A stretch of DNA of 62,991 bases, filler included, from Asterionella formosa (taxonomy: Eukaryota), in the NCBI GenBank assembly GCA_002256025.1. It is 15 parts of 15 records of this genome, joined end to end, with 100 filler letters (N's around TTAATTAATTAA, not from the genome) between each part and the next. Parts side by side here need not be neighbours in the genome. Positions count along the whole stretch, not along the records: positions 52,967 to 54,314 come from NKIB01002886.1; 14 more parts are not named here. The stretch is one strand, 5' to 3'. The notes below the pieces were generated by a model that did not search any database, was not told the DNA's origin, and worked only from the letters and a program-made list of their open reading frames with translations. Each line of letters begins with the position of its first letter. Position 1 is the stretch's first letter. Below, one piece after another: positions 1-62,991 of the stretch. The translations under genes and the position numbers were made by a program.

Positions 1-471
1 GCAGGCTATTGTAATCTCTACAATCAACAATGACTTAATAATGTGTCTACAACATCAACTACTAGTACTACGTGTGCTGAATTCTACAGTGTGAATCTTC
101 CTCTTGCATGTGTTATTCTTTGCCAGTTCAGATCAAAGCAATATGTCAGAGCGGAAAAAATAATAAGTGAATTGGAATTGGCAACTGTTTTGTTCATTAT
201 ATGGTGAAAGCAGCATAATATTGCGGCAGAGCAGCATAATTTCGCTTTTATACTGTTGCGATGGCTAGTTGGTCAACATATATTGTCACGAACACACATA
301 ATTATTGGTGTGATCACATAATTATTCGATAAGTGAAATAAATTTTTGTTTAACCCGAATAAATTAGGGAAAAAGTAGCATAATATTTCAAAAAAGCAAC
401 ATAATAATGTAGCATAAATACGTCACTTTAGACATAAATTCGAAAAAGTGCTGTAAACGGCGTCTTAGATG
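1..471. mobile_element. Terminal region of CATCT-ended TIR element (family A1), right end at 471
   Basis: Reverse complement of 18001-18482; homology stops at ...GGCGTCTTAGATG (471). A third, more diverged copy at ~13207-13484 also stops at ...GGTGTCCAAGATG. Confidence 0.7.
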
Positions 472-1781
472 CAACACAATGAATATATATATGTATATAT
501 AAATTTGGGAAGAGAACCTTAATAATTGGTCATGTGAACGATTACAAGATAGATCAAATAAGCTCACAATAAGGTGGGATTAGAACAGAAGGTTTTAATA
601 CACTGAGCTTGTCTAGAAAGAGCTAGCATTGCAGTCAGACTGCAGAAGAATTTAACACGCTTACAAGCATATCAACTTCGTTTCGCAAACATGACTAAAG
701 ACAAACGTGAGACCATTTGCCTTGTGAAGTGCGGATTGATTGAATTGTTTGAAGGATTGCTGTGAAGGAGGCATGTGAGAGTCCAAGAAAAGTGTGGAGA
801 TGGAGCAACAAATATTTGTCTTTTCACCTGGTCGTGCATTGAAAGACCCATTGGCATTGGCATTGGCCAGTCTCGTTCTCGGTGTTGGTATAGGTCTCGC
901 TATTTACTGTTGCAAGTAGAGGAGCATCAAAAGGTTTCATACAAATCGACATGTAGGTTCATATTCCACCAAGTTTGTAGTTTGTTTCTATGTTGTGAGC
1001 CAGAGCGAGCTTTCCCTGATTTCTAAGCACCAAAGTGCATACCGGTATGTCTGGTTAGACTGGCTTGATCATTCTGAGTGATGGTTTCCGACATGGAAGG
1101 GATTACAAGTACGGGTAGAGGCTCCGACATAAATTAAATGAGGAATGTTCCGTGGATAACTGATAACTATATGCCCTGATCTTTGGTCTCAAGTCTATTA
1201 TTGACCGTTGATCTATTGGATTGTATTGAATTGGATCATCAATTCACTGGATGGCTTGGCTCATTGCTGACATTTAAAAAAAATCTAATTGCAGATTTCA
1301 GATCAGAACCTTCATCAGCCGTACCGTCAACCGGACAGGCAGTCGGCAGAGAAGGGTGTGTCGAACAGTCATCGATCCCCAGGTCTTCCGTCGAGTCACA
1401 CCCTCGTATTTGATTCAATTCTGATACCGGTAGGCGATAAAAGAATACAGCGTCGATGTGGTAGACAAAGAACAGTGGTGAGGCCATGAGGCCATCGACA
1501 GAACCTCATGGTGTTTTAATTCAACAAGAACAGAAGTGTATGTGATCTGGTCTGTAAGATATGCATACCACAACGGTACCTGGTACTGTACGGCAATTCG
1601 AATGTATGGCAATGTGGTCAGGGTGACCAAGGCTCTTAATTTCCGTTAATTTTTTAATTGTGAAATAACAAACCCCCCTCCCAATCTCCTCTTAAAGCTT
1701 TTCAGGTCAGTTATCAATCTTGCACTCTCGCAATTCCTCAATTGTTTATCTTCCTTCATATCTTTCATCCTTTTCTTTTTG

Positions 1782-4394
1782 TTACCTGTTTATCTTCTCT
1801 TTTATGTCTATAGAGATAAATGTGACCTGTTTTTGAAATTTTTTACAATCAATAACATGTTTTTTGAGTGCATCCTGCCATGTTTTTCTTGCTAGCTTTT
1901 TCTTGTCAAACTCTTTCAAGCATTGGCGCATCATTCCATCCTTTTCCAGACCTTCAATAAAATTCTCAAAATCCTGTAGCTGGCTCTGGTTAAAACCAGA
2001 CTTCTCGATTTCCTTCAGATTCTTTAAGGGTGAAATATCATTCATCGTCTTTAAAAACCTCTGACATTTCTTAATGCAATCTTTTGGTAATCCAGGAGCA
2101 GGACACCCCAATCCACTTGCAAGTGGCACAGCCATGTTCCATAGCACAGCAATAATCACTCCAATGGCACACAACTTTTCCCCTATTTCAGCAAACATTT
2201 TCATCTTCTTAGAATATGTAATATTTTTAACTTTGTATGACACGAGCGGTTTGAGTGTCATTCCACACAACAACTGAAGGTATACCACTTCAGTTGTACA
2301 TAAGGGGTTTTTCCAGCGTTTGAGAGCAGTTTCTTTTTTGCGACTTCCCCATAACTTCTCAGCTTTATCAATAATCTCATTCATTTCATCCACTTGATTG
2401 TCAGTTCTTCCACACATTGTGGGGTTTTCATTACATGTTTTTTGGAACATTTCAAAATCATCTTTACTGAGAATTTTAAAAATATATGGGCATTTCACTG
2501 TTTCAAGCTGGATCATCAAATCAGGGAATTTCGAGAAGAGCAACTTGACTTCTTGAAATTCAGTTTGGAGTTGGTACATAGAAGTGTGCAAAGCTTCAAT
2601 TTCCTGCTGCAACTTGTTCGGATAAAAGCCTGCATTGTCTTCAAGTTTGTGAATAATTTCTGTCCAACCTTTAAATCGATCTTCTGGATCTTTCTTTAGC
2701 AATTTTTTAAGCAGGGGCTTAAAAAATTGCCAGTCATTGGAATCCGGCATTTTTCTTTGCAGCAATTTATCAAAACCATCATCATTCCAATATACTATCT
2801 TTAATAGCTCAGTGGAATTTACTTCTTCATGATCATTAACATCAAAAAGTTGGTAACCAGTGCAGAGATAATACAGAAGAGCTCCAAAGCACCACATGTC
2901 ATATTGGGGACTGGCATTAACCTCTGTAGGGCTCTGCTCCTTTTCACGCATATGGTACTCAACAACAGCCTGTTCAGGAGGCAAGTATCCAGAGCTTGTT
3001 TGCTTCTGACCAGCCTTTTCAGAGCCAATTATTGCTGCATTATCAAAATCAATTGCAGCATATCCAAGACCCTCACCACGGGACACGAAATTTCTAGCCT
3101 TCACATCTCCATGCATAACCTTACATTTTTCATTTAGGAATTGAAGGCACTTAGCAATGTCGATTGCAATCGAACGCACCAAAAGAATGTCTTTGCCTGC
3201 AATGTTTTGATGCGACAAAATATCACTGAGGTCATTACTGCTCAAACAATCCATGACTAGGAGATGTTTGTATTTCTCCTTACTGTGTTTTTCTTTCCAA
3301 CAGACATTTTTGCACAATTCAATCTTATCAGCATATGCAGCACTCAACCCATCCTTGCTGCTTGTATACTTTGCCCTTACTCTCATTATAAATGAGCCTG
3401 CGTCAGGAATTTCCATGATTGTATTCTGCTTTTCCAACTCATGCAGGAATGTGCTACTGTCTTTGAAGAGCTTGAGCGCTACCTTGATCTCTTGCATGTC
3501 TCCTGATATCTTGTCAAATTCAGTTCCAAACCCCACCACACAGGTATTTGAAACATGCTTATCCTCTTTCTCCATTTGATATTTTCGGAGATGAAGTTTG
3601 TTTGAGTCAACAAGGCATTGAATTTCTTTTTTAATTTCACTGTCAATTCCATTTTCACCAAGGACAAGTTTAGTCAAGACAGTTTGTGATTCAAGAGCTT
3701 TTAAAATCTCTTTGGCGCCATTATCACTGATGGAGTTGCTTGTGAGATAAAGTGTAGTCAAAACAGGATTGACCTTGAGGGCAGCTGCAATGGCCTTGGC
3801 GCCCTCATCACCAATTGAATTCCAATTGAGTTGAAGTGTAGTCAAGACAGTATTGAACTTAAGAGCATCTGCAATGTCCTTGGCGCCCTCATCACCAATT
3901 AAATTACCATTGAGATGAAGTGTCGTCAATACAGTATTGAACTTGAGGGCATCTGCAATGGCCTTGGCGCCATCTTTACCAATTAAATTTCTATGGAGAT
4001 AGATTCTATTCAAGACTTTATTGTACTTTAGGGCCTCTGCAATGGCCTTAACACCATGATCACCAATTTTATTATTTCCGAGCGACAATGTAGTCAAGGC
4101 AGTATTGAACTTGAGGGCGTCTGCAATTGCTTTGGTGCCTTCATCACGAATTGAATTATTTATGATTCTAAGTGTAGTCAAGGAAGTATTGACCTTGAGG
4201 GCATCTGTAATGGCCTCAGCGTCAGCATTAAGGACACTATCATCAAAAGAAAGTTTTGTCAAAAACTTATTGGCCTTGAGGGCATCTGAAAACTTCGACA
4301 AGGATTCCTCATTAAATGAAAAATGCCTGATAACAAGTTCAGTCTCTTGTGGATCGTTCTTTTCCAAAAGATTGACATAAACCAATGAAGACAT
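1782..4394 (-). CDS. LRR (ribonuclease-inhibitor/NLRC3-like 28-aa repeats) + Ser/Thr-like protein kinase + helical C-terminal region, 870 aa, intronless
   Basis: Uninterrupted ORF. About 7 tandem 84-bp repeats encoding LTTLxLxxNxIGDxGAKAIADALKxN (~3680-4290). Kinase motifs VALK, HGDVKARN, DFD (DFG position), PPE (APE position), DMWCFG. Confidence 0.9.
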   Translation of the reverse strand: MSSLVYVNLLEKNDPQETELVIRHFSFNEESLSKFSDALKANKFLTKLSFDDSVLNADAEAITDALKVNTSLTTLRIINNSIRDEGTKAIADALKFNTALTTLSLGNNKIGDHGVKAIAEALKYNKVLNRIYLHRNLIGKDGAKAIADALKFNTVLTTLHLNGNLIGDEGAKDIADALKFNTVLTTLQLNWNSIGDEGAKAIAAALKVNPVLTTLYLTSNSISDNGAKEILKALESQTVLTKLVLGENGIDSEIKKEIQCLVDSNKLHLRKYQMEKEDKHVSNTCVVGFGTEFDKISGDMQEIKVALKLFKDSSTFLHELEKQNTIMEIPDAGSFIMRVRAKYTSSKDGLSAAYADKIELCKNVCWKEKHSKEKYKHLLVMDCLSSNDLSDILSHQNIAGKDILLVRSIAIDIAKCLQFLNEKCKVMHGDVKARNFVSRGEGLGYAAIDFDNAAIIGSEKAGQKQTSSGYLPPEQAVVEYHMREKEQSPTEVNASPQYDMWCFGALLYYLCTGYQLFDVNDHEEVNSTELLKIVYWNDDGFDKLLQRKMPDSNDWQFFKPLLKKLLKKDPEDRFKGWTEIIHKLEDNAGFYPNKLQQEIEALHTSMYQLQTEFQEVKLLFSKFPDLMIQLETVKCPYIFKILSKDDFEMFQKTCNENPTMCGRTDNQVDEMNEIIDKAEKLWGSRKKETALKRWKNPLCTTEVVYLQLLCGMTLKPLVSYKVKNITYSKKMKMFAEIGEKLCAIGVIIAVLWNMAVPLASGLGCPAPGLPKDCIKKCQRFLKTMNDISPLKNLKEIEKSGFNQSQLQDFENFIEGLEKDGMMRQCLKEFDKKKLARKTWQDALKKHVIDCKKFQKQVTFISIDIKEKINR

Positions 4395-4439
4395 GGTCGA
4401 TGTCGTCCTTAATGTTTAATTCACAAGTTCGGACTCGAG

Positions 4440-4460
4440 TTAGGGTTAGGGTTAGGGTTA
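4440..4460 (+). repeat. Interstitial telomere-type repeat (TTAGGG)3TTA
   Basis: ttagggttagggttagggtta read directly, between the LRR-kinase ATG (4394) and the truncated Copia gag. Confidence 0.85.
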
Positions 4461-7110
4461 CCAATCCATGCAGCGATGCTGTCTACGAAACTACAGATAA
4501 AGACGATGTCAAGAAGATCTATGAGATGAACAATCACGCATACCAGCTCCTGGTTACGAGTTGCACTGGGATTGCGTTCAGGTTGGTTAACCAAGCCAAG
4601 ACAAAGAATCATCAAGACGGCGATGCATTCCTTGATTGGACCTACCTCAAGGCTCGTTATGTTCCTAATGGTACAAGTGACCTAATCCAACTGTCAGGAC
4701 AGTTCAACAACAAGTGCATCTTTGAGGGGAAGATGCAAGACCTAGACGAATGGTTCATCCAACTTGAGTTGTTGAGGAATCGAATGGCGACAATTGATTT
4801 TGCCTACGAAAAGAAGGATCTTGAGATGATTGCCCACATGTACACGCCTAAGTTTCACAAGAACATTGTCAGTCTGGGCGTCTTAATCCGTGATGGTTTT
4901 GACCTTTCAGTGACAGGTCTACAATGACAGTTTAAAAAGGTCGTGGAGGATATATTTCAATTAACGGAGAGACCGATGGAGTTCTCTATTATTATAAAGG
5001 AAGTCGCGCGAGTTATGCCAATGTCTTATCCATGGTTATTGCCACACCATTGTCCCAGGGGGCCGATAGTACCAAATACTTGTCTACAAAAACCCATACA
5101 GTAATGAGTGGGGAGGACAAAATGAAGTCAAAGGACATCAACAAGCAAGGCACACGATATCTATGGGCATATTGGGGAAGCTGCACTATGTGCTACGTTC
5201 AAAGCACTGAAGAGAGAACTTACTGGTACCCTCCGTTCCTGTGATGGATGCTCTAAGGTAAAGGCGAAAGCAAAGGCAGTTTCAAAAGTTTCAACTGTAC
5301 AGGCTAAACTACCCGGTGAACGGATATTTGTGGATACTTCAGGGCCGTACAAAAAGTCTATTGTGGGAAGCAATTACTGGATACTTGTGATTGATCAATT
5401 CTCAGGAAAGTCATGGAGCTTTTTTGTTAAGAAGAATAATTTACTATCCAAAATTGTGGACAAGCTATTTATCAAGCTATTTGCAGCAAATTATGTCATT
5501 GAGTATCTACGATGTGATAATTCAGGTGAAAATCTCGAAAATTTGTCATTTGTATGCACCAAGTATGGTATTCAGATTGAATACATGGCACCAAATACAC
5601 CTCAGCAAAACGGTGTTGTTGAGCGCAAGTTTGTCACCATACATGATAGAAGCTGTGCTGCTATGATCAATGCAAAGCTAAATGATGAGTTTCAAGGACT
5701 TTTTTGGGCAGAATGTGCCAACACAATGACTTGAGTGATAAATGTAGTTTTGAATTCAAGAAATATCAAGTGTCCTGATTGGCTATGGTATGGGAAACAA
5801 CCTACAATCTATGAACACTTGATCCAATTTGGACGAATTGGATATGCCACCGTAAGAACTTCTAAGCAAGTAAATGTGTCATGATTGGATGCTCTGAAAA
5901 CCACTCAGGTGATACCTACCGACTCATTAACCCTGTAACCAAGAAGGTGATTCAGAACCATGATGTAAAATGGATAGAATGGAATGGAGAAACAAACCTA
6001 CCGATGATCTGACCATTTTCAAGACTGGGATTGATGAAATTGAGTTTGAGGAGGAACTTGACCGGCCTGTTGCACCAAATCCGACTGTCATACCAGATGA
6101 TGAGACTGGATCACTTTCGACTCTTGATGACTTGCAGGTCTCTGAAGCAGGGAGGAATGAAGGTTCAAATACTTCAAAACCTGCTATTACAAGAGCTGAA
6201 CGAGAGCTCAAGAAACTTGGTCATGAAACTGCTCCAACAATGTCTACACTATGTTCTGGAAGATTGCATACTATTGTAGATGATGATCATGATCTAGATT
6301 CTAAGCCTACTTCATCCATGGAGGTTCATCATATCTACAGCTCTAAACTTGCATCAGATCCAGGTGAACCCAAGACCTACAGTGCGGCACTGAAAGCAGA
6401 TGATAGAGAAAAATGGATTCCAGCAAACAAAAGTGAAATTAATGATTTTATAAAACGAAAAGTCTGGTCAAAATTCCCACGATTTGAATTGCATGGACGC
6501 AAGCCGCTTGGGAGTCGATAGGTCTTAAAGAAAAATAAGGAACAAGACTTGACTACACGCTACAAGGCACATGTGGTCGTCAAGGGATATGTCCAAATCC
6601 CCAGTGTTGATTTTATCGACTCGTTTGCACCTGTGGCTACAGATACAAGTATCAGAGTTGTCTTTTCAATCACCATGCACAAGAAGACATGGACTTTGGA
6701 GGTCATTGATGTCGAAGCATCCTTTCTTGAAGGAGATTTAGAGGAAGACATCTACCTTGAATGGCCTGAAGGCGTTGTTGAGTTTGGTTTTGAAGACAAC
6801 TAAGTTGTCTCAGAAAATTGTATTCTTCTAAGTAAAGCCATGTATGGAACAGTGCAGGCTGCACGACAGTGGTAGAAGAAACTTGTGGAGCGTCTGATTC
6901 TCATTGGAATGAAACAGAGCAAAGTGGATCCATGCATTTTCTTCTTGAAACGTGATTTGAAATTGGCTCTAATTGTTTGTATCTATGTTGACGACTGCAA
7001 TGTTGCAGGAGAACAAGCCGATGTTGACTGGCTTAAGGCTGAAGCCAAGAAGCATTTCACCATAAAGGAACTCGGACCAATCAAGAAACATTTAGGATTT
7101 TGGTATGACT
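4461..7110 (+). mobile_element. Decayed Ty1/Copia LTR retrotransposon internal region (partial gag, GAG-pre-integrase, integrase, RT)
   Basis: gag (AYQLLVTSC..GDAF..W..LKARY). Zn motif GHIGE...CDGC. Integrase VDTSGP / LRCDNSGEN / TPQQNGVVERKF. RT YKAHVVVKGYVQ, DSFAPVA, KAMYGTVQAARQW, QSKVDPC, YVDD. INT before RT is the Copia order. Stops (~5732, 6519, 6801, 6873), frameshifts and an internal gag-PR deletion; no LTR or RNase H seen. Confidence 0.92.
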
Positions 7111-7699
7111 GGCCTGTCGTTGTGGTACTACAGGTATAGTACTAGTACCATTATATTTTCCTCCTAGCCCCCTCCTTGCTAGTTCGCTATTAACCTCACT
7201 CTGTCAATTCTCACCATTCCTTAAATTATGAGCTTAAACTAAAACCTAGTTTCAATCCAATTTATAACACTTTAAGAACAAGTTCTTAGTGTTCACTTTT
7301 AGTTAATGCAAACCTACTTCTGATTCTTGATCTGAAACTTCAGTCTCGTTAGCAAGAGTCTTGACATGGAAACGCGCCATTTGATCATTTGGAAAAAAGT
7401 CGAGTCCAAAGTCCTCGTGACTCGTAACAGCTATTGATTCTTGATTATACCGGAAGGTCTGGTAGTGCACGTTTTATGTGCACCTTTTCAGTTTCAATGC
7501 ACCACTTTCAATAGAATGTCTCATGCCTGCTGGACGAAATAGACTGGCTTTTCATTCCAAACTCTCTTAAGTAAATTTCTTCAATATTTTTTATCATTCA
7601 TCGAATGCAAGTTTTGTTCTGATCATCGAAATTGTGTTAACCTACTACTGCTGGTAATGGTATTCAGCAACTGGATGATGGTTTGCTAATGGGATTCAC

Positions 7700-7805
7700 C
7701 AATCAGAAATTTCTAGTCGTAATCAGCAAATTCTGGTTGCTGTCAGAAAAATTTTAACTGTTGCCAGCAAGTTCTACTAGTCGTTTTCAGCAGATTTCTA
7801 GTCAC
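7700..7805. repeat. Degenerate ~20-bp tandem motif (TCAGCAAATTCTAG-like)
   Basis: About 5 imperfect units here; similar units at ~8860-8930. Confidence 0.5.
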
Positions 7806-7831
7806 ACATGTATGTAGTCACCAGCTGGATC

Positions 7832-8360
7832 AGCAATTCTCGCTCCAGCTATCTTCTTGCCATTCGGGTACTTCTAAGTAGTTTTTAGGCTCTAAGTAAT
7901 TTTTATTTAGGAGCAATATGGGGCACATCGAATTTGTCGGCATTAAAATTGCCGATTTTTAGCATAACAGCCAGAATAACGGTAATATGCGTAAAACACA
8001 CGAGAAAAATAGTAACAACATGCAACATCAATGAAAATTAAACATGATGTTTGGAGCAACCACAATATGAAATGCGATTTAATAAGTTGCATAAAATTAG
8101 AAAGAGAAAAAATTGTTTTGGGTTAGAAATGAAGTACGAAATAGGAGTTTCAATGGAGACGTATGCATTGTGACATTGTAGCTAGTACTTACACAGGAGG
8201 CAACATTGACTTCTTTCCGTTAGTACCACACAAGAATCAAAGACCGAAATGAGAAAAAAAAGCGGAAACCAATTAGACCTGCATCGTTATGTAGCGTAGA
8301 TGGTCTGGTTGCTGCAACCATTCACATTGCTGTAGGAGTCTGACACCAGTAGTAGCAGAT
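7832..8360 (+). repeat. Dispersed repeat family B (probable non-autonomous element)
   Basis: Core AATTCCCGCTCCAG...TTCTAAGTAATTTTTAGGCTCTAAGTAAT...GGGGCAATATGGGGCA...GACAGCCAGAATAACGGT. Recurs at ~15300-15660 and ~32922-33460; fragments at 26502-26580, ~27480-27800, ~34596-34650, ~36419-36474. Confidence 0.8.
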
Positions 8361-9631
8361 ACGCCATCGGCGACTTCAATTTTCGTTGTCAATATTAGTG
8401 ATATTACAATTATATATTACGATTTCCATGGAGAAATTCGTTATTTTCGACAAGGTCAAGGCGGAGACGACATGATGCAGGATTCTCCAGCAGTGCACAA
8501 GAACTACACTCTAGTATTTTAATACAAAGAAAGAAATCAAAACATCTAAGCTAAATAATTATATACTAGCTTCTTTTAGGGCTCCCTCGGGTCCCAGTTA
8601 CCCTGAAATATCATATACTGGTATCCTACTACTTGGCTATCAATGTTATTTTTATGTGATATATGTATGATATTGCAAATAGTCTAGTACAGCGGTACCC
8701 TGGTATGCTGTGCGTTGTATCTGGTGTGATGATGACTGTGACCATGTATATAGGTATTACGTTACATTTGCTTATATCTAGCCATTACTATTGGCAAGGC
8801 AATCAGGGGGTAGCGGTTGTGCTCGTTCATGTATATACTTCATAGGCATAAGTGTCATTCAGAAATCTATTCTTATCCGCAAGTTCTAGCTGTTGTCAGC
8901 AAATTCTTGTCATTTTCAGCAAGTTCTAAACGTGGAAAGGTAGGATTCCTATGTGGATTCCGAAGCTAGAAGACAGTTTGCTGAACCCGGTCATCAGTCC
9001 TCAGCAAATCCGAGTCGTGTTCAGAGACTCACTCTGCAAATCGTCATCGTATCGTTTCCTAAATTACTCACGGAAAAGTTTTTTCATCGAAGCTGGCCTA
9101 TCTCGTCCGGCAGGCATGAGACAATCCATTGGAGTGCATCGAAACTGAAAAAGTGCGCATAAAACATGCGCTACCGGGCCTTCCCAGTATACCGCTATAC
9201 CAGTAAGAAGCTATTACTAGGCAAGCCGGTGCCAGTTTTTATTAACTACAAGCTTTACCAGTACCAGCAGTAGTGTACCCACACATGGAGCACTAGTCTT
9301 CTGCAGATCCATATGTGCAAGCAAGTTACAGTATAGGCCTTTTCTATAATTAAACACTGATCACCTGTGAGGAAAGTAGCAGCAAGGAGATACCATATTG
9401 CAGGGAACCACATGGCACTGAAGGCAGTGAAAACTTCAGTACATGTGAGAGGAGGACAAGCTATGGCACCAGGTTTTGGCTTGAGTGAGATGTCATTCAA
9501 ATTCATGGAGAAAAGTGTCATCTGGGGCAGCTCCGACACCCCATAAGTGTCGGCCAGAAATCGATCACTCAACTTAAGGGATAGAGGATGTATGGAGGTA
9601 ACATCCAGAGGTACATGTAAAACTTTGTTCA

Positions 9632-9867
9632 GAATCAAAAATGTCAATTTTAATTTTACAGTACGTTAAAGCTAGCAAAAAATCGTACTCAGGCCCAAAT
9701 AAATGGACACAATTATTACCGGTTTTATTTGTCTGTACGGTACAACAGGACCTGTCTTTTCTTCAGCCGTATCCCCAGAACCCTGGGGACTACATGAACA
9801 AAGGATGGAGAATGCAGGAATCGAACCTGCTACCGAACAAGGAGTGCCAACCACTAAGCCATTCCCC
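9632..9867 (-). mobile_element. tRNA(Ala)-derived SINE-like element, copy 1
   Basis: Minus strand GGGGAATGGCTTAGTGG (A box)...GGTTCGATTCC (B box)...ATTCTCCA. Body and tail share motifs with 45569-45786. Flanked by imperfect direct repeats taaaactttgttca (9618-9631) / taaaacattgctca (9868-9881). Confidence 0.7.
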
Positions 9868-9977
9868 TAAAACATTGCTCATATGACTGTTAAGTAACTG
9901 GAAGAGATTTTGTTTCCATGGTCCATGCTTCTCGATTTTTTAAATTCATTTGTGCTATCACTTGCCAAATGAAATTC

Positions 9978-10110
9978 CAAATGCTGATTTTACCATCAAA
10001 CACGCACACTTTGTTATCGGCGAAACGCAGATGACTGAGAGGAGAGGCCAAATGCCGTTTTACCATCAAACACGCACACTTTCTTATCGTCGAAACGCAG
10101 AGCGATGACT
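9978..10110 (+). repeat. Two ~70-bp tandem direct repeats
   Basis: CCAAATGC..TTTTACCATCAAACACGCACACTTT.TTATCG.CGAAACGCAGA occurs twice. Confidence 0.8.
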
Positions 10111-10429
10111 TACAGCAGAGGTTTCATTACTCTTTTTGCACGAAAGTGTCTGAAAATATACAATGTATATCTAGCAGCTCAATAATTATCTTTTGTTAGG
10201 TTAATGTCTGTTTTAGATTTCATGATAGCAGTGGGATCATCAAATATAAAAAGGAAATATTTGCACACAAAAGCAAACAATATTTATACATACAAAGTAG
10301 TAATGATAACAAGCACACCAGCAAGTGTGACCAAAAGCCAAGAAAATTTAAGCATCCAGTCATAATGTGTCATTGTACATTTCTTATGGCTTGCCCTGGT
10401 GGCAGCATTGAAGACGGCAACATCTACGA

Positions 10430-10965
10430 ATAAAAAGTATCATGCATATACTTAGATCAAGGGTATTGTACGCTAGCTAAGTGGCACAGGATTTTCGTAT
10501 GTATGATAATTTTTGGATCAAAACTATGATCAAGGTATCCTGTACTAGGCCTAGTACTATGCTGATTTATTAATATTTTACCAACCTTGAAGTATAATGA
10601 TAGTAAGAACAACATTATCATCACACAATGTATATCAACTGGTCAACAACATTTGTCATCAATATCATAAACCTTCTCGTATTTTTTTCACTTCTTGTGA
10701 TCGCCAAATGTAAATTATTAGTATAACGCATCCTTAAATCAGCTAAACTCTATGCTATCATGTGAATTGTTTCATTGTATATCTATCTTAAACATGATCA
10801 TAATTCTAATCACAAGCATTGTTCAAAAAGGATTGGAATGGATCGTAGTTTAACTATCAAATTTAGCCATGCTATCTATTATTCTACAGGCCAGCAACCC
10901 AATGTTTCTCTCTCTACTCGACTCAATGTATATTGATCCTGTCTCGCCCTTTTCTTCCTCTTTTC
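10430..10965. repeat. Dispersed repeat, inverted paralog at ~39867-40386
   Basis: Blocks such as GTGGCACAGGATTTTCGTATGTATGATAATTTTTGGATCAAAAC and GTCTCGCCCTTTTCTTCCTCTTTTCT match the reverse complement of 39867-40386. Confidence 0.85.
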
Positions 10966-11359
10966 TACTATTCCGTTGTTTGATTGGTTTTATTGTCCTA
11001 TGCAGTTACAGTAACAACGAGAAGGAATGACTTGTTAGCTAGTCATGTTACACTGACACAACATCACGCCATTTCATCGTATCCTCTTGCATGCTTCACT
11101 TACCACAAATCAAAGTAACTGATGCATAATTCTGTCATGATAAATTGTCAGTAAATTCTTGAATAAGTAAGTTTCAGGTATCCAATGTTGTCGAATAAAA
11201 CTTACCGATTCATTTCCGTTAGCTTCTTAACTTTGAGAGAAGGTACCAAACATATCCGTCAGTTATGTTCCAACAGAAGTGAATAGGTCCAACAACAAGA
11301 GCACTTACCAATTTTGTTTTGTTTTACATTGGTGCTCCCCAACAATCAAAAAGAGCTAT

Positions 11360-12420
11360 TGATTCAACTGAGAAGAAAGGAAACGTGCGTTTAGTTTACA
11401 ATTTGTTGTTGTCCTCCCAACAATTGTCATCCAAGTACCACATTGATGGCTTCATTACCTTAAACATACTCCATACTTCGAAGGCACAATGTGTCGAAGC
11501 CACAGTGTTTTGTTATTCCGTTAACTTGCTTTCCTTGTCATATGCTGTGCTACGATATTTATTTTCATGAAGCAGGCATTGTTTGTTGACATGACAGAAC
11601 GATTTCAAATATATTTGCCATGTATATAGTTATAAAATTTGTAAATATATAAATATATCAAGTGACGTACATTTATGAAATTCAAAGGCCCTCTCAATAT
11701 GGCATGTCTGGTATTGTTGAGATGATCATATTTGCATATAGATAACTCGAAAATATTCAATGCACGATATGTCTATTGTTTTCCACGACTTCGTGTACCG
11801 GTACTGTTTCTGAAATTTGTTTGCAACAATATTTTCTACGTCCATTGGAACTAATTATTTAGACCATTCAATTGGTGTAAGTCACAACCCAATTTTATGA
11901 TCATAACATTTTATCATATATATATACAGAGTACCAGTAGCAGGTAGGAAGTGATATACTTGGGGTAGTCGGAGTATTAAGCGAGCAACAGAACACCATA
12001 TGTTCAGGACTGTTGCTACTGCAGCGGGACAGTAAATCATCATAGTTTCAGGATCGTATGATCGTAAAATTGAAAGGGGAAAGTCTGAGTAGTAAGCGAG
12101 CATCAGAACACCATATGTTCATGACTGTTGCTACTGCAGCGGGACAGTAAATTATCATAGTTTCAGGATCATATGATCGCAAAATTGAAAAAGGATAGTC
12201 GGATTAGTAAGCTAGCAACAGAACACCATATGTTCATGACTGTTGCTACTGCAGCGGGACAGTAAATCATCATAGTTTCATGATTGTATGATCGTAAAAA
12301 TGAAAAATGATAGTCGGATTAGTAAGCGAGCAACAGAACACCATATGTTCAGGACTGTTGCTACTGCAGTGCGACAGTAAATCATCATAGTTTCAAGATT
12401 GTATGATTGCAAAATTGAAA
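11360..12420. repeat. Dispersed repeat ending in a ~115-bp tandem array (4 units, 11978-12420); inverted paralog at ~56207-57207
   Basis: Units start TAAGCGAGCAACAGAACACCATATGTTCA at ~11978, 12093, 12208, 12323. The array and its left flank recur inverted on the 55862-57207 contig. Confidence 0.85.
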
Positions 12421-12596
12421 GCAAGATATGCTGTTACTCAAACTTGGTTCTGATCTTGTAAATGATAATATATATAGCACTGTTGGTCTTATGGTATCAA
12501 ATATAGACAGCGTAAAATATCATATGTAGTGCCTGATGATTCATTTCATTGTAGCAACACCTGATTTTTAGATCATCAAACTTAAGCAAGACAGCG

Positions 12597-13121
12597 ACAA
12601 CAGTTATCTTGTAGTACAATGTCTTCAAAAAACCACAAAGAGGTTCATAGAAACAAGCGACATGTGTCAAACGCTGCCAGTATGGAACAAAGAAGCAAGT
12701 ACTAAAATGAGTTAACAAAAGAAAAAGCGAATCAGCAATTGTCCAAAGGAACCCAATTGGCGACAGGGAGTTAGTGGGGGTACGACCCCATCGTCGATGG
12801 GGACACCATCAGCTACACACCAGGATCCCCTAATTGATACTGAAAGCGATGATAACGTTTCTTTTTCAGTTGTTGCTGCAAGAAAAATGGCTCCTGTGGA
12901 TGATACCATTAATAACTCCTGGATGCAGATGGACAACATGGTACCATATCATAAACTTTCTAATCGCACGGACCAACAAGTACATGACAAACTAAGGGGA
13001 AAACATTTTGCACTTGCCAAAGGATATTATCAATTCTTGGTCAATTAAGTCAATCACTACAACGGTCGTAATTCGGTTCAAAACTCGTCCATGCGAGGTT
13101 ATCAAGAATCTTCTATTTCAG
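12597..13121 (+). repeat. ~525-bp near-identical direct duplication (second copy 16834-17358)
   Basis: Same short ORFs in both copies (12797..13048 and 17034..17285); about 3 substitutions seen. Confidence 0.95.
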
Positions 13122-13206
13122 AAACCAAAGAATAATGTTAAAGCAAATGCCATAATAATAATAATAATTGAATCGTTATTGGGTACTCTTATTTTATTTA
13201 TGTGGT

Positions 13207-13484
13207 GAAACCAGCACTTTATAGCCGTGAGGCAGCATAAGTTTGCCATTATAGTACTGTAGCCGCAACAGCTTGTTGGTCAGTGAATATTGTCATTGCA
13301 AAAACTCACAATTATTGGTTTGATCACATAATTATTCGATAAGTGAAATAAAAAAAAACAAAAAAATTCTGGTTCAACCCAAATAAATTCCGAAAAAAGT
13401 AAGTAGCATAATATTTTCGAAAGTGATTAAGTCACTTTAGATACACATAATTTCGAAAAAGTGCTGTAAACGGTGTCCAAGATG
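13207..13484. mobile_element. Diverged terminus of CATCT-ended family A1
   Basis: Aligns to ~230-471 (TGATCACATAATTATTCGATAAGTGAAATA...CGAAAAAGTGCTGTAAACGG) and ends at the same position (..AGATG). Confidence 0.7.
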
Positions 13485-15299
13485 TGGAACCGCATTTGTT
13501 TTGATCTTGGTGATAAAGTACTTGACTTTAACAGCCATCAACAATGGTACTAAACTTGAATTTAACAATCATTAACAATGGGAGTATATTTGGTGAGTTC
13601 ACCATCATGTGGAAGTTTACAGCTGTTGTTCGCTTTCAACAATTCCATTTCAGTCGAAGCAATGCCAAGCAAACATCTGTCTATCATCTCTTTAGTGAGA
13701 TCAGGCTTAAGCCTGGTGATTTTTCTTGCATTCGGCATGATGCTCAATATTGTGAGTGGTAAAGTTTAAAAGTCATCATACATACCCATCAGGGTAATTT
13801 TCACTGTTCTACTATTTATTCTACCTCATGCACAATACACTCATGTATCCTATTCTATTCTTTGGACATGTCATTTCATTGACCGGTATTTTTACGGAAT
13901 TATTATTGACAAGTTTATGGATAAGACATACAATGCGGGAAATTTATATTCAACCTTGCACACAACATGAGATGAGAACTCCAAACTTGGGATAATCCGT
14001 GCTTTTCCCTTTTTTTCGGCACTTTTGACCAAAATTAACGAAAGATCGACGCCCAATCGGCTGAGGACTAACAGTATGACTCCATCTGGTATACTATGAT
14101 GCTCAAGATATATTCTAGAGCTGACGAAATTGAAATTGAATGATTTTTAAAGGCACAACGTGTTTTTTATACTGTCGTCGTGGGCCAATCCAGTTCGAAA
14201 ATTTTCCCAGGCAGTGGATAACTGCAGTTTTTTACTGGTACCTGGTACCCGGTACCCGGTACCAGCAAGTAGGTGGGGATAGTACCTGGTACCTGGTACG
14301 GTAGGATAGGACATCGGTATGTACTATTATGTATGTAGCAAAAGAAGAATAATCAATTCCTGAGCAGCCAGCTATGAGACATAAGTACCAGGTAGCATCA
14401 CTTCTTCGGTCATGACACTTGCCCGCATAAACATATCATAGCGGTATGTATTCATTAGAACAGCACTCACAACGCGTTTGACAACGAGCGAATCTTAGCG
14501 AACAACCGACCATTACAGTCTACCTATTTCAAATGAGCAACTATAGTACCCCTGAAGACTCGTTTGAGTTCGATTATCCTCCTCCTATGGATAACACTCC
14601 ACACCAACTTGCATCTACTGTGACATCTCAGCAGAGTGAAAAGGACGAAGCGGCTGCGATTGTAGCTCGCGCTGTCGCCGACAAGGCATCGAGGGACGCT
14701 GATATGAAACGAGTTAAGTCGGGGGATATGAGCAAGGATGATCTTCAGGCCATGATCAACGCCAAGTTGGCTGCGTCCAAGAAGCGATAAGATTTCTTGA
14801 TAGACTTCGGAGACGAACTGACATTTTGCGGTCGTGATTTTGTAGAGTGAATATTTGTTGAAATGCGAACCCCTTCTCGAGCCAACTGCGGAATTAATTT
14901 GAATCAAGGAACTTTTGGCACGATTGCACGAGGAGAGGTTTCTTTGGTGGGAAGAATCGTGTGGCTGCCTTGATATACTTGTGGGGTTTTAGCGGGGAAG
15001 ATGACAAGATATTTTTTATCTTGAGGAACTGCTAATAGCGTAAATAATTAATAGATCAGTAATCTTATTGGTGGTTCCATGTATGCCGACGAAGTGGAAT
15101 TCAAGGTTTCTTGACCCCTTTAGAGTCCTAAACTTGAATAGAACGACACAGTGGCAGCGGCAAATCTGATAAATACACGTTATGAAGTCCTCTCGCTATA
15201 TTAGAGGCCATTCACGGATATAGTATTCGTGTGAAGGTACATGTACTAAATCTACCGATAAATTTCTATTTATGTAAGACTACAACTGGTAAATGCTGA

Positions 15300-15660
15300 A
15301 GGCAATTATTCCCGCTCCAACAACAATCGTCTTGCCATTCGGGTACTTCTTCTAAGTAATTTTTGGGCTCTAAGTAATTTCTTATGTATTTTTTATTTAG
15401 GGGCAATATGGGGCACATCGAATTTTTCGGCAATAAAATTGCCAATTTTAGCATGACAGCCAGATTAACAGTAAATGTTGGTTTCTTTAATTGGTCAAAG
15501 AACACCACCATGGAGAAGAGAAAATTTCGGATCATCGAAAAATTCACAAAAAAAGGATTGTTGTAACATGCGGATGTCAAAAATTGCTGCGCATCATGAT
15601 GTTTTACAACCAAAGTATGATTCATCAACAACAAAGGTAAGCAACGAGATGATTATTCAA
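15300..15660 (+). repeat. Family B copy
   Basis: Matches 7832-8080 and 32922-33200. Confidence 0.75.
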
Positions 15661-15782
15661 GTAGGGAGAGAGTAAAAAAGAGAGAAGGAAAGGAATATAG
15701 ATTGGGTGAAAAGATCGTCAACAAAAAATAGGTTTAACTTCAATGTCACAAAAAACTTACACTCTGTTTTTACGTCATTTCA

Positions 15783-16713
15783 TCACGGGCAGAAAATGAA
15801 TTTTTCAATACGGAGGAGGAGCTGGGGCAATTGTATATGCTGCTGGAATGGTGATGTTGTGGTGGATGGGTGGGTGGGTGCTGGGGATGGAGTTGGCTGG
15901 TGGTGGTAGTAGACTGATGCTGGTTGACTGCTGGCTGGAGGCAGCATATCATAGTATCCATGAGGAGGAGGAATCATAGGACGAGGAAGAGCATGGGAGT
16001 AGTACATTTGTTGTGGTGGCGCCGGGGGTGGAGGATGAGAATATGGCTGCTGATAGGAATAAAAAACATTGTTGGGTGGGGGAAGGGGGCCGGGATGGTA
16101 GATTACATGTTGTGCTGGAGGCGGCGGACCAGAACTGTATAGCTATGTGTTGAGGAGTTTGAAGCAGATGGTAGGAGTTGTAGTAGTGGATGGGAGCTGG
16201 AGGATGAGCATGAGAAGCTGGGTCAGTAAAGGGCAACAAAACAACTTTACAATCAACAATAGGATTGTCAATTTGAATGGAAATTGCAGCCGATTTCTTG
16301 GCATCAGGAGGAACAACTGTAAGGCACAATAATATTTCTCGGGAATTTCGGAATTTTGTGCTGGTCCTCATTGTCTTCAACTATTTCAAAAACTGCTAGC
16401 CTTCTTGCTAAATGCTACATTTCCTTTGATGCCAGCTGGTATCTGGCATTGATTTCAGCTGATCCATGCCTGGATTTGTCGAGAATTATTTTTGTAGGTA
16501 CTAAGGAAACACTAGAGATGACAAGGGAAGAGATCATACTCTTCCTCCTCCCATGGGCAGTGCAACGAGCAGCTTAATCCATGCCTGCAGCTATTGCTAG
16601 GTCGACACATAGTCTTGTAGCATATCCTTTACCAAGAAAGTCTCCCTTCTTGTTTCCTGCCTCATATGTTAGCCCTAGCATGCGTTGGTTCTTAGTGATG
16701 GATATACGAGGAG
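15783..16713 (-). pseudogene. Crypton-like tyrosine recombinase relic (C-terminal catalytic exon + Pro/His-rich tail)
   Basis: Minus-strand frame reads LGKGYATRLCVDLAIAAGMD*AARCTAHGRRKSMISSL...KSRHGSAEINARYQLASKEM*. HxxR at ~16555, second His at ~16468, catalytic Tyr at 16439-16441, all in frame; stops at 16574-16576 and 16415-16417. Preceded by a branch point and acceptor (GCTAAT..TTTTTCTACAACATAG). Confidence 0.68.
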
Positions 16714-16833
16714 CTATGTTGTAGAAAAAGACGAACATTAGCTAGTCAATAGTATGCACAACAAATCACCAATACAAATTTGGTACCAGGTGTTATAAAT
16801 CACCTGCGTGTACAAGGGATTACACACATAACA

Positions 16834-17358
16834 ACAACAGTTATCTAGTAGTACAATGTCTTCAAAAAACCACAAAGAGGTTCATAGAAACAAGCGACAT
16901 GTGTCAAATGCTGCCAGTATGGAACAAAGAAGCAAGTACTAAAATGAGTTAACAAAAGAAAAAGCGAATCAGCAATTGTCCAAAGGAACCCAATTGGCGA
17001 CAGGGAGTTAGTGGGGGTACGACCCCATCGTCGATGGGGACACCATCAGCTACACACCAGGATCCCCTAATTGATACTGAAAGCGATGATAACGTTTCTT
17101 TTTCAGTTGTTGCTGCAAGAAAAATGGCTCCTGTGGATGATACCATTAATAACTCCTGGATGCAGATGGACAACATGGTACCATATCATAAACTTTCTAA
17201 TCGCACGGACCAACAAGTACATGACAAACTAAGGGGAAAACATTTTGCACTTGCCAAAGGATATTATCAATTCTTGGTCAATTAACTCAATCACTACAAC
17301 GGTCGTAATTCGGTTCAAAACTCGTCCATGCGAGGTTATCAAGAATCTTCTATTTCAG
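16834..17358 (+). repeat. Second copy of the 525-bp duplication
   Basis: Near-identical to 12597-13121. Confidence 0.95.
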
Positions 17359-18538
17359 GCAGCCTTATCAGAACATCATTCCCGCTTAGCTAAAATTGAA
17401 CCATCAATTGTCACAAAGGTTGTGAGTTTTATTTTCAAGACCAAGAAGTTTTGCTTTGAACATGTAAGTTTGATGTTATAGTTCATGAATTGCAAGTACT
17501 GTAAAACAGAATATCAATCAAATGTGCATTTTTCTGGTCCCAAAAGAGAATCAAACATCCCGCCGCCCTATCTGGTCCAAGTAGTATGAAAGGCATTTCC
17601 AATCACAAACAGGATTCTTGGTTTGCCCAATGTTGCCTAACTCGGCTATACACAGAGAATCTGGAGTTAGGCAAAGAAGTGGAGAGTGACCCAGAGCTTG
17701 CCGATTTGGACCATTGAACGTACCAACAAGGCACGTTTAGATTACATCAAATCAACATTTGGTGGCATGTGGCTGCATTAAAAAGTTGAGAGAATGTCAA
17801 AATGTATTGAATAATCAATTTAAAGGAATCTTAGGTAAGTTCTTGCAGGGAGATGCTCCGAAAGCATGATGTTTTGATTTGGTGATTGTATTCTTATCAA
17901 ATATGTTTGAATTGAAAAATTGTAACGTAACTCATGACACACCAGCTGTTCTAACAGAATATATTTTCCAGACTATGGATTTTGATGACTTTATTAGGTG
18001 CATCTAAGACGCCATTTACGGCACTTTTTCGAATTTACGTGTAAAGCGATGTATTTATGCTACTTTTAAAAAATATTATGTTACTTTTCTAAAATATTTT
18101 ATTACTTTTCCCTAATTTATTCGGGCTCAACAAAAATTTATTTCACTTATCGAATAATTATGTAATCATACCAATAATTATGTGTGGTCATGACAATATG
18201 TGTTGACCAACAAGCCATCGCGACAGTATAAAAGCGAAATTATGCTGCTCCTCCGCAATATTATGCTGCTCTCACCATATAATGAACAAAACAGTTGCCA
18301 ATTCCGATTCACTTATTATTTTTTCCGCTCCGACATTTTTCTTTGATCTGAACTGGCAAAGAATAACACATGCAAGAGGAAGATTCACACTGTAGAATTC
18401 AGCACACGTAGTACTAGTAGTTGATGTTGTAGGCACATTGGCTGTTTAGTCATTGTTGATTGTAGAGATTACAATAGCCTGCCAGATCAGAAATAAAGCA
18501 CCGTTGGTACTAGTTGCTTGAGCATCGTTGAGCATGAT

Positions 18539-19460
18539 TGCATGTCGCCGTAGTGAATCGAAATTGAGATGTGCCACAATGGCCTTCTCCGTTTCGGAGC
18601 AGCTACAAATAGTCTACAGCGATAACTCTAGCAAGTACAATATAGAAAAAGAAGCAGAGGATGAGTAGCTGACAACAATTGAATTCGTAAATTCGTCAAG
18701 AAACAGCTGTTGTATATTTTTAATATTCAATGCATGTTGCCATAGTGAGTCAAAATTGAGATTTGCCGCAATGGCTTTCTACTATTCGGAGCATCTACAA
18801 ATAGTCTACAGCGATAACTCTAACAAGTACAAAATAAAAAAAGAAGGAGAGGAGGAGCAGCTGTCAACGATTGAATTCGTAAAATTTTTAGAAACAGCTG
18901 TTGCATATTATAACATTCAATGCATGTCGCCGTAGTGAGTCAAAATTGAGATGTGCCGCAATGGCCTTCTTCGTTTCGGAGCAGGTACAAATAGTCTACA
19001 GCGATAACTTAGCAATCCCAATATAGAGAAAGAAGGAAAGGATGAGTAGCTGACAACAATTGAATTCGTAAATTTGTGAAGAAACAGCTGTTGCATATTT
19101 TTAATATTCAATGGCTGCATGTCGCCGTAGTGAGTCGAAATTGAGATGTGCCGCAATGGTCGTCTCCTTCTCGGAGCGGCTACAAATAGTCTGCAGCGAT
19201 AACTCTAAGAAATACAATATAGAAAAAGAATCAGAGGAGGAGCAGCTGTCAACGATTGAATTCGTAAATTTGTTTAGAAACAGCTGTTGCATATTTTAAC
19301 CTTCAACACATGTCGCCGTAGTGCTTCGAAATTGAGATTCGCCACAACGGCCTGCACCTTTCCGAAGCAGCTACGAATAGTCTAAAGTTGTGACTTTCGC
19401 AAGCACAATATATAAAAACAAGCAAAGAATGAGTAGCTGTCAACGTTTGAATTAGTAAAT
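18539..19460. repeat. ~190-bp tandem array, ~5 units
   Basis: Units start TGCATGTCGCCGTAGTGA at ~18539, 18731, 18921, 19116, 19307; about 3 inverted units at ~24400-24952. Confidence 0.92.
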
Positions 19461-19547
19461 CAGTAATATTAGTAATAATTTTGGTTCCTAGTTCATTTGC
19501 CCTTTGACAATGGTCAATTTGTCAAAAAAAATTGAAATTCATTTTCA

Positions 19548-21217
19548 CTAAACTGGAGTGAAGTTCAATTGTCTTGCAACTTCTTTCATTGACCGTTTGA
19601 AATACTCATATTCACTCCTAGTCTCATTTTCCACCTTTATTCTTTCATTCTTCATCTCTTGGAAGTACCAATCTGTGGCACATTTGACTTGGTCTGGGGG
19701 AAAGTGAATAATCACGTTCAAACTCTTTGTACTCTTTGAACTCTTTGCACTCTTAGTACTACCAGTTGTTATCCTTGAAGTTCTTCCTGAAATAACTTGT
19801 GGAGTCAATCCACTCATGGAAGATGCCGGAGTTGTGCTTACTGGAAGAGAAATGGCCACTAGATCATTACGAACTCTAATGGCAGGCACATTGTTGTTCC
19901 CTGGTGTTACTTCAATGAAAATTTCCATCAGTTAGTCAATATTTTCCATGAACGTCAGTTCAACTATTCCACTTTGTTCACTTCCCCGAAGTGACTAACC
20001 TTGTGGAACTCCAGCCAAAACAAGAAGATTGGACTTAAAGCTGATTTCCAACTGCCTGCTCATGGCAGTTGTCCTTGGATGAGCAACTATGTCATACAGG
20101 CTGTTGAAGCTGGCATATCCCTATGCGTCCCAGCCCCCATATCTCTTTCCCTGTCCTCCAGTACCGGTATGAACGTATTTTGGTGCAGGAGTATCATCTT
20201 CATGACCTTTCATCATTGCCTTATGCAACCAGACATCCCAACAATTCTCCAAGACCAACAATGAAAAAACCTCTTCAGAAACACTTACAATGTCACTGAC
20301 ATGCTTCTTAGCACACTGACGTTTCCAAGACAGCTTTCGCCCAACCCTGGAATAAAAGTACTCAACTAGAAGGAAGAAAGAAAAAATGATTCTTGTCTCC
20401 TTCTCCATCACCTGTCTCCTGAATAGAAACAGAACGGCTGTAGGAGATGATATGCTTATTCAGATGAATGTGCATACCATCACGAAAAAGTCCTGAAGTT
20501 TTGTAGATTGGAATGGAATGATTTGTAAGTATTAAGCAATGAGTATGTTTAAGAGGTCAAGAAGAAATCAGGCATACCAAGTCAACAAGTTGTTTACTTA
20601 CTAGCAAAGACATGTTTGAGAGTGGTAACAACAGCATTTCTTTTCTCAGACATCACTTTATTAATATCATTCTTACATGTCTGCCAAATTGACTTTAATT
20701 CCTTATCAGTTCCCATGAATAGGCTTGGGAAGTGAGCACGAAATGAGAGTGCCAGACTAGTTGGTCCCCTTTCATCAAGGTCAATATCACCTGTGATAAA
20801 CTTTACTTTTGGAAAAAGTTCAAGTTTGACCCATTGACCAACATTTCGGTTCCAATGCCATGGCCACCAGAAAGTTGAAGTCTTTGCTTCTCCGTTACTT
20901 CCCGAAGCTCGTCAATATACTTTCTACTTTTCTTCAACTCAGATTGAAGAAACTCTAAGGAAAGGCCCTTGTGATCAGAAATAGTCGAAATGTTTTTTTA
21001 CCATCAGTTAATGAATGAGACTTTCATCCTCATCACTGAAGAAATCGCTGTTCTCTGCTCCAGGAATAGAGACTCCATTGTCACGTTCACTGTCAGATGC
21101 AGAGGAAGCCTCAGCCTGCTGAGACAGCTCCTGAATATGTTTTGACATGATATCCGAAATAGTTTGCCAGAGATTTATAGCAATTGGATCGCGAACAACC
21201 ACTGATTGATCACTCAT
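19548..21217 (-). pseudogene. Decayed, probably intron-containing gene(s) of unknown function inside the repeat element
   Basis: Fragments such as VSVSEEVFSLLVLENCWDVW...PKY...YGGW and FIEVTPGNNNVPAIRVRNDLVAI; the latter recurs at 23609-24310 (+) with an extra internal segment. Confidence 0.5.
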
Positions 21218-21708
21218 TTATTCGCAACAGTGGACATTTTCCCTTTGGCTGAAATTGCAAATGGCCATTGTTGCTAGTCTACCGGTCTACTGGTAGACTG
21301 CTACACTAATAATAATCAAGCATCATCACCTTCAAAATTCAACAGTTACTGAATGGCGCGACAGTAAAAGTACTTGCTACTAGTAGCTACTAGCAGCGAT
21401 TCAGGGAAATTATACGCACAAACAAGGACCAGGTATTGTATATAGTACATCCGAGTATTCGTGCGTCTTGTACTATTTATCTAGTAGGTACTAGATGCAG
21501 GTGCTAGGATTCGGACACAAAAACATTGCAACTAGCTACTACTGGCTTCCTGCCTGTTTGTTGGAACAGAAAAACTGCCAGCCATCCTCACATGACTCTA
21601 TATTTCTCTAATAATTGCACTTTTTCGCAACAATTGCGTTACTCTCCTCTTCTCTCTTTCCTTTCTCCCTTCGAGACTTCTTTCTCGCTCAAGAACAGAC
21701 CAGCCAAG

Positions 21709-22053
21709 ATGTGCGATGGTTTCTGTCCTTTCGAGGATCACAGGGCTCAGTATGGTGATGATGATACTATGTATCCTCATTACCACATCAAGACGAATTT
21801 CAGTGTTCCTTTCACTACTGACTAGTTTAAGAGTAATTGCGACAGTATGGACAAGTTACTTGAGATTGGTATGTTCAAGGATTTCCAGAGAGATCCTGAA
21901 TTGTCCATGAAGAAACTCTATCTTCGATTGATCAGCGCGTATGAGAATGAGTCCTTTCTCCCTCAACGCTATTGGTTGGTCCCCTTCAGTCCAGAGTCTA
22001 TGAGTCTGATCCGCGAGGGATACAGGACTCATGTGGATTATCCACTGCTCTAT
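21709..22053 (+). pseudogene. Short ORF interrupted by in-frame TAG, runs off contig
   Basis: MCDGFCPF...FTTD*FKSNCDSMDKLLEIG... in one frame with TAG at 21823-21825; no recognisable domain. Confidence 0.3.
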
Positions 22054-22153
22054 NNNNNNNNNNNNNNNNNNNNNNNNNNNNNNNNNNNNNNNNNNNNTTA
22101 ATTAATTAANNNNNNNNNNNNNNNNNNNNNNNNNNNNNNNNNNNNNNNNNNNN
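22054..22153. other. Artificial contig linker (N44-TTAATTAATTAA-N44), first of 14
   Basis: Identical 100-bp linkers also start at 23504, 24953, 26402, 48523, 49971, 51419, 52867, 54315, 55762, 57208, 58654, 60100 and 61546; small contigs are 1346-1350 bp in descending size. Confidence 0.99.
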
Positions 22154-22475
22154 TATAGAATTACGTGAACAAAAATTTAAGGCAATGTGAACTGAATTAC
22201 AGAATTAATTGAAGTATTTCAAATAATTATGTGAAGTATTTCAAATAATTATGTGATGTATTTCAAATAATTATGTGAAGGTGATCACGTAATATAGTGA
22301 TGATTAGGAATGCATGCATGATACTCTGATCAAATAATGAACGTGATGTATTCAGATAATATATAGATATATTCAAGTAAGCATTTTGATGTATTCAACT
22401 AATTCATGTGATCCATTCAAAATCAACTAGGCTTATTTACGTGATGGTCACTTCACGTAATACGCGGCTTAGATG
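22154..22475. mobile_element. Right end of CATCT-ended family A2 (TIR 22456-22475) with 22-bp subterminal repeats
   Basis: Reverse complement of 22456-22475 is CATCTAAGCCGCGTATTACG, 18/20 identical to 59648-59667. GTGAAGTATTTCAAATAATTAT occurs about 3 times at ~22210-22280. Confidence 0.7.
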
Positions 22476-22957
22476 CTACAGAATGTTCTGCAATGCTCTC
22501 ATCTCAATGACTATTGGTGCAGCTTTCACTTCCACCTTCCCCCCCCCCCCTAATCTAATTCTGAAGGTTGTTGTACTGGTTGCCTTGCACCCCTGCTTGC
22601 TTTGTTCCTTTTACTCTTGAGGGTTCTGAGTTTGCATTCACGCACTATTGAATCCGTTTCGTTGTTCCAATCAGACATACTAACAAAGAGAAGCAATTCA
22701 TTGTTAGCTGTTCATGTTTTGCTTACACAACAACATGCATTTCGTTTCTATCTGCCTTCACTTACCACAAATTGAGGAGGTAACTGATGCATATTTCTGT
22801 AGAAGAATGGCTGTGTCAGTCGAAGATTGAATGAGAAGTAAAGTATCGATCAATAAATGGGCTCCAACACTGCTGTTTGTAACTTACAAATACTAATTGT
22901 CTACCATTATCGTGAAAGAAGCAACACATATGTGTCAGTTTTTCTAACAGTTGTAGA

Positions 22958-23503
22958 TTGATCCAAAGATCCACACGTGTGCCCCCAACTATCATACAGC
23001 CTGAACTTCTTGCATCCATTCCTACCAATGTGATGGGTGATGCTGATTGCCACCCTGAGGGTCTTGCAACCCCTACCCATATGTCTTTTGCGTCCATTAT
23101 TGCACCCACAGGCCAAATTTACACTGATCAAACCGGAAAATTCATACTCCCCTCCAGCACTGGAAACAACTACATTATGATTTTATATGATTATGACAGC
23201 AACTACATTTTCGTTCAGCCCTTTCATAACCGAACCGCTTCCTGCCTCCTTGCAGCATATAAAACATTACACCAACGTTTGTGCAAAGCTGGCTTAAGTT
23301 CCAAACTTCAACGCCTTGACAATGAGTGTTCTACACTCCTCAAAGACTTCTTGGACGCCGAAGCTATTGACTTTCAGTTGGTCCCGCCGGCTGTCCATCG
23401 TCGCAATGCCGCTGAACGTGCAATTCGCACCTTTCAAAATCATTTCATTGCCGGTCTATGCAGTGTCGACAAACACTTTCCTCTCCACTTGTGGGACCAA
23501 ATA
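22958..23503 (+). mobile_element. Ty1/Copia (diatom CoDi-like) integrase core fragment
   Basis: GQIYTDQTGKF...YDYDSNYI...RLDNECS...PPAVHRRNAAERAIRTFQNHFIAGL...FPLHLWD (D,D,E triad); open to the contig end. Confidence 0.88.
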
Positions 23504-23603
23504 NNNNNNNNNNNNNNNNNNNNNNNNNNNNNNNNNNNNNNNNNNNNTTAATTAATTAANNNNNNNNNNNNNNNNNNNNNNNNNNNNNNNNNNNNNNNNN
23601 NNN

Positions 23604-24952
23604 GGCAGTTGGAGATCAGCTTTAAGATGTTCATGGAAAATATTGACTCACTGATAGACATTTTCATTGAAGTTACGCCAGGGAACAACAGTGTGCCTGC
23701 CATTAGAGTTCATAATGATCTAGTGGCCATATCTCTTCCAGTAAGCACAACTCAGGCATCTTCCATCAAGGGATTGACTCCACAAATTATTTCAGGAAGT
23801 TCTTCATGGATAACAACTGGTAGTAATAAGACTGCAAAGAGTTCAAAGAGTACAAAGATTTTGAACGTGATTATTCACTTTCCCCCAGACCAAGTCAAGG
23901 GTGCCACAGATTGGTACTTCCAAGCAAGAGATGAAGAAAAAGATGTATGTGGAGCTTCGGATGAAGAAAAAGAGTGAAATTTATAAGGCTTGTATTGATC
24001 AGAACATTGCACCCCCAGACCTTTCTGGAGATGAAATTAAAGAAGGGATGATGAATGATGAAAGCTACATTAAAAACTTCGAGGAGGTTGCAGCAAAGGG
24101 CGAGAGGGGAAAAAAGCGGCTAAGAAGAAGATCTACGCAAAGTTGCACAGGGACTTTTACAGGTTCAAGAAAAGCAAATGAGACGAAGAATCAGTGGAGA
24201 CGACAGATGAAAGAATCAAGGTGGCAAATGAAAATAGGAGTGAATATGAGTATTTCAAACGGTCAATGAAAGAAGTTTCAAGGCAATTGAACTTCACTCC
24301 AATTTAGTGAAAATGAATTTCAATTTTGACGAATTGACCATTGTCAAAGGGCAAATGAACTAGGAACCAAAATTATTACTAATATTACTGATTCACTAAT
24401 TCAATTGTTGACAGCTACTCATTCTTTCCTTCTTTTTCTATATTTTGTTTGCTAAGGTTATCGCTTTCGAGTATTTGTAGCTGCTCCGAAAAGAAGAATG
24501 CCATTGCGGCAAATCTCAATTTCGAAGCACTACGCCAACATGCATTGAATGTTTAAATATGCAGCAGCTGTTTCAAAACGAATTTACGAATTCAATCGTT
24601 GACAGCTGCTCCTCCTCTGCTTCTTTTTCTATATTGTACTTGTTAGAGTTATTGCTGTAGACTATTTGCAGCTGCTCCAAAAAGGAAATGGCCATTGCGG
24701 CACATCTTAATTTTGACTCACTACTGCGACATGCATTGAATGTTAAAAATATGCAACAGCTGTTTCTTAACGAATTTACGGATTCAATTCCTTGTTGTCA
24801 GCTACTCATACTTTACTTCTTTTTTTATATTGTACTTGCTAGAGTTATCGCTGTAGACTATTTGTAGCTGCTCCGAAACGGAGAAGGCCATTGCGGCACA
24901 TCTCAATTTTGACTCACTACGGCGACATGCAAGGTTAAAATATGCAACAGCT
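23604..24952. repeat. Inverted paralog of ~18540-19960 (ORF relic + 190-bp array)
   Basis: Direct sequence and peptide match (DIFIEVTPGNNSVPAIRVHNDLVAI; QVKGATDWYFQ). Confidence 0.9.
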
Positions 24953-25052
24953 NNNNNNNNNNNNNNNNNNNNNNNNNNNNNNNNNNNNNNNNNNNNTTAA
25001 TTAATTAANNNNNNNNNNNNNNNNNNNNNNNNNNNNNNNNNNNNNNNNNNNN

Positions 25053-25400
25053 ATCGAGAGGACCTGCACCCATCAAGGATTAGGAAGGTTGGGGGTCCGT
25101 TCTTTTGAGAAAAGATGCCAGAGTGATCCATATGGTTTGGCAAGCCAACCAAAAGCTCTACAGTGATTGATCCGTTTTCTGGAACACAGCAGTATTTTGG
25201 CATTTATTTTCCTTCTACATCACAGGCTGTTCCTGGTTAATATCATTTCCCTTTCCGCTGTTGCCATCTGTGTTTAATTTGCCTCTACTCGATCTTCCCA
25301 AGCAGCAAATGGATCTACGCCGAGCACCCATTCTTTTTTCAGGATTTTGCGGCGAAAATAATTGCTCAAGTGATTGGTTGCCCATTAGCTGCAGTAAGGC
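25053..25400 (-). pseudogene. pogo-like (DDE_1) transposase relic
   Basis: Across frameshifts: TAANGQPI..AIIFAAK..WVLGVDPFAAW...PKYCCVPENGSITVELL...PTFLILDG, matching the T..G-P and LLLDGH regions of pogo/DDE_1 transposases. Confidence 0.62.
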
Positions 25401-28400
25401 CCCCCTAGCCCCCCACCCCACCCCCATTGGATAGCCAGTTTGGAAGCCTTTCTCCGGCCGGCCATGGATGGTGGAAAAATCGATGGGATGGAAATTGCGT
25501 TGCCACAGCCAGTTATGTGGTTTAACTGCAGGTTTTGGTTGTCCTACATCAGCGTTTCATAAAAGATTTGAATAACAAAGAGGAATTTGAAGCGAAGGTG
25601 GGATTGAAACCCGAACGAAGAGGGAACAAGGTCATGCATGTTGTACTTACAATAGTACTATGTGAAGAACCTGGTACCATTATGTTGTGCATCTCAACCT
25701 TTGTATGGTTTCATATCCATATGCAGGACCACCGGTGCCAGTTCAAGTTATACTAATGAAAATGACGGAATATTATTTATGTTTCACATACATGATAAGT
25801 GAATTTGATTTGTACGGCCCTAAGTATGTAGGCCAATGAATAAACATCTGATCTTGACCATGGCAAACTTATTGGAATGAATTTCTCATCGAAAATTGAG
25901 ACAGTTTATTATTGCTATTTCTTACATGTATCTAGCCTAACATAGATGAGGTAATAGTTCCATAGAAAATAAAAATTTGCACTAGTATTAACAACAAAAG
26001 TTGAAATTGCCACTAGAATTTGGTTTCTTCATTGTTTTCTCAGTTTTGAGGACATGAACAAAAGAGTCCAAAGTGACTACCTTGATAACTTCTATTAGAT
26101 ATGAACAGGGTGAAGGAAGTTACTGACCCTATCATGAAGGAATGATGAACTGATTGGTGAATTATTTGTCAGTTAATAATAATAAATTTGAACCCTGGAC
26201 ATGGAAACAAATCACATCCAATACGTATATGCATATAGGGGAAATGAGGCATGATGAGGCCGATGGTCTTCCGAATTTTTTTTAAGGAAAAATTATGCTG
26301 ATGTTGGCTTTCTAAATTTTGGACCACGCTATCTATAGAGCTACATGCATACGGCCTCTTACATACGACATGAGGAAGAAGCTGCATACATTGATGGTGA
26401 GNNNNNNNNNNNNNNNNNNNNNNNNNNNNNNNNNNNNNNNNNNNNTTAATTAATTAANNNNNNNNNNNNNNNNNNNNNNNNNNNNNNNNNNNNNNNNNNN
26501 NCAATATGGGGCAAAGCAAATTTTTCGTTATTAAAAATTGGAGGGGCAGATTTTAGCATGACAGCCAGAATAACGGTTATATATAAGATATATACCGGTA
26601 TATAGAAATGCTCCCTCTCTTCAACTACGGTACCATATAGCTACCAGGTACGGTACCGTAGTTGCAACCAAACTTTGCAGCTTGGCCGATCATGAAGCGC
26701 AAGCTCCAATAATTCTCAAGCCAACAGTCCTTAATATTTAAAAAATATTCAGAACACAATGGTTTTTACAATATATATGTTCTAAGTTTAGAATTAGGTG
26801 AACCTGACTTCGGGGTTTTTTGGTGTGTTTTTCATAGAATTGCACCCCGATTGGAATGCTTGCTCCAGACCCCCTTTTTGTTGACCATTCATTTCTCAAT
26901 AGACATAGGAAGAAGGATTTGACACCAGAACAGCCAGTGACATTACATTGTCAATTGCTCGCTTCGCAACCTCAAAAAAGGGATGCTGGTGGAAATGATG
27001 ACATGGATGGCCGGCTTGTAGTAAATCTGGGTGTTCACCTACAGCTAGCAAAAAAATTCGACGTCAGTAGAATCATAATTTACTGTATCTGCATGCGCAT
27101 GTTCAAATCGTTCACAACAAACAGAGATGGTGAAACTTATCTGGCAGTGTCGCAGAAAAACAAGAATGGGAGATAGTACCACAGCTTAGAGGGCAAAACA
27201 AACATGCGGGCTGGCGAAATTCAAGTAAATTCAATAGCCCTAAACAATGCACATGCATCACTATTTAGCGATATGCTCGCCTAAATAAACTAATCGAACC
27301 AACGCACCTGTCGCATGTATCGTCTCGCATAGAAAATGTATATTGCTTCTACAGAGCCGGGCTTGTTTTAAGCACGTGGATCGAGCAGGCTGGCTGATAA
27401 AAAGAATTGTTGCAACTATAGTTGAACAGAGGGAGTACATATTATGCATTGGTGATGGTAAAACAAGCATCAAACGCACAAGAATGATTATAGCAACATA
27501 CAATCTCAATAAAATTGAACACAATGTTTGGAACAACCAAAGTATGATATCATGCAGTGTAATAAGTAGCATCATGTGAGAGAGAAAGAATTGCTTTGAG
27601 TTAGAAAAGAAGTATATATATCAGTTTCTGAGACCTATGCGTTGTGGTCGTAGCAGTACTTAAACAGGCAGCATTGACTTCCATCACACAATTGAAAGAA
27701 AAAAACACAGACAAGCAAGAAATTAAAACCCTGAACCCAATTGAGATCTGGATCATGCTTTAGAGTACTAGATGAGTTGGTCGTTGGAACCATTCACATA
27801 GGAAGCCTGGTGGTAGAAGAATCCAAGTAGCAGTCGTCGTCACCTCTGACCCAACCAAACAACCCTGATCATATGATTCTGTGCTTGATATCCAGGCCGC
27901 TGCCTCCTCTATCAATTCAACACATTGAATCAGCCATTATGCTTTTCGTGTACTAACTCGTTTTACTATCTTTCTAGCTACTCAGTGTTCTTGTTGCAAG
28001 CTATGTTTCAATATTTAGGAATGATTGCTGATTACATAGAAGAAAAATACTTAAAGACTAAAATTTACTTTGAAGTAACCAATGACAAGACAATAGCTGA
28101 GGCGGAATTATCACTTGATAACTGAGGTGTAGGACTCTCTTATTGGCATCAGATAATAGGTATAGTAGCATCCTGGCTGGCACCAGTGAAAGACTGCTAG
28201 TATGACCCCTAAAATATTTTTGGAACTGCGTGACCCACTGAACAAGAGAATAACATGTTTTGCCCCTTCCAAATGCCGACATGTTAATTTTGAAACTTTG
28301 ATCCCAATCCTGAGCATGTACACGTTTTCAGGTTATTCCATTTGATATAAGTTTATAGCAATTGGTTTGTCCTAAAATAATTTTTGAAAAGTGATTACCC

Positions 28401-29282
28401 CATATTTTAAGCGAGGATTCATTGTTATATCATATACACAGTTAGATACAAAGATATCGCATTGGTTCATCATTTAGAATGGGACACCACAGTATGTATG
28501 CGGGATTTGCCACTGAAAGTATACAGTACTAGTATGTATTCTTTGGTTCTACTAAACACACACTATGTTTAATAACAAATCATTGGTACTCTTGCTGAAA
28601 GTCAAAAATATATAATTGTTGATTGCTATATATATCTGTTGAGTAACAGGACATAGCTATCCTGATGTGGAATCAGGAATCTGTGTAATTTACGAACATC
28701 AGAATCCCCCATGCATATGATTACTACACCCATACTTATGTTCCTCTGCTGTCTTTTAATGTTTCATGGCTGACCTTCCTTCATGCTCCTTGTGTCACAT
28801 TTTGTAATCAGGAAAATACACATGAAATCTAGTTGTCATATTTTCAGGGTCCTCATCACTGTCAAAGTCTATAGCCATGGCAATGCAGTGATTGCCACAA
28901 CTTTATTTGGTTCTAATTAATCTCCTTGAATGAAAGCTTGGAAGATAAAAGAATTAAGCATGCAAATGAAAAGAAACATTGGAATTTCCACAGGTTTGGA
29001 ATTTTTCCCTTTGGACAAAGGATTTTATTCTTGTGCATATTGTCTAAATTATAATTATTTCCTACAATCAGTCAATTCTCATGACATGAGATGTTTTGTG
29101 AATTTCTTGGTGATGAAATCTGTCAACCTTGACAACCAAAACTGATGCAAATGACTTGAAAAGGCTACCAGATGAATGGAGGAAAATATGGTGCCCAATT
29201 CAGGTATGTAGAACAGTTTCCAACTTTTACACACTGAATGAACATTCTGTCAAGTAATTCTAACACGCTATCCAAAGTATTC

Positions 29283-32200
29283 CTAAAACTTGGCTTTTGC
29301 CTTCTGCTCCCAAAATGAAGCAATTGATCCGATTTTTTCTTTCCTGGCAACATCCTGTTGCTTCCATACACTCATACTCTCTTTGGTCCCCAAAGTGTCA
29401 ACCCTTCCATTGGGCAGCACTTCATTTTGGTGAAAATTTTCCACTTCTTCACTCATCCTTCTAGATACCATTTCTTGCTCATACAGACTGTCAACAACCT
29501 GTTCATCGAGCAAAACAGGTACTGACCTTCTACGTAGAAGTACCATGTGATTCAGTACAAGCCATCGTCTGATGACGCTTTGGACAACTAGGATATCGGC
29601 CATGGTGTGCAAGTAATTCATCTGAGCATCATAGCTTCTCCACCGCGTCTGGATGATCATTGCCCCAATGCACTCCTCAAAAGCTTTGCCTTGATGATTC
29701 TTGTATTCATCAGGTTCAATTACTTCATCAACCGTGGGCTCCTCATTAAAAGCACTGATTGCTTTACGAAGTAAATAACCACGCATGATAGCCTGAATGT
29801 TGATTACATGATAAATCTTGGCAGTGAAGTGAGATCGAGCAAGAACCATCCTGATAAAAGACTGCAGCAAAACAATGCAGTACCTTTCGATTTGGTAGCT
29901 CTCACTGATCAGTTTGCGAAGTAGGTATCCTCTTGTCACTGCCTGGATGTTGATGGCATATGATATCGTGTAAGCAGCTCGTTGTCGAGCAAGGGTCATT
30001 CGAGCAAATGACTGAATCAAAATTATACGATATAAATCGAAATGATAGTTCAAGCGACAGAGGTATCGCCTAAAATTTTGTTGAATCATTGTGGCACAAT
30101 AATTTTCAACATGAAGGGAATCACGAACCCACCACCCCCTAAAAATACTTTGAATCTTCACAGCGGCAAGAATGAACAATTTGTATGTCATATCTGAAAA
30201 TTCCTGGTCGTGCTGTTTCATCAGCTCAGCCTTTTGCTCAAGAGTTGGTACTTTGGACAACGCAATTTGTCGTGTTGGTCCAAGCATTTGCACCGAAGAC
30301 TGCTCCTGTGAAATTTGAACCTTACGACGTTCACGAGGAAATGCTCCCAGTTGATCCTCAGCATCCACAATTTCACGGTCACCAAACTCCTCCTGCATAT
30401 TTTCAAACAATTGCATTGTCAAAAATCGACGCACGGCAGTTTGAATCACAACAGCCGCAACAACAGCAATAAAGCTATTGTGATTGCCATCGTCATCATA
30501 GTCATACGCATATAATTCATAGTAATCCTCGTTCTCAACCCATTCTTTCCTATTGTGTTCACACCATTCGTCGAACGACTCCTCTGATGACTTAGATACA
30601 GAGATTAAATTCTGTAGTGCCTCCTGTGAAAAGGAGCTTACCTTCATAGCATGCCCACGTATTGGCGAAAGTTCAATCCCGTTAGTACCAGTAAATTCGT
30701 TGTTTGCTGGCGGCGGCAGGGATATTGGTGTTTCAACACTTCCAGACGACGAAATTGGCACTTCAGCAACTCGCTCCTTCGGACTTAGAGCCCTGCTAAC
30801 GTCAAAAGGATGCTCCGATGACATACTTCTCGTCAACAAAATGGGAGGAATCATTTTAGTAGTGGACCCGTCTTGGGGAGAGATTTGTAGACTTCCAGGA
30901 GGTGATTTCCACTTCACTGCCTTGGTGCCATGCACCTTCAATTCGCGCTCCGATTCTTCTGGTAGATTCTCTCCCATTGCGGGCGAAATATTTTCCGTGA
31001 AGTTGCCATCAAAACCAATGATTCCAAAGGAGTAATCAGATGGTGGATCTGGCCCACCTATGGACTCGATTCTATTGTCAGCAAAATTTACCCGGCTTCT
31101 AGTGCCCCGTAGCGAGGCGGAGGGCAAAGCAGTCTTGCCCATAGACGGTTCATTGGATGAACAGCCATCGTGAACAGGACGACGCCTATGGGATTTTCTT
31201 AATATTGATGGTGGTTTCTCGGTGGAAGGTAGAGGTGGGTTTCGTGGAATCAGCGGCGTTGGTTCCGGTAAATGGGAAGGATAGATTTTGTAAACGGTAC
31301 TGATGTCCATTCCAGAAACAGGGAAAAATTCAAGACCATCGCCGTTCACAGAATCGTCTAAATCAACAGGTCCAGAATATTTCCTGAGAAATTTAGAGGT
31401 AGGTTCGTTTCTTTTATTGGTCTCGGAAACCTGAGAAAATCCATGATGCATAGAATTTCGCGTATGAGTAACCGGAAGGTTTTGATCTTCTTCGCTTTGA
31501 CAAACTTGCTGCGGTCTTCGCGGTATCGTATCATTTTCGTGATGAGGCAGCCTTTGCTGCGTTAGATTTCCATCGATAATTAGAGGGTTTATTGGAGCAG
31601 CATGTTCTATAGTATCAACACCAAAAGAAAAGCTGGTCGACAGAAGGGGAAAGTCAGCGTCTTTTATCCACTCTTCTGGCTCCATAGAATCCCTAATGCC
31701 CAAACTGTTTTGGTCACCACTAACCGAACTCTCTTGTGTTGACGATTGATCTTCCGACGACTGCGATACAAATGGCACGCCTCGTGGGGATTGTTGATCA
31801 GAGTTGGCCAGTTTTGGATTACCGCTCGCAAATGCTTGCTTATTCCTTCGCACCAACCCATATCTTGCAATCAAACTTCTGCGCCTTTCGATCGGTGAAT
31901 CATCTGTACCGCGGATATATCGCTTGGGCTCCTCCACTGAACTGCTCAATCGCAGGACAGGCGGCATATTGAGTATGCGACCTTCCCTTTTTTTGATTTC
32001 CTTTTTCCTGCCATATTTCTTATCATTCTTCTTGGGTTGATTCTTATCCGTATGTTTTTTCCGAATCAGCTCTTGTTGTGACCAGCCAGTAAGAACAGAG
32101 CCATTTTCAAAGGCATCACTAAACATGAGTAGAGATTGTGTAGGCACTGACCGATGTTCGTGGCTGAGTTGTTGCATATTCATCGAAGTTTTCGAGCCAC

Positions 32201-32633
32201 GTGTTTTTCGCTGTTTCAAGTACTCACTTGCCTTCCGATGCAGTATCTTCTGCTCTTCATAAATGTGAGGCTGATCGTAGGGCGTTCGGTACATCAATGA
32301 TCTTGTTGAACTCATGGAACGAAACAGAGGCCTTCCACCCTCGCATGGCACTTGCTCCCGTTCTACGTCGTGATAGATGGGTTCCAAAGTTGACATTTGA
32401 AGCATGTACTGATTCGATTGTGACCGTTGCTGCAGAAGAAGTTGCTGCTTGCCGAAGTCATTCCGTATTGACTTCACCACCTTAATTTGAGTTCGATTCT
32501 CCAACGAACGACCACTGCTAGAGGCATCAAAATTGACGGTAGAAGTGGAGTGTCCACGATCGCCAGCTTCCAATGCATCTCCATAGTAGTCTGGCCCATG
32601 ATAGATGCTCAGCACAGTAGCATTTGAAGTCAT
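29283..32633 (-). CDS. Large multi-IQ-motif (calmodulin-binding) protein, 1116 aa
   Basis: Uninterrupted ORF. Ser/Pro-rich N-terminal ~700 aa then about 9 IQ motifs (IQTAVRRFL, IQSIFRGWWVR, IQQNFRRY, IQSFARM, IQAVTRGYLLRK, LQSFIRM, IQAIMRGYLLRK, IQTRWRSY, VQSVIRRWL). Confidence 0.88.
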   Translation of the reverse strand: MTSNATVLSIYHGPDYYGDALEAGDRGHSTSTVNFDASSSGRSLENRTQIKVVKSIRNDFGKQQLLLQQRSQSNQYMLQMSTLEPIYHDVEREQVPCEGGRPLFRSMSSTRSLMYRTPYDQPHIYEEQKILHRKASEYLKQRKTRGSKTSMNMQQLSHEHRSVPTQSLLMFSDAFENGSVLTGWSQQELIRKKHTDKNQPKKNDKKYGRKKEIKKREGRILNMPPVLRLSSSVEEPKRYIRGTDDSPIERRRSLIARYGLVRRNKQAFASGNPKLANSDQQSPRGVPFVSQSSEDQSSTQESSVSGDQNSLGIRDSMEPEEWIKDADFPLLSTSFSFGVDTIEHAAPINPLIIDGNLTQQRLPHHENDTIPRRPQQVCQSEEDQNLPVTHTRNSMHHGFSQVSETNKRNEPTSKFLRKYSGPVDLDDSVNGDGLEFFPVSGMDISTVYKIYPSHLPEPTPLIPRNPPLPSTEKPPSILRKSHRRRPVHDGCSSNEPSMGKTALPSASLRGTRSRVNFADNRIESIGGPDPPSDYSFGIIGFDGNFTENISPAMGENLPEESERELKVHGTKAVKWKSPPGSLQISPQDGSTTKMIPPILLTRSMSSEHPFDVSRALSPKERVAEVPISSSGSVETPISLPPPANNEFTGTNGIELSPIRGHAMKVSSFSQEALQNLISVSKSSEESFDEWCEHNRKEWVENEDYYELYAYDYDDDGNHNSFIAVVAAVVIQTAVRRFLTMQLFENMQEEFGDREIVDAEDQLGAFPRERRKVQISQEQSSVQMLGPTRQIALSKVPTLEQKAELMKQHDQEFSDMTYKLFILAAVKIQSIFRGWWVRDSLHVENYCATMIQQNFRRYLCRLNYHFDLYRIILIQSFARMTLARQRAAYTISYAINIQAVTRGYLLRKLISESYQIERYCIVLLQSFIRMVLARSHFTAKIYHVINIQAIMRGYLLRKAISAFNEEPTVDEVIEPDEYKNHQGKAFEECIGAMIIQTRWRSYDAQMNYLHTMADILVVQSVIRRWLVLNHMVLLRRRSVPVLLDEQVVDSLYEQEMVSRRMSEEVENFHQNEVLPNGRVDTLGTKESMSVWKQQDVARKEKIGSIASFWEQKAKAKF

Positions 32634-32921
32634 GCTTGCCTCGGTTGCCTTCGCTACTTTCTTGCTGCGGTCGACGGATGATGTATGTTTTTAGTGAGTA
32701 TTGCTGTGCTTGTTGTTTATTGGCAACTCTATGTAGTGCGCCATCTATGTGTATGTAGCCATACCGGTACTTCTACAAATAAACCATTCAGTCTTTTGCT
32801 CGACGAATCAGGAAAGTGTGGTTTAGCTCTCCAAAGTTTCGATTTGCTTACACGACACGTCTGTCCGTTGAGATTCTCCGCGATGTACGACGGTTATTTT
32901 AGAAAACTCCTGGGCGTACTA

Positions 32922-33460
32922 CAGCAATTCCCGCTCCAGCTACGGTATCGTCTTGCCATTCGGATACTTCTAAGTAATTTTTAGGCTCTAGGTAATCTCT
33001 TAAGTAATTGATATTTAGGGGCAATATGGGGCATATCGATTTTTTCGACAGAATGAAAATTGCCGATTTTAGGATGACAGCCAGAATAACGGTAAAATAC
33101 ATAAAAAGGGTACAACAAGCGTAAAACACACAAGAGTGATTGTAACATGCAACATCAATGAAAATTGAACATGATGTTTGGAGCAACCAAAGTATGAAAT
33201 GCGATGTAATAAGGAGCGTCAAATGAGAAATAGAAAAAATTGTTTTGGGTTAGAAATGAAATAAAAAATAAGAGTTCCAATGGAAACACACTATGCATTG
33301 TGAATCATTGTAGTTCTTACACACCAGGCAACATTGACTTTCCATCGCCACACAATCGAAGACCGAAAGAAGAAGAAAAAAAGCTCAACCCAATGTAGAC
33401 CTGCATCGTTATAGCAACCATGCGCATCGTTGTAGTAGCCTGACACCAGTAGCAGTATTT
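32922..33460 (+). repeat. Family B copy, ~290 bp upstream of the IQ gene start
   Basis: Collinear with 7832-8360. Confidence 0.82.
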
Positions 33461-36228
33461 CCGCCACAGTCATTCCTCTCCGCCCACCAAACAAGCAACC
33501 CTGATCATTCCATTCTGAGCAAGCGTGATCGTCACGTAACTACAGCACTATTGACTCTCTCTAGCTGAGTATTCATGTAGCTTCTGATACGAACTCGTAG
33601 TAGAAATGTAGCAAAGCGCGTTAGTACAAGAAAAGCATTGCTTGGTGGCAATTTAGACATCATTGCCAACGACTATACAAATCAACAAATACAATCAATA
33701 ACAATACATCATCAAAGAGTAGTCAACAATAAATGCATTGGTTCTTATTTAGATATGTACAATCGAAACAAAACGACAGTGCGTAACGACAAACAACGAT
33801 GGAAGCGATCAAAACAAACCATGGAAGCAATCAAATCGGAAAGTCGATAAATACAATCTACAATCCATATTCAGTGTTTCACTGTTGTACTTACCGATCC
33901 GCTTCAACTAGCAAAACAAGCAGCAGACGATGGGATCAAAGAAAGACGAATGTTGCCTATTGCAAGCCGGAATAGAGCAAAGGCAGGCAAGATAGAGGCA
34001 GTGAGAACTATATTTGTGAGGACGAAATTGGGCATACAGTATGTAAAATCAATGAATATGTGAACGATATAATTTAACATTCAGGTCTCGTAAAGATAAT
34101 ACCGAGTCTACAGCGATAATATTATAACGTGTTCAAAGTAAGCGTTAAAGTATAGCTTAAACCATGCATGGTTGTTTCTACTAGTACCACGTACATATGT
34201 AGACTAGCTAGATGACTGCCGGTACCGGTAGAATATCCGTTAAGCATCATTACATACATGACCGGAGCAAAAACTTGCCGCCAACATCAGATGTATCGAT
34301 ATCATTGTTCGTCCGACGAAAAATGGACGATGCGACTACATGAATGCCTCGAGAAGACAAGCAATCCAAAAACCAAGCGCATCCGCTAGAGAACGAATCA
34401 CTACTGGCTTCATTACTGAAATAATTTCGCTTCAAACCGGTCATAATGGACGACGATTGGCATGGTGAAAGGTGAATTGCCGGAGTCCACTTTTCAGGAG
34501 ATGAACAAAAACGAGGTGAATTCTAGATATAAATTTTTCAAATCTGTATAGTATAAAAAATGGTTTCCTTAAGTAGACCCCTTGCCGATTTTTTCGGCAA
34601 TTCCCGCTCCAGGTATCGAATTGCCATTTGGGAACTTCTTATTCACAACCTAAATTTTAGGTCAAACCGACACCTGAAAAATGGCCGGTACAAAATGTAT
34701 ACACGAGAACGACTTCTACCTCGGGCGGACCACACCCATCCATACCTAATACAGAAAGTACTGATAACACGTTCTTGCAGGGCGGAGCAGATGACAAAAA
34801 ATATTGTAACTATAGTATACACACAAGTTGTAAATTACGACTCACTATCACTTCATGTCAACCTCAACCAAATGATAGAATGTAGATGAAATGAATAGCT
34901 AGCTATTAGTAGTGTCAGTTCTACTTGTTCTGTTAAAAATTGTTGACAACATTCAACAATCGTGGCCTGATTCTTCGGTTGACTGCTTGAACCAAATTAA
35001 TTCCTATGTTCATTTCAATAACTACTAGTAGCAATTTATTAGCATCAAAGTTTCAAAATCAGAGTTTCGATGTTAACATTGTAATCTTTAGTAGTAGATT
35101 TATCCATAATGCTAGCTAGTTTGAATAATCTTGCACAATGTGAGTTTAGCTTCATGCACTCCTTGCATCGCTGATGAAGCCTCAATGATATGCTTATGGA
35201 GCGAGTTCAATCATCTCTTAAATCCATCAAAGAATCATGCTATTTGTGTGAATTCTTAACTACCCGACCTGCTTTATCAGCTTGCAACAAATGGCGGACC
35301 CTCAGTGACAAATTTGCATGACATGGTGTTAGAGAATCCAGAAAGCTTGATTCAATTCAACAATCAAAAATGCGGCAGAGTTTAAAAACTTGAAATCGGT
35401 GAATAATAAACAAACACGTTCGAAGGGTTTTTTAGCAATCAGAACAGGGTGGTTAATCGATGATAGCAGGCAATCAATTGGGCTTGAATTGGCGACGAAA
35501 ACGAAGACGTATGACTCTATACTAGTAGGCATGGATGGTAAACAAAATAAATCAGACGACTACATAATCAAATGAACATTTTCATGGCTGTCATGATATC
35601 TAGTCATCAACATTCTATTTTAAAATCACATCCACACATGCAACGAGCTGTTAGAATTGTGGTCGCATTACCAACATGGAACTATCACAAGATAATACAA
35701 CCCAAAGTTCACCTGCAATTTTGCTGCATACTAGCTAGTATTTCAGAGATTGACGAGACAGCCGCATGGGGGTGGACTTTGCTTGATTGCTGAGATAATC
35801 GTCGCCTCATACAAATGAGCAAATCCGTAGCTAGCAATGACAAAGGTGAGCCGTGGCAAACTGTAGACCGATCATATGGTTTTGCAATATTTAATGACAA
35901 GGACAAAGAAAAGTTCATGCCGACAAGATTCTACAACACACCGGTACGTACTGACATGTATGTATGCACATCCATCAGGTACCAGTGACCTGGTACCTCT
36001 TACCGGTATTAGTACTCCATAATATCATAGTAAGTCATAACCACCGTCCAGTATAATTCTCTGTTTATCTACCGGTACATCAATGCTCAATGTCAGGGGC
36101 GTATCAGGTACCTCGTAGCTACCTGGTACCGGTACATCCAATGCATCACGTACCGACCTCAAGCTAAGTACAGTATGAACCATCAGAATCCGTCATCCGC
36201 TTTACACTGTACAAAAGTATTGAATGCA

Positions 36229-36386
36229 GGGAGTCATTATTAGGTTTTCCCGCACCTAGAATTCCAAGAACTGAAAAGGAAGTTTAACTTCGTCTGTAGC
36301 CTTGTACCAACATTTGTCTGTAGCACCAGAAAGTATTCTCGATCATTTCCTGAATTTTAGGTGCGGAATATCCTAAAATGACCCTC
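36229..36386. mobile_element. ~155-bp MITE-like foldback element
   Basis: Left arm GAGTCATTATTAGGTTTTCCCGCACCTAGAATTCCAAGAA versus right arm TTCCTGAATTTTAGGTGCGGAATATCCTAAAATGACCC: an imperfect ~40-bp inverted repeat. Confidence 0.55.
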
Positions 36387-37829
36387 AGGGGCAATTAATT
36401 TAACCTAAAATTCCCCACCTTCTAAGTAATTTTTAGGCTCTAAGTAATTTTTATTTAGGAGCAAGATGGGGCACACCACATGCAACATGTTGTGCTTCAA
36501 ATTAGATGCGACAAAAAGGGTAAAAACTTATTTTATGTCTGAAATGTGGCCAAGATTGGCTGAAAGATAAAGTATTTGAAAATCGCGAAGTAACCATAAT
36601 TATATTTTTCGTAATTTTAGCTCTGGTATGTTTTGACGTAGAAACATCATGTAGAGGTAGTTGCAGCAGGGTGGTGAGGCTTGATAAAATACCTTTACCA
36701 TGACGACACTACTTGAAAAGTCAATTACCGGTAGTACTCTACCTACTGGTTTGTTTTGCTCCTCTATTCCAAAGGCCTATTGCCTTAGAAAAAGGATAAA
36801 GTCATGCCATGAATGCAACAGTTTTAGAAAAAAAGAAGCTGGTTATAATTTGGTGTAGCTAGAACAGAAAGACAAAAAGCAGATGCACGGAGATTATAAC
36901 TGACAGGAAGAGATCACTACAATCTGGAACGAAGCGCAATCGGTCTCACATTGCTGATGATACTACCACTGATTACATGAAGGAACCCAACTCAAAGAAC
37001 CTTATTCCTCTTTTTGACAATCAATTTCGGAACCTCCAAGGAATTTCATTGACAAATGATGACTACTACAGTCCAACAATCAGCAAAGAACAATTAATAA
37101 AGGAAAATGTGCTGCTAAAGGGTCTGCAAATAAAAACCATCATATTCCTATGATGCATCATAGGATTATGATCATCTGATCATAATTTTTCGTTATATCA
37201 TCTAATAATTTTGATAAATGCCCTCGTAATTTGAATAGTAACCCTTTTGACTATGGAAATTTATATATTATATGTATTGTTTCTTTCAGGTTCCTTTATT
37301 TAAATTTCTTGGTAAGATAATGTACCAGTTAAAGTAATGTGGTTTGGCTCATCATCCTCTCTAGTCCCCACTCTGATTCTTGCAACAACGACAAAGCAGC
37401 CATGTCAAGCAAGAGGAACGAGTGTTTGTGATAAAATCTACATTTTTCGTTCAAGTCATCATATGTTTTCGATGAATCATCATCTACATTGCACAGTATG
37501 TTTGTATGCAATCCGTTAAGAGCTTGAAAAGAAATCCAATGAAAACGAAATGGCTCATCACACAAGACGAATATTTCCGACCGGTCTGTCACCAGAGCAT
37601 CAATCAGTGTTACAACCTCTATCATACTAGCTAAACAACATCCATTATAGAACAGCACAATCTACTTCTTTGTAACATCGTCTCTCTAACAAGAACGTAA
37701 TACATCTAGAATTGAAACGCAGCATAGCAGGCGATATGCACAAAGAAGCATGAGACTGTCTATATATAGTAACAGAGTGATTCTGGTTTCGAAATTTTCA
37801 TATCTCATCAGATTTTCTTTGTCATCGTA

Positions 37830-38900
37830 CTAATTCTTGACCTTTGACAACAGGAGCGTATTCTTTGATGTATCTGGAATGGTTCAATGGATGGCAGCAG
37901 TTGGATTTAGACACAAACCTCGACAAAAGCACTACTTTGTAGATGTTCATAACAAGCGAGACACTTTGGCCTATCGAACACCAGCCAGTCTATACTGCAA
38001 AAATGCAAGAAGCACAAGTAAAATGCCCATTTATGGGTTCAAGTTTCAGTAGTGCAACAATGTAAAATATTAGAAACCGGAAGTCACATTTCATCTAATG
38101 ACGGTTTTCATTAGCTATACTAGCTAGTATTGATTGAGAGGAAGCAATTGTAGAATGCCAAACGGGCGGGGGCAAACACAGAGAATCCTACTAAGTTTTC
38201 TCCCCAATGATCCCAGACCCTTCTTGAATGTCACTTTGTCACTTGCTACAGAAAATGGAGAACAGCCGCCATGATCTGTTGATTGTTGCTTTATGGTGCC
38301 ACTGACTGAGACCTCCAGAAATCTCAATGAGTTGCTTGTTTCTTGACTTGAATGCAAATGGGATCGAAACCAGTGGAAAAATCAAAAGGTAACCAAAAAT
38401 GCTCTGCAGACATCAGGACAATTATGAAAGAGAAATGAAGGTTCTTGGGAGGAGAAGTAAAGGGATAATTGCTTCTGTTCTTGCGGGAACAAGAATGGAT
38501 TGACCCAAACAATGTTGACAAATAGGTACCTACGGGAAAAGGAAGCAATGCTTTTGGCATCATCAATCTATACACAAGCCTGCGCCACCTGACATCAATA
38601 TAGCTACCTCGACTTCATCAATGAAGAATTCAATGGGTGGAGCATGTGAGGAAAATCGGGGTTGAGGTTTTCTTGACGCCAACGTGGACCTGCTTGGCTG
38701 AACTCCTTGCAGATGAAGGCATTGAGTACCCTGGGCCTGTGAAGCCAAAGGATAAAGAAAAATCTACGACAAGGGTGGTGAGATATTGTTTAGGAGGGGG
38801 GAGCAAAAGATATCATAGCTGAACGCATTCGAAACTTGTATAGACAATAAATGGTGACATGCCATGGCTGCTCTTGGCTGACAGTTGCCAAGTCAAGTAC
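37830..38900 (+). pseudogene. IS630/Tc1-like (DDE_3) transposase relic
   Basis: Fragments GFRHKPRQKHYFVDVHNKRDTLAYR (cf. KxxYxDGHExxxxxxYR), EWIDPNN...AFGIINLYTSLRHL and HVRKIGVEVFLTP..AELLADEGIEY (cf. PKxHxEL..IE); many frameshifts. 38365-39468 has an inverted paralog at 48829-49970. Confidence 0.58.
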
Positions 38901-40428
38901 AAACACAACGAGGGTGCACAAAAGACAGTCCCATTTTAATCGACTGGCTGATACTTAGTTGTGAGACTCACCATTCTGCAATGGTGTTGACTTTCTTGAT
39001 CATTGCCTTGTTCGAAGCACAATCAATTCGAATGCTATCCAGTGAAACAGCCAATGAAAACAATTGTGGCGAAAAAGCGCAGAACAGATCAAGAGATTTC
39101 ATAGGAATTAAAATAACAACAGCAGGGCATATATGATGCACTGCTCTTTGTGTAGACTATATTTGATCATTTCCATATTTCATACTATACAGGTGCAGCA
39201 TGGATGACTCCTCCCGCCCTTTCATTAGATATGCAGCAGGAGTCATGTTGCGATAATTCTACAGGACCTATAGGATTGGTAGTCTGTTGGTCATCATTTC
39301 ATTTCCGCATTGAATATACCAGTAGGAGTCATGTATGCATGCATGCTGCGACAATTCTTAAAAGACATAAAAATTTGGTAGCTTGGGGGTTATCACTTCC
39401 GTACTTTATACAGGGGGGAAGGGGTTGCATGCATGAGCAACTACTCCGGTATAAAATATGATCTTTAATCCATAATTTTTGATTCGTTTATCCTATACCT
39501 TTGATCATAACATATTGTATCATATGATAAACGGTGTCGTTGATGAGAAAATGAAAGATCAATATTTATTTTCAAGAATCAGGATTAATTGATCTTAAAA
39601 ATATGATCAAATGATCCTAAACACAAGAGCATATTCACTTTTCCGCTGCACTATTGTGGTATTCCCATGATAGAAGTAGCACCCAGCAAGAATACAGTAC
39701 TACCGGTACGCCATTTGAATTTTTCGACTGTATATGGTCAATGTGTCTATATACATAAATGTATGATTTAGACCATTTGAAAATTTGTTGATGACTCCCG
39801 TTTATTAAGGGGCTTAATTAAATAAGCCACTGACTTGTAGGTAAGGCACTGCTTGGCACAAGATTCAGAAAAGAGGAAGAAAAGGGCGAGACAGGAACAA
39901 TATACATTGAGCCGAGTAGAGAGAGGAACGTTGTTGGGTCGCTGGCCTGTCGAATCATAGATAGCACTGCTAGATTTGATAGTTAAATTACGATCCTTTT
40001 CAATCTATTTTGAACATTGCTTGTGGTTAGAATTGTGATCATGTTTAAGATAGATATACGATTAAACAGTTCACATGATAGCATAAAGTTTAGCTGATTT
40101 TAGGATGCGTTGTAGTAATAATTTAAATTTGGCGATCACGAGAAGTGAAAATAATATGAGAAGGTTTATGATGTTAATGAGAAATGTTGTTGATCATTTG
40201 ATATACATTGTGTGATGATAATGTTCTTACTATCATTATACTTCAAGGTCGGTAAAATATTAATAAATCATCATAGTTATAGGACACCTTGATCCTAGTT
40301 TTGATCCAAAAATTATCATACATACGAAAATCCTGTGCCACTAAGCGTACAATATCCTTGATCCAATATGCATGATACTTTTTATTTGCACACGAAAATT
40401 TTGCGCAAAGTAGAGTGCATTTCCTAAA

Positions 40429-41413
40429 GGTTCCTGCATTTCAACCCTAAATTTTAACGGGAGAGTAAACAAAATTATTTTATGTCAGAATAGTCAAACA
40501 AACAATTCTTGCGAGTCAAATGTAAATTATTATCATTAAACAGAGCTTTCACCGATTCACACCCTCCCCATATGCTTCGATACAGTCATTGATCAAAGTG
40601 GGGTGTAGGTCAACTCTATACAATGTCAGTATAAGACTGGAAATTTCGGGGAAAATCACTTTATTTGAAATAGTAAAAAACGAATTCTTTTCACAAGTTT
40701 CTCGCTAGAAGATATGTACTGATGCTATTTGAAGTTTTCATGTGTATCTAAATCGCCGTCAGACCCTGCGAAATTTTGAGCAATATTCGTCCAAAACATT
40801 CGGCCTGTTCAACCCTCTCCAAAATATCGGAATCAGAACCACTTAGCGCTGATCATCCGATAGGAGTCTTGTGATGCAATATTAAGTTGTAAAATTTCTT
40901 TTACCAAAAATTCCATTGTAAGTGCGCTTCTTAGTATTATTGACATACTGATTGGCTATTGCGAAATATTTTCCTCTGTTTGATTGTGCAAGGAATTACA
41001 AACCCATGCCGGCCACATTGGATACATATGTAACATTTCCTTGGGTGTACCGGTATGCCAGCACTATATCCACTACAGGTACCAGTAGATTATCATCATT
41101 GGACATCATATGCGTACTACTCGCTCCTTGAGTAAACTTTCAAATATTTGCCGAGCCGCTGGCTGGGTTGTCTATAAGAAACATAATCGTTAGCATATAT
41201 ACATTAAGCGATGTAGAATGTATATATAATATGTTTAGCGAGTTCAAAAAGGAATCTATGTACATAAACGTAAATTTCCACTGTTTTAAATATTTCAAAC
41301 AATGTAATCATGTCATTCAAAAATAGCTCATACAAATTCTTAGTTCCAGGGAATTTCGGCAACCCTAAGCATTATTATAATTTTTGCCTTCGTAGGGTTG
41401 AAATCCAGAAACC
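40429..41413. mobile_element. ~985-bp non-autonomous TIR element, GG termini and TTAA target (Kolobok-like)
   Basis: Left TIR GGTTCCTGCATTTCAACCCTA (40429) and right TAGGGTTGAAATCCAGAAACC (to 41413) followed by TTAA. Paralogous end at 48623-48828 is also followed by TTAA. Confidence 0.68.
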
Positions 41414-42529
41414 TTAAACTAACATACTCCCTAAATACTTTAACCCAATATTACGATTCATCAGAACCTGTTTTGTCCCAAATTATCTGATTTTATCAAT
41501 TTTTTTCCAGTTGTCTTTATAGGGCCTGCGGGCGCAAGCCGTTAGAAGTTTCATACTTTTATTTTTTAACGGCTGCCAAGGTGAGAAATATTTGTCGGTT
41601 TTGGGAATGAGTTCTCACGAAGAAGGAAATTACCGCAACTTGCAGTTAGTTAGACGACTCTTGCAAGATAATAATTACTGGTAGATGTGCAAAAAGTCTC
41701 GATTTTCAGCCAATATATTTACGTCAGGTTCATTTCCTTAGGGCTGATAAAAATTAAAAATTTCCGATAAAGTTTCTGATAAAACGTTTCATAATGTAAG
41801 ACGTTTATCACATTTGTCTGTTGGTGCCCTTACTAGGGCGCCTATTTTCTAATGAATTTGTTCATAACCTGTTAGATTTGCGTTAATTTCATGCATTTTA
41901 ATTGGACGTTGGGTTGCTGCTCCCAACATTCAAATGTCATTCTGTGATATAGGGGAGCAGCATTAAAGGCGTAATTATTTCTCACCTATCATCGTGATTC
42001 TGTTCATTTCATAATTGCATTAGAAACGTCATCATCTCTGTCTCAATGCTCCTATTGATGAAATTGACGGATCAGTGAACTGTTGAGGGAGTGGAAAGGA
42101 AACAATCAGCTCCTGCTGCTGTTTCATGCAAAATGATGTAAGTAGTAGTCCAAATTGGTGAAGCTTTGTTTGTTGTTGTAGTGTTCGCGTGCATGCTATT
42201 TCTCAACCGTGAACTTGCTTCTGTCCTTGAAGTGCTTCATTGTCAACATCGCTCAGAGCGCTCCAATTCGCATTGACTGGTAAAGGATTGGCGAATTGCG
42301 ATGATGGCAACGCTTGGGCTTGTTTTCTAGCAGATGATTCGTCAAACATTTCAGAAATTCTATATTGCTGTAGGACTCAATAATATATTCGTTTCCCGTT
42401 AAAATAGTAAATAAATACGTTGGTGAAAGAATATAAATGATTATCTGTTTTATTGCCCATTCCTACTCCCCTTTTTCAAGGCAAGTATTCATTGCGCTGC
42501 CTACCGAAAAGACCTGTGCTTCCCTACTA

Positions 42530-42785
42530 GTTTTGTTAGTGTAGTACTAGGTGAGTCCCCAACCACCCTCCACAAAAGATGATTGTCTTAGCCGCAGTGT
42601 TAGGGGAACTCCGACCGCCTAGGAAGGCGTCATACTCTGCTTGTAAGGGGGCAACCTACTATTTCTTGCACCCCAGGCAAGACAGTGTGGGAGTCGAAGC
42701 CAACAATTGCTTCCAAAAAAATTGCGGGAATCGAACCTCACAACCTCAGATCAAAGGCAACGTGCTAAACCGTAAGCCATTCCCT
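42530..42785 (-). mobile_element. Possible second tRNA-related SINE subfamily
   Basis: Minus strand GGGAATGGCTTACGG...GGTTCGATTCC head resembles the other copies, but the body differs and a T7 run follows the B box. Confidence 0.35.
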
Positions 42786-42879
42786 GGTAAAAGAATATAG
42801 TATTGATATTAGTTTGCTATTAACCTTAAAATGATTATCCTTGTACTGCAATGCGTTTCGCAAATGAGTTGTTGGGTCC

Positions 42880-43232
42880 CATTCAAGGGTTACCTTGTAT
42901 TGGGTCCAAATCAAGGTTCAACGTATATGGGCATGTTCAAAACAAGGGTTTTGGTATAGCTTAAATTGGAACTAATCTGATTGGTTAACCAATACAAGGT
43001 GGATGCAAAATAGTAAACCCAATACAAGGGGTACATCTTGTATTGGATATAAAGCCCTATTTTTTTTGGAGAAACTATTCATACCTTGTATTGGAAAAAA
43101 GAGCCTATTTTCTTGTATTGACTAAAGCATGGATTTGCAACCCTAATGACAAAGCTAGCCAATGCAAGGTCAACCTTGGTTTGGTAAATTACGTTTTCAC
43201 CTTGTTGTTGAATTGGATTCCATTACAAGGAA
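42880..43232. repeat. Cluster of CCTTGTATTG / CAATACAAGG motifs in both orientations
   Basis: About 8 copies (~42894, 42990, 43020, 43037, 43084, 43112, 43160, 43221); resembles transposon subterminal repeats. Confidence 0.6.
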
Positions 43233-43800
43233 TTTTCGTTTCCTGCGCAGGTACAAACCGGTGTGTAAAGGTCTAGTGAATACAGCTACCGGTCGTTATA
43301 CCTGTTATCACCATCAGGTAGTTTGTATGTAGACTGCCCACTGCTGAACTAGTGGACTCTACAGCCATAACAAAAAAATACGTAGTGTTTTGCCAGCATC
43401 CCTCGTTGTCTACAACCAGCACATACGAGGTACAAGATACCAGTACCAGAGGAAGGTCCAGTCATGGAGAGATTTAGCTTATCCTTTTTCGAAGTAAAAA
43501 GTGTTTTACCGGACTTTCCAAGGGAGTATCGGTACCTGTTGCTACAACCATGTACTGATATTTTCACTGAATATAGCTGCAGTGCGATACATGTACACCG
43601 GTAGTCTACCGGTAATTCATTTTTTGAAATATACGTGTACATCATACATACCGGTATCACTGCTTCGAGCTCGCCATTGAAACGAGTCTCCTTGCTTTTT
43701 GCAGGGAATCCCGGGGGTGTCCACGGGGGTACCTGGGTACGAGGTACCTGGCAGCCGTAAATGCAACCAAGGCTAATCCAAATATATTTTTAAGTCGACC

Positions 43801-45364
43801 ATGGCAATAAACACGACGGTTCCTCGTGGACCACCACCACCACCGCCGCCGCCGCCGCCGCCGCCACCGCCTCGTCCACCTCAGAATGCACCTCCGAGGA
43901 AAGTCCAAATTTCAATTGACACGAAGATATCGCCAGTCAAAAGTCCATCGTCACTATCGGCAGCTGCCGATCTAATTCGCACCTTGGACTCGGCGTTTGC
44001 GGAAATGTCTTCCTTATCGACGGAAGCGGCCAAGGATGCAGAGGATGCGAGGAGAAACGCAAGGGCGGCATCAGAAGTAGCCCGTCGATATGCGGCGAGG
44101 TCGTACCCAAAGACGAACGTTCCGTCGGCAGCTGCCAACGATTCCGACTGGGAAAGCTGGACGCCCACTTCAGCGGCGGGAGAAAATGCATCCACGCCAG
44201 GATCAGGCTCTGGGAGAAAAAGGAAGATTAACAAAACACCTAGCAGCACGGAGCGATTGGCTCAGTCTCATGCTGAAGATGTGCTCTCGCTCTCCTTGGA
44301 ATTGGAGCGCATGAAGCAGGAGTTAGAGAATGAACAGATGGCTCATGATCAGACTCGATCATCGCTCGCGGAACAGAAATCAAAAAATAAACTGCTGGAG
44401 GGACAGGTTCACAAGGTTTTGAGTGATTTGGAGACTTCACGGGAAGATCACGCTCGCAAAATGGATGGCGCGAAGGACGAGTTGAAGCGAGCACAAACCA
44501 GGGTGGATGCTGCTGAGGAGGACGCACAACTAGCATTGGACTTGGCGAAGGGCAACGCGGAATCACGAGAGCAGTTAGAGGTGTGGTTACAAAGAGCCTT
44601 ACAGGAAGTGCAGACGCTACGAGATCAATTGGATTGTATCGGCGTCACTCCTGGTTCAGTCCTACCCGCCAAGAAGGAGACCCAACGCGTTCGCTTTGCT
44701 GAATCGCCAACAATCGTTATTATTCCACATGCATCCGAACACGAACTTATCAACCTTACACCACCACCAACAACGCAATCATCAGTATCCAAAAGTCCTC
44801 GATCCATGGTAGCCGTTGGCCGTCAGCTGCTCCAAAAGGTCACAACCCCTTCAACTCCACTTCCAGTCCACACCATTGCCCTGACACCGAACAAGAGCGC
44901 CGAGCGGCGGCAAAAGTTAAGAGAACGACTGCGAGCTGCTGGTGAAGAAACTCCAACCTCGCTGCATACACAATTCAAGACAACTCCAGCCGTCCATGGT
45001 ATCGACATGGCAATGGCTACCGAGGCAATCGAAACATGCAAGCATGTATCGAACATTATTCGAGAAAGCGGGTCACGACTTGGCTTGGTAGGACATTGGT
45101 GGAATTTGAGCAAAAAAGATGAAAATATAGAGGCAATGACAAGGCACTACTGCAATTCAATTGAGGTAAGCATCCTTTGTCTTCTTAAAAATGGTTTAAG
45201 ACATGGATATTTGAAAGGTGATGGACAACTCACAATGTATGTTGGTCATGCAGACAAAGATTGATAACCAAAAAGAAGAAATCATGGAGCTTGAGTCACT
45301 TTGTGGTTACCTAGAAGGTCAACTTTCTGGGAACGGCTCTGATGGACCACCCTTAATCAAGTGA
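43801..45364 (+). CDS. Poly-Pro N-terminus + coiled-coil protein, ~491 aa, two exons (43801-45165, 45254-45364)
   Basis: Long ORF. Phase-0 intron GTAAGC (45166)...CTCAC...TGCAG (45253), 88 bp. Spliced exon 2 continues the coiled coil (TKIDNQKEEIMELESLCGYLE) to TGA 45362-45364. Confidence 0.82.
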
Positions 45365-45568
45365 TGTTCTGCTGGTGATACAATTTGTAATGGTTTGCCT
45401 GTAGCATGCTGCAACAGAGGGGTGCTAAACCAAAAAATACTGGCCGATGGTAATGTTTTACCTTTGCTGTCTCTTTGCAATCTATAATCCCAACTAGAAT
45501 GATGGAGTCTCTCAATTCTGACAAGGTTCATGTCTACACTGTATGTAGTATATACATTTGTACCTGTA

Positions 45569-45786
45569 GGGGAATAGCTTAGTTGGTTAGCTCACCTTCC
45601 AAGGTGGCGGGTTCGATTCCCACATTCTCCACATGCTTTGTGTATGTAGTCCCTTGGGTTCCAGGTGGTGGCTGAGGCAGACAACAAGCAGGTCTAAGGC
45701 ACTCTGTGGGGCCAAGTGCGACTTCACAACCTCCACAATAGTCGAGTTCTTTAACAATAGCTTACTATAAAATTTACTTAAAAATT
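45569..45786 (+). mobile_element. tRNA(Ala)-derived SINE-like element, copy 2
   Basis: GGGGAATAGCTTAGTTGG (A box) and GGTTCGATTCC (45610-45620). Acceptor stem GGGGAAT/ATTCTCC-A with G3:U70; anticodon arm collapsed; A/T-rich tail. Flanked by tacatttgtacctgta (45553-45568) / tatatttgtaccgata (45787-45802). Confidence 0.72.
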
Positions 45787-46651
45787 TATATTTGTACCGA
45801 TATTACATGGACAATACGTAACATCTATTCTAGCACTTGGAAAAGGAGAATGATTTTGAGTTTGGAGAGAATAAAGCAATATAAGCAAGACTTGCTTACT
45901 TTTGCTTGGTACTAGCTATTGCTTACATTTGGTACAGCCCGCCCCTCTATTGCCCAGTCATTGTTGTGTTTTCTTGACGTTTCCCTGTTTTGAAGAATAA
46001 AAATAGCATTAAACCTAGTACGTGACTAAGTGGTGATCACCATGCATACAGACAATTTTAATGAGTGAATTGATGATGATTTCTATGTAATTAAACGCCT
46101 GTCCTGCATCACATTATCAATTTCAGTAAAATGACCGCAACTTGCAGAATTCTATCAGGAGAGAACTCAAGTATAACCTATTTGAATACTTTAGTGTCAA
46201 CCTAGGAGACCAAGTTGCACACAAGGATTAACTGATAAGCTCAAATATTCAACATATACAAATATTTCTAGTTAGATACTTCACCAGGTACTATCGGAGT
46301 AACATCAGCCAGGTACCAGCAATTTGTGGTAAATTTGCCTAAATGACAATTTCGACAGCACGGATATTCAATCCTTCTGATCCAGTAGTACTTAAATTAT
46401 TATGCTGACCAGCTTGGACAATGGGTATCTTTCATTTGTGGCATGATTGTTTTGAATACTAATATGCTGGAAATCGATTTGGCAAGTTGTTTTCTTGTCA
46501 AGTATCAAATCATCCAGTGGTCATTCCATTACCATGATATTTGCACTCAAGTGTTTTAATGAGTTAGCCAAGGGAATTTGTGATTACTTTTTCACTAAAT
46601 ATTTAGCAAATCAATAAAATCGTCATTATATCGGGGTCAGTTTCATGACAC

Positions 46652-46706
46652 ATCCACTGTGTTATGACGTGATACCTACTAGTTATCACGTCATAACACA
46701 GTGGAT
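46652..46706. repeat. Perfect 23-bp inverted repeat with 9-nt loop
   Basis: ATCCACTGTGTTATGACGTGATA-cctactagt-TATCACGTCATAACACAGTGGAT. Confidence 0.95.
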
Positions 46707-48622
46707 ACTTAATTTCCATACATATTCGGATGTTACGAAATCAGCTAGTTTTTGTTTGACCGAAAACCCGGAAACTGTTTGAATTTCATTACGATAAATC
46801 TCGTGTTGTCAAAATGACGACGGCGGTTGCCGTTTGTCTTTCTTCCTAGATATTTATAATTCATTATCCCCTTTTTCGGATATGATTAATCATACAATTG
46901 TTTAGAGACTGAGCAATGGTAATGACTTGTAGACGAATTGTGTGTAGTGAAATCCATAATTTTTATATATTTAGCGCCATGACTTGATTTGGTTGTGTCA
47001 AAGCACGAGAAATCTAGCTACTAGGGAAATGTATAGGCAATATATAGATTTTTAAAAAATGAAATAAATATTGTTTTGATGTACTGGTACCGGTATTAGG
47101 CAAGTCTACCGGTAATTGTTTCATGGTATGTGGTACTGTTGGTACATTAAGCCGATTCACTCATCAGCATGCCCTAAAGGCATCCCGGTTTATGTTGCCA
47201 TTGCAAGAATGACAACACAACGCCAGACTGTGCACACATTTACTTTCTTGTTTACTACTATTCTTGGAAAACAGTATTTCCCCATTTGACTGCACGTTCT
47301 ACCATTTGCATTTTGGACATGAATGCTGCAAGTTGATTCAGCACCTGCATTCGAATTTTGTGAAACAGTAGATTGTCTTGGTTCCAAATGTTGAATTCAC
47401 AAGCAATTAATTGAAAGCAGTCTTTCCATGTGTCGAAAATTGTAGCGTTTCCCCTTATTTTTTGTATTGAAACTGTTGATTTCCGCTGTAAAAACTACAT
47501 GAAATCATCTATGTTGATGAGTCAATTTTCAACCAAAGATCGGTTCTCCACTGGTAGCAAGCGATGCGAAATTAAGATCCTGTTTTGCACGTAGTGCCCA
47601 CTTAACAACCAATTATCAAAAATATATCCAACCTGGACCTCTCCAAATTCAGTAAGAAGTACTAGTAGCTGCTCAGCACTCCATCGGACGAAATGTTTCT
47701 GATGGTTGGCAATTGCTGTATCGAAAATCGCCTCTAATTTTCTTTCTTGCTCTTTACGGTGGGTTACTGATAAAACCATGAGGGATGCAATAAACTAAGA
47801 ATGCATATGAAGATCATAGAGCCAATAACTCCTCAATTTTTTCAGACGCAACCAAGCAAGCCAAGGATCCTAAAAATTCAAGGTGGGGACAGGTACCAAT
47901 GAAATGATCAGAATGTGATGAATGAACCAACATTTAGGCCAGGAACTTTCTCCAAAATTTTGTCATTGGCTGGAGAACAAATGACAATCACAAGGCAATC
48001 AACAATGCACAGCCAGCACTTGAACAAACCTCCACCAAAGAACCAAGAAATCAACAATTAAGCACCAAGAGCTTATGCTTATTCCAACTTGCGGCTCCCT
48101 CTTGAGATGCTGGTCAGCTGACACTTTTGACTTATTGTTGCGTCATGGTCCAATATAGAAACAGAAACTCCCTTTCTACAGTGGTAAGAATGTTGGCAAG
48201 CCCACTGGGTTGTACTAGAACATATGACAAGCAAATAGACTTGGCATCCCCGGTAACAAATGAACCTTCTTCAATCTATTTGACTATATAAATGATTAAC
48301 CCGCTCAAGCTATCGTGGCGTCATTCGCTTACCTCCTGCCCACTAATTTAGCATAAATGTCAATTTTAGCCTACTATTGCCCATCACATAGAATATATTT
48401 TGTATATTTCCTATCTTCACCTCGAAAATTGCCAAAGGTCCGATATTGCCCATCATTAAAATATATTTTGGAGATTTCCTATCTTCGCATTTTGGCAAGA
48501 CAACAGACGCCAATTGCCCCTCNNNNNNNNNNNNNNNNNNNNNNNNNNNNNNNNNNNNNNNNNNNNTTAATTAATTAANNNNNNNNNNNNNNNNNNNNNN
48601 NNNNNNNNNNNNNNNNNNNNNN

Positions 48623-48828
48623 TATATCCTGACGATATATAGCGTTGACCTATACCCCTACTTTGATAAATGACTGTATTTAAGCATGTGGAAAGGGTGT
48701 GTATTGGTGAAAGCTCCGTTTAGCGATATACATTTACGTTTTGCTCGTAAGAAGTCTATGTTTGACTACTCTGACTTAATATTATTTTTTTAACCCTACC
48801 TCGAGCTAGGGGTTCAAATGCAGGAACC
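48623..48828 (-). mobile_element. Kolobok-like element end inserted at TTAA (48829-48832)
   Basis: Reverse complement aligns to 40429-40635. Confidence 0.7.
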
Positions 48829-49970
48829 TTAAAGATCATAGTTTATACCGGAGTAGTTGCTCATGCATGCAACCCCTTCCTCCCCCTGTATACAGTACGG
48901 AAGTGATAACCCCCAAGCTACCAAATTTTTATGTCTTGTAAGAATTATCGCAGCATGCATGCATACATGACTCCTACTGGTATATACAATGCGGAAATGA
49001 TGACCACCAGACTACCAATCCTATAGGTCCTGTAGAATTATCGCAACATGGCTGCATATCTAATGAAAGGGCGGGAGGAGTCATCCATGCTGCACCTGTA
49101 TAGTATGAAATATGGAAATGATCAAACATAGCTAGTCTACACAAGGAGCAGTGCATCAGCAATATATGCCCTGTTATTTTAATTCCTATGAAATCTTGCT
49201 CTTGATCTGTTCTGCGCTTTTTCGCCACAATTGTTTTCATTGGCTGTTTCACTGGACAGCATTTGAATTGATTGTGCTTTGAACAAAGCAATGATCAAAG
49301 TCCACCCCATTGCAGAATGGTGAGTCTCACAACTAAGTATCAGCCAGCAGTCGATTAAATCTGGACTGTCTTTTGTGCACCCTGGCTCGTTGTGTTTGTA
49401 CTTGACTTGGCAGCTGTCAGCCAAGAGCAGCCATGGCATGCCACCATTTATTGTCTATACAAGTTTCGAATGCGTTCAGCTATGATAACTTTTGCTCCCT
49501 TTCCTAAACACTGTCTCACAATGCACCCTTGTCATAGATTTTTCTTTATAGATTTTTCTTTATCCTTTGGCTTCACAGGCCCAGGTTACTCAATGCCTTC
49601 ATCTGCAAGGAGTTCAGCCAAGCAGGCCCACGTTGGCGTCAAGAAAACCTCAACCCCGATTTTCCTCACATGCTCCACCCATTGACTTCTTCATTGATGA
49701 AGTTGAGGTAGATATACTGACGACATCAGGTGGTGCAGGCTTGTGTATAGATTGATGATGCTGAAATCATTGCTTCTTTTTCCCGTAGGTACCTATTTGT
49801 CAACATTGTTTGGGTCAATCTATTCTTGTTCCCGCAAGACCAGCAGAAGCAATTATCCCTTTACTTCTCCTCCCAAGAACCTTCATTTCTCTTTCACAAT
49901 TGTCCTGATGATGTTTGCAGAGCATTTTTAGTTCCCTTGTTTTGATTTTTCCACTGGTTTCGATCCCTTT
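48829..49970 (-). repeat. Inverted paralog of 38365-39468 (3' part of the IS630/Tc1-like relic)
   Basis: Matching ORF fragments (MASQAQ..QCLHLQG; MTPPALSLDMQ). Confidence 0.92.
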
Positions 49971-50410
49971 NNNNNNNNNNNNNNNNNNNNNNNNNNNNNN
50001 NNNNNNNNNNNNNNTTAATTAATTAANNNNNNNNNNNNNNNNNNNNNNNNNNNNNNNNNNNNNNNNNNNNTGCAGCAGATTCTCACAATCCGATGTGCAT
50101 GACTATTAGTAGATCATGGGCAGAAATTTCTAGTGCCTGCATCCTCATGCAGTTCAAGACATCATGGAGCATGCATCCAATGACCTATCACTAGGCTAGT
50201 AGTAATATAGAGCATAAAGGAGCTTTCATACATATATTGTGTTTTCACTCTTTTTTGCATTTTCCTCTGGCTGTCAATTGCGAGTCTCTGACATATTTTG
50301 TTGGTAGACTGCGGTGATCGTTAGCTTTGGTTTAGGTTTGCTTCCCCAACATGAAATCAACAGATATTTATATGACACCACTGATATTCAGTGCAGCAGG
50401 AACGAAATTT

Positions 50411-51418
50411 TTACTTCTTCGATGGTTTGCGATTGTGCGTCATATGAGCCTGTACCAAGGTGTTGGCAGCTAGAGCAGCCAATAGGGATAACTCGCCCGC
50501 CATTGTGGCTGCAGCGACAACTAAAGCCAACTTGCGAGCGTTCTCACCAGGGACCTTGCCTCCGCCCTGCACACCAAGGGCTTTCAAGCAGGCAGCTTGA
50601 GCGGGGAGAGAAGTTCCTCCTCCTACTGTACCAACTTCGATAGAAGGCATTGTACAAGACACCCAAAGATCACCTTCTGGTGTTTCTTCCATAAGTGTGA
50701 TGCAATTGCTTGATTCCACATTTTGAGCTGGGTCTTGACCAGTTGCCAAGAAGACAGCAGATACGATGTTGGATGCATGAGCATTAAATCCTCCAATGAC
50801 CCCAGCCATTGCAGATCCAATCAAATTCTTGTTGAGGTTTGTCTCGATCACAGCCTTGACAGTTGTTTTGAGAGTTGATCTAACAACGTCTTTCGGAATG
50901 ATTGCTTCGACAACAACAGACTTGCCTCTGCCCTCCAACCAGTTCGTCGCGGCAGCCTTCTTGTCGGTGCACATGTTTCCCGAAAGAGCAACCAGCGACA
51001 AGGAAGGAAATTTATCCCGCAGTAAATCAATAACCGCCAAACTTCCTTTTGACACCATATTCATTCCCATGGCGTCTCCGCTAAAGCATACCAGTCGAAG
51101 ATAGACATTGCGACCAGCAACTGTTGGGTTGCATCCCTTGAGTTTCCCAAAGGACGTTGTCGATTCAAACGCCACTTTCAGTAAAGCAAAATTTTCTGGG
51201 CGTTCGCACCATAACTTCAAGTCTGCCGCCTCCATTGCCGATCGCATTCGAACGCAAGGAGCACGGGTGATTCCATCTCTCAAGATAACAGCATTCGCTC
51301 CACCACCTTGTGAAATAGCCTTGGCACCGCGTTGGGTCGATGCGACCAAGCAACCTTCTGTCGTGGCCATGGGTACATAAACGGATTCTCCGTTCAATGT
51401 TAGTGGACCGACAATACC
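50411..51418 (-). CDS. HMGR: Class I HMG-CoA reductase, catalytic domain (5'-partial)
   Basis: GIVGPL...[66 protein letters not shown]; stop TAA at 50411-50413. Confidence 0.97.
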
Positions 51419-51518
51419 NNNNNNNNNNNNNNNNNNNNNNNNNNNNNNNNNNNNNNNNNNNNTTAATTAATTAANNNNNNNNNNNNNNNNNNNNNNNNNN
51501 NNNNNNNNNNNNNNNNNN

Positions 51519-52866
51519 CTATACTGTTCAACATCTTCATTGATGACTTGGCAGTGGGGACGGAGGAGAGCGGTGCCCTGGTACCAACTGGGGACAGTCG
51601 CACATGGCGGAACTCCACACCCACACTGACAGTGGGATGTACCCTCTTTGCTGATGATGCGGCCGGAATCTGCCCCTCCCTGGAGGCGGCCAAACGGTTC
51701 TGTACGCACGTTACCAACTGGGTTACAGCTAACGAGATGAGTGTGGGCATAGGGAAGTGCGGGCTGATGGAATTCCTACCGCCAGACCCAGGTTCGGCCA
51801 CCGAACCGCTTGTCCCTGGACAAGATGTGGCTGGACTGGAACTGGAGGGACTTCCACTCCCTGTTGTGGACAGATATATGTATCTGGGTGTCCTCATGAC
51901 ACCAGGTCTGTCTATCTCGTCTATGGTGGACCATAGAGTCAAGCAAGGGCGGGCCACAGTTGCCACCTTGGTACCGTTTCTACGGTGCCCGGTGGTACCA
52001 ATGGCCATGCGTTTGCTGACTGTTGCAGGAGTAGTTGCCCCCCGCCTCCTTTTTGGGGCTGAGCTGTATGGTATGAATCGTCACCTTACGGACAAAATGC
52101 AGGTTCTTCTGAACCGATGCCTTAGGGCTAGCATTGGAGCCAGGAGGGCAGGGGATGTGCCATCATTAGGCCTTTGGAAGGAGGCACGGATGTTGCCAAT
52201 GTGTGCCTTGGCGGGTGCCCGACGGGCCAGAGCTTATGCCAAGGCCTCGGGTCTCAAAACCTGGCTTCAGGAATTGGTCCTAAGACCATTCCGAAGTCAG
52301 AAATGGACATGGTGCTCGGGGGTTCCGCGCTGGCTGAAACGCTATGCGCTCCCCCATGCGCCAGAGTCTATTGTGGAGAGGTACTTGGGTGCTGGATGGC
52401 AGAGCCTGGAACCAAAGGTACTGGCTGAGGTAGTGAAAGCATGCATCTTGGAGAGAGAGTGTGGGATCCGACGGAACTTGACTCGTCCGTCGGGGGCCCG
52501 CACAGTGTGGTATGAGGGAGCCGGATTTGACAAGCATCCACTCACACGGTCATGTGTGGGGGGCAGTCCCAAAGACCAAGCAGGACTGGCTTTGATAGTT
52601 CGGTGTCGGATTGGGGCATTTGTAACTGTCCCCACCTTGGTGGGGTGGAAGCGAATGCCTCATAGGTATTTGAGGAAGTGTCCATTTTGTGGTATGGATG
52701 AACCAGAAATGCTGGAACACTTAGTGTTCACGTGTGGTCGGTGGCGTGGTCTACGCACCGAGCCACACATGGCAGAATTGATCGCGAAAGTTCGGACGTT
52801 AGGGCCGAATTTCGCCCTCGGTTTTGACCAACAACGGTTGGCATGGCTCCTCGGAGGGAGTTGTGA
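51519..52866 (+). mobile_element. Non-LTR retrotransposon (LINE, RTE/RTEX-like) ORF: RT C-terminal half + CCHC zinc finger
   Basis: LFNIFIDDL, TLFADDAA, YMYLGV, CPFC...EHLVFTC; open across the whole contig. First 80 bp identical to 62912-62991. Confidence 0.92.
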
Positions 52867-52966
52867 NNNNNNNNNNNNNNNNNNNNNNNNNNNNNNNNNN
52901 NNNNNNNNNNTTAATTAATTAANNNNNNNNNNNNNNNNNNNNNNNNNNNNNNNNNNNNNNNNNNNN

Positions 52967-53176
52967 ACATGCATTAATGCCACTCTTCACGTAAAAAGGT
53001 TACTTTTAACGGTTTCATGTGAAGTTTTAACGGTTTCATGTGAAGTTTTAACTGTTTCATGTGAAGTTTTCACAATGAATTTTGAACGCGAGACTGAATT
53101 AGTTGATGTTTCAAATAATTCATTTGAAAGTTCAACTAAGATCCTGCTCTTGAGGCTAATACATTCGCAACACGCA
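52967..53176 (+). repeat. Subterminal region of CATCT family A2 (21-bp subrepeats TTTTAACGGTTTCATGTGAAG)
   Basis: Near-identical to 59907-60099 apart from subrepeat copy number and small indels. Confidence 0.9.
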
Positions 53177-53644
53177 TTTTACTTAATGAAATAGTAAGGA
53201 TATTTGTGGTGTCTAATGTCATCCATCTGAGATCAAAGTTTTACGGTTGTACACATCACATGAAGAACTCACACTTACCGGTAAAAAAGCTCCCTCTTCC
53301 CAGTTTTCATGTTATGTAGGTAATTACCGGTACTAGGTAAATGTACTACTAGCCAGTGGTAGGCAACCCAATTTTTTTACGTGATTATTATTACTCAAAA
53401 TCAACACTGGTGGAGTTATGTCTACTGATGAGGATGGTACCAGGTAGTATTGTTTGCCAAATATGTGCCGAACAAGGTCCATTATTTTAGCTACCTGTTA
53501 TTCTTATTTTTCTCTCGCCAACACAGCACTGCAACGACAGTAAATATCATGGATCTGTGTGACAATAACGACGAGGACAAATTTTAAATTCTGTGGTAAA
53601 GGTCCTTTTAAATCAATTCGTGGTCATCACAGACACAGCCCCTT

Positions 53645-54304
53645 GTGTGGGCAACAATATATGATTCATTACTTTCCAACAATATCGACATGTTTTGGAA
53701 AACTTTGTCTATGGTCATTCCCGGTTCTGTGCTGCAATCACTTGTAAGTGACGCAACATATGTCAGGAAGAGTATGCCTCACACCTGTACATTGTTGCAC
53801 ACTGCTGTAAATCACTCAAATGTTACTCAGGAGCCACATTTTGACTATCAGCAGGCAGAACTGGTAGTCAATGACTTCGAAAAGTGCCTTCCTTGGGGAT
53901 TGGATATGTCCCTAGGTGCTGGTAGTTTCTCTATAAATATCTGGGATGGCGAGTCATTTGAGTGTAACCTCATTTTAGATCGAAAAGGTACAGGTAAAGC
54001 GGAATTCAAGCAACATGCCATGGAGCATGTAAACCAACATGCGATGCTTCTTCGCATTCCCTTCAAGTACATCTTTTTAATGCGAGGTGATACAGTTCAT
54101 GCAGGTGCTATGGATAATCACCAAAGCAATGGTGCATTGAGACTTCACATGTATTTGTCGCCTGGTTCCACTCCAGAGCAAAACTCAGTTGCTATTTGCA
54201 AAAGATTCGGAAATGCCATTAACACAAAAGCAAATGGTACAGAGCGTATCCCTCCATCACTAGTTTCGTTTTTGCTTGATTCCTATGGGGAAAGATGGAA
54301 GTAA
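53645..54304 (+). CDS. Putative 2OG-Fe(II) dioxygenase-fold protein; 5' end uncertain
   Basis: QEPHFDY (HxD, His codon at 53837), then MRGDTVHAGA (distal His at 54098), then RLHMYL (Arg on a terminal strand). Upstream in-frame TAAs at ~53585-53611 may lie in a GT..AG intron (53540-53632). Confidence 0.55.
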   Translation: MWATIYDSLLSNNIDMFWKTLSMVIPGSVLQSLVSDATYVRKSMPHTCTLLHTAVNHSNVTQEPHFDYQQAELVVNDFEKCLPWGLDMSLGAGSFSINIWDGESFECNLILDRKGTGKAEFKQHAMEHVNQHAMLLRIPFKYIFLMRGDTVHAGAMDNHQSNGALRLHMYLSPGSTPEQNSVAICKRFGNAINTKANGTERIPPSLVSFLLDSYGERWK

Positions 54305-54414
54305 GAATTTTTTTNNNNNNNNNNNNNNNNNNNNNNNNNNNNNNNNNNNNNNNNNNNNTTAATTAATTAANNNNNNNNNNNNNNNNNNNNNNNNNNNNNN
54401 NNNNNNNNNNNNNN

Positions 54415-54934
54415 GCATTGGCCAAGCGCATGCGATTGAGTTCTAAATCATCCGCACTCAATGTTGCATATGTAGATTCTAAGTGAGCAAGCAAGGTCAG
54501 AACAGTGATGTCTGCATATCCAAATGTAGCATCTTCCAGAACGTTGTAGAAAGTTGGGTCAATGGCTGTGAGAATTTGTTGGCGGAGAATTTCACGGATT
54601 TGGGAGTAACGGCGGAATGCGTCAAGGGAGGTGTCAAAAAGACGGTTGGCAGCAGTGATTTGGGACTGTGTTGCAGTAGCACTGTGTGGCGGCTGGATGC
54701 CGGATGTTCGGGCGGTAAAAAGGGTTCACCAGCACGTAAAAGATAAGGAGCAGCAGCCATGACAATACCAAGGAAACCATTGGCACCACCACCACTGGTA
54801 CAGTGGACAGAGCGAGCGTTGGCAAAGAGTTCCTTGCGAAGGCGGGTTACAGTGAAGGCTGTAGGTTTGCCCTCGATCGGCGTCAAAAGCGGATGAGGGA
54901 ATGGGAAAACAGCGGAAGCGATTGGAGTCGTCAT
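54415..54934 (-). mobile_element. Copia (CoDi-like) gag 5' part, frameshifted
   Basis: FPHPLLTPIEGKPT...LRKELFANARSVHCTSGGGANGFLGIVM...FLPPEHP, a gag N-terminus typical of diatom Copia elements. Confidence 0.75.
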
Positions 54935-55309
54935 GGTGGAAGAAGGCCTGAGAGACAGGGGCAGCAAACGGGCAAGCGGTGCTGGACGGTTGATTGTTGA
55001 GACCAGTGCTGGTTTGCACTGTCGACAAGAGCCGCAACGTCACAGGTGCGGACAAGAGAGAGAGAACAGATATTGTAGTTCTGTTGAGGGGAACCTTGTC
55101 ATGAATACAGGTGAACTACAATATTATGACTATTCTATTGCTGTTTCGAGTACATCGTTGTTAGCACTCATGCATGTACCTAATCTGGTGGCTGCGCCGG
55201 TATGGTTCGTACAGCGCATGTATGGAGCATCATATGCAGATATTAACATCTATGACACAGACATGTTGATCATAGTGAAGGGTACATATATACATAGAGC
55301 TATATAGAT

Positions 55310-55623
55310 TGTAAATATATATATTTAGCAAATTCGAAAAGGAATCTAGGTAAATATGCGCGATTTTCCGCTGACATGTCGTTTGCAGAGAAAGAGGGGA
55401 CGAGAGAGATCGACGAGGTCGATGAACGAGGAGACGATAGAGGAGGGGAGTCCGATAACTAACCTGACAAGCTCAAAAGGAGATTGGAAGGTGTGTTTGT
55501 TAAAAGAGTGATTAGATAAAGTTGATATAGAAGAACGATGATTTAAATAAGATGCATAGGTACTGTCAGACAAACAGACACAGACATATACTGACACGTC
55601 ATGTAAAGAGGTGATTCACAACA
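55310..55623 (-). mobile_element. Possible LTR (TG...CA) preceded by a polypurine tract
   Basis: Minus strand GGAGGGGGA|TGTTGTG...TTTACA; no second copy in the window to confirm. Confidence 0.3.
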
Positions 55624-56206
55624 TCCCCCTCCAGCATCTCATAACAAAATGAGATAAAAGGAGTAGAATCAATGATTGTCAAAGAACTGATTTGTCAGGC
55701 CGTGCAAGCGTGGCGACCGCACGATGACCAGCATCGATAAATTGATATCCCATCATAGTCANNNNNNNNNNNNNNNNNNNNNNNNNNNNNNNNNNNNNNN
55801 NNNNNTTAATTAATTAANNNNNNNNNNNNNNNNNNNNNNNNNNNNNNNNNNNNNNNNNNNNTCCTTGGGACTTCGTCATGTTGTGGCGTTCTACCCCCTG
55901 CTCCATAACCACAGCCACCCTGTCGCGGGCCGTTGCAACGCACGATAATGGGTGATGTACCAAATTTTTCCGGTATAATAGAGGGGGGGGGCAGCGCTTT
56001 GACTTTCACAGCCTCTCTACGGAGCTGCGACAGAAAATAATAGGGAAAAACATAGTACCACCATAACCGTAGGTGCTACTTAAAGGTGCTGATAAAAGAT
56101 GTAGACGTACTACCTGGTACCGGTAGTAACTCGTCAGCCTGGCTAATTATCGCGCCAGTTAAATTCATAAAAGCAATATTAGTATGATAACTACCGGGTA
56201 GGTATG

Positions 56207-57207
56207 CCAGAACATATGGTGTTCTGTTGCTCGCTTATTACTCCGACTATTGGTTTTTAGTTTTACGATCATACAATCCTAGAACTATGATGATTTATTG
56301 TCCCACGGTAGTAGCAACAGTCCTGAATATATGGTATTCCATTGGTTTTTAGTTTTACGATCATACGATCCTAAAATTATGATGATTTACTGTCCCACTG
56401 CAGTAGCAACAGTCATGAACATATGGTGTTCTTTTGGATCATAATTTTACGATCATACGATCCTAAAACTATGATGATTTACTGTCCCACTGCAGTAGCA
56501 ACAGTCCTGAACATATGGTGTTCTGTTGCTAGTTTACCGGTACTACTCCGACTACCCCCAGTATATCACTTACTACCTGCTACTGGTACCCTGTATGTAT
56601 AAATGACACATTGTTATTGTCATATGATGTACCGGTACACATGAAGAGCTCCAGCCCAAAAAAGGGGCATTTGAACGGTCTAAATAATTAGTTTCAACGG
56701 ACGTAGAAAATATCGATGCAAAAAAATTTCAGAGATAATACCGGTACACGTAGTCGTGGAAAACAATGGACATATAGTGCATTGAGTATTTTCGAATTAT
56801 GTATATGCGAGTATGATCATCTCAACCATATCAGATGTTCCATATCGAGAGCGCCTTTGAATTTTATAAAATGTATTACGCTATATATATATATATTTAC
56901 AAATTTTATTAGTATATTCATGGCCAGTATATTTTTCAAATCGTTCTGTCATGTTAACAAACAATGCCTGCTGCTTCATGAAAAGATACGTCGTAGTAAA
57001 GCACATGACAAGAAAAGAAAATTTTCGCAATACATAACGAAAAACATTGTGACTTCGACACATTGCGCCTTCGAAGGATGGAGAATGTTTAAGGTAATAT
57101 AATGAAGCCATCAATGTGGTACTTGGATGACAATCGTTGGGAGACAGGCAGCACAACAACAAATTGTTAACTAAACGCAGCCACATTTCCTTTTTTCTCA
57201 GTTGATT
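56207..57207. repeat. Inverted paralog of 11360-12420 incl. 115-bp unit array
   Basis: GAACATATGGTGTTCTGTTGCT / GATCATACGATCC units and shared flank. Confidence 0.85.
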
Positions 57208-57307
57208 NNNNNNNNNNNNNNNNNNNNNNNNNNNNNNNNNNNNNNNNNNNNTTAATTAATTAANNNNNNNNNNNNNNNNNNNNNNNNNNNNNNNNNNNNN
57301 NNNNNNN

Positions 57308-57770
57308 GTCTTTGTGTCACTGGTGCCAAGGTAGGTTTTTGTGTCACTGGTGCCCAGGTAGGTCTTTTGGTCACTGGTGCCCAGGTAGGTCTTTTGGTCA
57401 CTGGTGCCCAGGTAGGTCTTTGGGTCACTGTTGCTTTGGTTGTTGTTGTTGCTGCGTCTAATGCAACTCGTTTTATCATTGATGAAAATGCTTCTTGCGT
57501 TTTACTAGCAAGTGTTATAACTTGTGTTTGGTTTGGTGAATTTTCTATATTTTCGTCCACTTTGTCATCCACCGATTTATGGGTTGACAATGTTTTGGGA
57601 GAACTATTGATTGACAAACTCGACATCGAAGCAAACATAACACCGCCGTCATCATCGTGACGAAGGATGTTCGTATCTGCAATGCTGGAGTTCTGAAGGC
57701 CATGAAGGACGTTCCATTCAGCTGCAGTGCCAGAACCAAAGATGATAACGCATCAAAGGATCAAATTCAT
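57308..57770 (-). pseudogene. Secreted Thr/Pro-repeat (mucin/cell-surface-like) protein, in-frame TGA in signal peptide; 3'-partial
   Basis: MNLIL*CVIIFGSGTAA-EW... is in frame with (VTKRPTWAP)n 27-bp repeats at 57308-57430; TGA at 57753-57755. Confidence 0.55.
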
Positions 57771-58125
57771 TTGCAATTTGCAATGGATCGGCTTTAACAT
57801 ATCGTTCCAACTTGATGTGTGAACAGCCGTTCCGAAATCCTAGGATCTGAAGTTTGTGACCAACCGGATTTTGGAAATGTGAAGAAGAACCGTACAAGCC
57901 AACTTATGTGTCATCTTCCCTTTTGGTATCTTTTTCACGTTATCGATTCCTTAAGAGGTCGATAGATGGACTTTTATCTACGATGACTAACCTCATGGAA
58001 GGTGCTGTAATTGGGCCAACTGCGCGCTTTTTTGGTTTTATCGCGCCTGCAGGGCTTTGCAATTACGACCGACCTTCGGAGTCGGCTGGCTTCCTATCAT
58101 AAATAAATTTAAATTATATCCGTAC

Positions 58126-58140
58126 TTAGGGTTAGGGTTA
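58126..58140 (+). repeat. (TTAGGG)2TTA
   Basis: Read directly. Confidence 0.6.
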
Positions 58141-58753
58141 CTGTAGGTAGCCTCGTACTGTGTAGTTACCCGTCGTAGGTATACAGTCCAACATTCATGT
58201 CGGCATTTCGGTACCCCTGGTATGGTTGGTACCTGGTACCAGGTACCAAGTGCTCCAGTACACCATCCATAAACTCTCGGTGCGTCTTGCTGGTATCCGT
58301 CGCAAAGGTGACACCTGTCACGTTAACAAAGGACCTCTCCTACCGGTAGAGAATAGACGGCTAGGAGTATCACTCTATATGATTCTAATCTTCTCATACA
58401 TAATAGAGGAGGGTTGTTCGACAACAAAGATTCGCTTTTTATTACAAATGTACTTGCTTTTTTAGTTGAACAGACATTCCGCCACCACCACCACAATTGT
58501 GGGTGAACATCCAGTTATCATACTATAGTGGTTGTATCTGCCGATCTGTTGCTGCCTTCAAACACCAGCAATCAGGGTTTTTTGCCTTATTTTGTGGCCG
58601 AAATTGTCCTTGCAAAACGACCAGCCAAAGAACGAACCAACTGCACAACAATANNNNNNNNNNNNNNNNNNNNNNNNNNNNNNNNNNNNNNNNNNNNTTA
58701 ATTAATTAANNNNNNNNNNNNNNNNNNNNNNNNNNNNNNNNNNNNNNNNNNNN

Positions 58754-59647
58754 GCTGAAAACGTATTTTCACTTTACACTTTGTAATATTGTGAGCTTTC
58801 TGTTAATAGTCTATCTAGGTCTTGTTCTTGCCTGATTACTCATGTAATCCCGAACAAGACTTCTCACACTTTCCTTGATCTCGTCAAGAATGATCTTGCT
58901 TACTTTGACAATAAGTAAGCATATTCATTTGACAATAAGTGAGCAGCACTTATTCTTTTGACAATAAGTGAGCATCTGATTCACTTGTCAATAAGTAACA
59001 TCTCCAGTCTTTTGTCAATGAGTAAACATCTCCAGTCCAGTCATTTATCAATAAGTAAACATCTCCAGTCATTTGTCAATAAATGTCGAAATGTTTTGGG
59101 TCTTGGTTTCTAATCACTGTTAAGAATATTGATTCTCGATTCGTTGGATTCCATATATTTTATCACCCTCCCTGATCTCGAAACCAACAATCCATGGTCC
59201 CATTCATAATGTGGGTTGCATGAGTGTCATGAATTTTCTGAGTGACATTCTTTGAAAGTAGGTCTGCAGGATTCTTTAAAGTATTCACATAGTCAACTCT
59301 AATATCCCCAGCCTTCACCTTTTCTCGTATGAAATGATATCTTACATCAATGTGCTTAGTTCGTGAACCAACCTGCTGATTCTTTGATAGAAAAATTGCA
59401 CCTATATTGTCTTCTGCAATGATACTGGGCATTTCCAAGTATTCAACTTCATTGTGTAGATTCATTATAAAAGTAGTTTCCTTTGATCCATCTGATAGAG
59501 CCACATACTCTGCTTCAGTGCTGGAAACAGTAACAATCTTCTGTCCATTCGAAATCCAATTCACTAGCGATGCACCACCAATCGTACCCAAATATTCACT
59601 TGTCGATTTCCTTGTATCTGGATTGTCCCCGAATGAGCTGTCTACCA
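58754..59647 (-). mobile_element. Ty1/Copia RNase H, PPT and probable 3' LTR
   Basis: VDSSFGDNPDTRKSTS...SSTEAEYVA...EDNIGAI...RTKHIDVRYHFIRE...NPADLLSK. Then CAGGGAGGG|TG at ~59164 and about 7 imperfect TTGxCAATAAGT repeats (58903-59082) in the presumed LTR. Confidence 0.9.
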
Positions 59648-60099
59648 CATCTAAGCCGCGAAATACGCCACTTTTCCAAATTTCGTGTACGTATGAGTGT
59701 TAATTATGTGGTACTTCACATGCATTAATGCTACTCTTCACATAAAAAAGATTACTTTTAACGGTTTCATGTGAAGTTTTAACTGTTTCATGTGAAGTTT
59801 TCACAATGAATTTTGAACGCGAGACTGAATTAGTTGATGTTTCAAATGATTCATTTGACTTTTCGAAATTTCGTCTACGTACGAGTGTTAATTATGTGGT
59901 ACTTCACATGCATTAATGCCACTCTTCACGTAAAAAAGGTTACTTTTAACGGTTTCATGTGAAGTTTTAACGGTTTCATGTGAAGTTTTCACAATGAATT
60001 TTGAACGCGAGACTGAATTAGTTGATGTTTCAAATAATTCATTTGAAAGTTCAACTAAGATCCTGCTCTTGAGGCTAATTAATACATTCGCAACACGCA
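59648..60099 (+). mobile_element. Left end of CATCT family A2 inserted into Copia RNase H
   Basis: Begins CATCTAAGCCGCGAAATACG exactly where RNase H homology stops; two ~188-bp tandem units containing 21-bp subrepeats follow. Confidence 0.75.
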
Positions 60100-60199
60100 N
60101 NNNNNNNNNNNNNNNNNNNNNNNNNNNNNNNNNNNNNNNNNNNTTAATTAATTAANNNNNNNNNNNNNNNNNNNNNNNNNNNNNNNNNNNNNNNNNNNN

Positions 60200-60559
60200 A
60201 AAGGTGAACCGATGATGCCAGATGCTGAGTTTGACGCATTGAAGACGGAGCTCAAGGAAACTGGATCGAAGTTTGCAGTCTCAACATCTCCAAAATGCTA
60301 GATCGACACTGGAATTTGCACTGTCACATTGAAAGAAGACCAATTCAGATCAAATCTTCTCTACCTTCCCGCCATTATTGTTCTCACAAGTGTTTGGCTT
60401 GGTATTGGTTTCGAACTCTTGTCGACTGTGTTGAGAATCAACCCGTTGTTCTTCCTCCTCATTGGCACTCCGTTCCTCTACACCGGATCTAAATTTATTA
60501 CAGAGGAGCTTCTCTTCCCTGGTAAATTCATTGCTTTCTCCATTGATTTCGCCTATTGA
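60200..60559 (+). pseudogene. PGRL1: PGRL1-like fragment with in-frame TAG, lacking the C-terminal CxxC region
   Basis: KGEPMMPDAEFDALKTELKETGSKFAVSTSPKC*IDTGICTVTLKEDQFRSNLLYLPA followed by two TM helices; TAG at 60299-60301. Sequence diverges after PGKFIA, where GPCPxC is expected. Confidence 0.8.
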
Positions 60560-61645
60560 CCGACCAACACTTGCTACACTTCCTCCTGATGCACCCCCAG
60601 TTTCTTCTGCATCTCCAGTCGCTTCTCCTAGCCTAATCACAGAGGGTCCTATTACATCTGTTTCTCCAGTGATTTCGCCGATTGATCGACCAACACTTGC
60701 TATCCACTGTATAATACTATCATATTAGCTAACTGTTGACTTTAACTGTATACATTAAACGACAAACACATATATTAATTAACATACTTTATGATTGCTT
60801 GATTTATATTCTATGATGTCTTGGTAACACTTGCGTATATATTTTATCGTATTTTATTATCATTGTATTATTTTAACATAATCATATTTTGATCACAATT
60901 ATATCACAATTATTACATAAAATCATCATAATTTTATGATCAGTGTATCATAGTTCTGTGATGTACTTTATTCTATATTACGTATCATACTTTGGTGATG
61001 TATGAATCGATGTAACCTTATCATGATATCACAGTACCTGGTACCTGGTACCTGGTATCATCTTATCAATCATGATGAGATGATTGGGAAGCAACTGTAT
61101 TCTGCATCGTGCTACAGGGTATATTATTATATCACGCAATTTGCAATTTAGTAGCGAAGTCACTCCGCCTGTAATGTTCTAAAGTCGACAGTGCACATGC
61201 CGGTACTCACACGCTAATCAGGTTTGAGGCAACGGACAGTGTTTCCAACGAGCGAATGATGATACCACGGGTACCAATTTTTCCAACGAAAGAACTTGTC
61301 TCTCTATTGATGAGGATGACACGGACACCGACTTTTCCAGGAGCAAACAACAATGAAGAGACCCACTTGTCGCTCTATTGATGGTAACAAAGATACGGAC
61401 AAGTTCAACAGTGAATTCTACTTTATCATGGCGATCCATCCGTGAAAGGAAGCATTGGATATTTGGAGTCTCTGCTGAGGGGAAGGGGTCAGTTCGAAGA
61501 CCTTTGGAGTAGAGAGGAGCTGAATACCAACATCCCAGAAAGAAANNNNNNNNNNNNNNNNNNNNNNNNNNNNNNNNNNNNNNNNNNNNTTAATTAATTA
61601 ANNNNNNNNNNNNNNNNNNNNNNNNNNNNNNNNNNNNNNNNNNNN

Positions 61646-62991
61646 CCAAGAAGTTCACTACAACATGTCACCAGGTGGCAGAGGACCTGAACCTCCACCA
61701 ACGGGTGGCGGGACAAAACCCACCAAGAGTGACAGGACAGGTACGTCGGGCGATTGAGACCCGAAGGAGGATTTTCCGGGAAACCCGGAGGGCGGAGTCG
61801 CGAGGAGCCCGTGAAGATGTAGCACGGCTTGGGGACATGTACAAGGCTGCCAAAGAGAGGGCGCGGAAGGTGATCCGCCTCTCGGGTAGGCGGGCATGGT
61901 ATAAGGCAATTAGGGAGGCTCACGTCAATATGCGCGAGAAACCTCGCCACTATTGGCGGTGGGCCTCAGCGCCTGCAGGATGGCGCCAGAAGAGCAGCAT
62001 CGCAGGTGTCCAACCGGTCCTTGGCCCGGACGGACGCCTGCTGACAGCTTTGACTGATATTCATCAGGCCTGGGGAGCGCACTATGCCTCTCTAGCAGCA
62101 GATGAAACCGGTCATAGCCAGGAGGCCCAATATTGGGAGAAATTTGACCCGCACCCACAGGCAAATGAGGGGATCCGTTCGCTGGACGAACCCTTCACAA
62201 CCTCCGATATTTGGACTGCCCTGAGGAAGATGAAGAGCCATCGTGCTCCGGGCGGTGACGGGATACCCACTGAACTGCTACAGGCATGTTTGGCGGAGGA
62301 ACGGGCCCTACTTTCCCACCTTCAAAACTATCGGGAAGAGGAGCCCGCCCCGCCACCATCCGCTCCAATGACGGACTCACTAGGAACCCTACTCAACTTT
62401 GCGTATGAGAGGGGACTGGTGGCCCAGTCGTGGGCTGAGTCACTGGTCGTCTCAATACCTAAGAAAGGGGACTTGGCTGATATGAACAACTATCGGGGGA
62501 TTTCGCTCATGGCCACTGTCCTCAAGGTGGTGGGTGTGATCCTTGGTACCAGGATAAATGTGGAAGCGGAATCTCGAGGGCTGTTTAGCCGAGCCCAGGC
62601 TGGCTTTCGCCAGAGAGAGGAATGTGTAACCCAGGTAGCCTGTGTCATGGAAATCATACAACGCCGGAGGATAGTGGGAGAGCCGACCTACGTGGTATTC
62701 GTAGACCTCAAGAAGGCATATGATACGGTGCCCCACGAGGCGCTCTTTGCGAAACTATCCAGGTTTGGGATCAGGGGACGTTGCCTTGCTTTTCTACGTG
62801 CCCTTTATCGCAGCAGTACAATCAGGGTACGAGTGGGGGGTGGCTTGACTGCCCTGTACTCGGACCCCTGCAGACTGTTGCGAGGTGTGCGGCAGGGTTG
62901 CCCTCTTTCGCCTATACTGTTCAACATCTTCATTGATGACTTGGCAGTGGGGACGGAGGAGAGCGGTGCCCTGGTACCAACTGGGGACAGT
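61646..62991 (+). mobile_element. Non-LTR retrotransposon ORF: linker + RT N-terminal half (open frame 61648-62991, absent from the ORF track)
   Basis: 448 open codons: APGGDGIP, SIPKKGDLADMNNYRGISL, QAGFRQ, FVDLKKAYDTVPH, GVRQGCPLSPILFNIFIDDL; visibly GC-richer than the flanking DNA. Confidence 0.93.

Follow-up and report, generated by a model that had tools for sequence, protein, structure and literature searches.

The contig at positions 52967-54314 (1348 bp) begins with a transposon subterminal block and continues through the stub of a transposase gene and a deletion junction into the 3′ part of a putative dioxygenase gene, here called ORF2 (Table 1). It makes up exactly one part of the window, the whole stretch of 62,991 nucleotides from the Asterionella formosa assembly GCA_002256025.1 that was analysed, in which 15 contigs are joined by N/TTAATTAATTAA linkers. 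A preliminary description had pointed to an HxD...H...R signature here, and its three motifs, QEPHFD (53828-53845), GDTVHAG (54086-54106) and RLHMY (54140-54154), are indeed present in an open reading frame (ORF) at 53645-54304. This ORF reaches 219 aa only with a GTG start, its first ATG lying at 53690. The ORF2 remnant was the sole ORF2-like frame found by a profile search of the window.

Table 1. Positions of the features discussed, counted along the window
Feature	Position	Strand	Remarks
Left subterminal block	52967..53176	+	87% identity to 59906-60099, 84% to 59718-59858
21-bp subterminal tandem repeat TTTTAACGGTTTCATGTGAAG, 3.2 copies	53004..53070	+	
5′ stub of the Plavaka transposase gene (Cys/His-rich N-terminus)	53549..53668	+	tblastn of L001 transposase
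Internal deletion junction	53667..53669	+	Last left base 53668; L001 647 -> 4550
3′ remnant of ORF2, residues 242-457 of 457	53654..54304	+	95.8% identity to P0010 242-457; stop codon 54302-54304
HxD (His-Phe-Asp) of predicted iron triad	53837..53845	+	Invariant in A1 and A4; aligns with PhyH HxD
Distal His (54098-54100) and Arg-x-His (RLH, 54140-54148), in GDTVHAG...GALRLHMY	54098..54154	+	Distal His aligns with that of PhyH
Further element-interior fragment	55862..56208	+	98.6% match to L001 5604-5948, then diverges
Left end of a further copy in this family: TIR CATCTAAGCCGCG and 188-bp-duplicated subterminal block	59648..60099	+	
Probable right end of the family: inverted TIR 22463-22475	22154..22475	+	
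Sister-family (CATCTAAGACGCC) end and interior	18001..22053	+	ORF3 homologue, minus strand, 20037-20857

The opening block had been described as that of the CATCTAAGCCGCG end at 59648, and its identity to both block copies there bears this out. The two copies (59718-59858 and 59906-60099) belong to a 188-bp duplication beginning 22 bases in from the end, and comparison with 59648-60099 places the TIR of our contig off the contig, ~70 or ~258 bases upstream. With up to two mismatches allowed, the end motif occurs four times in the window, whereas 0.43 occurrences were expected from shuffled sequence and none of 100 shuffles reached four. Exact CATCTAAGCCGCG ends lie at 59648 (plus strand) and 22463 (minus strand), and the variant CATCTAAGACGCC at 459 (minus) and 18001 (plus). 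All four start with CATCTAAG, in keeping with the 5′-CA start that defines Plavaka TIRs. The two exact ends are identical at 13/13 bases and at 18 of the first 20; that at 59648 sits inside an unrelated minus-strand ORF. The TTTTAACGGTTTCATGTGAAG unit is also found as 2.2 copies, twice, within 59756-59989, and the probable right end carries 22-bp subterminal repeats containing the same ATGTGAAG core. The window contains 11 occurrences of the core ATGTGAAGT (0.99 expected), ten of them in element ends, and we infer that the subterminal repeats are candidate transposase-binding sites. Only solitary ends were seen: neither the contig nor the metagenome contig described below carries a TIR, and no copy with both ends or a target-site duplication was observed, the duplication being given as 2-3 bp for PlavakaB (PMC12730594).

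The organization of the parent element could be read from a metagenome contig, L001, whose ORF2 is 99% identical to P0010, a protein with a cluster of 116 member sequences. Its order is left subterminal block, 1000-aa transposase, ORF2, ORF3 and ORF4. The 1000-aa ORF matched the Plavaka model PF18759 with an E value of 1.2e-10 (41.6 bits against a cut-off of 26.3; profile positions 34-320 of 325), a profile match that assigns the predicted transposase to the Plavaka family. The transposase frame is uninterrupted in this copy, and the full 457-aa ORF2 follows 385 bp downstream on the same strand. A homologue of ORF3 (59% and 41% identity to that of L001) lies within ~3 kb of the sister-family end in our window, and ORF2 therefore has element genes on both sides. 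Together with the PhyH-related profile presented below, its place between transposase and ORF3 upholds the proposal that the CATCT-ended family carries a 2OG-Fe(II)-dioxygenase-like gene of its own. In DNA run X5, a loose end at L001 5948 carries the window's continuation beyond the fragment at 55862..56208. No Pfam match was obtained for the L001 pieces flanking ORF2 or for the upstream frame of another copy, L002, and a PDB sequence search returned nothing for ORF3b or for the transposase.

Measured against L001, the window copy consists of L001 1-647 joined to 4550-5198, contig positions from 59 onward matching L001 1-647 at 98.5%. About 3.9 kb was lost at the junction, which shows a 2-bp microhomology (CA), and the joint 645->4553 recurs in DNA runs X1 (four contigs) and X5 (one contig). 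The sequencing runs bear either coded labels or the labels 'algae', 'freshwater' or 'lake' metagenome. By tblastn, L001 transposase residues 1-44 and 46-73 match 53450-53669, leaving approximately the first 73 residues; the stub meets a premature stop after 12 codons (53585-53587), its translation being MDLCDNNDEDKF up to that stop. The ORF2 remnant is out of frame with the stub and differs from L001 at seven nonsynonymous and two synonymous positions. Because of the stop, the frame mismatch and this 7:2 ratio, the window copy is to be regarded, on its sequence, as a dead, internally deleted and decaying derivative. The ORF that had been described as a 219-aa cargo gene thus exists, but as a 5′-truncated remnant in a dead copy and no whole gene. 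The intron proposed at 53540-53632 has to be given up: this segment forms the beginning of the transposase frame, and that frame is open throughout the intact copy. The only joint nearby with RNA support, 110->760, is also found among DNA reads of these runs, and its ends are not GT..AG. In annotation, the 219-aa ORF is best treated as a transposon pseudogene and masked, rather than listed as a host dioxygenase. Deletion derivatives of the Ac/Ds type keep their ends, lose their interior, show short microhomology at the junction and move only with transposase supplied by an autonomous copy. By its sequence the window copy resembles these derivatives, and there is nothing unusual about it.

The residues H303, D305, H390, R404 and H406 of ORF2 were invariant in all six sequences of alignments A1 and A4, down to 32% identity, and the H...D...H...R motif was retained in a 45-row consensus. 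Some copies are broken: L002 has a 20-bp deletion, L003 has at least nine stops, and in P0008 a sister element interrupts ORF2. Diverged subfamilies (P0010 and P0002 at 65-71%; P0105 and P0011 at ~32%) retain an ORF2 that is open over its full length. All 40 family members with a listed source came from metagenome collections, and none from NCBI or UniRef; among viral contigs, the A1 search gave 13 pattern matches, of which none was confirmed. Two contigs from RNA libraries, which may contain DNA, cross ORF2 unspliced: a polyA RNA contig of 1415 nt follows L001 3765-5179 without a gap, and a metatranscriptome contig does so over L001 3815-5104. The polyA run X20 gave some depth on ORF2 and zero on the transposase (L001 1145-3718), a missing cover that we do not count as a finding. 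The CpG observed/expected ratio was 0.54-0.72 in the element versus 0.62-0.76 in two 22-kb contigs; the depletion is alike in element and host DNA, and therefore gives no element-specific methylation signature.

Whether ORF2 serves the element at all has to be weighed against capture. The gene could be a host dioxygenase gene that was picked up in a Pack-type-like manner and is carried and transcribed with no use to the element, as might be read from the very different low-complexity N-termini of the family relatives P0066 (1032 aa), P0048 (669 aa) and P0077, which resemble ordinary host genes, from the different upstream context of ORF2 in L002, and from short pieces of L001, at 3723-3789 (window 61270-61336) and 5242-5948, that are common to highly expressed sequences elsewhere. 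Set against this are the open full-length ORF2 of diverged subfamilies with all catalytic-type residues invariant, and a dN/dS of 0.36 even versus the decayed L003, a rough estimate since that copy is full of stops. The same argument has been made for fungal transposon-borne TET genes in the account of Kojima (2025; PMC12730594). We consider a useless captured gene unlikely.

To which family ORF2 belongs could not be read from curated models. No Pfam family matched the 219-aa ORF at E ≤ 10, no relevant family matched P0010 and 26 relatives at E ≤ 0.1, and neither PF05721 (PhyH, phytanoyl-CoA dioxygenase-like) nor any other 2OG Pfam model matched ORF2. When the ORF2 profile was searched against six-frame translations of 401 bacterial genomes, the best two of seven matches were PhyH proteins, and in 281 further-sampled bacterial genomes all four matches at E ≤ 0.1 were PhyH proteins, two of them new. 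These bacterial proteins themselves score Pfam PhyH at E 1e-30 to 1e-33. In hhalign, ORF2 aligned with this PhyH subfamily over 86 columns, from HxD through the distal His, with a score of 55.3 (probability 93.6%; reversed control 12.5) and a P value of 2e-7 that is inflated because the template had been picked for matching the query's distal-His motif. Once both profiles had been trimmed of the distal-His region, leaving the unbiased part, HxD still fell on HxD (score 25.1, P 0.0023; reversed 12.9). The match to a general PhyH alignment was weak (27.4, probability 12%), and AlkB-like (15.1), Cupin_8 (14.6), 2OG-FeII_Oxy_3 (13.1) and TauD (10.5) stood beside reversed controls of 11.6-14.7. The only PDB sequence match of ORF2 was 8xp6, a '2OG-Fe(II) oxygenase', at E 1.4 and at the same motif, while the A1 profile found among PDB sequences only myoglobin at E 1.1, which is noise. 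In the ESM Atlas, the neighbours of ORF2 bear the names 2OG-Fe(II) oxygenase (0.93) and PhyH (0.91).

ORF2 also shares the PhyH motif order (Q.pH.D, W..D/L...G.l, GD/Gs..H.G..N, R), its PW..D.PL..GG being collinear with PhyH W.LDD.T..NGG. It differs from PhyH in falling below the Pfam model even at E ≤ 10 and in having an extra N-terminal region of ~240 residues. Neither the ESM Atlas (best 0.83) nor hhalign against PhyH, AlkB-like, 2OG-FeII_Oxy_3 and ParB revealed a relative of that region; against 21 ParB proteins, residues 1-240 scored 10.8, versus 10.4 for the reversed control. By these profile comparisons ORF2 is a remote homologue of PhyH, and its C-terminal half is probably an Fe(II)/2-oxoglutarate dioxygenase of a PhyH-like branch. 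The double-stranded beta-helix fold, on which the preliminary description had let its proposal stand or fall, is likewise predicted from the sequence profiles.

The known oxygenases of Plavaka elements raise the question whether ORF2 is instead a very divergent TET/JBP enzyme oxidising 5-methylcytosine, like the PE-type proteins of fungal PlavakaB. According to the account in PMC12730594, the TET-carrying Plavaka are all PlavakaB with CATCA..TGATG termini, which resemble the CATCT found here, and PE-type TET proteins have diverged so far that they are detected by HHpred or structure comparison only. In a model diatom, moreover, loss of DNMT5a is reported to leave DNA methylation depleted and young transposons overexpressed. 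Nevertheless, PF12851 (TET_JBP) was matched neither by the ORF at E ≤ 10 nor by 27 relatives at E ≤ 0.1, and every significant remote similarity of ORF2 is to PhyH; the TET/JBP family was found in none of the 401 bacterial genomes searched. TET/JBP membership is thus unsupported and, in our judgement, very improbable, as the earlier suspicion of a different dioxygenase family had anticipated. The lack of any curated family match and the N-terminal 240 residues without a recognisable relative would also suit a non-enzymatic structural or DNA-binding accessory protein, as TnpA is for CACTA elements. Yet conservation falls on precisely the triad and the Arg of 2OG oxygenases, in the same linear order as the PhyH motifs, and a non-enzyme is a remote prospect. 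A further reading, host DNA present once and lying next to a lone transposon end, as one end-proximal block on the contig and no second ORF2 copy in the window might have implied, can be dismissed as next to impossible, given that the stretch from block to ORF is transposase 5′ sequence joined by deletion to ORF2, that element genes surround ORF2, and that many diverged and broken copies exist in public data.

TET/JBP-carrying PlavakaB transposons are known from Agaricales fungi (Kojima, 2025; PMC12730594, citing Iyer et al., 2014). As described there, they share with the present family the Plavaka transposase, termini starting CATC(A/T), a single Fe(II)/2OG dioxygenase accessory gene that wholly or nearly escapes curated models, numerous degenerate copies and, by analogy, a presumed anti-silencing role. 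The family analysed here differs in that its oxygenase is PhyH-like and not TET/JBP, its host is no fungus, and it has the additional ORF3 and ORF4. Giant Plavaka elements with the accessory genes PAG1-3 have been described from the red alga Bostrychia moritziana in a preprint (10.1101/2025.02.11.637652); by that description, they too combine a Plavaka transposase with several accessory genes. PAG3 has no InterPro domain and is recognised as a 2OG-oxygenase only via HHpred, with a PhyH-type best match (2OPW_A, e 0.016), a picture matching that of ORF2. The red-algal elements differ in their length of 17-19 kb and in carrying a methylase/SET gene, PAG2, whereas no such gene was found on L001. 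PAG3 is further said to have a ParB-like N-terminus, on weak evidence (HHpred e 0.29), and adjacent inverted-repeat arrays, while ORF2, compared with PAG3 by its description, gave no ParB signal and has no inverted repeats adjoining it in L001. A Spirogyra genome paper lists Plavaka only for fungi and Archaeplastida, and our literature search found no report of such Plavaka-borne enzyme genes in stramenopiles or diatoms.

Taken together, the contig is probably a decaying, non-autonomous copy, with an internal deletion, of a Plavaka-type transposon of ~9-10 kb whose intact copies carry a probable dioxygenase, and the element itself is likely to be a cut-and-paste DNA transposon of the CACTA/EnSpm-Mirage-Chapaev-Transib group from an aquatic microbial eukaryote. 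Intact copies would have CATCTAAGCCGCG-starting ends and 21-22-bp subterminal repeats with the ATGTGAAG core, to which the transposase would bind; they encode the 1000-aa Plavaka transposase, the 457-aa ORF2 and two more ORFs. In the predicted enzyme, His303, Asp305 and His390 would hold the iron and Arg404 the 2-oxoglutarate. The deletion in the window copy may have arisen by faulty gap repair following excision. We propose, tentatively, that ORF2 works for the element, most likely through oxidation of a silencing mark at or close to element copies, the mark being either a methylated base or a chromatin protein with methylation or another modification; the analogy is drawn from the TET/JBP genes of fungal transposons and from the red-algal PAG3. 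PhyH-type enzymes are mostly hydroxylases of small molecules or proteins, and for this reason the analogy with DNA demethylation is weakened. It is also possible, if as yet doubtful, that ORF2 founds an unnamed PhyH-like family seen only in metagenomes, a selected and standing accessory gene of Plavaka outside fungi and red algae.

In summary, our analysis makes a real and moderately interesting addition to a known arrangement, that of a Plavaka transposon with a dioxygenase gene, found so far in fungi and red algae. Transposons with a chromatin- or DNA-modifying enzyme of their own are rare and constitute natural experiments in silencing escape; known cases are the PAG cassette in Plavaka of red algae and the TET/JBP genes in DNA transposons of fungi. 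If a third lineage had a non-TET oxygenase borne by Plavaka, the association would prove recurrent, and a compact 457-aa enzyme would become available for substrate tests. If ORF2 is such an accessory gene, Plavaka-type elements would have taken up 2OG oxygenases of unrelated kinds on at least two occasions (TET/JBP in fungi; a PhyH-like enzyme here and perhaps in red algae), which would point to a general need of these transposons for the oxidative removal of a host silencing mark.

The preliminary description of the small contig at 52967-54314 proposed a transposon with a dioxygenase-like cargo gene. The core of this proposal is borne out by the layout of a related metagenome contig, L001, and by profile comparisons with the PhyH family of Fe(II)/2OG dioxygenases, but the window copy itself proved to be a pseudogene. 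The window is not a single locus: N/TTAATTAATTAA linkers connect 15 contigs, of which two measure 22 kb and the other thirteen about 1.35 kb; the finding is exactly one of the small contigs. The other contigs carry ordinary eukaryotic genes (LRR protein kinase, IQ-motif protein, HMG-CoA reductase) and retroelement pieces. One of them, 51519-52866, has 56% GC against about 40% elsewhere and a 450-aa open frame with a terminal Cys/His motif (CPFCG...H..F.C), which gave no Pfam match at E<=0.01 and resembles the C-terminal portion of ORF2 from a non-LTR retrotransposon.

As had been described, the contig opens with the block that lies inside the element end at 59648. Its 5' 210 bases match 59906-60099 (87%) and 59718-59858 (84%), which are the paired units of a 188-bp duplication starting 22 bases inside this end. 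The exact 13-mer CATCTAAGCCGCG of the element's own family is found at 59648 (+) and 22463 (-), and the variant end CATCTAAGACGCC of a sister family at 459 (-) and 18001 (+). With up to two mismatches, the end motif gave four matches in the window against 0.43 expected, and four was reached in 0 of 100 shuffles. The two exact ends are identical in 18 of their first 20 bases, and each leads into 21-22-bp tandem repeats with the common core ATGTGAAG; ATGTGAAGT occurs 11 times against 0.99 expected, 10 of these within element end regions. Judged by sequence, these termini appear to agree with those of the PlavakaB families (CATCA..TGATG, with 2-3-bp duplications), the Plavaka lineage with TET/JBP genes, as reported by Kojima (2025, PMC12730594). 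The left end at 59648 sits within a 178-aa minus-strand open frame (59166-59699 (-)) without a Pfam match, and 27-33-bp tandem repeats (58904-59082) lie just past this frame. The first 22-kb contig carries the sister-family end type on both sides in inverted orientation (1-471 (-) and 18001-22053 (+)), and the two ends are alike over about 470 bases, which is probably why the assembly breaks there.

The 219-aa window ORF (53645-54304) was confirmed, and the HxD...H...R motifs reported for it (QEPHFD, GDTVHAG and RLHMY) are in place. It encodes only residues 242-457 of P0010, the full-length 457-aa protein of the element gene ORF2, at 95.8% identity, and a profile search of the window frames found ORF2 residues 1-241 nowhere in the window. 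Contig positions 59-702 correspond to L001 1-647 (98.5%) and positions 698-1346 to L001 4550-5198 (98.6%). The missing stretch of about 3.9 kb takes in the bulk of the transposase together with the first 244 codons of ORF2. The deletion junction (53668/53669) shares two bases, CA. The same joint, from 645 to 4553, recurs in the DNA sequencing runs X1 (four contigs) and X5 (one contig) of different studies, so the deletion is not an artefact of the window assembly. Reading of the transposase stub ends at a stop after 12 codons. The ORF2 remnant lies in a different frame and differs from L001 by seven nonsynonymous and two synonymous changes. What the window carries is a defunct internal-deletion copy, a pseudogene within a non-autonomous element. 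The intron suggested at 53540-53632 was rejected; the transposase frame begins here, and in L001 it is open and unspliced.

L001 (8552 bp) came from a scan of metagenome contigs and holds an uninterrupted 457-aa ORF2 that is 99% identical.

Features of the metagenome contig L001
Feature	Position in L001	Pfam match
Subterminal block as in the window contig, including 21-bp repeats	1 to about 300	
Plavaka transposase, 1000-aa ORF	430-3432	PF18759, E 1.2e-10
ORF2	3817-5190	
ORF3, in two frames	6079-7199	
ORF4	7287-8060	

The transposase scored 41.6 bits (cut-off 26.3) over profile positions 34-320 of 325, and ORF2, ORF3 and ORF4 gave no Pfam match. Neither TIR is reached by L001. A homologue of ORF3 (59% and 41% identity) lies at window 20037-20857, minus strand, at most about 3 kb from the sister-family end at 18001. 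Given that ORF3 lies near an end in the sister family and that ORF2 lies between the transposase and ORF3 in L001, ORF2 is placed inside the element. Several further stretches of L001 deserve mention. Just 5' of ORF2, L001 3723-3789 is 100% identical over 67 bases to window 61270-61336 (-) on an otherwise unrelated contig. Both ends of this piece are loose in each of the four runs compared, and its RNA-library depth is very high. It may represent a small repeat or host DNA that was captured; the open frame 5' of the ORF2 ATG continues through it. On the 3' side, L001 5242-5948 is covered in RNA libraries 50-100 times as deeply as ORF2. A direct duplication of 143 bp (5294-5384 and 5437-5527) lies within this region, which gave no Pfam match. 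The final 97 bases (8456-8552) are a 94% repeat of the ORF2 3' end, and contigs of two runs depart at 8471; the repeat reflects either a duplication within the element or a join made in assembly. Window 55862-56208 departs from L001 at 56208, and the window's version is present in run X5.

No Pfam family matched the window ORF at E<=10, and P0010 with 26 relatives was equally without one at E<=0.1. An exhaustive HMMER search yielded 93 ORF2-family representatives at E<=1e-3. The pattern conserved in the family is Q.PH.DY ... PW..D.PL..GG..LN.W ... RGD.VH.GG ... GA.R.H.YL, and H303, D305, H390, R404 and H406 were invariant in six of six sequences, down to 32% identity. The fold assignment was tested by profiles. 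Against family alignments built from bacterial genomes, the C-terminal profile (38 sequences) scored 27.4 (P 0.0024) with the general PhyH alignment, 15.1 with AlkB-like, 13.1 with 2OG-FeII_Oxy_3, 14.6 with Cupin_8 and 10.5 with TauD; reversed controls gave 11.6-14.7 and true distant pairs among these families 17-53 (PhyH vs Cupin_8, 28.8). In six frames of 401 bacterial genomes the ORF2 profile found seven weak matches, the best two being PhyH (Pfam E 3e-30 and 2e-31) and the third an unrelated DUF968 protein; in a second sample of 281 genomes all four matches at E<=0.1 were PhyH, two of them new. No bacterial match is significant by itself (E 0.006-0.04 per genome), the weight lying in the recurrence of the PhyH family. 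Aligned by hhalign with a PhyH subfamily (19 members), ORF2 scored 55.3 (P 2e-7, probability 93.6%, 86 columns; reversed control 12.5), HxD falling on HxD and distal His on distal His. As this template had been picked via the distal-His motif, that region was removed from both profiles, and the best alignment still placed HxD on HxD (25.1, P 0.0023; reversed control 12.9). The PDB gave a single sequence match (E 1.4), located at the GD.VH.G motif, to an entry named '2OG-Fe(II) oxygenase', and the ESM Atlas neighbours were 2OG-Fe(II) oxygenase (0.93) and PhyH (0.91), both under the recognition mark. Taken at the profile level, the C-terminal half of ORF2 is very probably a PhyH-like Fe(II)/2OG dioxygenase domain. 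TET/JBP membership finds no support in the curated Pfam models. The N-terminal 240 residues showed no relative in the ESM Atlas or by hhalign against PhyH, AlkB-like, 2OG-FeII_Oxy_3 and ParB.

The window ORF has relatives in metagenome protein sets; the 90% cluster of P0010 comprises 116 member sequences, and wherever a source label was available (40 ORF2-family members), it pointed to an ENA or JGI metagenome set. Two RNA contigs match L001 without gaps, one of 1415 nt (3765-5179) from a polyA library of the same sample as the best-matching DNA run and one of 1325 nt (3815-5104) from a metatranscriptome, indicating that ORF2 is intronless and present in RNA libraries, which may contain DNA. 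The element stretch is present, at least in part, in 20 of the 24 runs listed (16 studies; 6 RNA), and element-interior fragments lie on two more window contigs. Among other metagenome copies, L003 has at least nine stops, and in L002 the frame is shifted by a 20-bp deletion and the 5' sequence differs. L002 1-711 is unrelated sequence that keeps the ORF2 frame for about 170 codons, without a Pfam match; ORF2 is therefore found in a second setting as well, or else has an alternative 5' exon. The metagenome ORF P0008 passes from ORF2 (...QEPHFDYQQAEL) straight into a translated sister-element end (compare window 53860 and 18001), a nested arrangement in which one Plavaka family has inserted into the other's accessory gene.

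By analogy with CACTA-type elements, the transposase would recognise the TIR and subterminal repeats and move the element by cut-and-paste, and the internal deletion would have arisen in repair after excision. ORF2 might aid the element if it oxidises a silencing mark, an anti-silencing function that we consider possible but less likely than not. Most PhyH-type enzymes act as hydroxylases of small molecules or proteins, so the substrate could equally be a protein. The analogy draws on fungal transposon-borne TET/JBP genes, whose anti-silencing role is likewise presumed (Kojima 2025, PMC12730594), and on PAG3, an accessory gene of red-algal Plavaka elements. In a model diatom, loss of DNMT5a is reported to deplete DNA methylation, and young transposons are overexpressed, so that a diatom host would in principle offer a target.

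A Plavaka element with a 2OG-oxygenase accessory gene is a kind already known from fungi and red algae. The fungal gene is TET/JBP, whereas ORF2 is PhyH-like by profiles; PAG3 has a PhyH-type 2OG domain, seen by HHpred only (10.1101/2025.02.11.637652). According to the Spirogyra genome paper, Plavaka had earlier been reported only in fungi, to which that paper adds Archaeplastida. Among the papers listed on Plavaka, diatom DNA transposons and transposon accessory genes, no report of Plavaka with a 2OG-oxygenase gene in stramenopiles or diatoms was found. We tentatively suggest that an unnamed PhyH-like family may be a standing accessory gene of Plavaka elements, and the PAG sequences and element table of the Bostrychia preprint bear directly on the question of whether ORF2 is PAG3.
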